A stretch of DNA of 62,289 bases, the filler included, from Hausera hauseri (taxonomy: Eukaryota): NCBI GenBank assembly GCA_046269625.1. It is 9 parts of 9 records of this genome, joined end to end, with 100 filler letters (N's around TTAATTAATTAA, not from the genome) between each part and the next. Parts side by side here need not be neighbours in the genome. Positions count along the whole stretch, not along the records: positions 42,997 to 48,989 come from JBJURY010156867.1; 8 more parts are not named here. The stretch is one strand, 5' to 3'. The position numbers and the translations under genes were made by a program. This document shows positions 1 to 62,289 of the stretch, piece by piece. The notes below the pieces were generated by a model. That model was not told where the DNA came from and did no database searches. It was given only the letters and a program-made list of their open reading frames with translations. The first letter of the stretch is position 1. Every line of letters starts with the position of its first letter.

Positions 1-471
1 ACCCAAAGATTATGCCATTGGATGAACCCAGTGAACGATGCGACCTTGACGATCAAACCCAGAAACCTCAGTTTCATCGATGTCAGTACCCAGAGTGATC
101 CGGAGGACCGAATCCTTTTTCAAAAGGGGGAGAAATTTTGAGATACCTTACTTTAACAATGTCGAAATGCCTTGCAGTACTTTGATTTTAACAACATACT
201 TTACTTTTGATTTTATAATTTACTTTTGATTTTAATAATGATACAACATTTGAGCATTATGTGATTGTAAATGTGAATAAACGTTCTGCACTTCTTTTCC
301 TTTTAATTTTGTTAAGCCTTCATGATGGGCATTTTTATTCATCTGACATTTGTAAAAATGAATGTATCCAATTCGGTAGCGGCTCTATAATTTTAAAAAA
401 TATTTTAAAGAACTAATCCGTCATATAATGCCAGGAAAATAGAATTTAGTTTTTCACAATACAACATAGAG

Positions 472-610
472 TGTAAATACATATCCTTGGTTGGAATGAA
501 AAATATACCATGCATTACTCTATTTGTAAATACATATCCTTGGTTGGAATGGAAAATATACCATGCATTACTCTATTGGTTAGAATAGAAAAATATATCA
601 TACATTATTT
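472..610. repeat. 53-bp tandem repeat (two near-identical copies plus a degenerate third)
   Basis: TGTAAATACATATCCTTGGTTGGAATG(A/G)AAAATATACCATGCATTACTCTATT at 472-524 and 525-577. Confidence 0.9.
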
Positions 611-679
611 GATTGGAGTGGATTGAAAAGTATGTCGTTGCTTTAAAAAGTATATACAGTCAGAGAAAAAAGGAAGAGT

Positions 680-1030
680 TATGTACGCAAATTTCAGAAA
701 ATCATAAATTATTGATCCGCGAGTTATGAATGCAAATTTTAGAAAACCGTACACCAAATTTTATATCCAAGAATTATGTAGAATTGTACACCAAATTTTA
801 ATATTCAAATTTTATATTGGAATATGGCATACACCAAATTTTATATCCAAGAATTATGTATGAAAATTTTAGAATTGTACACCAGATTTTAGTATTCGGA
901 TTTTTATATTAAAGTATGGCATTTTAGTGCAGAGTTCGTGCATATGGCTGAATCTAAATTTAAATTAATAAAACGACACTATGTCGTAATTGTTAAATTT
1001 AAAATTGACAAAACGACACCATGTCGTGGT
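680..1030. repeat. Imperfect AT-rich direct repeats
   Basis: TACACCAAATTTTATATCCAAGAATTATGTA at about 750 and 830; AAACGACAC(T/C)ATGTCGT at about 971 and 1011. Confidence 0.75.
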
Positions 1031-3415
1031 TACCAAAATTAGGTCTCGGGTATATAAGCGAGACGCAAACCGCAATCACACAATAATAAAAACTCGCTCA
1101 CAAGAAAGAAAATTTTACAAGTGTTTTTTACAAGGTATTTTACCTGATGACGATATGGTAATAACCGATTTTAGAACAATACCAATTCGTCATATTCATT
1201 GAAAAGAATTTATTCTAATATACAAATTATCTTCAACCAAGAAAAATTAAGAGAAAGTATTAAGTTGATTGTCTAAACCTATGATTCGTGACCGCATTTT
1301 CAGATTATTCGAATCAAATCTCTTTAAAATGGCTGAACAAACTGTGGATCATACCGGACAAGCATTAGAACAAGGTAGTAAGACTTATTAGTAAATATAA
1401 AGAGATTAGCCTTACCGAAAGTTTTTTATATTTGTTTTATTTGTAACGTTTGTCGTGAAATAAATATTTTTATATGAAATTAATCATCACTGACCGTTAA
1501 TCGAAAAAGAGATGACCGAGTTTCAGATCAGAGCTTAAAAGTTTATTAGTCCGTCATCCTATGATGCAGATGATCCATTTGACCACGCTCAAAACACTCA
1601 GTGAATAAGGACGTATGGTGAAGCGGATGAAATAGTCGAAAAGGGTAAACGAAACTCAGAACTCGCGGTGGGACGATGTTAAGATAGGACTACATTGGAT
1701 GATCAATTGATATGACAGATGATTTGATTCCGTCAAATATCCCAGGGTGTTGTGCAGTATACAGTATTGTGAATAAATATGATTTATGATTACGAGTATG
1801 TCGATAATTTAGTCGTTACGTAGTTTATTTATAGTATTATTGTGGTTTGACCATTGTAAAATTTTTATTAATAGCACTATTACGTCAAACTTAGCTGTAA
1901 AATTTAGTGTTGACATGTGGAGGTTGATTAACTTCAGAACATTTTATTTCAATCAGATTTTGGGAGTCGGTTTGTACCGCGAGGAGTTAAATCAGGGATA
2001 AAGCGATAGGACCTATGGATCGAGGAGTGGTAAACATATGGCGGCATACATCTTTGCAGTGTAGTTTCGATACGCAGTTTTGTTTTGGAGTAATGATATT
2101 GTTCAACGACGTGATGATCGTGTTTATAATTCATCGCATAAGTTTGAAGTCGAAATGTATTCATCACTTTCGGTTGTACCTTGTATGCAGATATAAATAA
2201 AACTATCAAACCACATTTATATTTAGATATAGAATTATGGTGTGAAATTTACATTGGAGGTGAATATGATTTCGAGTTTAAAATCGATATGATTATTTTC
2301 TATATAGCAATGTTGTTGTTGCTGGACTGATTTCCTTTTATTAGTTGTTCATTGATTACATTCACATTAATTACCTAGAAAAGTATGCAGTAATAACTAT
2401 GATCCTTTTCCCCTATTTTCAATTGCCACGTTTAAATCGATATTTAACAATCGAGCTAAAAAATATTTGTTGCTAGGAGAGAAATTAATAAGCTTCGCTT
2501 GGATAAATGATAGAAGTAGGGATTAACCGATGATCATGAGAGACAATGAAGCTTGAGATTGCAGTATCGTGTTGCGAGAAGACTTTGTGGGGAACACGTG
2601 AAATGTTAAGGAAATTTTGGATGTTTGGATGGGTGTGAAGAAGTAGTTGATCATAATGATTATTGTGTTGCCTGGAACCGTTGGTTCCTTTGATTATTAT
2701 TGCCAAGTACGACTCGGATAGGACGATGGAATTTATAATGGCCACATCAACTCTCTCAACTCTTCCTCGACTGCTTTACGTTTATAATTTAATTTTATAA
2801 ATTTGAATTTAATTTAAACTTCACGTATTGGAGTATGAACCAGTGAGTTTCGATTTCTACATGTTTGATGTACCAGTGTGATGGTTGTTCAGGAGAAAGG
2901 TATTTGGTGTATTAAAGTTAATAGAACGATTGTAAACCTTTTGGAGGTCAATATTGTGAATAGAGGTCGATATTATGAATATGGAGAACATTTAGTTGAT
3001 TAGGATGTAGAACCCGATTACAGTGAAGATCTTACACATCATTAGTTGAGGATACATAATGCGTGATATCAGATCGAGTGGAAGCAGAATCCTGGCAGGG
3101 ATATATGTATAAATATATAACTATATGTAGTTGTGAAATAATGGGAATTGAAACGTGTACCAAATATTATATAATACATTATTTATTTCGGTACTATTGT
3201 GCATTGGTTTCTTTTAAATACCAAAGACGAAGAAAATCCAGTTATATGGAGAATATGCATTGGCACAAGGAACGTAAAACTATTATGACTCAAGAATCAT
3301 AGGCGCAGGTATTTTATATACCGAACCGCCCTCGGACTCCCCTTCAGGTATTTATTTAAGAATCTTTATATGTTGCCCCAAATGATGAAGTACTCGAACG
3401 AATATATAACTTAAC

Positions 3416-3880
3416 TTAACTTAATCGACGAAGATCAACAGTTATGATAAAGTCAAGAGTGTCAATTTTTATTATTTGACATCCACTACCCTTTTCAGTG
3501 TAGTTGGCGATTTTCTCCTCGAGCTTTTCGCCTACGTCGGAAATAAAATTTTCGGAATACTGTACGGCTCGATGTGGCAGGTACCATTGTTTCCTGTCAC
3601 CTTCCAAATTTTTAAATTCTGCAAGTGCATTGTATTGCACTTTGCAGTGATGGTGTTGGAATTTGGCCACCTCTGTTTCCAACTGGTTACGCACATGAGC
3701 CGATACATCCTTCAATTGTGTTGTTGTTTTCGCCGACATGCCTGCCTTTATGTCCACGTATGATCTGTTCAGATCGTATTTGACTGTAATGTTGGGAATA
3801 CTAGCCTTGTGTTCTTGTTGATGCTGTTCCTGCTGCTGCTGCTGCTGCTGGGTACTATTGATTGTTATTGTTGTTGACAA
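3416..3880 (-). pseudogene. Truncated N-terminal region of Polinton/adintovirus-type PolB gene
   Basis: polyQ followed by ITVKYDLNRSY..DIK, LAEF.NL.GD.KQW.L and EKGSG..I.KI.TLDF, colinear with 49330-49745, which continues into PolB motifs; this copy stops abruptly at about 3420. Confidence 0.7.
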
Positions 3881-3982
3881 GATGTTGCTGCAGCTGCTGC
3901 TGTCTATAAATATTTGTTTCTTCGAACGCTTAAACTGGTTAAAGCGGTCCTTGTGCAGATTATAAAATTGTTCATAGTTGAT

Positions 3983-4329
3983 TTAAGCTTCAACTATTGA
4001 ACAACCGGGGCAAACGTAGGCCCGTTTATTGTGCAGCTTTGTGGTTATGCTACAGTACTGCTCCATTGTACTACGACAACCACTAACGTTGTGCACTTTA
4101 TTACTACAGTAGTGCGTGTATGTGGGACAATGCACATGCGTCATCTTCTTGGGCCGCGTAAACGGACCGAGATGATGCTTGTGCATCTCATAAAGTCGGG
4201 GTACAGACAGCGGGTTGGTAAATCACACGTTGGACACACATACGTGTACGGACTAATTTTGCAATATTTTGCCATCTCTTTATGGCACTGATCTTCCTCC
4301 TCCACATGTATGCGCGCGACGCAGTACAT
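3983..4329 (-). pseudogene. Small Cys-rich Polinton-associated ORF (frameshifted)
   Basis: YVCPTC and KRAYVCPGCSIVEA; the latter matches KRTYVCHGCSIVEA at 49114-49296, in the same position upstream of PolB. Confidence 0.55.
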
Positions 4330-4473
4330 GGGATATTGCTTACATTTTAAAATTTAAACAAATTAACAACATTTAAAATTATAAATAATATAAACGCATA
4401 ACATTAAACATTAAACATCCCTTCAACTCTCTTATACACGTTTGTTCCCTCTACTTCTACTACTACTAATCAA

Positions 4474-4749
4474 ATGGAACAGTATATTGAAAGTCAGATT
4501 CAGAAATTTACCTACGACATAATGACGGAATACGTGTTTGATGTAAAGTGTTTATGTGAACTCACAGAAACGAGAATAATGAGCATGCGAGAATATATCG
4601 AATTTATAGTCAAATATCTGTTCGTAAAACGTATCGAGGATAAAATGAGACGAAAACCACAACAACAACGACGTATTAATTTCCTCGTTGGACTTGTATT
4701 TACTGCTTTACTTTGTATTGCAATAAAAAAGTTGATTGACCATATTTAA
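4474..4749 (+). CDS. Hypothetical 91-aa protein with C-terminal hydrophobic segment
   Basis: ATG start; INFLVGLVFTALLCIAI hydrophobic stretch; no recognisable family. Confidence 0.35.
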   Translation: MEQYIESQIQKFTYDIMTEYVFDVKCLCELTETRIMSMREYIEFIVKYLFVKRIEDKMRRKPQQQRRINFLVGLVFTALLCIAIKKLIDHI

Positions 4750-4880
4750 TCCCACATAACTATGTAATTTCGCTGCGTGTTTGTTTTTATTTTGTACGTG
4801 TGTGTGTCGTCAAGCTACATTGCAGTATAAATACTTGTGCTTCTTCTTCTTCTTCTTCTTTATTTCCATAAGATTATACA

Positions 4881-5309
4881 ATGTCTCACTTTACGACACA
4901 ACTCATTAGCTTATACCACTCATTCGACGGTCTCCGTAACCACCTGTACAATCTCGATCGACCTTCGGACAATGCTCAATATTTGCTTCCGGATGAATTA
5001 CTCCTACTTGCTGAGCAGACTTGGAGGGTACGAGAACCTTGTTTACGCCATATGAAGCAGGTTCCTGGTGATATGGAATTTTTATTCCATAAGATTTTTT
5101 GCACATAGGGAAAAATGACGTTGGACGGTAATCCTGGTCAAGCACAATTTATGACCTATTTTGTCAAACGTGGTGGTGGTGTTCAGACGGATTACATTTT
5201 TACGTGGCAGTCAGTAGATGAAATTTGCTTGATATAATATTGCAACACGATTAATTCCGATGGTCTCTATCATTCTTCTCCTTCGGAATTGGCTAATCCG
5301 TGTGGTTTG
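4881..5309 (+). pseudogene. Hypothetical ORF with one internal stop, running off the contig end
   Basis: Frame stays open after TAG 5106-5108 to the contig end; no motif recognised. Confidence 0.3.
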
Positions 5310-5409
5310 NNNNNNNNNNNNNNNNNNNNNNNNNNNNNNNNNNNNNNNNNNNNTTAATTAATTAANNNNNNNNNNNNNNNNNNNNNNNNNNNNNNNNNNN
5401 NNNNNNNNN
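5310..5409. other. Artificial contig spacer (also at 10502-10601, 15115-15214, 19707-19806, 30776-30875, 35094-35193, 42897-42996, 48990-49089)
   Basis: Identical N44-TTAATTAATTAA-N44 linker with stops in all six frames. Confidence 0.98.
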
Positions 5410-5677
5410 TGTGGCTAAATAACAAATTTTCGTTGTATTCCGAGCTGAAAAATAAAGTTCTGTTTTACGTTTCCTTATTTCGGCTGTTGTTTTCAGTGAC
5501 AACATTCACAGAAAACCTCAATCATTTCATTCTGGAGATTCACCAAAATGTGGGCACCACATCACCTCCTGCTGACAAAGCTAGGTTGCCTGGGGGGACC
5601 CATCAGGGGTCATCTGGTAACCAATATTTTTCTCTTCGCTGTTGTTGCTTTTTCTGTAACTTGGCGATGTCCTGATT

Positions 5678-6412
5678 TTACATATTCCAGGATCGAATAG
5701 AGACAATCGAATTAGAAAAGTTTCTCAGTAAAATGTCATCGATACACTGAATCGGCTGTTTTAATTCTAGAATATAAGACTGACGTCGTTTTTCATCTTC
5801 CATAGGAATTATATTGAACGATACTGTGCCATCAATATTTTGGGGTGCATAGTTGAAAGGCGATATCAGTTGGACTTCCCGTAGGGATTCGTTGAGTTCT
5901 ACATTGCTCTGTAATTGGTATTTAATAAAAGTCATTGAAATCGGAGTGGCGCATGGCGGAGGAGTATCAGATGCTTTTTCTTTGTATGTTGCATTAGAAT
6001 TGATAGACGGCATTGCAGATGATTCTTTTACTGTTGCGTAAAAAGGCGGGATTATGTCATGATATATTCCTTCAACGTTCGATTGTGAAAGGTTTGTTAT
6101 TACTTTCTTAATGGTATTCCAGTTGAGCATAGGATCCGTTAAACTCAGTAGGAATTTTATGGATTCTGCGTATGGATTGTTGGCGCCAAAAATTTCTGAA
6201 ATTCCATTTAGAGTTTCGAGATATTGAGCTGGGAGGAAAGAGAAAAAAGAGAGTGATCTGTCCATAGAACTCAGAAATAATCCGGCTGACCACCTTGCAT
6301 GTACCAATATCCACGGCAATGCACTGTTATGGTTAAGAAAGAAAGGTGTGCGCTGGAAATACTCTGGGTCTTTAAATAAAAACGTTTTCTGGCATCCCAC
6401 TTTTGACACCAA
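5678..6412 (-). CDS. Probable exon of an unidentified eukaryotic gene
   Basis: 244-codon open frame in AT-rich DNA with protein-like composition; no motif recognised. Confidence 0.35.
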   Translation of the reverse strand: MVSKVGCQKTFLFKDPEYFQRTPFFLNHNSALPWILVHARWSAGLFLSSMDRSLSFFSFLPAQYLETLNGISEIFGANNPYAESIKFLLSLTDPMLNWNTIKKVITNLSQSNVEGIYHDIIPPFYATVKESSAMPSINSNATYKEKASDTPPPCATPISMTFIKYQLQSNVELNESLREVQLISPFNYAPQNIDGTVSFNIIPMEDEKRRQSYILELKQPIQCIDDILLRNFSNSIVSIRSWNM

Positions 6413-7122
6413 TTTAATTAAGAATGTAATAGAAATAAATCCAAGAAGATAACAATAAAAGATATTCCTTTATTCAATGAGAATTTATCAATAAGAGTTC
6501 AGTTTGCCGGAAGGAATATTGAAGAAGTTTGAGATGATGTAACTGAATGTTTAAACTGAATGAGCGTAACCAGACGGTTTAGCAGGACTGATATGGAACT
6601 GCTCTGAATATCCAATAATACACGATGATACATCGATGATAAGGTTTATCGGAGCATTATTGTGAACTAAATAATACCGTCTACTTGGTAACTTCTGGGA
6701 TAGTTCATTTATGAATGTTTCATAACCATCTTGATTAAAATCTCCAGATTGGGCTTTGAAATGAATTGGGCTTTCATTTGTACAGTAAAAAGTTTTTTAT
6801 AGATTCCGGCGAAAGATCGAGCTGTGCCAGCGACCATAGTTTTGAACCAACTTTTTCGTTAAGTAGAGTTGTTTGTACCCGAACGACATTGAGTTTTCTA
6901 ACCGTTTCCAATTGTTCTTAGTCATTTAGATTTGATTGAAATCGACGCATATCCGATAATTTGATCATCAACGGATCTTGATCGGGCACAAGCCGTGTCC
7001 ACGACCGCAGCACCACATCACCCGCCCCCCCGTTGGAGAAAAGAAATTCTGTAGTGGAAAAAGAATGATGAAAATAATACGAGTGACAACAACGAATCGC
7101 AACAAGAAATAAAGCTCGGTTT

Positions 7123-7870
7123 CTATTCAGTCTTATTACGGGTTAGGCGTTGTGTGCCATCAAAGAATTTTTCTCTACTGTACGTATTGAACGTTACTCT
7201 GTGTGGCTTACTTGATAGATTTGTACTGGGTTGTTGAGCGATGTTTTGTGATGGGGGTGATAGCGAAGATGAGTCAAGCAAGAAAGGAGATGAAGGTTGT
7301 GAGCATGTTGACGGAGATAGAGACGAGACGGATAGAAAAGATGATGATAATTGAGTGTGATTGAGTAGTGATTTTTGCAATGGCGCAAAATCGTTTAGAA
7401 AGTCAGTAGAGGTGTTAGCTGAGTCTGAATTAAATGTAGAATGGTTATCTGGAATGTCTTTAATGAAAAAAGCAGGCTTTAGATTTGAAATGTGGACGCT
7501 GTACGGTTTATCTTGGCGTAAAATTGTTGTTGTGTGAGATGAAAGATTTAGCAGTTTGTACGGGCCAACGTATTGAGGTCTAAAACCTGAAGGAGATTGA
7601 TCTTTTAACCACACAAACTTGGCGAAGTTTAAATCCTTTGGAATGTAGGATTTGTTATGATTAAAGAGGCGACAGAATGAATCTGAGTTGACCTCGACGA
7701 AGTGAGATTGTGCTGCATGAACGTTTTCGTCTGCAGGATTGTCATAGAGATTAGAAAGCTCAAATAAGGCTCTAATTGGAGTCCCAAAAAGTGCTTCGGC
7801 TGGAGCGCAATCGGTAGTGGTCGAAGGTGTGTTGCGCCAACCTAGTAGTACAAAAGGTAGAATGGACGTC
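7123..7870 (-). pseudogene. Integrase C-terminus (GPY/F module) with Ser-rich tail, out of frame with pol
   Basis: LPFVLLGWRNT, APAEALFG, YVGPYK, VHISNLKP. Confidence 0.85.
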
Positions 7871-10096
7871 CTGTACATCTTTACGCATTGATGGCCAAAT
7901 GACATAACGCTGAAGCATGCGAAAAGTAGCATTCGAACCTGGATGATGAAGTGAATGAGTATGAACAAAAGCTGGCTTTTGAAAGGGTGGTGCTAGGATA
8001 ACCTTTTTATTGCCTGTCATAGACGTGTCAAAAGCTATTCCATCAATGATTTCGTAGGATTTGAAAGAACTGAGTAACTCAACAGATGGTTGATTGGCCT
8101 TTAAGACTTTAGATGAGAAAATCGGTTCAACTGTAATGGATCCAACCGACCTCGATAGAAAGTCAGCTACCAAGTTATCCGTGCCTGAGATATATTCCAA
8201 AGTAAAACTGAACGTTGATAGGTATGATATATGTCTCTCTTGCCTTGGTGATGGCTCTTTTAACGACATGATGTGCAGCAGAGGCTTATGGTCAGTTTGA
8301 ATGACGAATGGGCGAGAGAGAAGTAAGTGTTTGAAGTGTTTTACTGCCAGAACTATGGCGAGTAACTCGCGATCAAATGTGGAGTAACGGCTCTCAGGTT
8401 GAGTTAATTTCCTAGAATAAAATTCTAATGGCTCGTCGACGCCATTAGAGATCTGGTGTAGTACAGCACCAGTAGCTGTGGTTGAGGCATCGGTTGTAAG
8501 AATAAGATCTGCCTTGGGTTTCGGATAAGCCAGTATTTCTACGGTTTTAAGACCTTCGCGCAAATGATCAAACTTGGTTACCAAATCAGGAGTCCAGTGG
8601 ATCAACTGCCTCTTTTTTCCTGAAGATAAATGTGCGAAAGGTGCCGTAAGCTCAGAGCAATGAGGCACGTATTTGTGGATGAAATGGAGTGTGCCTAGAA
8701 AACTTCTCATGTCAGTGGTAGTTGTTGGTAGAGTTATGTTCTTTAATTGTTGTAGTCGATCCGGTTGTGGAGAGTGGCCGTTAGGAGTGATGACGTGGCC
8801 TAGAAAATTAACACGATTTTGAAAGAAATGACACTTGGCGAAATTGACTTGCAAATTGCTATGATGTAATCTGTGAAAGATAACACGAAGGTGTTCTTGA
8901 TGTTGTTTGACAGACGTAGAGGCAACTAGTATGTCATCAATATATGGATGAGCAAAATCTAGGCCTGAGAGTACAGTATCAATGTGCCGTTGGAAAGTTT
9001 GAGAGGCACTACGCAAACCAAATGGCATAAAGATATATTCGTAAAGGCCAAATGGAGTAATGATAGCAGTTTTTGGAATATCATCAGGTGCAACAGGAAT
9101 CTGATGATATGCTTTATGCAAGTCAATTGTGGAGTACGTGTTAGTGTTGGTAAGGCTGTGCAGGATGTCATTTATAAGCGGTAAAGGATATGCATCCATG
9201 ACCGTTAGATTATTTAACTGCCGATAATCACCGCATGGTCTGTATGTGCCATCTTTCTTCGTCACAACATGCAAAGGCGAAGCCCATGGTGATTTGGATC
9301 GTCGAATAATGCCCGCTTTTTCGAGTTCGTTGAACTCTGATTCAACGGCTTTTCGTCTACGAGGTGACAGTGGTCTGACCTTTTGTTTAATAGGTCTTTG
9401 GTGTTCGGTGACTATGTGATGATATGTTGCAGAATGCGGTTTGAAATTTATGTCCTTCTTAAGAGTGGGGGAAAAAGAAGTCTTAATGTAGGATTTAAGA
9501 TCAGAATCTAACGATGAGAATGATGACGGCATATCATTATAAGAGTCAGTTGCTGTAATCGATGTAGAAATACTAGATGCTTCATTAACGACATTTGATT
9601 CAGCCGAATGTGTCAAAATTGATTTGTTCCCACTTGACGAGATTGAAAATATAGATGAAATGTTAAATGCGTTGTTGTCAACCGATGAACAAGATGTCGC
9701 ATTGACATTTGAACAAGCTGAGGAAGACAAAGTTTTCGACTGGTCTTTTGGTAAGTATTTGTTAGAATTGGCAGTGAAGTCTCTGCGCAGAATGCATTTA
9801 TGCCTGCAGTCGACTAACAAATCGTACGCAGCCAAGAAATCGGAACCTATTATGGGCGATCTGGTGTTTGTTATGTGAAAATTCCAGGAAAATTTTCCTG
9901 GTAGATTGTAGAATGAGAAGGACAGCTTTGTGGTACCTACAATGTTCAAAGGTTGACCAGAGGCTGTGAAGAGTAGAGGAGAGAGAACTGTGTTTGATGT
10001 AGGAGCGAAAGACAAAGGAAGAAGTGATAAGTCAGCTCCTGAATCAATAAGGAAATCTATGTGTGATGTCGCTCCAAATAGCAGATCAGCTTTCAA
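7772..10096 (-). CDS. pol: Pol: aspartic protease, reverse transcriptase, RNase H, start of integrase zinc finger
   Basis: FLIDSGA, SPWASPL, RPCGDYRQLN, MPFGL, YIDDILV, TTDAS, DRELLA, TDHKPL, ADFLSR, HSLHHPG. Confidence 0.95.
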   Translation of the reverse strand: MKADLLFGATSHIDFLIDSGADLSLLPLSFAPTSNTVLSPLLFTASGQPLNIVGTTKLSFSFYNLPGKFSWNFHITNTRSPIIGSDFLAAYDLLVDCRHKCILRRDFTANSNKYLPKDQSKTLSSSACSNVNATSCSSVDNNAFNISSIFSISSSGNKSILTHSAESNVVNEASSISTSITATDSYNDMPSSFSSLDSDLKSYIKTSFSPTLKKDINFKPHSATYHHIVTEHQRPIKQKVRPLSPRRRKAVESEFNELEKAGIIRRSKSPWASPLHVVTKKDGTYRPCGDYRQLNNLTVMDAYPLPLINDILHSLTNTNTYSTIDLHKAYHQIPVAPDDIPKTAIITPFGLYEYIFMPFGLRSASQTFQRHIDTVLSGLDFAHPYIDDILVASTSVKQHQEHLRVIFHRLHHSNLQVNFAKCHFFQNRVNFLGHVITPNGHSPQPDRLQQLKNITLPTTTTDMRSFLGTLHFIHKYVPHCSELTAPFAHLSSGKKRQLIHWTPDLVTKFDHLREGLKTVEILAYPKPKADLILTTDASTTATGAVLHQISNGVDEPLEFYSRKLTQPESRYSTFDRELLAIVLAVKHFKHLLLSRPFVIQTDHKPLLHIMSLKEPSPRQERHISYLSTFSFTLEYISGTDNLVADFLSRSVGSITVEPIFSSKVLKANQPSVELLSSFKSYEIIDGIAFDTSMTGNKKVILAPPFQKPAFVHTHSLHHPGSNATFRMLQRYVIWPSMRKDVQDVHSTFCTTRLAQHTFDHYRLRSSRSTFWDSN

Positions 10097-10182
10097 CAGA
10101 AAGACTGCAGAGGCGGTGTTGAAACGGCCAGTAGTTTAAACGATATTGCCTGTACCAGAATGTGCCGTGGCATCTGGTGGCA

Positions 10183-10501
10183 TTATTGATTTTTTGAGGC
10201 TGGTTGATAGGAATAGGAGGAATGGTGAGTGCGTGGAGGAGAAGAAAATGGAGAACCAGAATTCCTTTTATAATATTTACATCCTGGCACGCATGACCTA
10301 GCCTTGGACTGGTATTTTGCGTGATAGATGCAAATCGGATTGTCTACGGCATATCGTACATCGTAGAATGGACAACCTAAAACACATTTCCGTGCATCTC
10401 TGCGGAATTTGTTGTGATAGAAACAGGCCATTTTACCCTGTCTGGATTTTGAACGAGAAGAGTGCCTAGACAAACTGCGATAGAGAGAAGTGCGATTCCC
10501 C
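10183..10501 (-). CDS. gag: Gag C-terminus with doubled CsRn1-type Cys/His motif (partial)
   Basis: CFYHNKFRRDARKCVLGC and CIYHAKYQSKARSCVPGC resemble the CxYHxxF...CxxxC gag motif of the CsRn1 clade. Confidence 0.75.
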
Positions 10502-10982
10502 NNNNNNNNNNNNNNNNNNNNNNNNNNNNNNNNNNNNNNNNNNNNTTAATTAATTAANNNNNNNNNNNNNNNNNNNNNNNNNNNNNNNNNNNNNNNNNNN
10601 NCTTCAACTTGTGTTTTTACACACCTCCTGTTTGTGTAGAGCTCATGTTTGAGTGTGAGAGTGACCTGTTCTGCTGCGGAGTTTTCCATGCCCATCTCTT
10701 GCATGTAGAGATGAAACTGAGGTATTTTATGTGGTGATGGTGTGACCCAATGTCAAGTTCAACAAGACAGACTCAACCTGACCATGTTTTTCCACTAACA
10801 GATACTGAAGGGCTCTTCCTGACTGAGTCCTCGGTAGGATCTTTTGGTGTTTTACTTTTTGGGCAGATGGTGTTGGACTGAGGAGGAGAACGCTCCTCCA
10901 TCCTCTTTCACTTTCAGAATTCTTTGCTCATGGTCCTATTTCCCTCTTGGGCCTTGTTTGGTCTACTTCCTTTATTTTCTAG

Positions 10983-11127
10983 ACTGCTGGCCTTAACACC
11001 ACGGATAAGGAAATGGAAGTTCTTCAACTGAGAAATGTGTCTTTTGATGACGCTGGGGAGTATACCTGCTTGGCGGGCAATTCTATCGGGTATTCTCATC
11101 ACTCTGCATGGTTGACCGTTTTGAAAG
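10983..11127 (+). CDS. fgfr1: Vertebrate FGFR Ig-IIIc exon (145 nt), FGFR1-like
   Basis: ttttctAG|...|GTatca; [48 protein letters not shown] closely matches FGFR1 IIIc as recalled ([48 protein letters not shown]). Confidence 0.93.
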
Positions 11128-11835
11128 GTATCAGTGGTTCTGTCTCTTTCTTACATTTTCAAAATTTCCCTTTTTCTGTGTCACCATGTATTTTAATGTA
11201 TTTCAAAATATACACAAGTTCATATAGTATTTTAAATTGAAATGGTGACTGTAAGATTTATCTCGTTTTAAAAATGAAAAATGAATAAATCTTCTCTTTC
11301 CTTTCACATTTATAAATTTTCAATTAATTTTTTACTTTTCAAATGTATTGAATCTTATAATTTCTCCATATAATTTAAAATACTATATAGAATTGACAAT
11401 AAGATTAAACTAGTTTAATACTCTATAATATTAACCTTTTTGTTTGTCCATAATGTTTGCAAATAATTATACTTTGAAATACGTAAAAATATATACAAGA
11501 TACAAATCAAAAACATAATAAAGCCTTTTATTTAATGAATGCGGCTATATAACAAATTACAACAATTTCATTTACAGCTGTTGCATTTCGGGATGAAATT
11601 TAAATTTCTTAATTTTCCGCGGGCGTTACTTATTGGACAAACTGTAAGAAGAAATGTCCATAACTAGTAGATTGATACAATAAACCCATTGTGACTCGAT
11701 TAGTGTTTAAAATGATTTTTGACGATATAGATATTCATTAAAATGTATCAAAAAACAGAAATAAACTATCTACGATACACCTAGCTAAAGCTAATTGTGG
11801 AAATAAATGCAACATAAAACAGAAGCCATTTTTAC

Positions 11836-12348
11836 CTTTCTCGTCTGATTTTGAATCACTTTGTACAGGTTTTTCGCCTTCGGTTCCCGGTGTACTTGCA
11901 CCGGTATCCACATTGATCTGTGATTCGATTGCTGAATCATCCACATCCATCGCCATATCGGTTTTATCGGAATCCGTAATTTTATCTGAATTTGGACGTT
12001 TTTTTCGAATGGCTCTCGGAGGCCCGACATTTTGCATAAATTTGTTGACATTATTATTATTATTATTGTTGTTTGTGGATGAGTTAAATATCGGAGGTAA
12101 CGGAGTTGATTGATTCATGAGAGAAAATGGCATATTCAATGTTGGCGGAACAGCGGGATTATTCATGTTAAATGGAAATTGATTGTTTACGTTCCACTGA
12201 GGATTCGGAACATGATTTCCCGTCATATCTTTTTGAGTACTCAACAGATTTGGAAATGTGAATGCATTTGTAGCGGCGTTCATAGCATTTTGAATTTGCT
12301 TGCTGATTTCTTCAGCATTAACATTAAGTGTCGGTAAAAGACTGGGAG
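11836..12348 (-). CDS. Probable internal exon of a low-complexity N/P/M-rich eukaryotic protein
   Basis: taattAG acceptor at 12349-12350, AAAG|GTAAAA donor at 11835, open frame with polyN and RKKRP (NLS-like). Confidence 0.45.
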
Positions 12349-13099
12349 CTAATTATGCGAACGTTAAGGGAAAGTTTAAATAATATTTTTCAAAAATACT
12401 TCAAAATAAAATACATATCTAACTAAATCGACAATCTCTATATCTCAAACTTTTTCAGGAACCTTGAACTTTTCTGTATATCGAATAAAAATTTCTATAC
12501 ATCGAACACAAATTTTAGCAAAAAATAACGCAATTTTAAAGTTCATTAGAAGGACTAATAAAATGAGGACTTAATTGTGGCTGATTACCCCATCGATCGG
12601 GACATAGTAGACGACTGTTTGATCAAGATGATACAAAAGAGTGATGATATCGATAAATATGAATTTAACACTAGGAGGGAAAAAAACTGCCTAAAAGACG
12701 AATAGCGGTCATTTGGCTGTAACATAATTATTGAGTTTGTCGTAGACTGCGCTTATTACAGTGGAAATAATATCGCGCATAAGGCCAAATCAAACAAGAC
12801 TAATTTTGCTGAGCTCCAAACATAATGTCGTGTACACTGGTATACAATAAAAGAAACCAAATATAATCACCTCTTATAATGACACAAAGTATGACATGGA
12901 TAGTTTGAACAAAAGCTGGTGGTCGAAGGTGTTCTATAATTTATTAGATATTGCAGGAATTAATTTCCACATCTTACATAAGTGTATCTGGTGAGAATAT
13001 TAGTCATCGAACGTATTTAGTAGAAAATTTCCGGCAAACGAAGGAGACTAAAATGATGATCCTGCCACAAATACTAATTATCTTCAAACCAAACGAATA

Positions 13100-14332
13100 C
13101 GAGGGTCGTTCAATAAGTTTTTTGCCCTCATATAAAAATAATTGAGTAAATAAGTTTAAACTCATATTTTAGTAGTCTTTCTCTACATAGTCGCCGTGCA
13201 AATTTATACATTTCTGTAAGCGATATTTTAGCTTCCACAGACCATTTTTCAAGTGTGTCATCTTAGCCTGAAAATCACTCCTCCACTGTAAAAATGACCT
13301 CGGCGTCTGAATTAAAACGCCTCCCATTCAATGGCTACTTCATTTTCGAAAGAGAAAGAAGTCAGAAGGCGCCAGGTCAGGTGAATATGGCGGGTGTGGA
13401 AGTAATTTAAATCTCCCTTCTGTGCCGTGTGGACTGGAGCATTTTCAATCAAAAGGTGTATGCCTTTGGTAAGTTTTCCACGACGCTTCGCTTTCAGAGT
13501 CTCACGAAGTTTTATCAGCACACCTCTAAAATAGTCCATTGTGTAAGTTAGGTATTCAGTGAGGATTGCGCCACTACAATCTCAGAAAACTGAGAGCATG
13601 ACCTTCTTTGCAGATGACTGCACATAAGCCTTTTTGGGAGGTGGAGAATCATTATGCTTCCATTCTTTGCTCATAATTTTGGTCTCTGTATCAAAGTTGT
13701 AGACCCAACATTCATTCATTGCCACTAAACGATCAAGAGTCCTCTTCGTTGTCTTCACAAAGGACCAACATTGTGGATGCACAATCAACGCGTTGCTGTT
13801 TTTGGAAAGGAGTCAGTAACCTTAGAACCCACCGTGCAGAAACCTTAGAGAGGTAAAGATGATCATGGAATATGGTGGGTATTGACCCAGAGGATATGCA
13901 AGTTTCAGCCATAATAGAATTGATGGTTATTCTTCTATCATTCATCACCAGATCTTCCACTTTTTTAATCATGTCATGGTCAACTGCCGAACGTGGTCAG
14001 CCTTCTTTTAGCTCGACTTCTGGACTTGTGCGTCCACATTTGAGATGTCTCTTCCATGTTTCTATAGTGCTAAAGAATGTAAAATTATCACCATATACAT
14101 GAATCATTTCATCATAAATCTCAGAGGCTTTCAGTCGCTTTAAATGGAAAAACATTCACTTTTTCGAATGCATTCATTTTTACTCATTTTGAATTTGATA
14201 TCTCCTAAATTCTTTCACCTGGAAAAACAAAATTTACAAATTAAGTTCATAAGACATGGACACATTATATAAAATTTAGTTGATTTATCTTAACTATTCC
14301 TATGAGGGCAAAAACTTATTGAACGACCCTCG
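13100..14332 (-). mobile_element. Full-length, decayed mariner DNA transposon (1.23 kb)
   Basis: TIRs CGAGGGTCGTTCAATAAGTTTTT(T)GCCCTCATA at both ends, flanking TA at 13098-13099 and 14333-14334; transposase remnants SARWVLRLL, NECWVY, ENAPVH and YSPDLAPSD. Confidence 0.95.
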
Positions 14333-15214
14333 TACAATGCTTAGTTGGACAATGCAACAAAAATAAAATTGCAGAAAAGTCGTATGAGGTAAATGTCGTC
14401 GACAGAACAACGTAGTTTGTAAAGTTTTGTAACAATTTTGGCTGCATTCGGACAAACATTTTCTGAAATATATATTTATTGCTGTACTTTTATTAATGTG
14501 TTTATAAATAAATACATGAATAAGAGTTATTAAATATGATTCCTGAGTAGATGAAATATTTTTGTAAATGCGGTCAAATGACCTCAAGCGTCCTTCTGGT
14601 TTTAATGGAAAATTATTTAGAAAACAAGCAATCAACGCATTAGATAAGGTTAATATTTGTTAAAAACATTGACTTTCGCAAAAATAATTGGATATCTATG
14701 AGCAGTAGGACGGGGCGAAATATTTTTTATTGTCTCTAGTGTAGAAAGCTATTGATGGTGTGTATTAGTTTGAATGTAACAATTATTTGCATATCAGCCT
14801 TAGAATTGTATAATATATAGAACATTACCATATACTATATATTATACAATTCTATAGCTAATTAATTCTGTAAGTTGCTTATGAAGCTGTACACTACGCA
14901 TGACTTCTAAAATTGAAAATTTAAACATTGTACGCCTATATTACTGTCTTTTATTTTAGATTCATTTAGTTAGTTAATGACACTATTATAATGGCTGCAT
15001 CTATGTCAAAGTCCACCAGATCCAGTGTCAAAAATTCAGTTTTCTGGCATCCATGCAAACTTCCTGTTAATCAGTTACCGATAAAGGGTGATGTATTCCG
15101 ATGTTATATGTGGTNNNNNNNNNNNNNNNNNNNNNNNNNNNNNNNNNNNNNNNNNNNNTTAATTAATTAANNNNNNNNNNNNNNNNNNNNNNNNNNNNNN
15201 NNNNNNNNNNNNNN

Positions 15215-17470
15215 CAGTTTTCCTCCTTTGGACATTTTGTTACTTTGTACGAACTCAATAATTTGCTGAATAATCGTCTTCCCCGATATTAGAGTTCTTT
15301 GTCGTTCAATCAGTTGTTCGAGTTGTGGTTTTTTAGTGTGATGATTGCACTTGTTTTTGTCTTTAATCTTGACAGTGTGTCGGCGTCGATGTGTTTATTA
15401 ACCGGTTTGTATTAAAATTCAATGTTATATCGTGAGATTTCCTCGATCCAATGGTTTAATCTACATGTTGGGTTATTAAATCGTCCTTTTAATGTTGTAA
15501 CTGCTTTATGGTCGGTTATTATTATAATCTTTTGTCCATAGACATAGACATTAAAATGTCGTAATGCTTCTTTTACGGCTAACGTTTCTAGTTCGGTAAC
15601 TAAATAATTCTTCTCTGCTTTCTTTAACAAGCGTCCTCCATAGGCTATTGGATGTTCTAATTCTTCGTCTTCTCGTTTTTGAGCTAATTCGTATACTATG
15701 CCTTTTTTACTTGCATCTGCTTTAATGATGAATGGTAGATTAAAATCCGGGTATCTTAATACTGGTTCGCTTGTCAAAACTTTCTTCATTTTATCGAATG
15801 CTTTTTGTTCCACTTCTGTCCATCTCCACTTAGTTCCTATTTTGAGTAGGCGGTATAATGGCGCGTTAATTTTTGAATTGTCTGGTACATAATTGGCATA
15901 ATACCCACATAGGCCTAACCAATGTCCTAACTCTTTTTGATTCTGTGGTTCCATGCAGTCAGATATTTTATTGATCAGAGACTTATCTGGCTTTGATCCT
16001 CCTTCTCCAATTATATGTCCCAAGTATGATACTGCGTTCTGCGCCCATTTACATTTCTTTGGATTTAGTTTCAATCCTGCTTGTTCTAGTCGCATGAGCG
16101 TATCTTCTATGTCCTTTAAATACTCTTCTGTTTTTGATGCTATCATCACGTCATCTAAGTACGCGAATGCATGGTCAAGTCTCATAAGCATCTTATTCAT
16201 CATCCTAGTAAAAATATCTGGTCCTGTGGTGATGCCAAAAGGCATAACGTTAAATTCGTATACGCCATCATGTGTTTTAAACGCTATCTTATATTAATCT
16301 TCTTCTTCGATTTTCACTTGCCAATATTTCAATTGCAAGTCGAGAGTAGTAAACCATTTTGCTTCTGATAGTCTGTCTAAAGCTTTCTTTACTAATGGTA
16401 GGGGGAACGAGTCTTTCATCATCAGTGTATTTAATGCGCGGTAATCTATACAAAACCGATGTTTCGTGGTTCCTTTCTTCTTAACCATAAGTATAGGTGA
16501 GTACAATGATCGATAACTTGGTCGAATTATGTCGGCCTTTAACATTCGCTCTACTTCTTTAGTTATATCCGGTCTCAATGAGTGAGGAGGCGAATACCAC
16601 TTGGGCATTTTCTGTTCTAGGTCGATATTGTCATTTGAGCCGGGTTTCTTCCTCAATGGAATTGTTAATTTTAGAGCCTTTGCTCTGCCTATGTCTTCTT
16701 CATTTTGCGCTATTATCGAATGGAATTTACACAATAATTAGTAGAATTTGCAATACGCTTCGGGAGAGAATTTTGTCTCAACATGAGGTGGAAATTCAGC
16801 ACACTTGTATGGTTTCTCCGCTATTGTCACTGCCAATACTCTACAAGTGTGACCTAAAGTAGTGTTAGCGTGCAATCTTACTGGAATTGGTGCATTGTTC
16901 ACTAATCTGATAGGTATTCGTCCCGTTACTACTCTATATAAAATATTGCTAAACATATTGTTTGGATAGATATTCTCTTGAGGCTCGAAATATACCGGTA
17001 AATCTTTGTCTTGACGAATTTGAGCAAAAATTATCATTTTGGTTATAGGCGAAATGTCTTCATCTACCGGAATCCATACTTTGCCCGATTTCCTTTCTTT
17101 TATTATTTTTGTCCCTTTTATTGGTTCAAGCTCAGTTAATTTCCCGTTGTTCACATCGATTGCCATGCCTGACATTTGTTTTAATACATCGCAACCTAGT
17201 ACTACATCGTCTGTTAACTGGTCCATTATCGCAAATTCGTGTTGAAGTGCTTGGCCTATCAGATAAATGGTAGGTGTCTATTTAAACTTCGGCTTCGATG
17301 CTTGCCGAAGTGCTCCTACGCTACCTGGGTCCGATGATGCTGGTAGGCATGGCTGGTCTCGCAATGTGGTTGGTATAGATTCATATTTTATAAATGATTT
17401 TTCCGATCCTGTGCCGATTAATGTGTACACTTCCCAATCTTTGATGTGTATTTTAGCGAAAGGTCTCCCT
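15215..17470 (-). pseudogene. pol: Gypsy pol: protease, dUTPase-like linker, RT, RNase H
   Basis: TLIGTGSEKSFI (degenerate DTG), VVLGCDVL, RFCIDYRALN, FTTLDL, MPFG, YLDDVMI, ADAS, ELETLA, TDHKA. Confidence 0.92.
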
Positions 17471-18139
17471 TCTGCTACTGTTCCGTAGCAATTTAACACT
17501 ATCTTTGACTGTTTTATAGTAGAGACTCTATGTCTATTTATCGTTATTTCTGGCGATGAAATGATATCTTGCCTTAATTGTCTTAATTCTCCGTTTGGAA
17601 ACAAGTCGTTATTCGTTATCTCAGTAACGCGACTATCAATGAGCGGTAGTGAATTTGAAATTGAACACAGTTTCGCGTTCTCCCGGATCGTTGATTTTGA
17701 TTTTATGTGACACGGTATCCTTTTTGAGTACAATATTCCGTGGTCGTTTTCGGATGGTCTTTGGTAGATAACATTCATTTTCCGTAGTACTCCATATTGT
17801 TTTGTTTTTTCGTAAGGATCTTCGTAATTAATGGGTTTTTGATAGATTTCGGACCGACATGATACGATTGATTTGCGGTCGCAATCTTCATATATTGGTG
17901 CTGTTGGCGGCATGATGGGCAATGGCGCATTAATCACTGAGTACATATTGTGCATCCTCATTCTGGAGCTCACTTTTACTCCCTTAGGCTCGTCATCTTC
18001 TGACTCATTCTTTCGTGTTATTATTGTCTTATTTTTACGTCTATACAAAATCGAGGGCCTTCCTCGTCGTTTGCGGTTATAATACCCGACGTGGCGTTTT
18101 ACGTCATTTTTCCAGCGATTTTCTTCGTAGGTTTTAAGA

Positions 18140-19706
18140 ATTTTTCCAAAGGGTGTAATGATTGCGGTCAAGATTTTGCAGGAAAATCCTGTTAACGTGA
18201 ATATTTCATATCCGTTGATAATGGCTTGGATTACTGCTTTAACTAGCTGGACTAGAAAGTAAATGGCTAAAAATCAAGATGCGGCCTGTCCGAAAATCAG
18301 AAACCTTCCCCAAATCTTATACAATATTTCCGAAGTTATTTTCTGGTATTGATTAGCGCCAAGTAATGATTCCCATTTCGCTTGAAAGCGGGTGTCATCC
18401 ATGACCATTGACATGGCCCAATTCAGTTCATAAATTCGCTGTCGCGGAAATGCTAGAAATTGCCTAAAGGCTTCTATGTCTTTGGGTCTGTAAATTCCTT
18501 TATTGGCTGTGTCCTCAAACTTTTCTTTTGATAATCCTTTGATTAGATTTGTTCTAGTTACCTTGCTAGGGCCTGCGGTTGCGCCTCCATTAGCTAAGCT
18601 TATCCAGTCCATACTGCTCCATCGAAACATGGGCTCACCTAGGCTCGTTTTGCATTCCTTCAGTATCGTCGATTCAGTTGTGTTTGCCAATAATACTCTA
18701 GTGAGTTGCACTGATAGTCTGGGCATGTTCTCATAAATGACTGGTAATTCTTGCATGCATCTTTTCTCTTCTACTTTGATCGGCACGTCTCTTTTTTTGC
18801 AATCGTAAGTTAGTAAAACTTCTCCAGTGACTCCGCCGAAAACACCTTCTTTCATTGGTATAATTGGTGATTCAAATTCTGGGTTGGCATAAATTAAGGC
18901 CAATTTGGTTTTCATGACTTCAGTATCTAATCTGCAGTCATTTGTTATCATTTTATGATATAGCTCTGCTATTCCGGTTTGTCCTTTGTAATAGAAATCG
19001 TCGTCTCGATTTTTGAGGTAATTTTCAATCCGTATGTCTTGCGTTTTTAGATTGTAAATTTTCATGTTGATTTCGGTTTCTGCTACGAAGAATGCCTTGT
19101 AGTTTGTGGCATACATAACTGCGTCACAACGCTAACATGTCCTTCCTAATAAACTTCAACCTATGTGTGTCCGATATCAATATCATCGGTGTGGAATGCT
19201 CTATTACGTCTTCCCTTGATCTCGTATTAGTGTGTAATTTATTTGTGTAGCGTTTTCCGGTTGTCTCATTGAATTTTAACTTTTTGATTTTAATGAAGTT
19301 ACATCCTCTCTTGGAAGGTGGACTCTATACAACGACTAAACGTCGGAACGTACAAGTGCCATCTTGTATGTGAAATGTTTGATTTTCAGTAAATAGTTTG
19401 GTAACACTATGAAACATCGCCTTTAGAGATTTTAATTCAGTTTCGTAAAAATCTACAACTACTATTTCTCCTTCCTTTTCTTTTCCGGTATCATATTTGT
19501 CTCTCACACAATAACATGTGTGCATATTTAGTTTTCCGATTGCGACTTTGTAGGCTCTAATGATCTTTGTTTTTGGGCTTCTAATTACATGCCATCCCAA
19601 ATCATTTTGCCGGTTAATCAGGCTCCTAAACAGTGTTGTCTATCCACATTAACTGGGATTAATGGTGTGGTTGGTTTGATAATTGAAGAATGCCCGTGCA
19701 TATTAC
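18140..19706 (-). pseudogene. env: Chuvirus-like (class III/gB-related) envelope glycoprotein, N-terminus cut by the contig end
   Basis: GEVLLTYDC, CMQELPVIYEN, TRVLL...C...PMF...W, GIY...D and membrane region WGRFLIFGQAAS*FLAIYFLVQLVKAVIQAIINGYEIFTLTGFSCKILTAI resemble chuvirus-type glycoproteins. Confidence 0.75.
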
Positions 19707-19806
19707 NNNNNNNNNNNNNNNNNNNNNNNNNNNNNNNNNNNNNNNNNNNNTTAATTAATTAANNNNNNNNNNNNNNNNNNNNNNNNNNNNNNNNNNNNNN
19801 NNNNNN

Positions 19807-21300
19807 AAAAGGCTCCCATAAGCATGCGTAAGCATGAAGAAGACGACGGAAACCACTTCCAGTACTCTTATAATACCCAACCGAAACAGAAAAACGACCC
19901 AAATGTGACTTGTCGTGACCCAACTTGCTCCCATGAGTATGCATAGTCATGAAAAGGACGACCTAAACCTCCTCCAGCACCCTTAAGAAACCCAACCTTA
20001 ACAGAAAATATGACCCTGCTGTGACTCTAAACACCCGCTACGCCCTTATGATAGCCAACGTTAACAGAAAATATGACCCTTCCATGACCCAGCAGATTCT
20101 TATACATTTGCCTAAGACTGAAGAAGATGAGCTAAACCACCCCCAGCACCCTTATTATACCCAATCTTAAAAGATAATATGACCATTCCGTGACCAAATA
20201 TGCACCCCTAGGCATGTAAAAGCTTGAAGATGAAGGCCTAAACCACCTTCAGCACTCTTATGATACTCAACCTTAGCAGACAAAATGGCCCCCTAACAAC
20301 AATACCTCTTATACACCAGGGCACATGAAGATAACTAGACCTAACACTCCACCACCCACGCCTCATAACCCGTCCTCATGGGAAACAATACACCTAGGCG
20401 TGGAGGTGTCGGAAGGTCTTGGTCACTAATTGCCTTAGCAATGCTACCCCTTATACGACACCGCAAATGACGATACCTATACCTAAAATACTACCACCAA
20501 CACCTCATCACCCCTCTTCATGAGAAACAATACACCTATACATGGAGGTGTCGGAAAGTATTGGTCACTAACTTTCAACACTACCCCTTACACGACAGGG
20601 CAAATGCTGATACCTCGACATAACAGGCCAATACTCCCGCCCCATCACGCCTCCATATAACTCATTTCACGTCTAACTAAAGAAAATGAAGTTACGTCAT
20701 CAAGATGCTGACATCATCAAAAAGAATGATGCTGGTTGTGTACACATCATCTACTACCTATCTTACGTCTACTACAAAGACATAACATGGCACCTCCACC
20801 GCCCCTCCACCCCTTACTATATATAACTAACGAAAAATAAATTACGTCATCAGGATGAAGACGTCATAAAAAGAATGACGATGGTGGTGTATACATCATC
20901 TACTACCTATACACGGCATCAATAACGATGACGGTGTATCTAACTACATAAATACCGATACAAATATTTAATTACTTAAATATTTCTAATGGAGTTGACA
21001 CAAGGTCTTGGTCACTAATAAACAATAAAGCCTTATAAGGTACACGATAACACTTCCACCCCCGCTCTATCACCCCTTACTATTATTCACCTATGTTATC
21101 TACCTAACTATGCAACAATTTTAATTACTTACGTCATCAAAACAATGAAGATGAAAAGATACGGAAGCTAACAAAAAGATAATACTAGGCCTTGTTATCC
21201 TACTCGGAAGAGTTATCTCCCTTATTCCTTATATACCCTTACTATTGGAGGTGTCAAGAACACCTCCAGAAATACTTAGCTATATAAACCATTTGTACCT
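19807..21300. repeat. Degenerate tandem array of 100-170 bp units
   Basis: Recurring TAACAGAAAATATGACCC, TGGAGGTGTCGGAA.GT.TTGGTCACTAA and TTACGTCATCA...AAAGAATGA.G.TGGT.GTGTA.ACATCATCTACTACCTAT. Confidence 0.75.
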
Positions 21301-21369
21301 CCAACGAAATCCTACCTGAAAACAACTTGTACCACTACTTACCAGGAACGCATGATTACGGCAGCCAAA

Positions 21370-21813
21370 TTATTTGAAAATCTCAGATGTTCTTGAGATT
21401 CTATGGATCCAAGTACGGGACGCTGAGGCTGAGATCGCGTCGCTATCAGGACCATGACCAACACGCTGACCAAGACCTCTCAACACTTCCACGTAGTGCA
21501 TCCTGGAAACAGAATAAATTCTGGCCAACGTTGGGAGGATCGATATGGTTCCCAGTTCAAAGGTGAATCTCTTATAGGAGGCCAAGCAATGCACTAAAGC
21601 CTCGATAATCTCGGCTCGGTCCACCATCTTAGACACCACCGGAAAAGTAGGAAAGCTCAACACCACTACTCCATAGTCCTTCTTAGGTCTACTGCCCTTG
21701 TCAGGGCTCACCCAGTAGAGCTGACGCTCGGTGATGATGTATTGTAGTCTTCCGGTATCTGTGCGTATGCGGATGTGAACATTATAGTGAGTGTTTAATT
21801 CATATTTTGACAT
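21370..21813 (-). CDS. Hypothetical 147-aa ORF
   Basis: Open frame in a more GC-rich patch next to the repeats; no motif recognised. Confidence 0.25.
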   Translation of the reverse strand: MSKYELNTHYNVHIRIRTDTGRLQYIITERQLYWVSPDKGSRPKKDYGVVVLSFPTFPVVSKMVDRAEIIEALVHCLASYKRFTFELGTISILPTLARIYSVSRMHYVEVLRGLGQRVGHGPDSDAISASASRTWIHRISRTSEIFK

Positions 21814-22149
21814 CTACTTTGTGTAGCTTGACAACAGTGTGACTAACAATTAATTATTTCAGAAAGAGATCAGGTCCTTAATTACATGACCAGATTAAAA
21901 AAAATGGGCGTGCACTACGAATCATTAATAATTACTTACTTACTTAGTCCCGTAGCATTGGTGAATGCCGTAGTGGAATGAAGTGTTAGTGCCTTCATTT
22001 TTCTAGGCTTCGGCTTAGCGAATCTAGACGCCACCACCTTTCTCGCCGCATTTACTGCCCAGAATTTTATCTTGGTACCCATATCAGGCTGTGTAAACCT
22101 GAGGTCAATAGAACTGTCCAGTGAATGAATAAATACAAAAGCATCTTGC

Positions 22150-22470
22150 GGCTACATAGAAAAATGACGAAGGCATCGTGGACAGAAAAACAAGTCAAAT
22201 GAATCTGTTTTGAAAGAAGCTAATGAGGAAAGAAGAATCATTTCCGATGAAAGAAAACGGCAGTCAACATTTAATTTTGGAAAACTTAATAACATAAGGC
22301 AAAATAGATGTTCAGAGAACCAGAGGAAGACAGTGATATAAAATAACAGATGGTTTGACAGCATGGCATGGACAAAAACATTAACAGGTTTGATATCAAG
22401 CACAAGAGATAGGGAGATGTGGAGAGACATGATCGCCAACACCATTAGACAGAACACTTGATGATGAGGA
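22150..22470 (+). mobile_element. 3' fragment of an RTE-like LINE
   Basis: NESVLKEANEER, RGRQ...W, TRDREMWRDMIAN and a TGATGA-type tail. Confidence 0.6.
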
Positions 22471-22483
22471 GGATGATTATACT

Positions 22484-23620
22484 TTAGTGCGAGAATACGG
22501 AAGAACGGGGAGACAACTCCGGTAAGTCATGCGGTAGACGGAACTGCAGAACATGCCCTACGTTATACAAGCTCAATCTTTGTCGTTCCCTGGCGGCACC
22601 TTTACAATCCAACACAGTTTCTCTTTCATCTCCCGGAACTTGATTTACACAGTCTTTTGCATGAAGTGCAACCTGTTCTGTATCGGAGAAACTGGGAGGA
22701 AACTGAAAGACAGGTTCAGGGAACACCTTAGCAACATCAGAAAAATGGAGCCTACTAACAGCCCTGGCCACAGTGGTATACAGGAAATCCAGGTCACCGG
22801 CATTAAATTCTGTTCTGCTAATGAGGGCTCCCGCCGCTCAGAAGAAAATAGATTGATATATTCTCAGGGAACTTTAAGGCCCCGGTGCCTTAATATGTCC
22901 CACTCATTCATTTAGACCTGCTTTCCCCCTTCCTCCTTCCCCTAAAACCCACTTTCCTATTTCTCCATTCCCCTGGTCATGATTACACACTTACTTCCTC
23001 ACCTTCTACCTCCCTATCGATGGTGCCCCAGTGGCCCCTTCCTTGCTTCTCTAGCTTTCCCACTTTGAGATTCCCGTCTTTACTACCTCATCCTTGGACC
23101 CCAATACGGACCCTCCCTCACTCTATGTTTTTCCATCCCTACACCTCTTTTTTTACTCATACTATTCATGGTACTCCGATAGGCTATTTCCCGCGCCTAT
23201 CTTCATCTATACTTTCACTCCTAACCCCCGTTTCCATGCCTTGTCCATCTTGGACTTACCCATTGGCCACGCATGTCCACCTGTGACCTACTTCCACTTC
23301 CTCTATCTACTTCATTCACATGTCGGATTTGGCGGGACAAGGGAGTATCTCTTCTTTATTTCATTATTTTTGCTTGTTTAGTTTAGCTGTAGTCTCTTTT
23401 TAATTTATTTTATTGTATTCATTCATTTATTGTTCTCTAGTTTATAGTTATTCATTTATATTCTTGTAATATTCATTTCCTGGTTATTATTGTTTTTATT
23501 ATTACACTTGCTTTTAGTATTTTTCTTTCACTTTGATATCTTCCAAGGTCCGCTAAATTCGATTGTGCTATTTCTGTGTGTTGTATCGGAAGAAGACTTA
23601 TAGTCGAAACGTCGTCGTCG
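22484..23620 (+). mobile_element. Penelope-like element 3' fragment (GIY-YIG endonuclease plus pseudo-LTR end)
   Basis: CGRRNCRTC, NLIYTVFCMKCNLFCIGETGRKLKDRFREH, GTLRPRCLN; GAAGAAGACTTATAGTCGAAACGTCG at about 23589 resembles a PLE terminal motif. Confidence 0.8.
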
Positions 23621-23879
23621 TCTTTTGATATATATTTTCATTTCTCCTTACAAGGTAAGACATTTACTAACCTTTTTTTTTGTTTTGTTACACTCATTTT
23701 AGTGCGAGAATCCATGCAGGTCTACATTTACTGCCATTTTCATTATTCTCAATCTAAGCATAAAGCATACAGTATGCTGTATTTGATTGTTCCTGTATTT
23801 AAATGAGTATACATATTTGAAACATGCAGCATTTACATTTCAAAAGATTGTCTGCTATTTCCTAAGTTTATTTTCCATA

Positions 23880-24420
23880 CTTTGCTAATGTTACTGAGAA
23901 TTATGTGATTAACAGCGTTACTAGTAAGTAACAATATCGTTATCCCTTTAGAGCTCAGATTTACCCATATCACCCATCTTCTGTAAGTCCAGTTTACCAC
24001 TCTACTGGAGACATTGTTTCTTCCCAGATCTTCTGCAGTATTTGACCCGTTATTTGGTGATCTCTTTTTTCTGCTTTTAGCATCTCGGTATTTACTTTAT
24101 CTTCTGCAGATGCTTTGACAATTTTGAGTTTTATTATTGCATCCTTAACTTCTTTTTGCAATATTCTATTTCCAGTTTATTTCCAGTTCCTCGCTTTTCT
24201 CTGTCATATCAGTCGCTGCTTGCGACTGATGTTAGCCCGGTAAGGTACTGTGCTATCAAATTGTTGTTATGTCCTGATGACTCTGCATCTTCTGCTAGTG
24301 TATCATAGAACACTTGTTTATCCTGTCGGCATTCTTTTGTTACTTCTCTGTATTTCTGTATGCATGGTCTTGTAAGTTATTCCTTTGGTTCTGGTGACTT
24401 TGTATTTAGCAGCTGCGAGT
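23880..24420 (-). mobile_element. Highly decayed internal fragment of an RTE-like LINE
   Basis: Remnants KECRQDKQ, EDKVNTEMLK, WEEET...EW upstream of an RT-like region. Confidence 0.45.
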
Positions 24421-25495
24421 AGTAAGTTATGCTGGTTTCGACTATAATTTCAGGCGCTATTATGGCCCATATAGCGTTTTATTCTGGAGCTAGATGGCGC
24501 CCTGTCGGGTACCCAGGTAAGTAAGGGGAGACCATTTTTTGAAATTTTATATTTTGTTACTTATTTGCGCTTTTGTGTATTTGTTACGTAAGATGGGTAG
24601 ACAAATTGGTACGCGGTTAGGTAAGAGGAGACAATTTTTGATTATGTCGTGTAATATATAGACAACTCAGTGTTTTTATACAACATCGGTGTATTAGTAT
24701 CCCCATAATCGAAGCCCTGATTACGGTGGGTGTCGTCAGCAGATGTGGGTATGTGATACCAAGGTAGATCGCTTTGTCATTGATTGTTTACATGTATTAG
24801 TGCTTTGTGAATTTGGTAGATAAGTGGTGGATGCTTATGTTGTTACGTAAGGGATAGTTGGGGGTGGGTCTTCAGGGTGTCATCAGCAGGTTGGTTAGGT
24901 GTGTACCCACGCAGTAATTTATTTTATTTATTAGTATCAGTATAGGTGTTTAGTGTATATTGTTATGTAAGAAATGACAAGGGTTAGTGTCGTCAACATG
25001 TGGGTACCCAGTGGGTTATGAGGATACCCTGTTAGGTCGCCTTGTGGTATAATTGTTTATATGTAATAGTGTTTTTTGTTATGTAAGGGATATGTTGGGA
25101 TGGGTCTTCGAGGTGTCGCCAGCAGGTGGGTACATGGCAGTAAGGGGAGATTTTTTTTTATAAAATTGATTTTGGTGACTTAATATTTTTTATAGTTATA
25201 TGTTATTACACATCATCATCATTATTGTGATGACATCATTTTGATAAAGATTTTTGTTAGTTTGATGCACCATCATCATAATTTTTTTTGAGGACGTAAT
25301 TTTGATGAAGTAATATATTTTATATAGTTATATTTGTATGTACCGTCATTATAGATGACGTATTTATGTATGCATTATCATCATTCTTTTGACATCATCA
25401 TTTCGAGGATGTAGGATATAATTAGGTGGGTAGGGGTGAGGGCGGTATGTTATATCTAGGTATCATCGTCATAAATCGCTGATGACGTAGCTTTG

Positions 25496-28001
25496 TATGC
25501 CTTAAAGTATTAAATTGTAGACAGAGGTGTAGAATCATAAACAACACTCATAGGCATTTACACCCCTCTTCCACACAAAATACAAACTTAAGTTCGTCGT
25601 TCATTTATAGCCGGTCACGATCAGATATGTAGGGATAAATAGGGTGTCGTGGTACTTACGGGCAATAATTACTTTGAAGATAGTAATAGGTGAGAGATGA
25701 TCAGGGCATGCTAGGGCTTGGCACCAAAAAAATGATAAGATATATCAAATTAACATTTAGGGGATTCGTGGATCACCACGAGTTTCAAGTGAATTTTATG
25801 AAAATGCCTATTTCAGCGACATTTTTGTTTCTTCTAACAACAAAGGGCACTGACAGAAGGTAGGTTAGGTGGATACTCGGGTAGTAAGGGGATATAATTT
25901 ATGTGAAAGTTATTTTGATGACGTGTTTATATAAATAAATTTTGTATGTAGTATCAGCATTGTTGAGACATATTTATGTAGTTAGATGGAGTATGTAACA
26001 GCAGCATTCTTTTGATGACGTCACAATTTTGATGATATAATTTACATTTAATTAATTACATATTTGTATAGTTAGGTTGTTGAGGTAAGAAGTGCGGTGG
26101 TATTTTGTCGTGTTTAATGTAGGTTTCAACATTATGTGCCTGGCTGGTCATATGAGGAAGGGGAAGATAACGACACTGTTAGGGGTTGTTAGGAGTATTA
26201 GTTATTAGCAGCAGGTCATCTGTCGTATAAGGACAGGGAAGTTCTCAGTCTTGTTAGGTTAGTCATTATTGTCATGTGTTCTATTATTACGCATATTAGT
26301 CGTCATCATGTGCCATGTCGTACAAGAAAGGGAAAGATAGCAATATCTTTGTTAGGGATATTAGTACTTTGCATGTCGGTAAATTTTTACGTTGGCAACT
26401 TTTCATGTCGACCATTTTTTCTTGTCGGTAACTTGTCATGTCGGCCATTTTTTTAGGTCGACCAATTTTTTCAGCAAGATAAATTTTCATCTCAGCTATT
26501 TTTACATGCCAACACACTTTAGATGTCAGCGCCAAGCAACGTTGTTAAGGGTATTAGACATCAGTAAGTGACCTGTTGTATTAGGAAGGGAAAGTTAACA
26601 GCGTTGTTAGGGCAGCCATCATCATGTGTACTGTTGTCAGGGTATTAGTCAGTAACATGTACCATGTCATATAATCAAGGGGGAAGATGGCAGCAGTATT
26701 AGGGATTGTTAGGGATATAGTTATCAGCAGGTGACCTGTCGTATAAGGAAGGGGAAGTTATCAGCGTTTTAGGTTAGTCGTCGTCATCGGGTGTCCTGTT
26801 GTTAAGGATTCTAGTCATCAGCATAACCTTGGCCATATAAGGAAGGTGAAGATAACAACATTGTTGGGTATTAGGCATCTGGTATTACGATCATCATCAT
26901 TTTTTATGTCGGCTACTTTTTATGTTGGCCATTTTATTTCAGTTCGGTAATTTTTCATGTCATCTATTTTTTCCCATGTCAACAACTTTTCATGTCTGCC
27001 ATTGTATGTCCGCCAAGAAGTGTTGTTAGGTTAGTCATCAGCAGCAGGTGGCCTATCGTAAACGGAAGGGGTCGTTAACAACGTTGTTAGGTTAGTCATC
27101 ATCATCATGTGTCCTGTTGTTAGGTGTATTTGTCAGCATCGTGTCCTGTCGTATAAGGAAGGGAAAGATAGCCGCGTTGTTAAGGACATTAGTCGTCAGC
27201 ATGCGCCATGTCGAATAAGGAAGGGGCAGATAGCAGAGTTGTTAGGTATTAGTCATCTGGTTTTCTTTTCATCAGCAGGTTCATGTCCAAAACCTTTTTA
27301 TGTAGACCTTTTTTCATGTTGGTAATTTTTTCATGTCGACAACTATTCGTGTCTGCGGCCATTTTCTCACGACGGCCATTTTCTCTTGTCAATCAAATGA
27401 TCATGTCGATCTGAAAAAAGTAACCGACTTTAAAAAAAATGGCCGATAAGAAACGGTGCTGTCTTCCCTTCCTTATATGACGACTAATATGCCTAACAAT
27501 ATAACATCTGATGGTGAATGACTAACCTAACAATGCTGATAACTTTCCTGACCTCATATGACAGGCCACCTGCTGCGGTTGACCAATATAAGCACGTCAT
27601 CAAAATAAGTTTCACAGAAATCTCCCCTTACTGTCCGGGTATCCACCTAACCCACCTTTTTTCAGTGTTCTATGTTGTTACAAGAAAACAAATGTTGCCG
27701 ACAAAGGCACCTTCATAAAATTTGCATGAAACTCGCCGTGATCCTTGAATCCCCTAAATATTAATCTGATATCTTTTATCATTTTTTGGTGCTCAGCCCT
27801 AATGTGTCCTAAACATCTCTCACCTGTCGCTATCTTCAAACTAATTATTGCCCGTGTGTAACGACACTCTATTTATCCCTACATATCTGCTTGTGACGGG
27901 ATATAGACGAATCAGAAACTTACATTTGTGTTGTGCGTAACAGTATAGAGTGTTCTTTATGAATCTACACTTCTGTCTACAATTTAAAACTCTAAGGCAT
28001 A
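25496..28001. mobile_element. Non-coding foldback/MITE-like element with about 430-bp imperfect terminal inverted repeats and internal tandem subrepeats
   Basis: 25496-25932 is the diverged reverse complement of 27586-28001 (e.g. CAGATATGTAGGGATAAATAG / CTATTTATCCCTACATATCTG); internal TAAGGAAGGGGAAGAT..CA units and TTTTCATGTCG minisatellites. Confidence 0.8.
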
Positions 28002-28189
28002 TTGTAATACTTTAATAAATGTTACATAAATTCGTAATCAGTAAAGCGACAAACTCAAAACGGATCGTTATGATCTGGCGGATCCGTTGACCTCCCAGCG
28101 ACTCCTTCAAGGTGCTGTAGCACTTGTTAAATTAGACTCGAAATATTTCATAATGTTGTTCGTCCATCTAATAGATGATGACCACGTTC

Positions 28190-28790
28190 TTCACCAAAGA
28201 GTCAATGAAATCATGAGGGATAGTCACTAGAAGTAGGAAGGGCGGTAGAAATGGAACGATGAGTGCGAGAATGACTAATCAGGGCAATCCTGGCTCGCAG
28301 GACCCTGCCACAGGTTGGACATGTAAATGCAGGTTTTGTTGGTACTTGAAAGGCGAGTCGATTCTTGCGAGTGTTTCGCTTTTCCTGGGCGACCATCATT
28401 CTGTTGTTATGACAGAAGGTAGATCCTTGTGTAACTTTAGTGCGCCACTTGGGGCGGTTCAAGGCCAGTGTCTCCCATGAATTTACATTGATGTTAAAGT
28501 CCCTTAATGAGGATTTCAAGGTGTCTTTGTATCGCTTCTTTTGGCCTCCTGTTTTTCGGTTGCCTGTCTGCAGTTCCCCAAACAGAAGCTGCTTTGGGAT
28601 ACGACTGTCACTCATTCTAACAGTATGGCCACTCCAGCGTAGTTGTGTTTTCTTTAGGAGTGTATGGATGTAGCTGGATTTCGACAAGGCAAGGATCTCA
28701 GTATCTGGGACTTTGTCATACCACTTTATTCGCATTATACGACGTAGACAGTTCATATCAAACTGGTTTAATTGCTTGGCATGTCTAGCA
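28190..28790 (-). mobile_element. 5'-truncated RTE-clade LINE (ORF2 C-terminus with C2H2 finger)
   Basis: CLRRIMRIKWYDKVPDTEIL, QLRWSGHTVRM...RIPKQLLFGEL, GGQKKRYKDTLK, CPTCGR...SHSRTH. Confidence 0.92.
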
Positions 28791-29579
28791 TAGAAAACAT
28801 AATAGAAAATCAGAAAACAAATTTCGCAACTTCCCCCTTGTGACTTTGCTTCTATGAAAGGGAGGGGCGAGAGCAGATCAGATAACCTATTGAATTATGT
28901 GTCACGTAATGCTTGGGCCGCGGGGCTCTACCTGCGCTTAATGGTACCCACCTGGACAATAATTACACATCTCGAATTGTGCTCGCTGTCAGATGAAAGG
29001 CTTTTGCTTATTGTTGCCAGTAGTACCAACTCTTTATCAGTCTTAGATCTGTGCTGGCCATTTTATGTTCCACGGTACCGGTATATGAATAAGTTCCTTT
29101 TCTTTGGATGCAAAATTGGCGAAATGTATGATTTCACTGTATAGTATTAACTTTTACTGTGCCCAACATTCTTTACATTTGGGCCCTGGTCTCGGGTGAG
29201 AATAATAGATCATATCACGAAAAATTAGTCTGTACATTTTATTATCAAAGCGTTCTGCAGAATAGGAACCTTTACTAAATTCTTGCGGGAATTTTATGGA
29301 GGTCTCTAATTTATGTTTCCGCTTTTGGTGTTCTATTATCTGACTGAACTTGTGACAATATAATGTGTCGCACTAGAGGTAAACTAACCCGCCGAATACT
29401 GAAAACCATAGACGAGCCCAGTACTCCAACTAAAAGAGGCTGGTCAGTTGGACATTTTACGTTGATCATTCATTGTCGAGTCAACCTTCAACGTGCTTAG
29501 ACCTCAGTCTTTGGTGTTGTCCCACATAAACTGAACTACGATACACGTGTATATTTCCAGAACCGATGAAAGCTATTTT

Positions 29580-29995
29580 GAATTACATCTACAAGCCTGC
29601 CCTCTCCTCAATGACCCAAGGATCCAGATATGGCCGGAACAAAAAAGCATGGAAGAAAAGCTGTGGGGCAGCTTCGAGGATCTCCTGCTGACGACCAGAT
29701 TCATAGAGACAACCCACCTCCTTGTCTAGACTCTGAGCATAAGAAACTGAACGAAGAAGAAGAAGAAGAAGATCAGAGATACTTTAAAGGAAAGAAGACA
29801 ATGTTGGATAGGAAATGTGATAAGGAAGACACATATGATTTGAAACACATGTGAAAGAGAACGAGCCTGATCTAGCAAGACACAGAGAATCATCAGTCCC
29901 ATAAAGCACATTCAATGACTCACGAACGACCCTTCTCCATTCATCTCGGTTCTTTGCTATGCTCTGTGATGCACTGAATGTCAGGCCTGTCCACA
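29580..29995. mobile_element. Two short LINE 3' ends, tail to tail
   Basis: Plus strand HLQACP...IWP...KLWG...F followed by a (GAA)n tail; minus strand WTGL...AKNRDEWRRVV. Confidence 0.55.
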
Positions 29996-30875
29996 CACAG
30001 AAGCACAGCAACAAAAATACTATCAGATAGGGTTGATTGGGGTCAATGAAAGAAAAAACAAAGGATTGACAGTTGTGAAGGTCTCCTCTCAATAGCAGTC
30101 CAATGGGTCATAGCAGTCATAGACACAAAAAATATAAAGACAGACAGTATTTTTCTGTAAGAGTAAATGTGGAAAAGAAGGAAATATGAAAACTGGTATG
30201 GAGGAAACCTGTTAAACTAACAGGCCTTAAAGAGTCGGACCAACTGAGCAGTTCAGTGATAGTGCACAAACCTGGAATTTAAGGACTGGTGCACTCCACT
30301 ACTTATAGCTATAAATGGATACCATATATTTTTCTCTGGGAATGTTAAGGTGAGAGGCACAGTGCACGTAACTTTGAAATGATGGACTGAAAATAAGGCG
30401 CTAATCCATGATTTGCCATGTATGATGTTTTATCTTTGCGCAGGTAAATTTCTGAGCAATTTCACTGTCTGGAAACATAAGTTTAAAAAAGTCGGCTATG
30501 CTTTCATTGGCATTATAGGAGCTGTGAGTATCAACACTCCTTAACACCCACATCCTGTATACGATGCCATGCTGGAACAAATGTTCACATTAGGTTTTAC
30601 ATTTTCTGTGTCTGTGGACGTCGACGGCACTGGACTGGGGAAAAACCCGGTCATTTGTTTTTTCTTTGATATATCAACAAGTTTTACATTCTGTACACGT
30701 TTTTACTGGTAGCATGACTTTTTAAGGCAGCTTCGCCCATATTGCCAATGTTAATTATCTTGCTACAAAGTTTACNNNNNNNNNNNNNNNNNNNNNNNNN
30801 NNNNNNNNNNNNNNNNNNNTTAATTAATTAANNNNNNNNNNNNNNNNNNNNNNNNNNNNNNNNNNNNNNNNNNNN

Positions 30876-32791
30876 TTTTATCCGCCGGGAGGGGTGGGGG
30901 TTTGTGCAAGGTCCTCCCTTCTGTCTACTTCCGTGCCATTGGCAATGTCTTTTTTTATATGGTATATTTCGTCTTGGTTCGTTTGTCAGATGAAGTCGTC
31001 TAGATTTGAGAGTACAGATAAAAGCTTTGTTTTTATTTTCACTTTCTTGGCATCCGCGTGAGTCAACTTGCATTGGGCGCATTCGCTACATTTGTTCAGT
31101 GACATTGCATCTGCATTTCCGTGGAACATGCCTTTCCTATACTGCTCAGGAAGTTAATCCACGTCCGAAATTGTGGTGTGATTGCCTTCTTCGTTGTCAG
31201 CATAAAGGTAATGGCTTTGTGGTCGGTTCGAAGTGTAATTCGTTTGCCGTACAGGTAGTGTTTGAGATGTTGGCAAAAGCAATATTTTGCCATGAGCTCC
31301 TTTCGGGTAATACAATACCCTAATTCGTGTTTGTTCACTTTGTGTGACCCATATTCAACGTCTCATTCGTGTCCGTTTTCGTCCACTTGGGACAAAACTG
31401 CTGCTATTGTGTCGAAGCTAGCATCCGTATCCAGGATGAAATCCTTCTGAAAGTTTGAGTATGCCAGCACTGGGGGTTTGCCAGTGCGTTTTTTAAATTT
31501 TGAAAGGACGTGTCATGTGTCTCTGTCTACATCCGTTTTTTGTTTCCTCCACCACAAAGCGATTCCAGTACTTTCGAGTGTGTTGCATAGCCTTTGATGA
31601 ACTTCCTGTTGTATCCGCATAAACCCAGGAAGCTGCGTACTTGTTTCACACATGTTGATTTTTTAACCCCGGTATCGCTGCTGTCTTAGAATCATCAGTC
31701 ATAATCCCTCTACCATTTACAATATGTCCAAGAAACTTTACTTCCGTTTGTGTCAGTTTGCAATTCGCAGGGTTGATCCGTAATTCACTTTGTTTTATTC
31801 GTTCAAACACACTCTCTAATCTGTTTTTCTATCGTCTTTGAAAACACCAGAATATCGTCCAGGTAGACTACGGCTATATTCCAGTTTAAGTCCCCAAACA
31901 CATGTGTCATTATCTTCTGGAAGGTGAAAGGGGCTGCGGCTATGCCGAATGGCATCGTCTTGAAACAATACTTGCCACTCCTGGTTGAGAATGCGGTATT
32001 CACTTGGGAGTCTTCGTCTAGTTCAACCTGATGGCAGGCGTTACCTAAGTCGATGGAGGTAAAGAACTTAGTTCCATTTGGTGTTTCAGCATTTCTGAGA
32101 TTTTGGGTATCGGGAATACCGGCTTTTCGGTTATCTGGTTCAATTGTCTAAAGTTCAGACACTAACGTATGTCCTTCTTATCCTTTTTCCAAACACAGCC
32201 CAGTGGAATGTTACACGGTAACTCCAGGTCGGCTATCAGTTCTTCTATCTTTGGTTCTAAATTACGTGGTTGTCTTCTTGGGTTGATGGATATTTGTCCA
32301 CCGTTAGTACTTATTTTGTATTTCGTGATATGTGTGAGTCCAATGTCCCATTTATGAGCAATGAAGGTGCTCTTGTATCATTCCGGTTCCTTCCCCAACC
32401 GTGAGTTCTGTTCGGTATTGAAGGCATCCAAATCGGCTTGTAATCTCTGATCATCGTTCCCTTGTTTGTGTACGTATACATCAATTTGACAGATACTACA
32501 GTTTGTTTCTATTTCTGACTGTTGGTCTTTTGTTTCGATCCTCTTGCTCAACCAGATATCCCATTTTCTCAACATTTTGATTACTACTATTACCTCTGGT
32601 CTCAGATCTTTTACCACATAAAACCTTGTCATCTGTGTTTCTCTAAAAATGGTGAGAGCAACCGTCGTTTTCCCGTACACCGCAATTGCATTTCGGTTCG
32701 CGCATAATATTCTGCAATCGTTTGCTTTTGTCAGTGTTATTATTTTTGCTTCAAGTACCAATTGCTTTATAGTAAATTCCACAATAGACAA
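30876..32791 (-). pseudogene. pol: Decayed Ty3/gypsy pol (protease remnant, RT, RNase H)
   Basis: CANRNAIAVYG, TAFSTRSGKY, MPFG, VYLDDILVFS, DTDAS, RKELMA, RTDHKA; many frameshifts. Confidence 0.9.
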
Positions 32792-33649
32792 AACTGACTG
32801 GGTATCACAAAACTTTATTCAAATTACAAATACATAAAACATCATTATAATTTCCATAGCAAAAATCAATTTTTATTAATCTTAAAACTGGACGTTTATA
32901 TTAACTTCAAACAACAAACGTATAATTCATTACATCATTCATCAACAAAATCGCTAGATTCACTCAATAACCCTCATCAGTCAAAAAAAACTCATAACCA
33001 TTTAAGTATTAAAACTCCAGATTGAATTTCCAAAAAAGTCAGCAATCGTTTCCTTCATTTGTGGAGAAATATGGTCTCGGATTGCTGTAATTCAATTCAA
33101 CGTTCTCTCTTGTCTCTACTTTCACTTAATTGATGTGTTATGAATGGCGATAAACACTGATATTCATTTATTGTTACTTGTTCGATAAATGATGCAGACA
33201 GTTGTAAACGTAATCACTTGAGACAAACTTTGATTTTCTTGTTAAATTGATATTCAGTAAATATCAGAGATTGTGATATAAATTTCTGAACTAGGATGTG
33301 ACTTGATTTTTTGAAACAACGGTTAATAGATGTAATTAGAAGTTTGATTCTATTAAGACAACATCTATCCCGTCCATCAGCCGACCCAAACGCCTCTAAA
33401 AACAAAACCATTGGACACTTGTTTGGCATTTATTTGTTTTAATTTTTACAAACTTCAATGCGGCGATATCGTAAAGCGTCTCGTATAGAATAATCTACAT
33501 CAGATTCTGGATGATGGACGACTGTTGTTTTGGGTGGCATAATGCGAGAAACGGTTTGTTGGATTGGACAAAACTGGAACTCAACGACAAATTCGTCCAC
33601 AAGCTCCTTGGAAGATTTGGAGAATTGTTTGAGGTTTTCATTGAAAGAA

Positions 33650-35093
33650 TTGTGGTCGGACTGTGGAGGCGCCCGAGCCCACGGCACCACACTACCTCCT
33701 GTTATAAAATGACACTGTCGGGGCGCAAGCAAGAAGATAAAGCAGAGAAGTGTAGGCGAATTATTAAAAGAAGTAAGTTTTTGATGTGGTTGAAACAAAC
33801 GTGGAAAGAATACGTTTTGTGTGCTATTGCATCTTTGTATGGACAAGGCGTTGAATTTTGTCGACATTCTGTTCTCTGCTGTATTTTCTGAAGGTAACTG
33901 TCATATTTTTCTTAATATATTGTTTGATTGCTTGCTGAGTTGGTTGAGAGGAAGTTAAATTTTGATTTGACGTGTCAGCAGCTTGAGAACAATCGATATG
34001 TCGTTTTGCGTAATGTTTTGAGTTGATGCAGGTTTTGGAGTATCAGGTTGTCATGCAGGTAGAATGGAAAAAGAATTGAAAGAATCGAAAAAGTTTTGTG
34101 TGGATTCAGCTGAAGATTCCGATGTATCATCAACGAAGAATGCAGGTTTTACGTTAGATAGGTGAACGATTTGTTCCTTATCGTTTTTTAATATAGTAAC
34201 TGTATGTGAGGTAACGTTGAGGACTTTAAATGGTCCTACGTAGTTTGGTTGGAAACCAGAGGGTGACGGACTTTTTGACCAAACGAACTTGGAATTAAAT
34301 ATTGAGTCGGGTAAGTATGTTTTATCTCCATGTACTACTTTACAGAAAGAATCCTGGCTTAGCTGAACGAAGTGATTTTGTGCAGACCTAATTGTTTCGT
34401 CAGTTGGTGTGTTGTCCAAGTCAGTGAGCTCGAAAAGTGCCCGAATTGTGGTACCAAAAAGTGCTTCAGTAAGTGCGCAACCGGTGGTGGTAGACGGCGT
34501 GTTGCGCTACCCGAGTAAGACAAAAGGGAGGATGGTTTTCTAATTCTTGAGATTCGGCCAGGATTTTTAGCGAAATCTTGAGAGTGCGATGAAAGCGTTC
34601 TAATAAACCGTTAGACTGGGGATGATATGGAGTTGTGTGTATGTGATTTATGCCCAGTCGATTAACTAAAGATTTGAATAGTTTCGATTCAAATTGGGGA
34701 CATTGGTCTGTAATTATGTAGCGAGGTGAACCGAACCGGCTAATCCAAATCCTTATGAATGAGCCGGCAATGGAGTCAATATTGATGGAGCGCAAAGGGA
34801 CAGCTTCAAACCAACGAGACGCGCGGTCCATCATTGTTAAGATAAATTGGTGACCATTATCGGAAGATAATGGGCCAACGATATCTACGTGAAATGACTC
34901 AAAGCGAGATGTACATGGGAAATGAAATAATGGTGACTTAAGATATTTAGCTACTTTGAACTTTTGACAAGGTACCCATTGCCTAATCCAACTCTGTGCA
35001 TCAAATCTCACTGATGGCCATGTTACGTGGCGTTTGAGAAGGCGGAATGTAGCCTTGGAACCTGGGTGATGCAAAGAATGAACATGTTGAAAT
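33650..35093 (-). mobile_element. CsRn1-like gypsy 3' half: integrase, GPF module, PPT and 3' LTR start
   Basis: HVDIVGPL, DRASRWFEA, TDQ.PQF, YHPQSNGLLERFHR, YVGPFKV, VHLSNVKP; purine tract then TGTGGTGC at 33691, the same LTR start as at 7017. Confidence 0.9.
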
Positions 35094-35193
35094 NNNNNNN
35101 NNNNNNNNNNNNNNNNNNNNNNNNNNNNNNNNNNNNNTTAATTAATTAANNNNNNNNNNNNNNNNNNNNNNNNNNNNNNNNNNNNNNNNNNNN

Positions 35194-35300
35194 TGGTTTC
35201 CTCTTTATTGACTCCCAGATATCTGCAGGCCCTGAGGAAGAGACAATAGACGCGTCAGAAAGATAGAGACGAGGTTCAACGAAAAGGACTCTACCTTACA
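35194..35300 (+). repeat. 5' LTR, U5 end
   Basis: 35194-35270 is identical to 42820-42896; ends CTTACA immediately before the PBS. Confidence 0.93.
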
Positions 35301-35303
35301 ATT

Positions 35304-35322
35304 TGGTGACCTCCGATGTGAT
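35304..35322 (+). promoter_or_regulatory. Primer-binding site, tRNA-Trp-like
   Basis: TGGTGACCTCCGATGTGAT versus the canonical Trp PBS TGGTGACCCCGACGTGAT; splice donor CAG|GTAAGA follows at 35335. Confidence 0.75.
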
Positions 35323-35517
35323 CTCCACGACCAGGTAAGACAAAATTAGTTTGACTCCTGGTTGTCGGGATCCGTACGGACATCAGAAAGCCCCAGTGAG
35401 TTGCCTGGGCAATTTAAGCCTTACTTAGGGTAAGCATAGTGCACAGGATATCGACAGTCATTGTCTCTTCGCCAGGCCATTTTATTTTGTGTGTGAATAA
35501 GGTTATTTGTTGTTGTT

Positions 35518-37296
35518 ATGGGTCAGTCATTCCCAAAGCCCATTCCCGGTGAAACCCCACGGAATTGGATGGTCAGATGTGATATAACATACTATGTTGA
35601 TCCATATTTGGATAATTTGGCAGGGTGGACCGAGAATATTGCACAGAGACCTCCTTATCCTCGAGAAGGGACTTTTGATCCCGGCTATCTCGCACCCGCA
35701 CATAGAATGATTTTTGTAGGTATAGGGGACCCTAATTTGGATTATGTATACATGGAAGAAGGTTATAAAGTTTGGTATGACATGAAGAAAGTCTGGGACT
35801 CAAGTAATAAAATATATACGCCAAAGTCAGTACTTAAGGCTATACCAAAACCAAAACAGAATAAAAAGGGGAAGAAGGGTTGTATATCCTCCCCTGAATT
35901 AACTACACGTCCTAAAAGGAAACCTGACTCTATTGTCCCTACACCCTGTAATGATCCACATAGATGTCCCCCGTATTCTCCTAACACTGGTCTGAATCAA
36001 ATACCACCTCCTCTATTCCCGTTGCCGTCTTTATACCCCAATTTGGCCGCCCTGTCAATCTCGGAACCAGTACCAGTTGTACCGGTACCTGCTCCAGTAC
36101 CCATAGGCCCCTCGTCATCTGTTCAGCCGACACCTACACCAACACAGCTTGAATCCCAACCTGTAGTGATTAGAGAGGTCAAGGTAGATAGACAAAATAG
36201 AAAAAAGACAAAAGATAAGAAAAAACGTCGTCGAGATCCTAGTCCTAGTGACTCTGATTCATCTGAATCCGAGCTCCATAGTAGTTCGGATGAGGATAAT
36301 GATGGTCCTGGTATTGATCCCCATACTAACATTGCGTGCGTATGGTCTCGTGGGGCAAGTGGAATTAAGACCAGTCCTCCTACAGTAGGGGAACTAAAAA
36401 ACATCATCGATATTCTACCTGACCCCTTCCAAAACCCACTACATTTCGTCGATAGTCTCCTCGGCTGTTCCCGAAATTGTCAGTTAACTGGGGCCGATTA
36501 CAGATTTATCCTACAACAAAAATTAGGGCCACGACATGATGAGGCGGCGATGCTTGATGCGGTACCAGTCCTCAAACCTGAGAGGGACATCCCCCACAAC
36601 ACTAAGGTTAAAGATGAACAGACAAGGCGCAAAACAGTTGAATCAGATTATGCCTGGGCTAAACCAGAAACATTCATTGCCTTAAAAAATGAATTGACTA
36701 AATATCTTGTACAACGCAGACAGGGAAGTGCAGATTTGTCACAAGTCACTAACTGTAAACAAGATAAAGCTGAGACCACCTCTGTATTTTGGACTAGATT
36801 TAAAGAAGTCTGGACTGTGATTGGTTCTATGGACCTTGATGATAATCATGCTAACCCACTCTTCCTCACCACATTCTTGAATAATTGCAGACCTGAGATA
36901 AGAGCCGTTTTGGTTAACCATTTGTCTGGTCGCAATACACTGACTCTTACTAATGCAGGACAGACTATACGTACGTTAGAATCAGATGGTTTATTTGACA
37001 CAAAGTTAAACAAGGCATGTTTGAATGTGAAACAAGGACCTGGTGGGTTCGAAAGGACCCCCAGACGGAAGGGAAAATGTAACTATTGTGGGAAAGAGGG
37101 ACATTGGGCTCGGGAATGTAAGAAAAGGAGAAAAGATATGCATACAGGACAGTATCAGCAAGGACAGACAGGCCCACAAGGCCCACAAGGTTCACAGCAG
37201 CCTGCCCCCAACACTGTTGCATAGCACCAGCCTCACTATCTGCCCCGTTCACATAACTCACAATCACAACAGCTTGACAGACACGAAGATTACTAG
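35518..37296 (+). CDS. gag: Retroviral Gag
   Basis: N-terminal MG, Pro-rich region with PPY and LYPNL late-domain-like motifs, zinc knuckle CNYCGKEGHWAREC; in-frame TAG at 37222 and 37294. Confidence 0.92.
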
Positions 37297-40200
37297 AGCT
37301 GCCCACAGAGCCTTGAAACCCCGACCGTGGCTATGTTGCATCTCTCCTATGCTTCCTGTCTCAACGAGACTCTTCCCATAGTAGAAATGACTGTGGGAGG
37401 AACAGACTATTCGTTCTTGATTGATACAGGTGCTACAATGTCTTCAATGGGGCAGGAGTACGGGGGGGATTTATCTTCACGGTCTGTCAGCTCTGTGGGA
37501 ATTGATGGGGTTCCTTTCACATCTTCTTACACTCCCTTTTTGCCTGTGGAATGTTCTGCTGATGCCTCCTTGAAAACTTCTTATTCCTTTGTTCACATGC
37601 CTGAATGTCCTTTTAATTTGCTAGGACGAGATCTAATGAGTATTTTTGGCTTGCAATTGACTTTTACTGGGTCTAAGATGACTGTCTCCACTAACTCTGA
37701 AAATCTCACTTCTTTTTCCACTCATACACCGTTCAGTGCGCCTAACTTCTCTTTTGCTGCACAGCAGGCACTTTCTTTACCCCCTTCTTTTTCTATTATT
37801 CCTGTGACTCTGTGGGCAGAACACAAAAATGATGTGGGTTTAGTTCAATGTACACCTTACACAGCCACTGTAAAAACCATTAACCCTGTATACATTAAGC
37901 AATATCCTTTATCCGAAGAAAAATCTAAAGGTATTGATATTGTCCTCTCCTCTCTCCTTGAGCAGGGTGTGGTCATACCATGTTCCAGCCCCTACAACAC
38001 TCCTGTGAATCCTGTCAGAAAGCCGGATGGCTCATGGCGTTTCACACAGGACCTGCGGCGTATCAACGAATTGATCGTCCCTGTCGCACCCATTGTACCA
38101 GATGTGCCTTCTATTATGGCCGCTATACCACACAATCACACTTACTTCTCTGTTATTGATCTCTGTTCTGCTTTCTTTAGTGTTCCTGTTGAAAGCCAGA
38201 CGCAGCCTCTGTTTGCCTTCACACACAGGGGTAAGCAATACACATGGACACGTTTACCACAGGGTTACATTGACTCACCTGCTGTTTTTGCCAGCACGGT
38301 TAAGGAGGCCTTGGGCGAGTTGTCCCTTCCCCCGGGTGCGGTTTGCCTCCAGTATGCAGATGACCTCCTGATCTCAGCAGACTCTGTGGAAACTTGCGAG
38401 ACCGCCAGCCTGTCTCTCCTCCTCCTGCTCGCACAGAAAGGATTCAAGGCATCAAAGACAAAACTTCAATGCTGTCTGCCCTCTGTTACCTATCTAGGCT
38501 ACATCCTTACACAAGGCTCAAAGACTCTATCAGCGGAACGTGTCAAAATCATAACAGACACTTGTCGTCCTGCTACCAAACACGCGCTGATGGCCTTTCT
38601 GGGACTTATTAATTACTGTAGACAGTGGATTCCAGACTGCTCACATTATGACAAGTGCCTCAGAACAGCAATAAAACACTCTGACCCCCTCTCTACTCCT
38701 CTCGTCTGGACAGAAGAGATGTTATCTGCCTTCTCTGCACTGAAACAAGCATTGTCTACAGCACCAGCCCTGGGCCTGCCTAACTATGACCTACCTTTTC
38801 ATCTCTGGGTCACAAATCAGGAGGGCACTGCTTCTGGAGTGTTGGCTCAATCCCATGGGGGTGGCATGCGCCCCTGCGCCTTCCTTTCTAAATCCCTTGA
38901 CCCTGTGGTAAGAGGTTTACCTGCGTGTTTACGTGCGGTTGCTGCCTGTGCTCAGATTGTAACAGACGCTGAGAAAATTGTCCTGTCACATCCACTCACA
39001 CTCCACACCTCACATCAAGTTACACACATACTTAAACATTCTAACACACAACACATGTCTGCCCAGAGGAGATCAGGGTATGAGGCCGTGCTTCTCACGA
39101 CTGAAAACCTTACTATTAAGGCCACCTCTTCTTTCGACACTATAGCACACGCTTTACAGAGACTGCAAAATGCACAAGATGATTGTGAAACCTTTGATCA
39201 TGATTGTCTTTCTGCCATTGTTGAAGACACTTCTATTCGATCTGACCTGTCTACCACACCTCTGCCCTCTGGTTCTGTTCTCTTTGTAGATGGTTCCTGC
39301 TCTAAACCTGCTGATGGTGTTTTTCTCTGCGGATACGCCGTTTGTCAGCTGCCGGATGTTGTACTAGAAGCACATTCTCTTCCTTTTTCATCTGCACAGG
39401 CGGCTGAACTTTATGCTCTAACACGCGCTTGCACTCTCTCTGCAGACAAAGATGTTACCATCTACACTGACTCCAGATATGCATTTGGCGTGGCACATGA
39501 TTTTGGGCGGATTTGGGAGTCAAGGGGTTTTACTGCGGCTGACGGTAAACCAATCTCACACTCCTCCCTCGTTAGGGATCTTATTACCGCCTGCCACCTT
39601 CCTAGTTCTTTAGCAATCGTTAAGACTAAGGCTCACTCAGTAGGGAACACTGATGAAATCAGAGGTAACTCACTTGCAGACAGGACGGCTAAACAGGCTG
39701 CTGCCAACGCCCCACTATGTCCCCTAATCAACACCTCCTTAGTCTCAATGTCACCCTTGCTTAGTGCTATCCTACCTGACATTGACCTTAAAACTCTCCA
39801 GTCTTCAGCTTCTCTCACAGACCAACAGTTCTGGAAAACACAGGGCGCTGAGAAAAAGGATGAGATATGGGTGGATAAGTCAGGCAGGATATGTTTACCA
39901 AGACATTGTACGCAGTTTCTCGTCCGCGAATTTCATGGTCCCACTCACCGCGGACGAAGAGGGGTAGTTGAGGATCTAACAAAAACGTTTTGCATTCTCA
40001 ATCTGCATACAGACACACATAACCACTTAGACAAATGTCTCACATGCGCACAGAACAATCTTACTAAACCCGGCGCCTTACATCAACACATACCAACACC
40101 TGATACACCCTTCCAAGAATGGCAAATTGACTTCACACATTTACCAAAACAAGGACCCTACAAATACCTTCTTGTAATGATCGATAAATTCTCCAGGTGG

Positions 40201-40905
40201 GTTGAAGCCTTCCCATGTCATATGGAAAATGCTCGAACAGTAGTGGCTAAATTAACACAGGAAATCATCCCACGATATGGCATACCTGTAGGGCTAGATT
40301 CAGACAAAGGAACACCCTTTACATCCAAAGTAACACAACTACTGTGCAAAGAACTAAAAATCAACTGGCGTTTTCACATCCCATACCACCCACAATCATC
40401 AGGAATGGTTGAAAGGGCAAATCGGACAATAAAATCAAAATTAAGAAAAACAATGCAGGATCTGGGGACGTCCAATTGGTTACAAGCACTCCCCATAGTC
40501 CTAGCAGACATACGAATGACCTCGCAGGTGTCATTAAATCACCTATCACCTTACGAGGTAGTAATGGGCAGACCTTTTCCGATTCCATGGAAGAGGGGAA
40601 TGCACGCTGTGGGAAATGCTGACCTAGATGTACACCTCAATGAGTATGCTGCAGGCTTGATCAAAACCCTAGATAAATATTGGACACGGGTCAATGCTCA
40701 GAAACCTGACATACCCAAACAAAACACGCATTCCTTTAACACAGGGGACATGGTGTTAGTCAAAAAATTAAAAACCTCTTCCTTGAAAGAGCCTTTATAT
40801 AGTGAGCCTGCAGCTGTCATTGCCATAACTCGAACCGCCGTTTCAACTGATCTCTTTCCAGCAGACTCAAAAAAGTCCCCCCCTAACGGCCCTGGTAGAA
40901 CCTAA
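37297..40905 (+). CDS. pol: Retroviral Pol (PR-RT-RH-IN), in the same frame as gag
   Basis: LIDTGA, LLGRD, YNTP, QDLR, LPQG, QYADDLL, FVDGS, AQAAEL, YTDSRYA, WQIDF, SDKG, HPQSSGMVERAN. Confidence 0.97.
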   Translation, partial: SCPQSLETPTVAMLHLSYASCLNETLPIVEMTVGGTDYSFLIDTGATMSSMGQEYGGDLSSRSVSSVGIDGVPFTSSYTPFLPVECSADASLKTSYSFVHMPECPFNLLGRDLMSIFGLQLTFTGSKMTVSTNSENLTSFSTHTPFSAPNFSFAAQQALSLPPSFSIIPVTLWAEHKNDVGLVQCTPYTATVKTINPVYIKQYPLSEEKSKGIDIVLSSLLEQGVVIPCSSPYNTPVNPVRKPDGSWRFTQDLRRINELIVPVAPIVPDVPSIMAAIPHNHTYFSVIDLCSAFFSVPVESQTQPLFAFTHRGKQYTWTRLPQGYIDSPAVFASTVKEALGELSLPPGAVCLQYADDLLISADSVETCETASLSLLLLLAQKGFKASKTKLQCCLPSVTYLGYILTQGSKTLSAERVKIITDTCRPATKHALMAFLGLINYCRQWIPDCSHYDKCLRTAIKHSDPLSTPLVWTEEMLSAFSALKQALSTAPALGLPNYDLPFHLWVTNQEGTASGVLAQSHGGGMRPCAFLSKSLDPVVRGLPACLRAVAACAQIVTDAEKIVLSHPLTLHTSHQVTHILKHSNTQHMSAQRRSGYEAVLLTTENLTIKATSSFDTIAHALQRLQNAQDDCETFDHDCLSAIVEDTSIRSDLSTTPLPSGSVLFVDGSCSKPADGVFLCGYAVCQLPDVVLEAHSLPFSSAQAAELYALTRACTLSADKDVTIYTDSRYAFGVAHDFGRIWESRGFTAADGKPISHSSLVRDLITACHLPSSLAIVKTKAHSVGNTDEIRGNSLADRTAKQAAANAPLCPLINTSLVSMSPLLSAILPDIDLKTLQSSASLTDQQFWKTQGAEKKDEIWVDKSGRICLPRHCTQFLVREFHGPTHRGRRGVVEDLTKTFCILNLHTDTHNHLDKCLTCAQNNLTKPGALHQHIPTPDTPFQEWQIDFTHLPKQGPYKYLLVMIDKFSRWVEAFPCHMENARTVVAKLTQEIIPRYGIPVGLDSDKGTPFTSKVTQLLCKELKINWRFHIPYHPQSSGMVERANRTIKSKLRKTMQDLGTSNWLQALPIVLADIRMTSQVSLNHLSPYEVVMGRPFPIPWKRGMHAVGNADLDVHLNEYAAGLIKTLDKYWTRVNAQKPDIPKQNTHSFNTGDMVLVKKLKTSSLKEPLYSEPAAVIAITRTAVSTDLFPADSKKSPPNGPGRT

Positions 40906-41096
40906 AACATGAAAAGTTGCTCTCACCTGTTTGTGCTCTTTTCACAGAAGCAGTGAATTAACTTAGACAACAGCTGACGTCCTTACAGGGGTCTTCTCTC
41001 TCGGCGTCCCTTGGGGTCTGGCCTGAACAAAGAGGAGACTTGTCGGTGCGTCTGGAATTCACGATCTGCTACCTGGAACACAGAGGGAAGGCAACC

Positions 41097-42420
41097 ATGT
41101 GGTCAGTGACCTGTATGACCACCATCCTAATCATCTTGCTTGGAGCAGGGCTGCCCGCTCAAGCACATCCACATGACAACACCTTCTGGAAGTACGCCAA
41201 CTGGACCGCGAGACAACAAACCAACGAATCATGCTACGTCTGCCATGCTATGCCCACTAGTGTGACCACTTACTCCCTGAGGCCACAGAATGAGACCTTG
41301 AATACCACTCTCCTTGCTGTCAGCCGGACCTGCATTAACCCACGCTGCCGTGCGGGACCCAAATCCGAGTCTACCCTCACACACGGTCATTTCCTGGCAA
41401 AAGATGCACTAAATCAATGCGGCAGCACAACGGTTACTCCAGCAGAAATGCATTCATGTGTAGTTAGAAATAAATTAACGATGGTAACAGAAGTACAAAT
41501 GCAACCCTTCAAGGCCATACTTGGACCGTTTCATCGATTCCCTGTTTGTTTTAAAAGAAAGGGCAATGTGTCGTTAGGATGGAACTCACCATCTTCATGT
41601 GATGTTATTTATCAACCATATGAGCTCAATAATACCTGTAGTACTACGAATTGTTCCGTCCTCGCCCCTAGTGGTAACGGCACCGGTTCGACCCTAGACT
41701 GGTATTGGGTGTGTGGAAAAAATGTGTTTCTGTCTTTACCACAAGGATGGAGCGGAGTTCGTGCCCCCACCACATTTGCTAACTAGGTAGTTCTAGTATC
41801 TCGCCATCCCTTAGGCGCCGCTCACAATAGATCGCGCTCTAAGCGCTCTGCGGACGATGGGTTTCCCCCTCCTGAACATCAGATAGTTTCCCCAGGAACT
41901 AAATTTTGGCATGCAATTTTTCCCCAGTATGGTGTCACTCAGTTGTGGAATCAATTAGAAATAACCCATTATAGATTAGCAACCTATGTAAATGCCACTA
42001 ATGATGCAATTGAGGGAATACGAGGCGAATTGACAGCCCTTAGATTAACTGCCGTACAGAACAGAATGGCTTTGGACATGCTCCTCGCTGAGAAAGGGGG
42101 AGTATGTGCCATGGTGGGCGATACCTGTTGTACTTTTATCCCGGCTAATGATGATGAACATGGTTCCATCTCCTCCGCTGTTGTAAACATGAAAAAGGTT
42201 GCTGAACAATTGCACCTAGACAAACATGGTGCTGTGGGAGGATGGGGCTCCTGGTACAGCCTCTTTGGCTGGAAGACCCCTTATTTTTTATAATCATTGC
42301 TGTTGTAATTATTGGTGTATTTTTCTGTATTTTCTGACCCTGTCTTGTCAGGTGTCTAATGAATCGCGTTTATTCTATGGTTTCCGCTATGAATCCGCAC
42401 TCTCACCCTGACTACATACC
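41097..42420 (+). pseudogene. env: Gamma-type Env with an in-frame stop and a frameshifted anchor
   Basis: Signal peptide, CYVC, TAG 41784-41786, furin site RSKR at about 41835, ISD QNRMALDMLLAEKGG, CX6CC. Confidence 0.93.
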
Positions 42421-42500
42421 TTTTGCCTCTAGTTGTGATAAACAAGATATGTGTTCCGCTGTTAAAATATGATGATGCTTATTCTTAATTAATTAAGCAT

Positions 42501-42896
42501 AAAAGAGGGGAATGTAAGAATATAGTTGATATATCTGCTTTGTGTAACTAACATATGTTTTTTTAAGTGTCACGTACAAGTTATCATTTTGCTTAAATAA
42601 GAGCATTCTGTGTTCTGCCTTTGCTCATTTAACTGTCCTAAATCATGTGCTAAGACTGCTATTTGTTCTGCTGAGGAAACTCAGCCTTGGCTATGGGAGG
42701 GGAGTATGGGAGTACCCTCCTTGAGCACTGGGCTGGGCCTCTTAACTATAAATACCACCACAAATGTTGCTGTCATTCGAGCTTTGTAAGAATAAATCAG
42801 ATTCACATTGAGTTGTGTCTGGTTTCCTCTTTATTGACTCCCAGATATCTGCAGGCCCTGAGGAAGAGACAATAGACGCGTCAGAAAGATAGAGAC
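42501..42896 (+). repeat. Polypurine tract and 3' LTR
   Basis: AAAAGAGGGGAA then TGTAAG at 42513; TATAAA at about 42747; AATAAA at 42791. Confidence 0.93.
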
Positions 42897-42996
42897 NNNN
42901 NNNNNNNNNNNNNNNNNNNNNNNNNNNNNNNNNNNNNNNNTTAATTAATTAANNNNNNNNNNNNNNNNNNNNNNNNNNNNNNNNNNNNNNNNNNNN

Positions 42997-43133
42997 GATG
43001 TTGTACTTAAGGTGTCTGAACTATTGGTAGGGCTAAGATTTTCTCTATCTAAATCGATCTCGTTAATTGCTGTTATCTGGCTCTGTGTTAATCGTCCGCG
43101 GGATCGAGTATTGTACTGGTGTCCCTGCGCCAT
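42997..43133 (-). CDS. Start of a possible gag-like ORF, truncated by the contig end
   Basis: MAQGHQYNTRSRG; YNT/LRSR-like motifs are common at gypsy Gag N-termini; only about 45 codons are visible. Confidence 0.4.
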
Positions 43134-43168
43134 TGTTATTAAGTAAGACTAAATTGTTACCCATTTTA

Positions 43169-43728
43169 TTATATATATACAGTACATGCTTCATCTATGG
43201 GCAATTTGCACATTACACATTTCGAATCCAAAGAATGTACAAGAGTGCAGTTTTTACAATGAATAATATGTCCACACGGTAAGTAAATTGTGTTTGCTTA
43301 ATTTTTCTTACAGCTTATACAAATCCAAATGGTACGAGTAAGGTCTATGCATCTTTCTTTTATTTCTTCCTCTTTTTCTTTTAATGTTGAAATCAAACAT
43401 TGAATTCCGTGATAATAATCGTTATCCATTAACTGCATTTGGTGATTATTTTCGGCAATGCTTCATATTCTGCATTCTCATCAGTTTTAATAGCGATCAT
43501 CGTCAAATATTTAGAATATCCCAATTCAGTTATCCTGTCGAGTAATGGGTTATTATACAATCTATACCATTCGTATGTTAATTTAAATGGTTGATTCTTT
43601 ATCGTCATTACCTGAATTGTCCATTCTTTAAGGCTGACCAGGGTCATATTGTCAGTAATTGAGGGTTCTACAATAAATTTATTCAATTTTATCACAAAAT
43701 TCATATAAGCTAAATAACATTTATTCAA
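43169..43728 (-). pseudogene. Decayed protein ending in an IAP-type C3HC4 RING (RING part absent from the ORF track)
   Basis: 43429-43169 reads CISCKKN*ANTIYLPCGHIIHCKNC...CVMCKLPIDEACTVYI*; internal TAA at 43298-43300; overlaps the stop of the upstream 99-aa ORF (TAATG). Confidence 0.75.
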
Positions 43729-43746
43729 TTACAACTATATTAATTG

Positions 43747-44969
43747 TTAATCCAAGTCCATATCCATCAAAGTTATTCCACTATTTTCCTCTGAAAATTG
43801 GAAGTATGCTACTCGCCTTTCGGTAATACTCCTACAAACTGGACAGTTCGTTGTTTGATTCGAACAATTTTCACATGTTTTCAGGTGACAGCAAGGTAAG
43901 AAAATAACCTGTGCTACGTCCACATAGCAAATCACGCACTCCAAATCGCGAAGATAAAAATTATCAAGAATATTTCGTTCAAGTTCTCTTTCTTTCTCCG
44001 GAGGAATAAAATTTAAACTTTGACATAATTTGAATACATTTGGTAACCAGTCTGGTTGAGTTTCTGTCCGATATTTTATATACTGTAATATATTTTCTCG
44101 TTTAGTAGGATGTTTTGATAGTACCGATGTAGCCACTGGACTATCTTGATAACATTCATATAGTTTTCCGATATTAAATTGTATTCTGCATTGTCTCTTG
44201 GTGTGTTTATCGAAGATTCTGTTTACTGAGTATTCGCACTTGTTGGTATGTAATATTTTTGGACATCGTTGATCAAGGTTTTCTAACCAATACGTTTCTT
44301 GTAAGCATATAGTACATTTGACATACTGTTTTTCTTCCTTAGATATCAATATTAGTCCTTCTTCGGCTAAATGTTCGATCTCTCTTTTTCCATTGAAAGT
44401 TAATTTTCTCTTTTGTACTGTGTTTGAAATCCAATATGCATTTTCTTCCGCTGTATTATCCGTTGAGTAAATTACCTTTACCGACACTGTTGCGTTATAA
44501 TTCGTATCCTTGTCAAGATCAGGTCTTTTGACAAATGTATCTATGAGCGGTATATCACTGACATTGAGATTTAATAAATAAGGGCAAGTGGCATGCGATT
44601 TCTTATGTGTTTTATTTGGTCGATTTTTCGTTTGTTCATATTGGAATTCTCCTTGGCAATAAATGCATTTAATCTGTCCTGTTATAGTTCTGAATAACCC
44701 GGTTTTGGCATATGCTTGCGCTAGTTCGTCCGGAATAGGCGAATTTGGGAATTTCAGGAACGATATTGTTTTGTTTTGTGCATCTCTCATGGAGTTATCC
44801 AGTACTATAGCTTTGGAGTAGCTTACCAGTCTTTTAATAAATGATGCCGGTCCGAATTGTCTATTCTGGTAGTGCAATATATATTGCGCTATATTAGATT
44901 GTGCGGGTTTAACATATTCGCACTGTTTCGGTGTTCGGAATTCGTATTCTTTGACCTTTGTTATTTCGG
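43747..44969 (-). CDS. iap: Inhibitor-of-apoptosis protein, two BIR domains plus C-terminal RING
   Basis: BIR1 SF..FP...AKTG...KCIYC...H...CPYL; BIR2 RKLTF..LAEEG..VKCTIC..W..H...C; RING CVIC..VIFLPCCH..CENC..CPVCR. Confidence 0.9.
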
Positions 44970-45019
44970 CTAAAATGTAATATATCCAATAACATCGCCA
45001 AATTTACATAAATATTTAT

Positions 45020-45330
45020 TTATAAATCCTTTACAGTATAATAAGCATTTTTATATCTAAATAATGTATTGTTAATGCGACATTTTGGGCATGAAATCTC
45101 GACTGCAAACCACCCTTTTATGCATTGTCGGCAGAATTGGTGTTTACATATGGTTAATTCTATCGGATCCATCGAGCATTCGCTCAAACAAATGGAACAC
45201 TCTTTTCCTAAATAAGTTAAAGTTCCCTTTGGATCATATATGGAATAACTGTTGTCTGCTGTTGTAGTGTAACGAAATATTGAAAATCCGTAATCCAACA
45301 TGTTCGTTCTATTCATCCCGAGGTAAAATC
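45020..45330 (-). CDS. Small C3HC4 RING finger protein
   Basis: CSICL...CKHQFCRQCI..W....SCPKCR. Confidence 0.9.
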
Positions 45331-45375
45331 CTTAATAAGTCAAAATGAACGACTTGTAATTAATTTTATTAACAA

Positions 45376-45816
45376 TTAATTTTCATAATCTAAAAATGTA
45401 TTTAGTTGTGGATTTCTCCACTGTTCCGGCCAACTGCCGTCATCCTCATCAATTACCAATACTATAGATGGCCGACTATCAATATTCAAATATGTGATTA
45501 TTCCTTCTGCAATGTAAAAGTCTACTGATTCGAGGCAGTAAGGGCACCATTGACAAGATCCCAAATACTCCAAGATACACGGCCGACAAAACACATGGCG
45601 ACATGGTAAGATAATCAGGTTATCTGCCACTAATTTAAGGCACACCCAACAAAATGTGCAGGCTCGTCGACAACAAGGGCAGTTACTTTGTTCGTTCAAC
45701 CAAATGTCGATGCAAAGCTGACAATATGTGTGTCCACATGGTAATGTTGTCCTTTCATTCGTCATTCCTTCAAGACAGATGGGGCAAATGTCTGTAATCA
45801 ATAAAACTAACTTCAT
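45376..45816 (-). CDS. Tandem double RING finger protein with acidic tail
   Basis: CPIC..LPCGHTYCQLC..W..CPCCR followed directly by CWVC..LPCRHVFCRPC..CPYC; SIVLVIDEDD tail. Confidence 0.92.
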   Translation of the reverse strand: MKLVLLITDICPICLEGMTNERTTLPCGHTYCQLCIDIWLNEQSNCPCCRRACTFCWVCLKLVADNLIILPCRHVFCRPCILEYLGSCQWCPYCLESVDFYIAEGIITYLNIDSRPSIVLVIDEDDGSWPEQWRNPQLNTFLDYEN

Positions 45817-45847
45817 TAACTATTACTATATTTCATTACAAATTTTA

Positions 45848-46080
45848 TTAACCAATTAATTTATTACTTTCCTCTACTTCACTATCCGACAGGGCACAAA
45901 CAGGATATATTAAAAAATAATTTTGGTCCATTGTCATTGTACTCAAATTAGCCTCTTCTTCACAATAAGCACATTCGAATATGTCTTATTGGTGGCTCAG
46001 TTTCTCAACGAAGTGGCATAATGGGCAGGGATTTTCTTCCTCGTTATAGGTTTCCGAAATCCTTTTGCATACAATGCACC
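45848..46080 (-). pseudogene. CxxC zinc-finger ORF with an internal stop (absent from the ORF track)
   Basis: CIVCKRISETYNEEENPCPLCHFVEKLSHQ*DIFECAYC; TAA at 45986-45988. Confidence 0.55.
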
Positions 46081-46220
46081 CTAAATTCGATATAAGTTAA
46101 AATTTATTATTGGATTGATTTTTAATTCTTCTTTAATTATAATAAGCTATTAGCATTTTTCTCTCATTCATTTATACTATTCATTTCACTTTAAAACAAT
46201 TAAGATAAATATTTATTATC

Positions 46221-46507
46221 TCAAATTGCCATTTGTACAAGTCCGTTAGGACCGACTACATATAACGGAGTTGGGTCTATTATTCTATCTTCCTGTTCTT
46301 CTTCCTCCTCGTCAAAGATCACCACTGTAGTGACTCCCAAACAATTATAGCTACTCGCCTTTCTCCTGCAAAAGTAGCAATTTTGTTTCCTCGATAACCA
46401 TTGATCGGCACACCTGGTACACATGATATGTGTACACCTGAGTAACGCGTAACGCAATCCAAGATCATTGTAACATATTGTACATTTTGTACGTCTGGTT
46501 CCAATAT
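46221..46507 (-). CDS. C3HC4 RING finger protein lacking an ATG before the domain
   Basis: KCTICYNDLGLRYALLRCTHIMCTRCADQWLSRKQNCYFCRR; TVVIFDEEEEE tail. Confidence 0.85.
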
Positions 46508-46591
46508 CTAATAAAATATAATCAATGTTTACTTGCGGATAATAATAATAATACTATAAATCACAACAAAATGCTCAGCCCTCGAGTCTTT

Positions 46592-46609
46592 TCCTCACTC
46601 GGGGCACCA
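46592..46609 (-). promoter_or_regulatory. Primer-binding site complementary to elongator tRNA-Met
   Basis: Minus strand TGGTGCCCCGAGTGAGGA matches, at 17 of 18 positions, the complement of the animal tRNA-Met(e) 3' end as recalled (TCCTCACACGGGGCACCA), including CCA. Confidence 0.75.
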
Positions 46610-46800
46610 GTTTATATGTTCGCACAGGGGTCAAAACTAAACAGTTGACCTTTAACGCGTGCCAACATATAAAGGATAGCTTTGAGAATATAGTTAGAGT
46701 AATTTAAAAGAGTTTATTTATCTTCTATATTTTCTTCTAGAATTGCTACTCATGACTATATTTGCATACGTCAACATACGAGTCCTTATAGGAAGGTTCA
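46609..46800 (-). promoter_or_regulatory. LTR-like R/U5 region (5' boundary unresolved)
   Basis: On the minus strand TATAAG (46790-46785), AATAAA (46718-46713), then ...TATAAACT overlapping the TGG of the PBS, as in AGT...ACT-type gypsy LTRs. Confidence 0.5.
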
Positions 46801-48562
46801 TACGTGTTAACATCTTTCCTTACCTTTTTTCCTTACCTTGATTGCTTATTGTTCCTGATTAGAGTTTAAACCTGATCGACATTGACATGAATTTTAATCC
46901 ATTGCGTCCTTGACCATTGTTGGAGAATAATGATATTCGGTACAACGTTAATCATATGCATTCCATATAGTTCTAATAGAAATAAGAGTATTTTATTTCT
47001 GATTATCCATGCAATGATATGGAAGAATGGTGAAGTCCATCTACTTGTTAGGATTATAACAACCACCAAAATATAGTGGTCATTCAATATTCAATCATGC
47101 AAACCATACCAACAGATTAAAAGACAAGTCAACGTTTATATAAAATCCGGAATTAGTTTCCATATTTAACCGGAAAAAAATCATAGATTACAGATCCTCT
47201 TCATCTCCGATCACATCTCACCTTTAAACCCCTATAATTCGAAATTGATTGTCTCAATATGGTTAGTTGTTTGTACTACCGTTCGTATATTTAACAACAT
47301 CCTACGACATTTAAACTCTAATACAATCAATATCAGGTTTGAGACAGCTCAGTAACTCCGTACATCAACTCAACACTATAATCCATGCCGTTATATCAGC
47401 TGGCAAAATAATCTTACTCATAATCTCGCGCTAAGTCGCTAATTATTAATCAACTCCAAGACAAGCTCTCTAAATTCTATACTAAATTATAATACATGTA
47501 CAAAAATATTTTAAGTGACAACACAAAATTTAAATGAGGTATATATATATATGCACTGGTACGTCTGACTTTTACTAAACGAATTTGCCACCAACCTTGA
47601 CTACAAACTCCAGTACAGACACTGCACCATTTCTACCATTGACCATCAGACGTTAGGTGTCATGATCTTTCAGCAGAGTATTATCATCGCATCGACTTAT
47701 CTGTATTGATTCATACATATTGATGACCAAAACTCATTGTTGCATCACAATATACACCTCTATATTACCGAATATGATATTTTAGAAAAGATAAATAATT
47801 TATCAATACTCAACTCANNNNNNNNNNNNNNNNNNNNNNNNNNNNNNNNNNNNNNNNNNNNNNNNNNNNNNNNNNNNNNNNNNNNNNNNNNNNNNNNNNN
47901 NNNNNNNNNNNNNNNNNNNNNNNNNNNNNNNNNNNNNNNNNNNNNNNNNNNNNNNNNNNNNNNNNAGCTGCTTCTGTAGGCTCACACGTGCACACAGCTC
48001 AATCAGTAACTGAACCTGATCAGCATTTAACCAATCGATTTGTGAAACAGAGATCTAAAACATGCAGATGTGGGCAGAGTTCTCTATTCCTAATGCTAAG
48101 CAGGGGTCTATACTAACGCAGGGCTGCATTAAATTACATATGTAGACAATGCTAGCCCTTGTTCCCCTGGACCTAGTGTGACGAAAGATGGAAGCACTGT
48201 CAAAAGGTTTCCTAATGATATACAAAGGTGACATGTAATCTAAGATGTCAACCAAATTGTGCTTTCATCATGTGGTTCCATAATTTAATCTGTCTGATGA
48301 ATGTCCTGGCATCTGAAGGACTAATCTGTTTCAAACCATCATAAGATATTGAGTTACCACAAAGTCTATGGTTACCAAAACAACTATTTGATATTCACAA
48401 AGCTCAAAGCTTGAGTCAGCTAATTGTTTATTCTTTTTTTAAAAGTAGTATACACCCAATGTCTCCATTCATTATAATATTTATTGGATTTGCTATAATT
48501 TTTAGCCATGAATTTTTCCAAATCTATTAAAAAGGAGAGGCAAATAGCATTTATACTGGTTT

Positions 48563-48850
48563 TTACAGGAAGCTTAAATTTTGTACAAAACGCTTGAATT
48601 TTCTAAAAAGCTGATTGGAAGCAATATCCAGATGATCAACCGTAATTATGCGACCATAATCAATGTTCATATATTTTACATATTTCGGATCATTGCAAAG
48701 ACATATACAATCACTATTAGTAGAATTTCTACAGAAGGAGTTATAATTATAAATTCTTCGACCTAGGGGTCTAGGATATTCATAGACCTTATTAATTGTT
48801 GCATTAATATGCCTGTTTTTGCATTCACGTGCAACACAAGGAACGCCCAT
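48563..48850 (-). CDS. Possible THAP-like N-terminus (DNA-transposon related)
   Basis: MGVPCVARECKN...YP resembles the THAP start; the canonical W and CxxHF are not clear. Confidence 0.35.
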   Translation of the reverse strand: MGVPCVARECKNRHINATINKVYEYPRPLGRRIYNYNSFCRNSTNSDCICLCNDPKYVKYMNIDYGRIITVDHLDIASNQLFRKFKRFVQNLSFL

Positions 48851-49299
48851 TATTTTCGTTTAAAATTAACACAAAAAACGATTGATTAACATTAGAAGAA
48901 CTGGCCTCACTCTCAAGTATGCAAATCAGTGACGTTTGAGGCGAACCCTTCAATTGGCTGCATTTTGTTCCTTTTATAGTGTAAGATCGNNNNNNNNNNN
49001 NNNNNNNNNNNNNNNNNNNNNNNNNNNNNNNNNTTAATTAATTAANNNNNNNNNNNNNNNNNNNNNNNNNNNNNNNNNNNNNNNNNNNNCCACGGTACTG
49101 TAATAGTACAACAGTGCATGACGTTGATTATTGCCATAGTAGAATAAAGCAGTACTATGGCGTCACAGCGGTATGCGGTAAACGGACCTATGTTTGTCAC
49201 GGTTGTTCTATAGTTGAAGCACAAATCAACTATAAATATTTTATAACCAGCACAAAGACCACTTGTAACAATTTCAGCGGTCCAAAAAGCAAATAGTAA

Positions 49300-52225
49300 T
49301 TGACGCAACAAACAGCAGTATCAGCAGCAGCAGCAGCAGCAGTAACATCAACAACAACATAAACAGCAGGAACCTGACATTTCCATTACTGTCAAGTACG
49401 ATCTAAACAGATCGTACATGGACATAAAAGTTGACATGATACCACAAATTTCAGTACAGTTAAAGCATGACCGTCCAGTGTACGCAACCGGTTGGAATTA
49501 GAAGTGAAGAAATTCCAACACAACCACCAATACCACTGAGACGTGCAGTATTATACACTGGCAGAATTTGAAAATTTGAAAGGTGATATGAAACAGTGGC
49601 ACCTATCACATCAAGTCGAACCGTATTCCGACAATTTTATTGCCCTTGTATGTGAAAATGTCAATGAAAAAATCGCCATCTGTACCGAAAAGGGTAGAAG
49701 CTGGCGAACTATAAAAATTGTCACTCTCGACTTTAACATAAAAAAGTTCAGTGATATAATTTACTTGTCTGTACGATCATTCATACCGACACCTGAAGCT
49801 CTGAAGAACTCTTATGCGGTATTGAAAATAAAAAATACTGACGATGAATACTGTTTTATTCACAGTGTTCTGGCCGCATTAAAATATAAGGAAGTGGACA
49901 GACATAATGCATATCGTCCAAATCAGTATCGGCAGTATTTTTACGATTTAGACTTTGATGAAAGCTGGATGTCCATGAAACTAAAAACCATTCCGACGTT
50001 TGAACAACGTAACCGGACTCTGTCAATTAACATGTTTTGGTACAACACATTCGTAGGAATACCAGGAGAAGAAGAGATTTACAAGAACCCCATGTGGACA
50101 TAATCTATAGAAGTTGGAACCCGAATGGACGCCCAATAAATTTGTTGCTGTTAGAGCAAAAGGAGGAGGAAAAATTCCATTACGTGGCCGTGACAAATTT
50201 TGACAGACTGTTGTATATGGAACATGACCAATTCATCAAAAAGCGTATATGGTGTAAATGGTGTCCTATATGCCTGCATGGATTAGGTCGAAAACAACAT
50301 GGGAGAAGCATGTGACTGTGAGGTCAAAATTCTGCGGGAACAGCGATGTACGTCATGCCAGTCAAAAAGGAGCTGAGATTCAGTATGTGATGAAAATCCG
50401 ACAGTCTGGCGTATGTGGTATATGCAGATGTTAAAGCCGTTCTACCACGAAACAATGAATAAAATCAAAAGCACATTTCAATCGCTGTCGGTATGTTGGT
50501 AGTCCCAATAAAAGCCACTGGTCAACCGCAGTATTACGTTTTCCACGGCTGGAACTGCATCCGTGATTTCTTGCATCAGTTGGAACGCACCCTGGTACGG
50601 TAATAATAGCAATAAAGCCTTGATGCAGACAGATGAATATGAACCATTTGCGGCTTGTGCCACAAAATATTACCGTTCAAGGCAAACTAACGGCTCGTAC
50701 CAGATCGATATGTCGGAGACGCATGTAATTAATGCAATTTGGCAAGGCGTGTGAAACCGTTCATACAGGTGATCTTTCAGAACTTCAGGGATTATAATTG
50801 TCACCATATTTTGAAATGGGCAATAAACGGATTTCCGCACTAGGAACTATCCATAATTCCGACTACGATGGAGAAATACCTGTAACTGTCTGCTCGTGTA
50901 AACCGGTTCCAGGTACTCTTCCTTCATTCATTCAATTTCTAAATGAATCATTGGCAAAGCTGGTAAATGCCTTGCCAGATGTACCGATAGCATTGACGCA
51001 GTTCCTCGCACATATCCCATGCAGCAAAGGAATATTTCCGTATGACTTTGCAACATCGTATGAGTAACTCCAGACATCATAGGAATTACCGCCGCAATGG
51101 ACAGGTATCGCAGTGAATGAATACCGGAAAGCACAGAGGTGTTTGACAGAACTAGGCTGTAAAAACATGTTGGATTACATGCTCCAGTATCTTAAACTGG
51201 ACATGTACTTATTAGACGATGTGTTCCAAGCGTTTCAAGCGAAAGTGTTGACTGAAGATAGGCTGGAGCCACTCAACGTTTATTGCATACTGGGAATGAG
51301 TTGGGCGTCAACAAGCACCAGGTCAGTTCTACCGATACCATATCACTGCGGTATATTGATATTAATAACCTGAATGGCTGGACCCTTTCGCAACCATTGC
51401 CGTACGGTTCATTCGAATGGGTTGTCGATGGACAAGATCTGGACGACATAATGGTCAACGTATCACCAGCATACACGACAGGCTCAGTCGGATACCTGAT
51501 AGAGGTCGATTTCGTGGCACAAGATGAGCTGCATGACGTTTTGGACGATTTACCGATCGCACCATTTAACCAATGTCCGCCAGGCTCAAAAGTGAAGAAA
51601 CTTCTAATGACGCATGAACCGAAGCTGAATTACGTTGTCCATTCGCGTCTGCTACAGTTCTACATGCATCTCGGTATACGCGTCACACTGCTGCATCGTG
51701 CAATCCGATTTGCTCAGGCTCCCATATTCAAGGCGTACATAGATGGAAATTCGAAGAAACGAACCGCAGCTTGTAGAAAGTTCAAAGAGGACTACTACAA
51801 GCTGAAAAACAATTCCCTGTACGAAAAAACAGTGGAGGATCTGAAAAAGCGGTTCAATGTACGTCTATGCAATAGCGAAAATCGGTTTGTTACGTACATG
51901 GGTAAGGCGCAGTTTCGGCGGTAAATGCACATTGGCGATGGATTGGTTGCGGTGCTGTTAAGCAGAAAAGAAGTCGTTCTGGACCGGCCAAGTTACATCT
52001 GACAAGTGGTATTGGACCTGAACAAATTGCGGATGTATGAGCTACAGAAGCGGCAGAAGGAGGAAGACAATCAGTGGCTGTTGTATCTCAAACGATCATC
52101 CGATCAATTGAACACCAGCTGTACACAATAACTAGTGCGAAAGTCGCTTTGTCATGTAACAATGATAAGTGAAAGTGGGTGGGACGAAATAAGAGTTGGG
52201 CGTATGGACATTGGCGGCTGAAATA
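49300..52225 (+). pseudogene. polB: Protein-primed family B DNA polymerase, copy 1
   Basis: CFIHSVLAAL, NLLL...HYVAV, FLNESLAKLV, KGIFPYDF, YLKLD..LL.DVF, YIDINNL, KLKNNSLYEKT; the motif C region is missing. Confidence 0.9.
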
Positions 52226-52499
52226 AATGCATGTCCAAACAATTGGTGCGCTGTCGGTTCAGACAAATCAGTTCAGTTCAGTTCAGTTACTGCGACAATC
52301 ACTGACAATTATCCTATGTATAGTTTTTTTATATTTCAATAACGTATTTTGTTCAGTGTCTTTTGTGTTTTGTTTTCGGTTACTTACTTAACCTAGTATT
52401 ACTAAGTAATATAGAAATAAAAGTAAAACAATAAGCTTTAACGAAGAAACAAAATATGTAACATGAATACATTTATATATTAATCGGAGAAAAACTAAA

Positions 52500-52849
52500 A
52501 TCACAAAAACACACAAATTAAACTTCCCCATTTTCCATATTGGGGATTTGACGCCGCTCCTTTTCTTGAATCCTTTGAGCTTCAGTGTCAGGTAACCTGT
52601 AGATCCTTCCGGTGGCCAAACTGCTGTTGCTGCTGTTGCTGTTGTTTTTTTGCCATTCGAACTGACAATTTTCTCCACATTTCCTTCGAAAAAAATCGAC
52701 GGTGTATTTTGGATAACGTTACTCAATGCCAAATTACTGTCAACTTTTCTAATTGTGTCTTCCATCGTATCCAAATCATCGTCGCTGATCTTTTTCACTA
52801 ATAGACCATATTTCACCGGTTTGATTTTGATCGTTCGCATCAATGGCAA
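52500..52849 (-). CDS. Polinton accessory protein of about 100 aa, copy 1
   Basis: VKYGLL.KKI.D.D...L.LSN.I.NT.S..F.G...GY..L.LKG.K...G.KSP.WK.GKF shared with 61408-61707. Confidence 0.65.
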
Positions 52850-52889
52850 TTAAATAGCGTTGCGCAGATAATGTAAATGGTATCCATTA

Positions 52890-53945
52890 TACAACTGTAA
52901 ATTTCTGAGCGAATATGTAACGTCAAATGTGTCGTTAACCTGAACAGAAATTTAATGGGTTGCCAAAATTCATCAAGCATATACACGGAAATACTGTGCA
53001 CAATATTGTGAGTCAAAGATAAGTACATGGGTCTGAGCATATTAACGCGAACAGTTTTACCCGATGTTTTTTACGTGTCAGAATTTAATTAAATAGAAAC
53101 CAGTAGTTGTTTACGTTCTCCACCAACGAGTACGGATTCGGTTAAGTCCGTTAAAATGTTGATTCTATGAAATGCTCCATATAGTTGCGGTTTGTATTTG
53201 GCAACAATAGATTGCCCAACAATGGTTTGATAGAATTCGCTTTCCGATAAACCCAGATTTCTAGCCAATAATTCATCAAAGGCAAAATATGTTACACTGT
53301 CATGTAGACTAAGCGAAATATGACCATCTGCGTTTATTTCGCGTGTGTTTACAGCTAATGTAGTCGTTCTCTTGAAGTTTTCACACAATTCCAGTTCCGT
53401 TTCCATTAATAAATCGCGTGGTATAATCTATGAGCGGAAGACAGATTCTGACTTAGTCCGCTTTACTATAATATCGGATTCCGCATTAGTTGAAAGGTCC
53501 AATTTTTCACCAATTATAACATGGCCACCTAGATGTAGACGTTTTGAGTGTACATTGACTGATTGAAAACCCCATGCCCGAGCATCAGCTATAGATTTAA
53601 GCTGCATTTCAATGAGATTTCGATGTATTACGGCAGTATGAAAAATAAGCATAAACCGAGAAATGTTGTCGCGAATAATTGGGAACAGTATATCGATTAT
53701 TGTGTCGGATTGTTCGCAAACGATTTGAAATAGGGTACGTTTCTTGTTGGGTAAAGTAAATACCACTATTTTGACGTATTGCCATTAGTGAAAATGTAAA
53801 TGAAAATTTGGTCAAAGCCACTTCTCAAGCTCCCTGGCCTAAATCGACCGGTTGGTCCAAGTGCATGGTAAACTGTTTAGGGGTATTGTCATTGTCGTCA
53901 TGTTGTGATAATGATCTGATACTATAAATTACCAAGTAAATACTG
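52890..53945 (-). pseudogene. Polinton minor capsid (penton) protein
   Basis: N-terminal NTPKQFTMHLDQPVDLGQGA*EVALTKF; C-terminal TDLTESVLVG...LL and YLSL...ISVYMLDEF..PI.F...LTLHIR. Confidence 0.75.
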
Positions 53946-53949
53946 CTCA

Positions 53950-54945
53950 GTGAATCTGTGATGCAAAATCCAACTCGGTGCAGTATATCCGTGCCACTTG
54001 ACGATACATTGTTTATTCTAACGTTTGCCACCTGAATGTAGAATTTCCTGAATACAATATACATAGGGTTTCTCGGGCAGTACCTGCAGTTCCTGTTCGT
54101 AGAATGCGCCGCGTATTTCATCACTGGTTTCATCCTCTGGTTTCATGACAGGTGTTTGTTTTGTGTTGATTGCCGAAATGCGAAAACCTCGTCGCTCCAG
54201 TTCTGATTGAAATTCTTAATGATGGCGTCATATTTATTTTCGAAATGCGTACGTAAGCACCAATTTTATATTTTGGGCGTTTAATTGCTCTTTGTCGGTT
54301 TTGATAAAGCCACATGTCCAAATTATCGATTACATCAACCGGGCGCATTCCGTTGATTCCAGTGTGTCAAATGATGGTACATCTATGCAGTACATTTACC
54401 CAGCGTTTGTTGCCTTACTTCGTAAAGAATTTGTTTAGGGGACCTCGAAATGTTCGATTAAATCGTTCAACGAGTGCAGCCTTGTATTGGGAAAACACCG
54501 AGTAGTGGTTTACGCACAACCGTTTCAATACTGCTGCAACGTGGGCGTTTTAGAATTCCTTACTCAAATCCGTTTGTAAATACTTCGGCTGTTGTTGCTG
54601 TATCAGTGTCTGAGCAGCAAACTCTTTACCAGATTTCAATTTGACAGAAATTGCGAGTGCAAAACGACTAAACACATCAATACCTATCAGCACGTACAGA
54701 TACCCATCATTAATTCTGGGGTTCGAAATAATTTCCATCAAATCCATTTGCATACGTTATTTACACCGGCAGCACGGTATGCATGAGTTAAAAACTGCCT
54801 TCTTATTGATTTGTTTAGGCTATATGATAATTGTTTCCCGAGCCAACGTTGGGTCTGTTGCCGAGTCTGTTTAACAGTCTTTGCCAATTTGTCGACGCCA
54901 GTATGCCCGACGGGATGATGCGGGTAGAACCATACATCGCTCATC
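53950..54945 (-). pseudogene. Polinton retroviral-like integrase with C-terminal chromodomain
   Basis: QMDL..I...NDGY.YVL..IDVFSRFA, LQTD..KEF, KAALVERFNRT, PKYKIG.YVRISK, IVKWHGY..PSWI. Confidence 0.9.
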
Positions 54946-55129
54946 GTTGTCGTCGTCGGTGGTGTCGTTTTTGTTAGCATTACAACAATTTGAACGAAAC
55001 ATAAATGAAAGATTCGGTAAACTGCAGCAAAAATATGAAAACCTTGTACCCATATAGAAAATCACAATATACTTACCGTCATTGTGTATACTATGCTGCC
55101 GCAGTATCGATAAGACCACACAGTAATAA

Positions 55130-55417
55130 AGTGACAGTCGGCAGTATTGCACCAAGGAATCCTCCGTCTTGCTGGTACATGACTTCTCATTTCAGTCGTT
55201 TACTACGAGCCTTGGTAAGGATAATGAGTCGTTTCCGATACTTTAGTAAATTGCGCTTCCCACTACCAATGTCAATGTGATCCACAACAATATTGTACAA
55301 AATTTCCATTAAATCGTCTACTACAAACTGCAGAAATAATCGTAGCATGTTTCGCTTATGTCTCGTAGGTGCCTTGAGCAAAACAATAAAGTACGGCTGA
55401 CTACGTTTAAATCGCAT
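55130..55417 (-). pseudogene. Small basic Polinton/adintovirus core-like protein
   Basis: Lys/Arg-rich, EILYNI; frameshifted continuation QQDGGFLGAILP. Confidence 0.5.
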
Positions 55418-55689
55418 TTTTTGGACATACTGATGTTGATGAGACGTCGTTTTTTGTCACCGTTGTCACTGTGACGGTAATTTGGGTCTAGTTGCTGCTG
55501 CTGTTGTTCAAAGCACAGAATTAATTAATCGCTTGACTGTAGCGGTGGTTCATTTTGATACACGTTTCTTGCCGCCGGACACTCGCTTGGTAGGTTCACG
55601 TTTAACAATTGTTTTTCGGAAATTCTTCATTTTTATCATAATCATGTCGATTTTCGAATTTGTTTATAGACACATATACCTTTCTGATT

Positions 55690-56290
55690 GCAAATGTCTG
55701 TTCGTACACGCATGTCATCGGGACACTGTTGAGTAAAGTTAATGAAGAAATATCCGTGTGACTCGGTCTATCAAGTAGGCTCGATTGTGAGGAAATGCTT
55801 GTCGTGCAACATAATCAATGATCATGGGGATTATTGAACAACACCAAATAGTGTACATTTAGATTTCTTGTTTGATGCTGCCCGCCTTGATGGAACATAT
55901 TTTGCCTAATGAAAATTACCGTTACGCCAAGGTGCCGTGCAATCTTCGTGAACAGGTTGTTAAAGTCGGTTTGTTTCGTTGCCTCTTCAAATATATCGTC
56001 AATGACAATAACGTCACCGTTGCGCAATCGTCCAGACCAGTTCTCATCAAACCCATCGATTACCTTTATCGATTTCAGTTTACAAAATTCATAATGTGTC
56101 AGGCCGGACTCTGTATCATCACAACTGTCCTGATACCAGTAAACGTGATTGAACAGCGGCGATTGGAATATGTCACAGTAGTTCTGCAGCAATTTGTAAA
56201 CAAAGTGCGTTTTGCCACGTTCACTGGAGTCTACAATCTAGAAAATGGCACTATTCTACAGCTTCATGTCGTTGGTGATGCATTTCTCAT
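55690..56290 (-). pseudogene. FtsK/A32-like packaging ATPase
   Basis: Degenerate Walker A (IVDSSERGKT), Walker B VIVIDD, LFTKIARH, IFI.QN.F, N..YLVLFNNP.D. Confidence 0.88.
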
Positions 56291-56354
56291 AAATTTTGTT
56301 TATAATCACACACATATATAAATAGGTGCAGCATGAACACCGTTTCAATCAATC

Positions 56355-56820
56355 ATGAGAGCCCATATCAACTACCGCGAACATGTTTCAGAGGGTATTA
56401 ATGCACTGCCGTTTAGTCAATGGAAGCTGACGCAGTATGTCCACAAATGTCCACCATATATTACATACATCATATTTCCATTGGGAAAGTGACGTATTAT
56501 GTGTTGCCGCCAACCAATCTTAAATGACCGACATCTACCATTCGGAATTGTCATTGATCAAATTCAATCAATAACGGTAAAGACTCAGTTAGATTTCTCA
56601 CTACCGCCACCTCCATAAATTAATCTACACAAATTATCCGTGGCTATCAAATGTATTTATGAGCCCGAACTGTTTCCTGTACTGCGACTAACAATATTCC
56701 GCCTGCTTTGTGTCAATGTGTTTAGCAGTGGAAAAGTGTTGTATTGAGAATTCGGTCAATCAACTATGAGACCACTAGTAATCAAATTAAACACCACATA
56801 AGTGTTTTACTGAATCAAAG
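56355..56820 (+). pseudogene. TATA-binding-protein-like gene (absent from the ORF track)
   Basis: INYR...IIFPLGK*RIM and, in a shifted frame, IYEPELFPVLRL...VNVFSSGKV; upstream TATATAAATA at about 56315. Confidence 0.7.
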
Positions 56821-57754
56821 AAATGTACTCTGGCCAATGGACTATAAATATCATTCTCATATTCGTTCAGGCATTACTATAATGGCAAACGACGACAAAA
56901 CTATTCTGTTCAATAAAACTTCTGACAATGACGAAAGTACAGATTGGTCATGACTGTTTTGTGGCAAGAATCACAATGTCGACTGTCTAAAATCGAAACC
57001 TCTTTAACAATTAGTAAAACCGATATTAAAACGGCAAGGGAGAATTATTGATGGTAAATGCATGTCAGACGAAGATATAGCGATAATACTCAATGGTGAT
57101 GGTGGTGGTAGTGTTGGTGGTGATGAGAGTTCTGATTTGTCACGAGTGCTTGATGGCAACAACTCTAATGTCAACTGTCCGGAACCGAAAACAGAACCTG
57201 CATAATAATTAGAAAACCTAAATTAAAATGCGCGAATGACTAATGGAATAAAGAAACAAAAATTAAAGCCCACCATCAAACACCGACATGTTTAACGACG
57301 CGACGTTTTCGAAAGTATGAAATGCATTATCTGCAAATGCCCATACAGATTTAGTTGAATGATCCGGTGTTTTTAACCACACCCAAGTACAGTTATCGTG
57401 TAAAGCAGCTATCAATGGAAAATGTTGCGAAACTTGGTGGCGCTTTAACTCAATTAAACATTGACTTAAATTTGAACGAAACGGCCTTAAAACAGCAATA
57501 TGTCGTTTTACCGGCCGAAAAATCTAAGCTGATTGATTTTGTCTATCGTAAAATGTATGTGCCCAATGATTTAAAGTGTCGACTCAACATTGAATTGCAG
57601 GGATACAAAGAAAATGACAGTGTCAAAAGCCCGATTTAATGTTTATCCAAAGCACTTTTTGATTAAGTATTAATGTTGTTTTTGTTTTAATTTTCTTCTT
57701 CTTCAACAATGAGTATAAATATACATGTGTAATTGGCTTTTCATTAATAATGAT

Positions 57755-58228
57755 AATGAATGATGTAAACATTATTTTGACGGATGAAAATGCTACTGTA
57801 CCGAGACGTGTTACGCAAGCAGTGAGGGCTACGTTGTGTTTTCCAATGTCAATACGACAATTACAGACAGCACAATCAAATGCATAACGACTGGGATTCG
57901 ATTGGCGATTCCACACGGTTACTACGGCCAACTTTTATCGAAACTCGGACTGGCAAAGCTCCGACTGACGGTTGTGGGCGGTGTCATTGATTCAGACTTT
58001 TGTTGTGAAATTAAGGTGTTTCTGGAAAACCAATACGGGGAACCGTATGCTTTTTCGAAAGGCAATTCATTCGTACAAATCGTTTTTCTTCGCTGTAAAG
58101 AGGCGGAATTCGGTGTAATGTCACCGGAACAATGGAGATTTTTTAGCGTCAATGAATCAACAACAACAACACGAAACGAAAGCCAAGAATTTGGCTTTGG
58201 TGATATGGACAAAACCACCTATGTTTAG
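57755..58228 (+). pseudogene. dut: dUTPase (degenerate)
   Basis: ATVPRR, TGIRLAIPHGYYGQL, GVIDSDF..EIKV, VQIVF, R...FGFG. Confidence 0.85.
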
Positions 58229-58316
58229 TGATTTGTGATGATAATAATATCAATACTAATAGTTAGTTGTTTTGATTGCTTTACAAACAAAAAAATGATT
58301 CTGTATATGATAAGTA

Positions 58317-58777
58317 ATGGCGACAGCATTTATAGACATTGAAGCTTTCAAAGATGATAATGCCCGATACCTGAAAAAGAAATTATGCGTTATGGACTTA
58401 GGTAACATTTCAATCCGCTTGTGTACGTATTCAAGTCCGCCGTTATGTGAAATCAGTTGACAGAAAAGGCGGAAATTACCAATGGATATCTCATACGACA
58501 TCGTCATGGACTTTATTGGCACGAAGGCAATTCAACGGTTTGCGTATCATGTATCATGCGAGACATTTATGATCGTTTTGACATTGAAAATGCAATATTT
58601 TACATTAAAGATCAAATTGACGGACAAAGGTTTACGCAACTACATTCACACCTTCCCAAGTCGCGAATGACGACTTATTCAACATCGAACATCTCGCTGG
58701 CGATGGTATCTGATTATATCTAATGTCCGTATCGTGATCATGGACCGCATTGTGCTTACAAAAATGTCTACGGCTTT
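58317..58777 (+). pseudogene. DEDD exonuclease-like Polinton accessory gene
   Basis: MATAFIDIEAFK, N.YL....HGL.W.EG, CPYRDHGPHCA. Confidence 0.55.
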
Positions 58778-58839
58778 GTGAAATATGTGTGGGGAACTAA
58801 GTCAATATTAGCGGAACAGCTGACAGGGAATTTACCAGG

Positions 58840-61066
58840 TCAACTACAATATTACGTTTTTCATGGATGGAACAGCGTTATCGATTTCCTTCATCAGTTG
58901 GAAACAATAGTAGAAACAGAAATCGCATCCTGGTACAGAAGAAATAGCAATAAGCCTTCGATGTGGACAGATGAAGATGAACGCCTGACGTTTTCAGTCA
59001 CAGATAAATGTTACCTGTGCAACAAAATATTACCGTTTGATTCACAACAACGGCTCGTACCGGATCACGGCCATTTCATGGTCGACATCTCGGAGCATCA
59101 TGCAATTCGTGCAATTTGGCAAGGCGTGTGAGGCTATTCCTGCCGGTGATTTTTCATAACTTCCGCGGTTATGATTGTCACCATATTTTAAAATGGGCCA
59201 TAAACGGATTCCCGCACTGGAAACTATCCACAATTCCAACAACGATGGCGAAATATCTGTCACTGTCTGCGTGTATTAACCGGTTCCAAGGACGCTTCCT
59301 TGATTCATTGCAGTTCCTAAATGAATCTCTGGCAAATCTGGTAAATGCCCTGTCAGCTGTGCCGCTAATATTGACTTAGTTCCCGACACATATTTCACGT
59401 AGAAAAGGGATATTCCCGTATGACTTTGCGATATCGTGCGAGCGGCTCCAGACGACAGACGAATTACCACCACAATGGCCCGGTATCACAGAAGAAGAAT
59501 ATTACAAAGCGCAATCGTTTCTGGCAGAGTTTGGCTGAAGAAACCTGTCGCAGTACATGCTTTAGTATCTGAAATTGGATGTATACTAATTAGCCAATGT
59601 GTTTCAGACATTTTAATATAAAGCGTTGGAAGAAGATAAGCTGGAACCACTCAACTTTTACTCAATACCCGGAATGAGTTGGCGTCAGTTCTGGTGTCAC
59701 TGGATCGGGATATCGAGCTATTGCAAGACCCGGAAATGTACCGAATGTTTGATGTTAGTATTCGTGGCGGCATGACATATGTCAACAAGCATCATGTAAC
59801 CAGTGCTGATACCACATCACTGTTGTATATAGACATTAATTAGCTGTACGGCTGGGCGCTTTCACAACCCTTGCTGTACGGTTCATTCGATTGGGTACTT
59901 GACAAACAGAACCTGGACACAATATTGGAAAATCTGACGAGAGCAGACACAACAGAAGACAGCTCAATCGGATACCTGATGGAAGTCGATCTCGTGGTAC
60001 CAGATGAGCTGCATGACTTTCTAGATGAACTGCCGGTCGCACCAAATAGCTAATGTCCACCGGGCTGGAAGGTGAAGAAGCTGCTTATGACGCATGAACG
60101 CAAGAAAAATTACATAGTTAATTGGCGTCTGTTGCCATTTTACATGCAATTGGGTGTACACATCACACGGCTACATCGCGCAATCCGATTCATACAGGCT
60201 CCGATATTCAAGCCATAAATCAGTCGAAATTCGGGAAAACGAGCTACAGCTTGTACGATGTTTGAAAAAGATTATTATAAACTGAAAAACAATTCTCTCT
60301 ACGGAAAAACAGTAGATAATCTGAAAAAGCGGCTCAATGTACTCCAATACAATATCGAAAAGCAGTTGGTCACGTACACGAGCAAGGAACAAGTCAGGCG
60401 ATCAATGCACATTGCCGATGGATTAGTTGCCGTGTTTTTAAACAGGGAAGAAGTCGTGCTGGACCGGCCAAGTTATATGGGACAAGTAGTATTGGACCTG
60501 AGCAAGTTGCGGATGTATGAGTTGCAACATTACAATTTAGCACGTTATCGGCAAATGTTCGACGGCGACGGATGCAGAATCAGTATAATTGCCGATGATA
60601 CAGATCGTTTTTTTTGGAACTAGAAAGCGTCAATCGCGAACAACTACTGCGGCAAATGATGGCCGACGGATTATTGAATACGTCCAGTTGCCCACAGAAT
60701 CATCCATTGTACAGCACCACCATTACAAACAAAATCGGCTGCTTCAAGGATGAAAGTGAAGGTTGGGTTCAGTATCGGGAATGAGTATTTCTAAGGCCAT
60801 AATATTATAGCCTTTTAACTGACTGTGGACCAAAAATGCGCGCCAAAGGAGTTCCGTTGACCCAGCCGGAAATAAATCACGTTGATTATCACCGTATTTA
60901 TGAAGAAGAAGGACAATCAAAAGCTGTTGCGTCTCAAACAATCATCCGATCAATTGAGCACCAGCTGTATACGGTGACCAATACAAAAGTCGTTTTATCA
61001 TGCAATGATGATAAGCGAAAGTGGGCGGGGCGAAAAAGAGTTGGGCGTACGGACATTCGCGTTTGA
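58840..61066 (+). pseudogene. polB: Protein-primed family B DNA polymerase, copy 2 (N-terminus lost)
   Basis: CYLC..DH.H (EndoVII-like), PVIFHNFRGYD, FLDSLQFL, IRGG, YIDIN, KLKNNSLYGKT, DTD, RAKGV, DDKR. Confidence 0.92.
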
Positions 61067-61407
61067 GATAACACACGTTTAGTGTTCACAAACAGTTCAA
61101 TGCAAATATGCAATTCAGTCCAGTTAGATTATTGACATTTGTGATCTTTATTTTACATTCATCTGCTGTACATGTTTTGTTATATATGATCAATAATGTA
61201 TTTGTACACTAGTTTTTGTCTTACGTTTTATAACAAGGAAATGGGGTTTAATTTGGGTTATGGAAAATAAATTAAAAAGAAAATCTCATATTATTTAAAA
61301 ACTCAAATACTTTTCATTATTAATCTAAAACACAACTCCAAAAACTCAAATAAATTTTATTGTAAATCATAAACTAACAACACCAAAACTAAAAGAAGCA
61401 TGTCAAG

Positions 61408-61707
61408 TCAATTCATTAGGATAAACTTCCCCAACTTCCACATTGGCGATTTAATACCGAGCAGTTCCTTATATCCTTTTAGCCTCATTTTCGTGTATCC
61501 TTTTACCCCTTCCGTTGGCAAAACTGCTGTTTGTCCACTTTCACTCACAATTTTCGTCATTTTGCCTTTAAAGAGAAGCGAGGATGTGTTCCGAATATCA
61601 TTGGACAACATCAAGTCATTGTCCACTTTCTTCATCGTTTCCTCCAATTCACTGAAATCACTGTCACCTATTTTCTTTTTTAACAGGCCATATTTTACCT
61701 GTTTCAT
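61408..61707 (-). CDS. Polinton accessory protein of about 100 aa, copy 2
   Basis: Homologous to 52500-52849 and, like it, convergent with polB. Confidence 0.65.
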   Translation of the reverse strand: MKQVKYGLLKKKIGDSDFSELEETMKKVDNDLMLSNDIRNTSSLLFKGKMTKIVSESGQTAVLPTEGVKGYTKMRLKGYKELLGIKSPMWKLGKFILMN

Positions 61708-62289
61708 TTTGATCGTGTTGATAATTGCACTAGAAAGGGGGTTCGCAAGAAATACAAATTGTACCCGTTATACACTCTGGAGTATCTGACGGAATACAGC
61801 CCGTACTTCGACTCACCGTTTCTTTCTAAATACATATTAAGGACAAAAAGTAAAAATGAAATGGACTTACTGCAACCTGGCAAAATTGAACTGTCGTTCT
61901 TGTTGTTGATGCTGTTGTTTTGTTGTGCAGACATTTCAGAGACAAAGTGGAATGAAAAGACATTCATATTTATATCAACTTTTGTTTTCATTGTAAACAA
62001 TAGACATTTACTTTGTGAGTATTATCTCATATCACAACAAAGATAAATATTATCTCATCACAATGATAGTTATATACAATGATACTATTCAATTGTCAAA
62101 TACGAAACTAGTTTACAAAAAGAAAGAAGAAACAGAGAAATACGTACATATTTATTTGCATAAAATATAGTCAATACAAAGCCGCAGACATTTTTTATAA
62201 GCACAACGTGGTCCATGATTACGATACGGACATCGGATATTGTCAGGTACCATCGCTAGGGAGCTATTTGATGTAGTTGAATACGTCGT

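Follow-up and report, generated by a model that had tools for sequence, protein, structure and literature searches.

We analysed a window of 62,289 nucleotides, made up of short contigs with N-spacers between them, in which positions 15221-19706 form one short contig flanked by two such spacers. A retroelement fragment fills this contig. Read on the minus strand from 19131 to 15412, a single frame of 1240 codons with no frameshift within it passes through a fusion glycoprotein, a membrane anchor, a 215-codon stop-free tail, a protease, a reverse transcriptase (RT) and an RNase H, and is broken by five stops, at 18274, 17278, 16738, 16294 and 15412. The features are given below in reading order, with reference to X1, the one sequencing run listed as containing the sequence (0.31 of the sampled words; no RNA run was listed), which may represent the source sample or species.

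19130..19591, minus strand: further envelope ectodomain upstream, out of frame with the part below and carrying internal stops; the contig end at 19706 cuts off the rest
19130..19135, minus strand: frameshift within the envelope of the present copy; the homology switches frame here, and X1 contigs vary in length here
18115..19131, minus strand: C-terminal half of a Monjiviricetes/gB-type class III fusion glycoprotein (PF24664), with one stop at 18274
18214..18306, minus strand: membrane anchor, residues 276-306, with a Kyte-Doolittle peak of 2.15, followed by a weaker hydrophobic stretch
17473..18114, minus strand: open linker, likely the cytosolic tail of the envelope, holding PTAP at 17907-17896
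17167..17472, minus strand: aspartic protease (RVP), single copy, with a stop at 17278 and a degenerate active-site motif
16486..17166, minus strand: protease-RT spacer, the place of a dUTPase-like domain in the planarian element Burro, with a stop at 16738
16009..16485, minus strand: Ty3/gypsy-type reverse transcriptase (RVT_1) with YLDD and a stop at 16294
15412..15822, minus strand: RT connection and RNase H, with a stop at 15412; an integrase would lie past the contig end

Three of the stops (18274, 17278 and 16294) interrupt domains and are therefore taken as signs of decay, not as gene ends. A preliminary description of this DNA had begun the frame at 19116; its frame and its point stops were recovered, but 19116 is an internal ATG, and the envelope extends further upstream in a different frame. 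There, the translation of 19591-19130 matched the envelopes of related database proteins by BLASTP (P0011 aa 284-393, E 1.9e-6; P0018, E 9.8e-6; P0004 aa 258-408, E 0.002), and the same piece searched alone gave no Pfam match. Because envelope homology continues upstream in the other frame, a frameshift must lie near 19132. Its five stops, the frameshift and the degenerate protease motif leave this copy inactive. Among the differences to X1 contigs listed within the frame, a selected subset, 29 of 33 fell at codon positions 1 and 2, which fits neutral decay measured against a conserved family and is not relied on here.

The glycoprotein had been described as chuvirus-like, and both profile and fold comparisons bear this out. 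Pfam Monjiviricetes_fusion (PF24664) matched residues 2-339 at E 1.2e-38, spanning profile positions 271-605 of 653, and the envelope is 27-34% identical to the envelopes of env-pol polyproteins, in which an anchor occupies the corresponding place. The structural comparison with herpesvirus gB that had been proposed for 18140-19706 succeeded on a relative and failed on the copy itself: the studied half-ectodomain modelled poorly (pLDDT 54) and had no significant fold match, gB heading the list and recurring in third place at E 0.38-0.48, whereas the whole natural relative P0011, 30% identical to the studied envelope over 331 residues, was modelled from 87 aligned sequences at pLDDT 81.5 and matched herpesvirus gB at E 6.4e-14, in a fold search that returned 113 matches at E <=0.001. 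These comparisons support a predicted class III, gB-like envelope, a call that belongs to the family through the P0011 model and not to the copy's own model. Other searches were uninformative: a PDB sequence search with the envelope half gave seven matches (best E 0.09), a word-based search with residues 1-700 scored 0 of 5939 candidates, none of eight pattern matches in viral contigs was confirmed, and the best ESM Atlas feature score was 0.82.

Behind the linker, the Pfam order RVP, RVT_1, RT_RNaseH_2, RT_RNaseH is that of Ty3/gypsy (Metaviridae), and the earlier assignment of the polymerase region to gypsy, from its protease-RT-RNase H order and gypsy-type RT and RNase H, was upheld. RVT_1 was matched at residues 883-1041 (E 3.7e-31) and RT_RNaseH at 1129-1235 (E 3e-27), with RT_RNaseH_2 at E 7.2e-31; the RT-RNase H region is 37-45% identical to gypsy counterparts, and its named best matches are gypsy polyproteins. 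The protease scored marginally below the Pfam cut-off (RVP, residues 554-655, E 7e-4, 20.3 bits against 20.7) and was recognised at E 2.9e-8 by a profile built from the proteases of 17 relatives; the active-site motif pattern found no match in the studied copy. The spacer aligns with that of the relatives, and its top five BLASTP matches among 132 proteins were env-pol relatives (E 5e-9 to 6e-6); it gave no Pfam dUTPase match, and a profile comparison with three dUTPases returned a probability of 0.8%. As a lineage marker the protease-RT spacer was rejected, seven ordinary gypsy proteins having scored above the studied copy; it is not diagnostic because ordinary gypsy elements share the domain. 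The contig ends about 190 bases past the RNase H; gag, the first hydrophobic segment, the integrase and the LTRs fall beyond its limits.

We then asked how widely an envelope precedes the protease in one frame. A protein search of 1.84 billion representatives returned 421 matches, and among the best 150 of these a protease follows the envelope within one ORF in 14, including nine of the top ten, as counted with a profile built from 17 of these relatives; Pfam alone found a protease in 12 of 19 matches scanned and an RT in five. All seven further long ORFs, two of them read from DNA, run from envelope through protease, RT and RNase H to integrase. The search for intact copies with a continuous glycoprotein-protease-RT ORF, which the preliminary description had proposed, thereby yielded 12 unbroken envelope-protease-RT-RNase H ORFs, among them the DNA-derived L001 (3703 aa) and L002 (3426 aa), neither of which contains a direct repeat of at least 40 bases in the sequence as fetched. 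In the relatives an integrase follows the RNase H, and eight have a hydrophobic segment before the ectodomain as well as an anchor after it. At least two protease domains are present in 11 of the 22 proteins with a protease match, many relatives having two to five. Upstream of the envelope, in the same ORF, Gag CCHC knuckles occur in nine relatives (P0005, P0010, P0012, P0013, P0030, P0160, P0161, P0162 and L001), with Retrotrans_gag in P0013 and a weak Ty3 capsid match in P0030. The ancestral Env-Pol polyprotein proposed earlier is thus correct in its fusion of env to pol, but because Gag knuckles precede env within the ORF of these nine relatives, the ancestral product reads better as Gag-Env-Pol.

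All 215 codons of the linker at 17470-18114 are open, while the two alternative frames contain 17 and 18 stops, and none of 100,000 base shuffles was stop-free (mean 14.2 stops). It had been said to lack a capsid and a zinc knuckle, and we likewise found no CCHC motif, no Pfam Gag match at E 10 and no match to 12 Gag-side (upstream) regions taken from relatives (E 0.11 at best). Envelope tails in relatives range from 84 to 345 aa; 13 of 16 contain a YP motif, compared with 5.0 in shuffles and a count reached in 0 of 2000 shuffles, while PPxY is not enriched (2 of 16, with 181 of 2000 shuffles as high). The tail of the studied copy has PTAP, without YP. Such proline motifs are known late domains. 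By sequence comparison, the order is GAG-ENV-POL and the tail is, on this reading, a predicted variable spacer and not Gag.

This order is unusual but already published. In Burro, env is flanked by gag and pol in one frame (Arkhipova and Yushenova 2019, PMC6431247), and a survey confined to invertebrates, in its available portions, describes a non-monophyletic set of GAG-ENV-POL elements whose ENV is of gB type, from flatworms, nematodes and bryozoans (Chary and Hayashi 2026, PMC13524379). An undescribed order or lineage is consequently not supported, and the element is best read as a divergent copy of a Burro-like multi-copy family. The studied frame shares with Burro an env that precedes protease, RT and RNase H in one reading frame, and an envelope of the mononegavirus fusion type, the class III fold being modelled on P0011. 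As described in the accessible parts of its source, Burro/GYPSM1 likewise combines an env matching mononegavirus fusion glycoproteins with protease, spacer domain, RT and RNase H in many copies, and in Dugesia japonica it persists as decaying fragments with stops and frameshifts (PMC6431247), a state that the studied copy resembles. Burro in the strict sense, according to the same excerpts, exceeds 30 kb, carries BIR, BCL2, MATH and ankyrin accessory domains and has a planarian host. Some of these traits recur in the nearest relatives, with a Bcl-2-like domain before env in P0011 (E 0.001) and ankyrin in P0154, whose ORF of 4844 aa compares with 4,873 aa in Burro1. From such Burro-like relatives the studied copy differs in its divergence (envelope 27-34% and RT-RNase H 40-45% identical, with long branches) and in having one protease where many have two to five.

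Endogenous retroviruses of nematodes, reported by Sacco et al. in 2022, are said to have a continuous gag-env-pro-pol ORF. Like the studied element, they have a captured glycoprotein of an RNA virus followed by a metavirus pol; the nematode envelopes in the supplement of PMC13524379 (four Caenorhabditis latens rows) lack the motifs of the flatworm group in the part available. The Platyhelminthes C1a GAG-ENV-POL errantiviruses with HSV/gB-type ENV in the available text have the same order and an ectodomain between two hydrophobic segments, and their flatworm rows in the survey (8; 16/18 places) are from Macrostomum, Prostheceraeus and Schmidtea (PMC13524379). In supplement 2 of that paper, as available, YQESD (three rows) and YATNY (two rows) appear only in the Schmidtea category; YATNY is present in the studied envelope and YQESD in P0004, P0011 and P0018, and Schmidtea elements 1 and 5 have envelope motifs in common with the group of the studied element. 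A link to Burro, which was compared by description, is therefore likely from the shared anatomy and these two five-residue motifs. The accessible portion of PMC13524379 does not say whether env and pol are read in one frame, and those of PMC10309623 and PMC11410931 contain nothing further on gene order.

Two other known types were considered and set aside. BEL/Pao elements with a chuvirus glycoprotein (Dezordi et al. 2020, PMC7642597, in the part at hand) draw on the same Pfam envelope family in a different retroelement family; here the RT-RNase H is gypsy-type and env precedes the protease, whereas the BEL/Pao-type matches P0039 and P0076 have env at the 3' end, behind DUF5641 and integrase respectively, and fall on the opposite side of the envelope tree. 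Mite ENV-GAG-POL elements have ENV_F where this envelope is gB-type, and the linker gave no Gag signal.

Phylogenies of the two halves of the polyprotein were then compared. The envelope tree (41 relatives, 35 of them from the best 150 matches) separates 21 envelopes from a group of 20 rows (SH-aLRT 87), to which the studied envelope and every one of the 16 env-then-protease proteins belong. In the RT trees, which left out P0163-P0167, the 12 env-pol ORFs group together by their RT-RNase H regions (clade support 95/89). The most careful of these trees, which covered 25 of the 115 ordinary gypsy rows and included neither the two other RTs of the window nor a named Burro sequence, recovered the studied RT as sister to the 12 at support 28/39; in FastTree (130 rows) and in a quick tree it lies outside the clade, on a long branch. 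A tree constraining it with the env-pol clade scored higher (p-AU 0.72). Its identity to env-pol relatives is 40-45%, no higher than to ordinary gypsy elements.

These trees bear on whether the arrangement instead has an independent or recombinant origin, in which a Burro-like envelope was combined with pol from a different gypsy lineage and an env-before-pol lineage arose separately. The long and weakly supported RT branch, the equal identity to ordinary gypsy elements and the non-diagnostic spacer would all suit such an origin, as would the lack of monophyly that the survey, in its available portions, reports for GAG-ENV-POL elements (PMC13524379). Yet the careful tree has the RT as sister to the env-pol clade and monophyly was not rejected; the seven best matches to a combined protease and spacer query among 132 proteins are all env-pol relatives; and the long branch is explained by decay and odd composition. 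We regard a separate lineage as unlikely. Much less probable still is that the linker is itself a short or divergent Gag, making the order ENV-GAG-POL as in two mites. Some 215 aa would be long enough for a capsid, and ENV-GAG-POL with a short GAG has been reported in Medioppia and Oppia, so far as the available text goes (PMC13524379), but the mite elements carry an F-type ENV and this one is gB-type, the linker has no CCHC, Pfam Gag match or likeness to the Gag regions of relatives, and those relatives place Gag upstream of env and leave a tail of 84 to 345 aa in the linker's position.

The least credible reading, by now largely refuted, is a one-off chimera or assembly artefact, in which an endogenous chuvirus-like glycoprotein came to lie beside an unrelated gypsy pol. 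The contig is short and the assembly fragmented, no X1 contig bridges the junction by itself, and the other 136 of the 150 best envelope matches, which include stand-alone envelopes, fragments and the 3' envelopes P0039 and P0076, have no protease behind. Against a chimera stand the 215 open codons across the junction and the same order in nine of the ten nearest relatives; together with the 12 unbroken ORFs, the latter confirms the earlier view of an in-frame envelope-protease-RT fusion that is no one-off nested insertion. None of the three outcomes that the preliminary description had named as fatal to it appeared. X1 argues in the same direction. In that run, 15,232 contigs map to the studied contig and cover all 30 bins, with 1% running on into unlike sequence; 867 are at least 99% alike and 5850 less than 90%. 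Overlapping X1 pieces at about 80-90% identity tile 18297-17411, and across 17260-18300 the 2684 X1 contigs show no indel at a 5% share and 11 joints, each confined to a single contig. Taken as they stand, the X1 sequences point to a multi-copy family that would have the same layout throughout. The contig is thus very probably a decayed internal fragment of a Ty3/gypsy element whose gB-type env shares one frame with its protease, RT and RNase H; it likely belongs among the Burro-like GAG-ENV-POL elements of flatworms or is a sister to them.

In an intact member of such a Burro-like family, one polyprotein would be made and its Gag would stay cytosolic. The first hydrophobic segment would act as an internal signal that threads the ectodomain into the ER, and the anchor would stop transfer, so that tail, protease, RT, RNase H and integrase would face the cytosol. 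This predicted cytosolic return of tail and enzymes follows from established membrane-protein topology, from which tethering of the enzymes to the envelope is predicted as well. Envelope trimers at the budding site could carry Pol along without a Gag-Pol frameshift product, crowding might promote dimerisation of the protease, which would then release the enzymes, and the proline motifs of the tail (YP in most relatives, PTAP in the studied copy) may recruit host budding machinery. A 1:1:1 ratio of Gag, Env and Pol is a difficulty for any single-polyprotein scheme. In P0004 and P0007 the envelope is preceded by just 130-150 residues, and some members may therefore express Gag separately.

The host setting was considered from the rest of the window. 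Another of its contigs carries a vertebrate-type retrovirus (Gag_p30, RNase_H, TLV_coat), and other contigs are AT-rich and invertebrate-looking. This combination points to a mixed sample, as might come from a fish parasite. Tentatively, the host may be such a parasite, for instance a neodermatan flatworm, with the retrovirus contig as carry-over from its own host; this is likelier than a vertebrate and, if true, would extend the known range. A deeply diverged, abundant Burro sister lineage living in a vertebrate genome is decidedly improbable; if true, it would be a fish gypsy element with a gB-type envelope fused before its polymerase and a PTAP budding motif in the tail.

Since the studied copy is dead and partial, its value is that of a range record once the host is named. 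The family as a whole confirms a rare enveloped-retroelement design on a new divergent family, with Gag and Pol on the predicted cytosolic side of a class III fusogen. Multiple proteases (11 of 22 proteins) and YP tails (13 of 16) apparently go beyond the available portions of both papers, whose figures may show extra proteases. L001 and L002 offer compact natural examples for studies of topology and processing.

Between the envelope membrane anchor and the protease of env-pol polyproteins, the tail sequences were enriched in proline motifs. YP occurred in 13 of the 16 tails of env-protease proteins, [LIVM]YP in 10 of 16 and YPx[LI] in 8 of 16, each exceeding all 2000 shuffles, and P[ST]AP was present in 2 of 16 (11/2000 shuffles as high). 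These YP-type and P[ST]AP motifs resemble late-domain motifs.

A profile built from the relatives' own proteases revealed 2-7 protease domains each in 11 of the 22 proteins having a protease match (P0154, P0010, L002, P0007, P0004, P0160, P0157, L001, P0008, P0009 and P0013), a count that is not of fully independent cases, as P0008 and P0154 share one cluster and P0009 and P0157 another. Most of the multiple domains lay in the envelope-RT interval, and some lay 3′ of integrase. In six relatives (P0004, P0005, P0020, P0157, P0161 and P0162), the ORF extends unbroken beyond integrase, with hydrophobic segments in the first four, whereas P0161 and P0162 have Ig-like domains there; this distal part is possibly a second membrane protein. 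The env-pol polyprotein P0005 carries the label of a Flavobacteriaceae MAG protein, and is likely eukaryotic DNA binned with bacteria. Separate downstream ORFs with an RNase_T exonuclease domain accompany the two env-pol ORFs read from DNA:

L001 12085-13473: RNase_T, E 1.1e-3
L002 10617-12083: RNase_T, E 1.4e-5

Elsewhere, the window holds further mobile-element and domain-bearing pieces:

7123-10135 and 34051-35093, minus strand: ordinary gypsy pol fragments without envelope, related to each other
~13100-14300 and ~22400-23000, minus strand: decayed pieces, presumably mariner-like and Penelope-like, labelled by eye
35194-42896, plus strand: vertebrate-type retrovirus on its own contig, with Gag, PR-RT-RNase H-IN, env and end repeats
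within 43747-45819, minus strand: unbroken BIR + RING (IAP-like) ORF, 418 aa (Pfam)
49090-62289: degraded polinton-like pieces with PolB, dUTPase-like and ATPase-like ORFs
55815-56237: ATPase-like ORF, recognised by eye
57788-58228: dUTPase-like ORF

The retrovirus encodes a Gag with zf-CCHC and a weak Gag_p30 match (Pfam, E 0.003), a single open PR-RT-RNase H-IN frame of 1202 aa and a TLV_coat env that a stop splits. The two ends of its contig carry identical 77-base repeats. The element may resemble fish epsilon-like elements. It suggests that vertebrate DNA is present in the sample.

A second ORF with RING-like cysteine patterns adjoins the IAP-like ORF, and the pair could be viral or mobile cargo. 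BIR domains are also reported for Burro, the planarian giant gypsy elements.

Among the polinton-like pieces, the protein-primed PolB match reached E 2.3e-7 (Pfam), and the PolB region is present in two copies ~8.4 kb apart, at 73-82% identity.

Follow-up and report, generated by a model that had tools for sequence, protein, structure and literature searches.

What kind of genetic element places a block of RING and IAP genes directly behind a tRNA primer-binding site (PBS), and how would such genes be expressed? The window, that is, the whole stretch of 62,289 nt analysed here, consists of nine records placed end to end with spacers between them. The cassette lies in the record at 42997-48989, which stops at 42997 and is interrupted at 47818-47965 by a gap of 148 N. 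Six co-oriented units follow the PBS, and five of them are, by their sequence domains, of ubiquitin-ligase type, including a predicted blocker of cell death. The features are as follows.

47966..48989, no strand assigned: upstream scaffolded contig past the 148-N gap, with a 95-aa ORF at 48850-48563 (minus)
46700..47817, no strand assigned: low-depth upstream sequence, depth 6.9-23.9 in seven of seven bins (run X1)
46609..46699, minus strand: candidate shared LTR end of at most about 90 nt, from depth bins
46592..46609, minus strand: PBS-like 18-mer resembling tRNA-Met(CAU), from the pattern and published tRNA ends
46221..46508, minus strand: U1, with acceptor 46508, RING, acidic tail and AATAAA 46217
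45848..46081, minus strand: U2, with acceptor 46081, cysteine-rich ORF and AATAAA 45849
45376..45792, minus strand: U3, with acceptor 45792, tandem double RING and AATAAA 45370
45020..45331, minus strand: U4, with weak acceptor 45331 (AAG), RING and AATAAA 45020
43747..44970, minus strand: U5, an intronless IAP, with acceptor 44970 and AATAAA 43725
43169..43668, minus strand: U6, with acceptor 43668, ATG 43647 and AATAAA 43170
42997..43149, minus strand: ORF7, with acceptor-like AG 43149 (phase 0), ATG 43133 and 45 open codons

On balance, the locus is probably the 5' end of an aged copy of a high-copy Ty3/gypsy element of the Burro kind (giant, gag-env-pol), whose leader genes are predicted to be spliced as alternative last exons.

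The 18-nt PBS proposed in the first-pass annotation, tRNA-Met-like and overlapping an ...ACT end, is present at 46609-46592, and the overlap with the ...AAACT end amounts to one base. Both Met-CAU tRNA ends that finish in GGGGCACCA (table in PMC13524379 supplement 1) can pair with 11 of its first 12 nt, as can two ends labelled 'others' in the same table; an 11/12 match against one among many tRNA ends is by itself not rare. As in LTR retrotransposons, the PBS, recognised by comparison with published tRNA ends, abuts a candidate 5' LTR end. The PBS pattern occurred in no stretch of the viral contigs. The sole stretch with it in metagenome contigs (L003) was set aside as unrelated: it is prokaryote-like, and its match looks like the end of a tRNA, with a similar tRNA-Leu gene called in the vicinity. 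The whole window holds no tRNA gene, and Rfam gave a single weak snoRNA match, under the gathering score.

The 30-nt stretch 46638-46609 begins with AGTTT and finishes with AAACT, giving inverted ends of 5 nt. In X1, one of two public runs (X1 and X2) and possibly the source sample, the bin that holds the PBS (46539-46699) has a summed contig depth of 5929, with just 35-131 at 46541-46588, and the shared end of the repeat copies is bounded to 46589-46699 only. Beyond 46700 the copies have no sequence in common, in contrast to an ordinary long LTR; 46700..47817 is either a unique flank or the copy-specific interior of an LTR. A TATA and an AATAAA had been counted as parts of the element. The sites assumed to be meant, a TATA-like site at 46790 and an AATAAA at 46718, lie in bins of summed contig depth 7-24 against 5929 at the PBS; therefore, they do not belong to the shared part of the repeat. 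The upstream sequence has no copy in the window's other records, and a search for host-gene fragments upstream of the PBS, in 12 frames, gave no Pfam match below E 0.067. A six-frame Pfam search of 47966..48989 also gave no match. By eye, the 95-aa ORF there has a THAP-like start.

By its divergent contigs and its depth, the cassette belongs to a multicopy repeat. The contigs that lie on the 4.8-kb stretch number 4445 in X1 and 612 in X2, most of them less than 95% alike. Summed depth in X1, which is not equivalent to copy number, reaches 1197-12645 over U5 and 11517 over ORF7, a contrast of about 500-fold with the upstream sequence. One X1 contig (depth 6, short side of 29 letters) joins 46591 to 43295, skipping 3295 nt, and thus hints at deletion derivatives. 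Selection is weak: among the matches listed (40 of 838 rows), there are 36 coding differences, of which 16 are synonymous where 30% would be expected (P 0.05).

The ORF beginning at 43133 had been read as Gag. Its ATG and its 45 codons, open through to the record end, are there; the Gag assignment is unsupported by any search, with no match at E<=10 among 21 candidates, no Pfam match, and no match to a set of long polyproteins (best 5 bits). The YNTRSR motif of ORF7 is akin to a basic motif known from retroelement proteins. A looser form of it occurs in a 4057-aa polyprotein described below, P0169, only inside or after the integrase and not N-terminally, and the N-terminus of P0169 bears no resemblance to ORF7. 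The depth of ORF7 is as high as that of the IAP, its G+C content is 42% vs 29-39% in the units, and both of its differences among those listed are synonymous. Position, own ATG, G+C, depth and synonymous differences fit the start of a long ORF without proving it. In this record, which ends at 42997, nothing joins the cassette to a gag, pol, PPT, second LTR or target-site duplication. Of the gypsy-like element with an acquired cassette that had been proposed, the mobile, high-copy, PBS-led part is supported; its Gag and pol, like an LTR promoter and a second LTR, stay hypothetical.

These results bear on an alternative that we consider unlikely, namely a non-autonomous LTR element that carries IAP/RING cargo only and depends on helper Gag-Pol, with ORF7 as a seventh accessory gene. 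The fruitless gag searches, the very short shared end, and the contig that hints at deletion derivatives would all suit such an element; however, ORF7 lies after the last polyA signal, and its own ATG, higher G+C, great depth and synonymous listed differences argue against its being one more accessory gene.

The arrangement of acceptors and polyA signals is the least familiar feature of the cassette. Every unit opens with a T-rich AG acceptor, in phase 1 in six of six, and AATAAA stands at all six unit stops (P about 7e-6). For each unit, the best-scoring AG was taken at up to 30, 45 or 60 nt from an anchor. The P value of six phase-1 acceptors was then 0.002-0.003 against plain shuffles, and 0.003-0.005 against shuffles that kept the frames open, post hoc values for which the acceptor score and anchors were picked after the sequence was seen; with no limit on the distance, the top AG of U1 is a phase-0 site. 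No in-frame ATG precedes the start of the domain or homology in U1, U2 and U5, and an own ATG is present in U3, U4 and U6. As for donors, the strong donor-like sites at 46836 and 46823 have no ATG upstream. Weak phase-1 candidates at 46803, 46779 and 46649 each agree with the consensus at 4/7 positions, and the last has an ATG at 46668. Since acceptors of a single phase and a polyA signal for each unit, the marks of alternative last exons, were found in 6/6 and 6/6 units (post hoc), the units are likely to be alternative last exons of one common leader exon, as predicted from sequence.

Pfam recognised RINGs in four of the six units (U1, U3, U4 and U5). The RING of U1 (E 5.7e-9) has no in-frame ATG ahead of it. 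U3 has two RINGs (E 7e-18) and an in-frame ATG (45816) upstream of its acceptor, and none of 22 candidate stretches was confirmed as a relative of the double RING. U4 has its ATG at 45316 and a RING with E 9.5e-9. U6, earlier described as a decayed ORF ending in an IAP-type RING, is indeed broken by a frame change near 43440 and an internal stop at 43300-43298, and its RING-bearing frame matches IAP-type RINGs in a set of 167 proteins (E about 1e-8). A UBA for its first half (-1.2 bits) was rejected as unproven. U2 has three CxxC pairs, the first Cys without an in-frame ATG ahead, and an internal stop at 45988-45986; its best Pfam match has E 0.12. Of the six units as first annotated, the RINGs of U1, U3, U4 and U5 and the IAP-type RING of U6 hold; the finger of U2 is not confirmed, which leaves a cysteine-rich ORF of no assigned family.

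If the locus is the 5' end of a Burro-kind element, the AUG and one further base would come from a first exon close to the LTR end. The choice of acceptor, together with the polyA signal of the unit, would then give one-gene mRNAs, perhaps without the PBS. Unspliced RNA would continue into gag-pol, be packaged, and be primed by tRNA-Met. The IAP may keep the host cell alive during replication of the element, as is reported for Burro1 B-IAP, and ubiquitination by the small RINGs would likely be directed at proteins of the host that act in restriction or death. More tentatively, it is possible that an envelope-bearing giant retrotransposon has here a switchable panel of six genes that manipulate the host, RING ligases and IAPs with a polyA site apiece, served by a tiny LTR exon, and thereby a DNA-virus-like arsenal against cell death and host defence with the polyprotein not lengthened and the shared part of the LTR possibly only 30-90 nt.

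The same architecture can be read as an operon, in which the units are resolved by a trans-spliced leader or by their own starts and not by cis-splicing to an element exon. In some invertebrate operons, a polyA signal is followed within 5-140 nt by an acceptor, and the spacing here fits that pattern, as do the ATGs of U3, U4 and U6 and the Met start near the U5 acceptor position in two called proteins related to U5 (P0001 and P0002). This reading appears improbable, since a leader without an AUG would leave the phase unfixed, and the flatworm spliced leader, which ends in AUG, would need phase 0, yet six of six acceptors are in phase 1. Furthermore, U1 and U2 have no room for a start ahead of the first Cys.

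U5 consists of a family-specific N-terminal extension, a BIR, a shortened BIR, a helical domain and a RING. The homologous region begins about 55 codons ahead of its first in-frame ATG (44790). Pfam detects the RING (PF13920, E 9.8e-11) and one BIR (E 5.6e-5), and misses the second BIR, the cysteines of which are near-invariant in a 62-row alignment. In BIR1, the zinc ligands C99, C102, H119 and C126 are near-invariant, and the predicted fold matches DIAP1 BIR1 (Z 9.4, rmsd 2.6, 84 aligned). In BIR2, C216, C219 and C242 are kept, and the H-to-C spacing is shorter in all four close rows. Residues 53-253 of the predicted model match NAIP (Z 10.3, rmsd 14.3, 163 aligned), and the RING of the model matches those of cIAP, XIAP and IDOL. 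A BIR fold with CxxC-H-C ligands and a C-terminal IAP-type RING, the features of an IAP, are thus both found. The two-BIR and RING IAP of the first-pass annotation is borne out, with the second BIR supplied by alignment and predicted fold, and U5 is, by its modelled fold, a BIR-BIR-RING IAP.

A search with U5 gave 1617 representative proteins at E<=0.001, of which only P0002 and P0003 fell below 1e-30. P0001, P0002 and P0003 are 45-49% identical, and P0006 is a distant member of the family (probability 99.8%). All are encoded by ENA contigs of 1.9-16 kb that carry no annotation. By sequence comparison, the U5 IAP forms a family of its own.

The cassette is tightly packed and A+T-rich, with IAP and RING genes, as is typical of Polintons and large DNA viruses. 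It might be a block of such a genome, the PBS being fortuitous or belonging to the margin of an adjacent retroelement. Polinton-type polymerase pieces are present in other records of the window, and the whole-length fold matches of U5 in BFVD are mostly viral IAPs. We regard this origin as very improbable. Identity to those viral IAPs is only 11-28%, and the PBS bin adjoins U1 and is among the deepest. In IMG/VR, two weak RING/BIR-level matches (L001 and L002; E 1e-3, 51 aa) were found and no other relative. U5 alignments were confirmed in none of 364 metagenome and none of 280 viral candidate stretches. The 6-kb record, itself a fragment, has no virus core gene (pPolB, integrase, capsid) and no terminal inverted repeats. 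Least probable is a gene of the host that has numerous alternative last exons, in the style of lola or mod(mdg4), amplified by segmental repeats: such genes are marked by acceptors in one phase, a polyA signal for each exon and a lack of start codons, as seen here, but the very high depth, the 5-20% divergence, the intronless IAP, the spacers of only tens of bases, the PBS at the head, and the mere 27-34% identity of U5 to the nearest annotated host IAPs speak against it.

Elsewhere in the window, the record at 15215-19706 has the Burro order env-PR-RT-RH in a single frame, with no physical link to the cassette. Its best long relative is P0169 (E 1e-168), a CCHC-ubiquitin-like-env-ankyrin-PR-RT-RH-IN polyprotein. 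An env in frame between gag and pol is seen in this unlinked record and in P0169; the cassette record has no RT. By length, the ENA contigs of the IAP relatives (15990 nt for P0002, and 6828, 6672, 3474 and 1864 nt) showed no link to the P0169 cluster (12631-15073 nt).

The first-pass annotation knew of no described element with this layout. In the literature searched, no LTR element was listed whose leader consists of several RING/IAP exons; the main Burro papers may describe this layout. The available parts of PMC8532177 and PMC11410931 contain nothing on the Burro layout, and a text search of PMC5408684 gave no relevant passage. According to the available part of PMC6431247, the domains found in Burro1/GYPSM1 are BIR, RING-type, MATH and BCL2-like, and a Burro-like relative in Dugesia tigrina has an upstream accessory ORF; therefore, the claim of an unprecedented layout is weakened. 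Burro1 BIR+RING (B-IAP) is reported, second-hand in the part of PMC13465017 available, to guard stem cells from caspase-mediated death, and Burro1 is in this respect an LTR element whose IAP matters to its host. Should this strategy have arisen again in a different animal lineage, as a panel of six ligase-type genes selected by splicing, the accessory genes of retrotransposons would be as complex as those of large DNA viruses or complex retroviruses. A further puzzle would then be how genomic RNA reads through six polyA signals, and the small RINGs would give direct handles on the host proteins that restrict such elements.

The idea has precedents in Burro1, a Burro-like element and MDG1, with such cargo itself known from planarian elements, and no description of the cassette layout was found. 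With Burro-like planarian Ty3/gypsy elements the cassette has in common a high-copy LTR element and the BIR and RING-type apoptosis/ubiquitin cargo characteristic of them. There, this cargo is for the most part described as domains in a polyprotein of roughly 5000 aa (available part of PMC6431247), whereas the cassette has six separate small units. Compared by description, the cassette differs in its five RING-bearing genes and in an acceptor and AATAAA for each unit, and it has no MATH, BCL2 or ankyrin domain. The MDG1 group (412, mdg1, Stalker, Blood) has small sORF1 and sORF2 between LTR and gag; in the part of 10.1101/2025.03.14.642691 available, these two ORFs, a nuclear protein and a FAST-like fusogen, come with no splicing evidence and no RING/IAP. 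With the IAPs of baculoviruses, nudiviruses and invertebrate herpesviruses, U5 shares an intronless two-BIR and RING structure in a mobile genome, but it differs in its low identity to them, in the lack of a DNA-virus gene context and in the PBS. In Errantivirus env and the accessory genes of complex retroviruses, one 5' exon is spliced to alternative acceptors, which lie downstream of gag-pol and use the common polyA site of the 3' LTR. In contrast, the acceptors of the cassette lie ahead of a putative gag, each unit with its own polyA signal, and a same-phase acceptor together with AATAAA at every unit is what is new here.

The window consists of nine separate records with spacers between them. 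The cassette record (42997-48989; 34% G+C, CpG observed/expected ratio 0.92) carries the following features on the minus strand:

46609-46592, minus: 18-nt tRNA-Met-like primer-binding-site (PBS)-like sequence
46221..46508, minus: U1, clear Pfam RING match; candidate acceptor 46508
45848..46081, minus: U2, cysteine-rich, one internal stop, no assigned Pfam family; candidate acceptor 46081
45376..45792, minus: U3, clear Pfam match to a double RING; candidate acceptor 45792
45020..45331, minus: U4, clear Pfam RING match; candidate acceptor 45331
43747..44970, minus: U5, clear Pfam RING match and a Pfam BIR match; candidate acceptor 44970
43169..43668, minus: U6, broken, with an IAP-type RING at its C-terminal end; candidate acceptor 43668
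From 43133, minus: ORF7, ATG ORF of 45 codons

The six-unit RING/IAP cassette of the first-pass annotation stands for five units; the finger claimed for U2 stays unassigned. The reading of U5 as an IAP with two BIRs and a RING gains from its predicted structure. An AlphaFold model built from a 62-row alignment (mean pLDDT 76.5, pTM 0.40) matches BIR and IAP-RING structures in fold comparison, and its two-BIR span aligns to NAIP. A near-perfect 22-nt palindrome lies within the IAP coding region (44870-44891). Elsewhere in the record, a 95-aa ORF (48563-48850, minus) has a THAP-like start by eye and no Pfam match.

Among 1617 representative proteins at E<=0.001, only two score below 1e-30 against the U5 IAP; these two and a further relative, P0001, are 45-49% identical, and all three have, like it, an extended N-terminus and a second BIR that is shortened. 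P0006 is a distant member. Every member is encoded on an unannotated ENA contig 1.9-16 kb long, and no close relatives were confirmed in IMG/VR and JGI scans. Named host IAPs (amphioxus, brachiopod, echinoderms, Daphnia) are 28-34% identical to U5, and viral IAP fold matches 11-28%. The U5 IAP forms a family of its own.

The proposed PBS is present and overlaps by one base with an ...AAACT end. Over its first 12 nt, it agrees at 11 positions with two Met-CAU tRNA ends in the supplement rows of a published PBS table (PMC13524379) and, just as closely, with two ends that carry the label 'others'. Next to it lie 30 nt (46638-46609) bounded by 5-nt inverted ends, a 5-mer being weak evidence.

The cassette stretch is present in two public runs, X1 and X2 (word shares 0.55 and 0.12), with 4445 and 612 matching contigs, respectively, most of them 80-95% alike; the cassette is a repeat family. 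In X1, which may be the source sample, summed depth (not a copy number) was 11517 for ORF7, 1197-12645 for U5, 75-2558 for U1-U4, and 5929 for the bin holding the PBS, against 7-24 in all seven bins above 46700, a contrast of about 500-fold. Since depth was only 35-131 at 46541-46588, the deep part is confined to 46589-46699. Therefore, very many copies have in common the PBS and no more than 90 nt of the sequence upstream of it. The TATA-like site (46790) and the AATAAA (46718) had both been taken as parts of the element; both fall in bins of depth 7-24, outside the shared portion. One X1 contig (depth 6) fuses the PBS to the last RING, omitting 3295 nt (43295-46591), and is possibly a deletion derivative. 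Forty of 838 differences were listed; 36 are coding, of which 16 are synonymous against 30% expected (P 0.05), weak evidence of selection.

An AG acceptor is predicted in A+T-rich sequence, 2-23 nt before the first domain residue or ATG, in all six units, and every one leaves one base for an upstream exon to supply. When the best AG within 30, 45 or 60 nt is taken by rule, with rule and anchors chosen after the sequence was seen, the phase agrees in 6 of 6 units (P 0.002-0.003 in shuffles, 0.003-0.005 in shuffles with frames kept open). The U4 acceptor is weak, and in U1 a phase-0 AG farther upstream outscores the chosen one. AATAAA overlaps every unit's stop or follows it within 22 nt (P 7e-6). 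In U1, U2, and U5, the domain or homology begins with no in-frame ATG ahead of it; U3, U4, and U6 have ATGs. Weak donor candidates with an upstream ATG in phase 1 occur at 46803, 46779, and 46649, only the last within the shared end, and the two strongest donor-like sites are without an ATG.

Most likely, the cassette is the leader of an LTR retrotransposon and functions as a set of alternative last exons. We infer splicing from a donor in a short initial exon close to the LTR end, which would supply the AUG; acceptor choice with local polyadenylation would then give one mRNA per ligase, and unspliced RNA would continue into gag-pol. The IAP would block death of the host cell; for the small RINGs, removal of host restriction factors would be the likely role. 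ORF7 had been called gag, and a search for relatives and Pfam domains of its 45 codons found none; thus the label is positional. Since the record ends at 42997, the retrovirus-like genes at 35194-42896 belong to another record. That record (plus strand) is a vertebrate-type endogenous retrovirus with Gag p30, pol, and a TLV-coat env broken by a stop near 41784 (CpG observed/expected 0.51), and, with an exact 77-nt repeat at both its ends, it is probably an assembler circle.

Record 15215-19706 (minus) encodes a Monjiviricetes-type fusion protein, then protease-like, RT, and RNase H regions, in one frame with several in-frame stops, and is read as a decayed retroelement. Among 13 long matches, its best relative is P0169, a polyprotein of 4057 aa that contains CCHC, ubiquitin-like, env, ankyrin, PR, RT, RH, and IN regions. 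Both have the domain order of Burro1/GYPSM1, the giant gag-env-pol Ty3/gypsy element of planarians (PMC6431247); therefore, Burro-type elements occur in the window. No DNA similarity was found between this record and the cassette, and the ENA contigs of the IAP relatives do not match those of the P0169 group in length; nothing links the two. Another gag-env-pol polyprotein, P0170 (4038 aa), has a PHAX RNA-binding domain match (E 3.5e-10) after the integrase. Two gypsy-type pol fragments (5410-10501 and 30876-35093) are ~70% alike across the integrase region. Decayed Polinton-type pieces lie at 1-5309 and 49090-62289, two records that are 70% similar to each other. They have a DNA_pol_B_2 match (51262-51921), frames that by eye look dUTPase-like and ATPase-like, and an internal duplication ~8.4 kb apart (73-82% identity). 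Record 19807-30775 holds degenerate tandem repeat arrays (19801-20600 and 26140-27260).

The layout had been put forward as undescribed. A six-unit spliced RING/IAP leader was not found in the literature searched, which did not include the two main Burro papers and their supplements. IAP cargo and coding leaders are already known from Burro1 and MDG1. MDG1 elements have an internal polyA site and, in the interval from LTR to gag, two small ORFs (10.1101/2025.03.14.642691), a coding leader in the position proposed here with no evidence of splicing. Burro1 motifs include BIR, AIR1 (RING-type), MATH, BCL2-like, and ankyrin. An accessory ORF lies upstream in a D. tigrina relative (PMC6431247). As in the cassette, the Burro1 cargo includes a BIR+RING IAP; this region is reported, second-hand, to shield stem cells from caspase-mediated death (PMC13465017). 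Membership of the cassette in Burro, and likewise in Ty3/gypsy, is likely. The IAP/RING cassette itself is real, present in high copy and headed by a PBS, and by analogy it would work like the apoptosis cargo of Burro.

Follow-up and report, generated by a model that had tools for sequence, protein, structure and literature searches.

How does a retroelement express six short open reading frames (ORFs) that stand in a row before a gag-like ORF, when two of them lack an in-frame start codon ahead of their cysteine motifs? This question is raised by contig JBJURY010156867.1 of Hausera hauseri (assembly GCA_046269625.1), which provides positions 42,997 to 48,989 of the window, i.e. of the whole stretch of 62,289 nucleotides that was analysed. 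All features described here lie on the minus strand. Six units, each laid out as acceptor, ORF, stop and poly(A) signal, sit between a tRNA-Met primer-binding site (PBS) on the 5' side and the gag-like ORF on the 3' side of a retrotransposon that is multi-copy and likely of LTR type. From this layout we infer, with confidence slightly better than even, that one element-encoded leader is cis-spliced to the units, which would serve as alternative terminal exons. A first-pass annotation of the sequence had proposed one leader with alternative 3' exons; phase-1 acceptors, ATG-less units and the PBS speak for this proposal, whereas the donor that it named and the single LTR promoter that it assumed do not hold up equally well.

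The PBS (46592..46609) shares 16 of 18 bases with the input tRNA-Met PBS in PMC1084362 and 17 of 18 with the clones ending in A from that paper, in a comparison made by eye. The ORF at 42997..43133 likely represents the start of gag, judging from its position; it has a strong start context, is open to the contig end and gave no Pfam match over the 45 codons present. The AG in front of it is weak (rank 101 of 203 AGs) and in phase 0 to it, and the leader therefore does not explain the expression of gag. A Ty3/gypsy LTR retrotransposon would have two LTRs, a target-site duplication, and gag and pol in the order PR-RT-RH-IN; a second LTR copy was sought within the window and none was found, and the contig ends at 42997. 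A fusion glycoprotein, which Burro/GYPSM1 elements have in frame between gag and pol, is absent from the cassette contig, and a piece of this kind was seen elsewhere in the window, on a different contig.

RING fingers are predicted by Pfam in five of the six units. Unit 1 (46221..46507) encodes an intact RING-HC finger in 94 codons (PF13920, E 5e-9), and unit 2 (45848..46080) is a Cys-rich ORF, which an in-frame stop (45988-45986) interrupts and for which no Pfam family reached an E-value below 0.05. Unit 3 (45376..45791; 137 codons) carries a double RING (PF13923 in two stretches, E 6e-18) and unit 4 (45020..45330; 102 codons) a single one (PF13639, E 1e-8). Unit 5 (43747..44969; 406 codons) is IAP-like and combines a BIR domain (PF00653, 24.1 bits at a cut-off of 22.9) with a C-terminal RING (PF13920, E 9e-11, 41.8 bits), the pairing by which an IAP is recognised; a single-sequence fold of this unit had a pLDDT of 31 and provided no usable structure. 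Unit 6 (43169..43667) consists of an unassigned N-terminal part and a C-terminal RING (PF13920, E 2e-9 with the stop entered as X), and is disrupted twice, through a frameshift in the region 43460-43430 and through a stop codon (43300-43298). Four RING or BIR-RING units are intact, and one RING unit and the Cys-rich unit are broken. Based on the domain families, the units are predicted to encode ubiquitin ligases and one inhibitor of apoptosis, with the host cell as their target.

The six AG|NN sites at 46507, 46080, 45791, 45330, 44969 and 43667 were found as the first-pass annotation had described them, each 2 nt before the domain frame and each preceded by an AT-rich stretch. All six lie at the edge of an AT-rich spacer, where the GC content rises from 15-25% over the 40 nt ahead of the AG to 30-42% over the 40 nt that follow, and the GC change-point falls within 5 nt of the AG in four of the six units; clear branch-point words precede only four acceptors. 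Scoring of the sites had been proposed as a check. When all AGs from the preceding stop to the first required codon were ranked with three scoring models, which were set by hand once the sites had already been seen, the candidate AG came out on top in 5, 6 and 5 of the six units, or in 4, 6 and 5 with a longer range for unit 5. The AT-rich model places all six within the top 11 of 203 AGs, the first model between the 6th and the 44th rank. A join in phase 1 opens 94, 137, 102, 406 and 78 codons in units 1, 3, 4, 5 and 6, compared with at most 62, 9, 6, 19 and 7 codons in the other phases, and is thus the sole entry to the domain frame. It had been cautioned that sites picked by eye in AT-rich DNA may be chance matches. 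The AGs exceed chance modestly, and their shared phase alone is modest evidence, with p values that depend on model and null and range from 0.004 to 0.053 against a null of one third allowing any common phase, and from 0.03 to 0.18 when the phases seen among the candidate AGs serve as the null. Recent tandem duplication was rejected as the source of the common phase, the RINGs being 29-39% alike with two short DNA matches between them; an old duplication may lie behind it.

A scan of the frame from the preceding in-frame stop to the first Cys codon confirmed the absence of an in-frame ATG in units 1 and 2. In unit 1, the first ATG falls inside the RING, and in unit 2, the first Cys codon starts 2 nt after the AG in a frame that is open only 6 codons further upstream. 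The earlier view of which units need splicing had overlooked that units 3 and 6 each have an ATG in frame upstream of their AG (45816 and 43704, respectively); unit 3 has a further in-frame ATG at 45765, after the first CxxC. Units 4 to 6 carry their own ATG 5-20 nt past the AG, which in unit 4 is located at 45316, behind an acceptor that immediately follows an in-frame stop, and which in unit 5 is present in sister copies.

The sister copies were taken from run X1, of which 3,856 contigs, behaving as DNA, were aligned. The cassette is multi-copy, with bin depths of 69-12,167 compared with 5.7-6.8 for contigs with zero differences, depth being a rough guide; the gag-like ORF reaches a bin depth of 11,206. 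None of the differences listed, 40 of 497 substitutions and 12 of 18 indels, touches an acceptor AG. Of the 12 indels listed, nine fall into the roughly 15% of the sequence that is not part of a coding unit, and the remaining three, which are equal in depth and sum to 6 nt, lie between the AG and the first Cys of unit 1. Three indels (+1, +1 and -2) fall between the upstream ATG and the AG of unit 3 and may cancel out, and four contigs carry a 1-nt insertion between the upstream ATG and the AG of unit 6. Ten of 27 coding substitutions are synonymous and 13 are at third positions, counts that are weak, with 13 substitutions unscored. In unit 5, the 11 contigs that account for all depth there carry a start codon at codon 2. 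The 59 codons without ATG in the presented copy of unit 5 thus reflect decay of this copy, and their use as an argument for splicing (p 0.01) is undone.

Decay could explain the missing ATGs of units 1 and 2 as well, and it forms part of an alternative explanation, according to which the units are compact captured genes that begin separately, through internal promoters, leaky scanning or reinitiation, and the AGs are chance matches. The presented copy has indeed decayed, as seen from the broken units 2 and 6 and the lost start of unit 5, near-cognate codons precede the first Cys in units 1 to 3, and the p value for the shared phase can be as high as 0.18. However, among the 40 of 497 substitutions listed, none gives units 1 to 3 a start past the AG, and the position of the first Cys in unit 2, in a frame so short on its upstream side, counts against a separate start. 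The spacers of 35-79 nt before units 3 to 6 and the gag-like ORF would also be short for promoters, and separate starts do not account for the composition edge at the AG in four of six units. Taken together, we consider separately started genes unlikely.

The poly(A) signals are stronger evidence for the cassette than the shared phase. AATAAA, which the first-pass annotation had overlooked, follows the stop in all six units at a distance of 1-24 nt from the stop's first base (46217, 45849, 45370 and 45020 in units 1 to 4, 43725 and 43683 in unit 5, 43170 in unit 6), where 0.70 would be expected with the stop fixed (p 1.4e-6); the coding sequence contains only three AATAAA in 2,939 nt. An AATAAA overlapping the stop would suit independent genes too. 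As far as sequence can tell, a signal in each unit suggests that every unit is an alternative terminal exon with a 3' end of its own, as opposed to 3'-coterminal messages of the retroviral type; on the other hand, the genome RNA would require read-through of six internal poly(A) signals.

The same arrangement is compatible with an operon that is resolved by spliced-leader (SL) trans-splicing of the host, in which poly(A) cleavage is followed by addition of the SL at the next AG and each unit uses its own start codon. The ORFs lie on the same strand, spacers are 35-140 nt long and AATAAA is followed by an AG; in parasitic flatworm operons, too, short spacers contain a poly(A) site and then an acceptor, and the spacing fits their 300-bp operon definition (excerpts of PMC12582326). 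An SL would also agree with the ATG close after the AG in units 4 to 6, with a stop in phase 0 whose codon overlaps the place of the first Met codon of units 3, 4, 5 and 6 (a post hoc observation), and with the fact that no strong family-wide donor was detected. However, the flatworm SLs reported in the same excerpts of PMC12582326 end in ATG and would join in phase 0, in frame with none of the six cassette sites: phase 0 yields 62, 27, 9, 5, 2 and 7 codons, all outside the domain frame. This would leave units 1 and 2 without a product and deprive unit 3 of its first CxxC. A common phase is not predicted by this explanation either, and we regard it as a serious alternative that is nevertheless improbable, to the same degree as separate starts.

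Cis-splicing from one leader, the reading that we favour, requires a coding leader in phase 1. The first-pass annotation had placed it at 46650..46668 (ATG to G|GTCAAC), and such a candidate is present there, 5' of the PBS and matched in phase; it comprises 6 codons plus 1 nt and ends at a weak phase-1 GT donor, whose use would have to be assumed. Read unspliced, it forms an 18-codon ORF with its stop just before the PBS. Its ATG and GT are both paired within a stable hairpin (46611..46673), a 15-bp inverted repeat with arms at 46611-46625 and 46659-46673 that are 93% complementary (fold of 46606-46680: -23.7 kcal/mol, z -3.4). Inside this hairpin lies a 51-nt TG...CA unit (46667-46617), likely either the end of an LTR or an LTR of very small size; this unit ends 7 nt before the PBS. 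A search of Rfam at the leader found nothing near the gathering score, and a tRNA gene was sought and none was found. That donor 46650 itself is the one used is rather doubtful: it scores -0.5, compared with 7.5 for 46837 and 46824 in a hand-set model, and three more phase-1 sites that have an open ATG and are equally weak as donors (46804, 46780 and 46626) occur inside 160 nt. The two strong AAG|GTAAGG donors were rejected as ends of a coding leader, as they have no open ATG and lie in low-copy DNA, and so was a donor at 46599 within the PBS, which a stop separates from the ATG at 46668.

The DNA upstream of the leader (46700..47817), which also contains a TATA-like sequence at 46791 and an AATAAA at 46718, is either element-specific U3/R or flank. 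Its depth of 7-20 compares with 5,900 in the bin 46539-46699, the sole high-depth bin 5' of the cassette, into which the ATG and GT of the leader fall; the high-depth block lies within 46589-46699, with approximate borders. The DNA upstream of the donor is hence not common to the family, and the claim that a single LTR promoter drives the array is left unproven. Several donors in this low-copy DNA, two of them strong, and the precedent of trans-splicing from a common exon to many 3' exons at mod(mdg4) (PMC6237743, in part) would allow real acceptors to be fed externally, by a phase-1 host exon at the insertion site or in trans, but a family with many insertions could hardly depend on the host exon of a single site, the strong donors lack an open ATG, and we consider this very improbable.

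If one leader is spliced to the units in cis, an ATG-bearing leader from the 5' end of the element would be joined to each unit, which would thereby act as one of the alternative terminal exons. The start codon for units 1 and 2 would come through a phase-1 donor located at 46650 or close by, which would supply it and join the remaining units in frame, and every spliced RNA would terminate at the poly(A) signal of its own unit. A weak, hairpin-held donor would leave sufficient unspliced RNA as genome and gag message. Since the donor would lie 5' of the PBS, the PBS would be removed from all spliced RNAs and the unspliced RNA alone would be reverse-transcribable; we propose that acceptors and spacers outlast retrotransposition because the spliced RNAs escape reverse transcription. 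None of the 13 DNA joints in X1 connects a donor to an acceptor, as expected if spliced RNAs go uncopied. In its most general form, any phase-1 module of acceptor, ORF and poly(A) signal placed between PBS and gag would run off the six-codon LTR-end leader without its spliced RNAs being copied, and an element with an RNA stage would thus retain six alternative terminal exons, a tentative idea that we put somewhat short of even.

Homologues provided little further information. Unit 3 has one true homologue, P0001 (45% identical), the sole independent one, which is annotated from a Met located after the first CxxC. A profile search with unit 3 gave 5,017 matches; the tail of unit 3 is matched by P0001 alone among the 150 best, none of which begins like the candidate leader. 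For unit 5, no homologue was found at near or shorter lengths, nor in viral contigs or phages, and viral contigs matched neither unit 3 nor the pattern of LTR end and PBS. A metagenome scan returned 80 loci, all of them generic RING matches; the PBS motif was absent from every one, and so were matches to the gag-like piece and to units 2 and 6a.

Introns are usually lost from retroelements, whose additional genes mostly take the form of gag-pol fusions or of one spliced ORF. The adenovirus major late unit has a common leader with alternative acceptors and poly(A) sites, but it belongs to a DNA virus, its leader is non-coding and there is no RNA genome. Several of the pX frames of HTLV obtain their start codon from exon 2. 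Complex retroviruses, to which the cassette had been likened, express accessory proteins by alternative splicing from one LTR, as described in parts of the literature on HTLV-1 pX (PMC3434621) and foamy virus (PMC5035957), and the major donor of foamy virus is situated within R, on the 5' side of the PBS (PMC5035957). The candidate acceptors fit this likeness by sequence, with a donor that is weak and one of several, whereas position and 3' ends do not: accessory ORFs of complex retroviruses are found at the 3' end and their RNAs share the 3' LTR end, but here the cassette stands ahead of gag, with a separate AATAAA for every unit. Drosophila mod(mdg4) likewise combines one common 5' part with a single one out of numerous alternative 3' exons (PMC6237743, in part); however, it is a host gene that uses trans-splicing and does not pass through an RNA genome. 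The ORF3s of LTR retrotransposons in bdelloid rotifers are typically expressed via spliced messages, like the proposal made here, but as a single ORF3 instead of a six-unit array before gag, and the main text of PMC5408684, as far as consulted, contains no mention of RING. A close parallel in content is Burro/GYPSM1, a giant gypsy-like LTR element of planarians that also carries RING, BIR, ubiquitin and apoptosis domains, and a Dugesia tigrina element likewise has an upstream accessory ORF (excerpts of PMC6431247). In Burro, these domains reside mostly within an ORF1 of 4,900-5,100 aa (PMC6431247), whereas here six separate short ORFs lie 5' of the gag-like start, divided by stops and spacers rather than fused into a giant gag polyprotein; the cassette works like Burro without being filed as Burro. 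The sections consulted of PMC6431247, PMC8532177 and PMC13238120 contain nothing on splicing of Burro accessory ORFs, and a literature search, with most subscription papers, the original Burro paper and supplements outside its scope, returned no description of this layout in any retrotransposon.

Annotation based on ATG codons would miss or truncate such genes, and P0001 is perhaps affected. If host SL trans-splicing were at work instead, the element would be a transposon exploiting this process, which would be notable too. Splicing from one leader raises the question of how genome-length RNA gets past six poly(A) signals and, if true, would show how retroelements acquire, exchange and separately dose many host-manipulating genes.

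The window chains short contigs through N-linkers, and the cassette lies on the minus strand of one such piece at 42997-48989, which includes a 148-N gap at 47818-47965 and contains, in 5'→3' order, low-copy DNA, a hairpin, a primer binding site (PBS, 46592-46609) identical in 16-17 of 18 bases to a published tRNA-Met PBS, six short ORFs and one more reading frame, which stays open on the minus strand for 45 codons up to the contig end. The hairpin, a 63-nt inverted repeat 5' of the PBS, was recognized by repeat search and folding; on the minus strand, 46673-46570 forms two adjoining hairpins, the second containing the PBS (z -3.35), and the 51-nt TG...CA unit might itself be an LTR, though an extremely short one. 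Pfam assigns a RING domain to units 1 and 4, a double RING to unit 3, BIR and RING to unit 5 and a RING to the broken unit 6, while the broken, Cys-rich unit 2 received no Pfam assignment. In X1, the one run that contains the stretch and a contig set behaving as DNA, 3,856 contigs match it, with a depth of 69-12,167 in the cassette bins. The bin that includes the hairpin and the PBS has a depth of 5,899, and the DNA upstream of 46700 one of 7-20. The element exists in multiple copies, over which, with contig depth as only a rough guide to copy number, the units appear unevenly distributed. One contig carries a DNA joint that omits 3,295 nt and connects 46591, on the side of the PBS, with 43295, on that of the unit-6 RING, from which cassette content may differ between copies. 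Two or three related copies of 46700-47817, 4-8% apart, are found in the run X1 records, and this region is either a variable U3 or flank. No RT is present on the cassette contig; PBS, TG...CA unit and multi-copy state are the grounds for the element's putative identity as an LTR retrotransposon.

The first-pass annotation had proposed that one leader is joined to six alternative 3' exons at phase-1 acceptors, and coordinates and phases of all six AGs (46507, 46080, 45791, 45330, 44969 and 43667 for units 1 to 6) were correct on re-checking. Every AT-rich spacer ends at such an AG, with a GC content of 15-25% before and 30-42% after it; the change-point lies within 5 nt of the AG in four units, and the remaining two have it 26-30 nt upstream. 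Splice-model scoring, which the annotation had recommended, placed the claimed AG first in five, six and five of the six units under three hand-set models. For the common phase, a uniform null gives p values of 0.004-0.053, and the observed phase mix of candidate AGs gives 0.03-0.18; the latter null is conservative because the claimed sites are part of the mix. Given ranking, composition edge and p values, the acceptor and phase signal is therefore real, yet not decisive by itself. None of the listed variants in sister copies, the other copies of the element in run X1, alters an acceptor AG (40 of 497 substitution rows, 12 of 18 indel rows). AATAAA occurs within 24 nt past the stop in all six units, against 0.70 expected from spacer shuffles with the stop held fixed (p 1.4e-6), and the repeating module is acceptor, ORF, stop and poly(A) signal.

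A frame check confirmed that neither unit 1 nor unit 2 has an in-frame ATG before its first Cys. In correction of the first-pass annotation, units 3 and 6 have in-frame ATGs 25 nt and 37 nt upstream of the AG; a 1-nt insertion in four sister contigs puts that of unit 6 out of the domain frame, and the unit-3 indels between ATG and AG may cancel out. An ATG follows the AG after 14 nt in unit 4 and 20 nt in unit 6. Read in phase 0 from the AG, each of units 3-6 reaches a stop codon that begins one base inside the position of its first Met codon (45765, 45316, 44964 and 43647, minus strand), an overlap that is partly expected because the base after an in-frame ATG is A in 7 of 17 cases. Unit 5 has no start for 59 codons in this copy; in sister copies codon 2 is a start codon, as read in 11 contigs that make up the whole depth at that place, which rules out the start-less stretch as splicing evidence. 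Decay can therefore mimic the pattern. Separate starts plus decay of this copy are an alternative explanation that we regard as improbable. Nine of the 12 listed indel rows lie outside the coding units; the remaining three, in one contig only, add up to 6 nt within the stretch from the unit 1 AG to the first Cys, consistent with coding constraint on unit 1 from the AG onward despite the missing ATG. The unit 3 homologue P0001 (45% identical, 756-nt source contig) is called, at the protein level, from a Met after the first CxxC, which would fit a start-less exon.

The proposed leader, from ATG 46668 to donor 46650, has the correct position and phase; however, this donor is weak (score -0.5). 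It is equalled by 46626, which shares the ATG, score class and phase 1, and by 46804 and 46780 (ATG 46813, phase 1), and donors 46837 and 46824 score 7.5 with no open ATG. Depth in run X1 (119 at 46588, 12.5 in the bin above 46700) favours a donor within 46589-46699, and therefore 46650 and 46626 remain, both with ATG 46668. This ATG and the 46650 GT are both paired in the hairpin (fold z about -3.4). The A of the ATG lies just outside the TG...CA unit within the longer inverted repeat, a place suggesting that the ATG is probably element-encoded. This ATG is preceded at a distance of 11 nt by an acceptor-like AG at 46679 (minus strand), which itself has a CTAAC word 13 nt upstream; the strong donors 46837 and 46824 could thus be spliced to the leader as a short internal exon.

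We lean slightly towards cis-splicing of one coding leader to six alternative terminal exons: the AG sites, the phase and the ATG-less units 1 and 2 argue for the one-leader proposal, whereas a single clear donor is missing. Splicing, donor, promoter and protein functions are those that we infer. Processing as a host spliced-leader (SL) operon would account for the spacing and for units 4-6. It is unlikely, as the ATG that ends flatworm SLs (available text of PMC12582326 and PMC9851317) matches the frame at none of the six AGs; these SLs are the flatworms' and may not be the host's. According to the available text of PMC12582326, flatworm acceptors are often common to cis- and trans-splicing, least so at operon-resolving sites, and by analogy a mix at the cassette acceptors is possible.

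Several other elements occur in the window. A retrovirus-like contig (35194-42896, plus strand) encodes a Gag p30-like protein with zinc knuckle, protease, RT, two RNase H regions, integrase and a TLV_coat env, has 77-nt direct repeats at both ends, and its pol is, among solved structures, closest to MLV-type RT (E 4e-126); it would be odd if the host is an invertebrate, and a vertebrate in the sample may be its source. Separated by about 8.4 kb, 50656-52189 and 59016-61035 are copies of each other that have diverged (73-82%), and one of them includes a Polinton-like fragment of protein-primed DNA polymerase B; 25496-28001 is a large degenerate inverted repeat with tandem units inside. At 19131-15412 (minus strand), a Monjiviricetes-type fusion glycoprotein shares a single reading frame, interrupted by stops, with an RT and RNase H that follow it, which is the Burro order in the available text of PMC6431247; between them is a protease-like stretch, judged by eye. 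Burro elements, as described there, likewise carry RING and BIR cargo; the cassette differs in that its cargo is in separate ORFs, and the element was therefore not assigned to Burro.

A literature search retrieved no description of such a layout in a retrotransposon. The expression logic of the cassette is akin to that of adenovirus late RNAs. It also resembles that of complex retroviruses and mod(mdg4), as far as the available text on these describes it; in contrast to all three, the cassette lies before gag and has one poly(A) signal per unit. The major donor of foamy viruses lies in R, 5' of the PBS (PMC5035957, available text). With a donor 5' of the PBS, the favoured leader splicing would leave every spliced RNA lacking the PBS, and unspliced RNA alone would replicate; none of 13 DNA joints in run X1 links donor to acceptor. 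For Gag, translation would begin at the strong start of its own ORF, by a route outside this leader.
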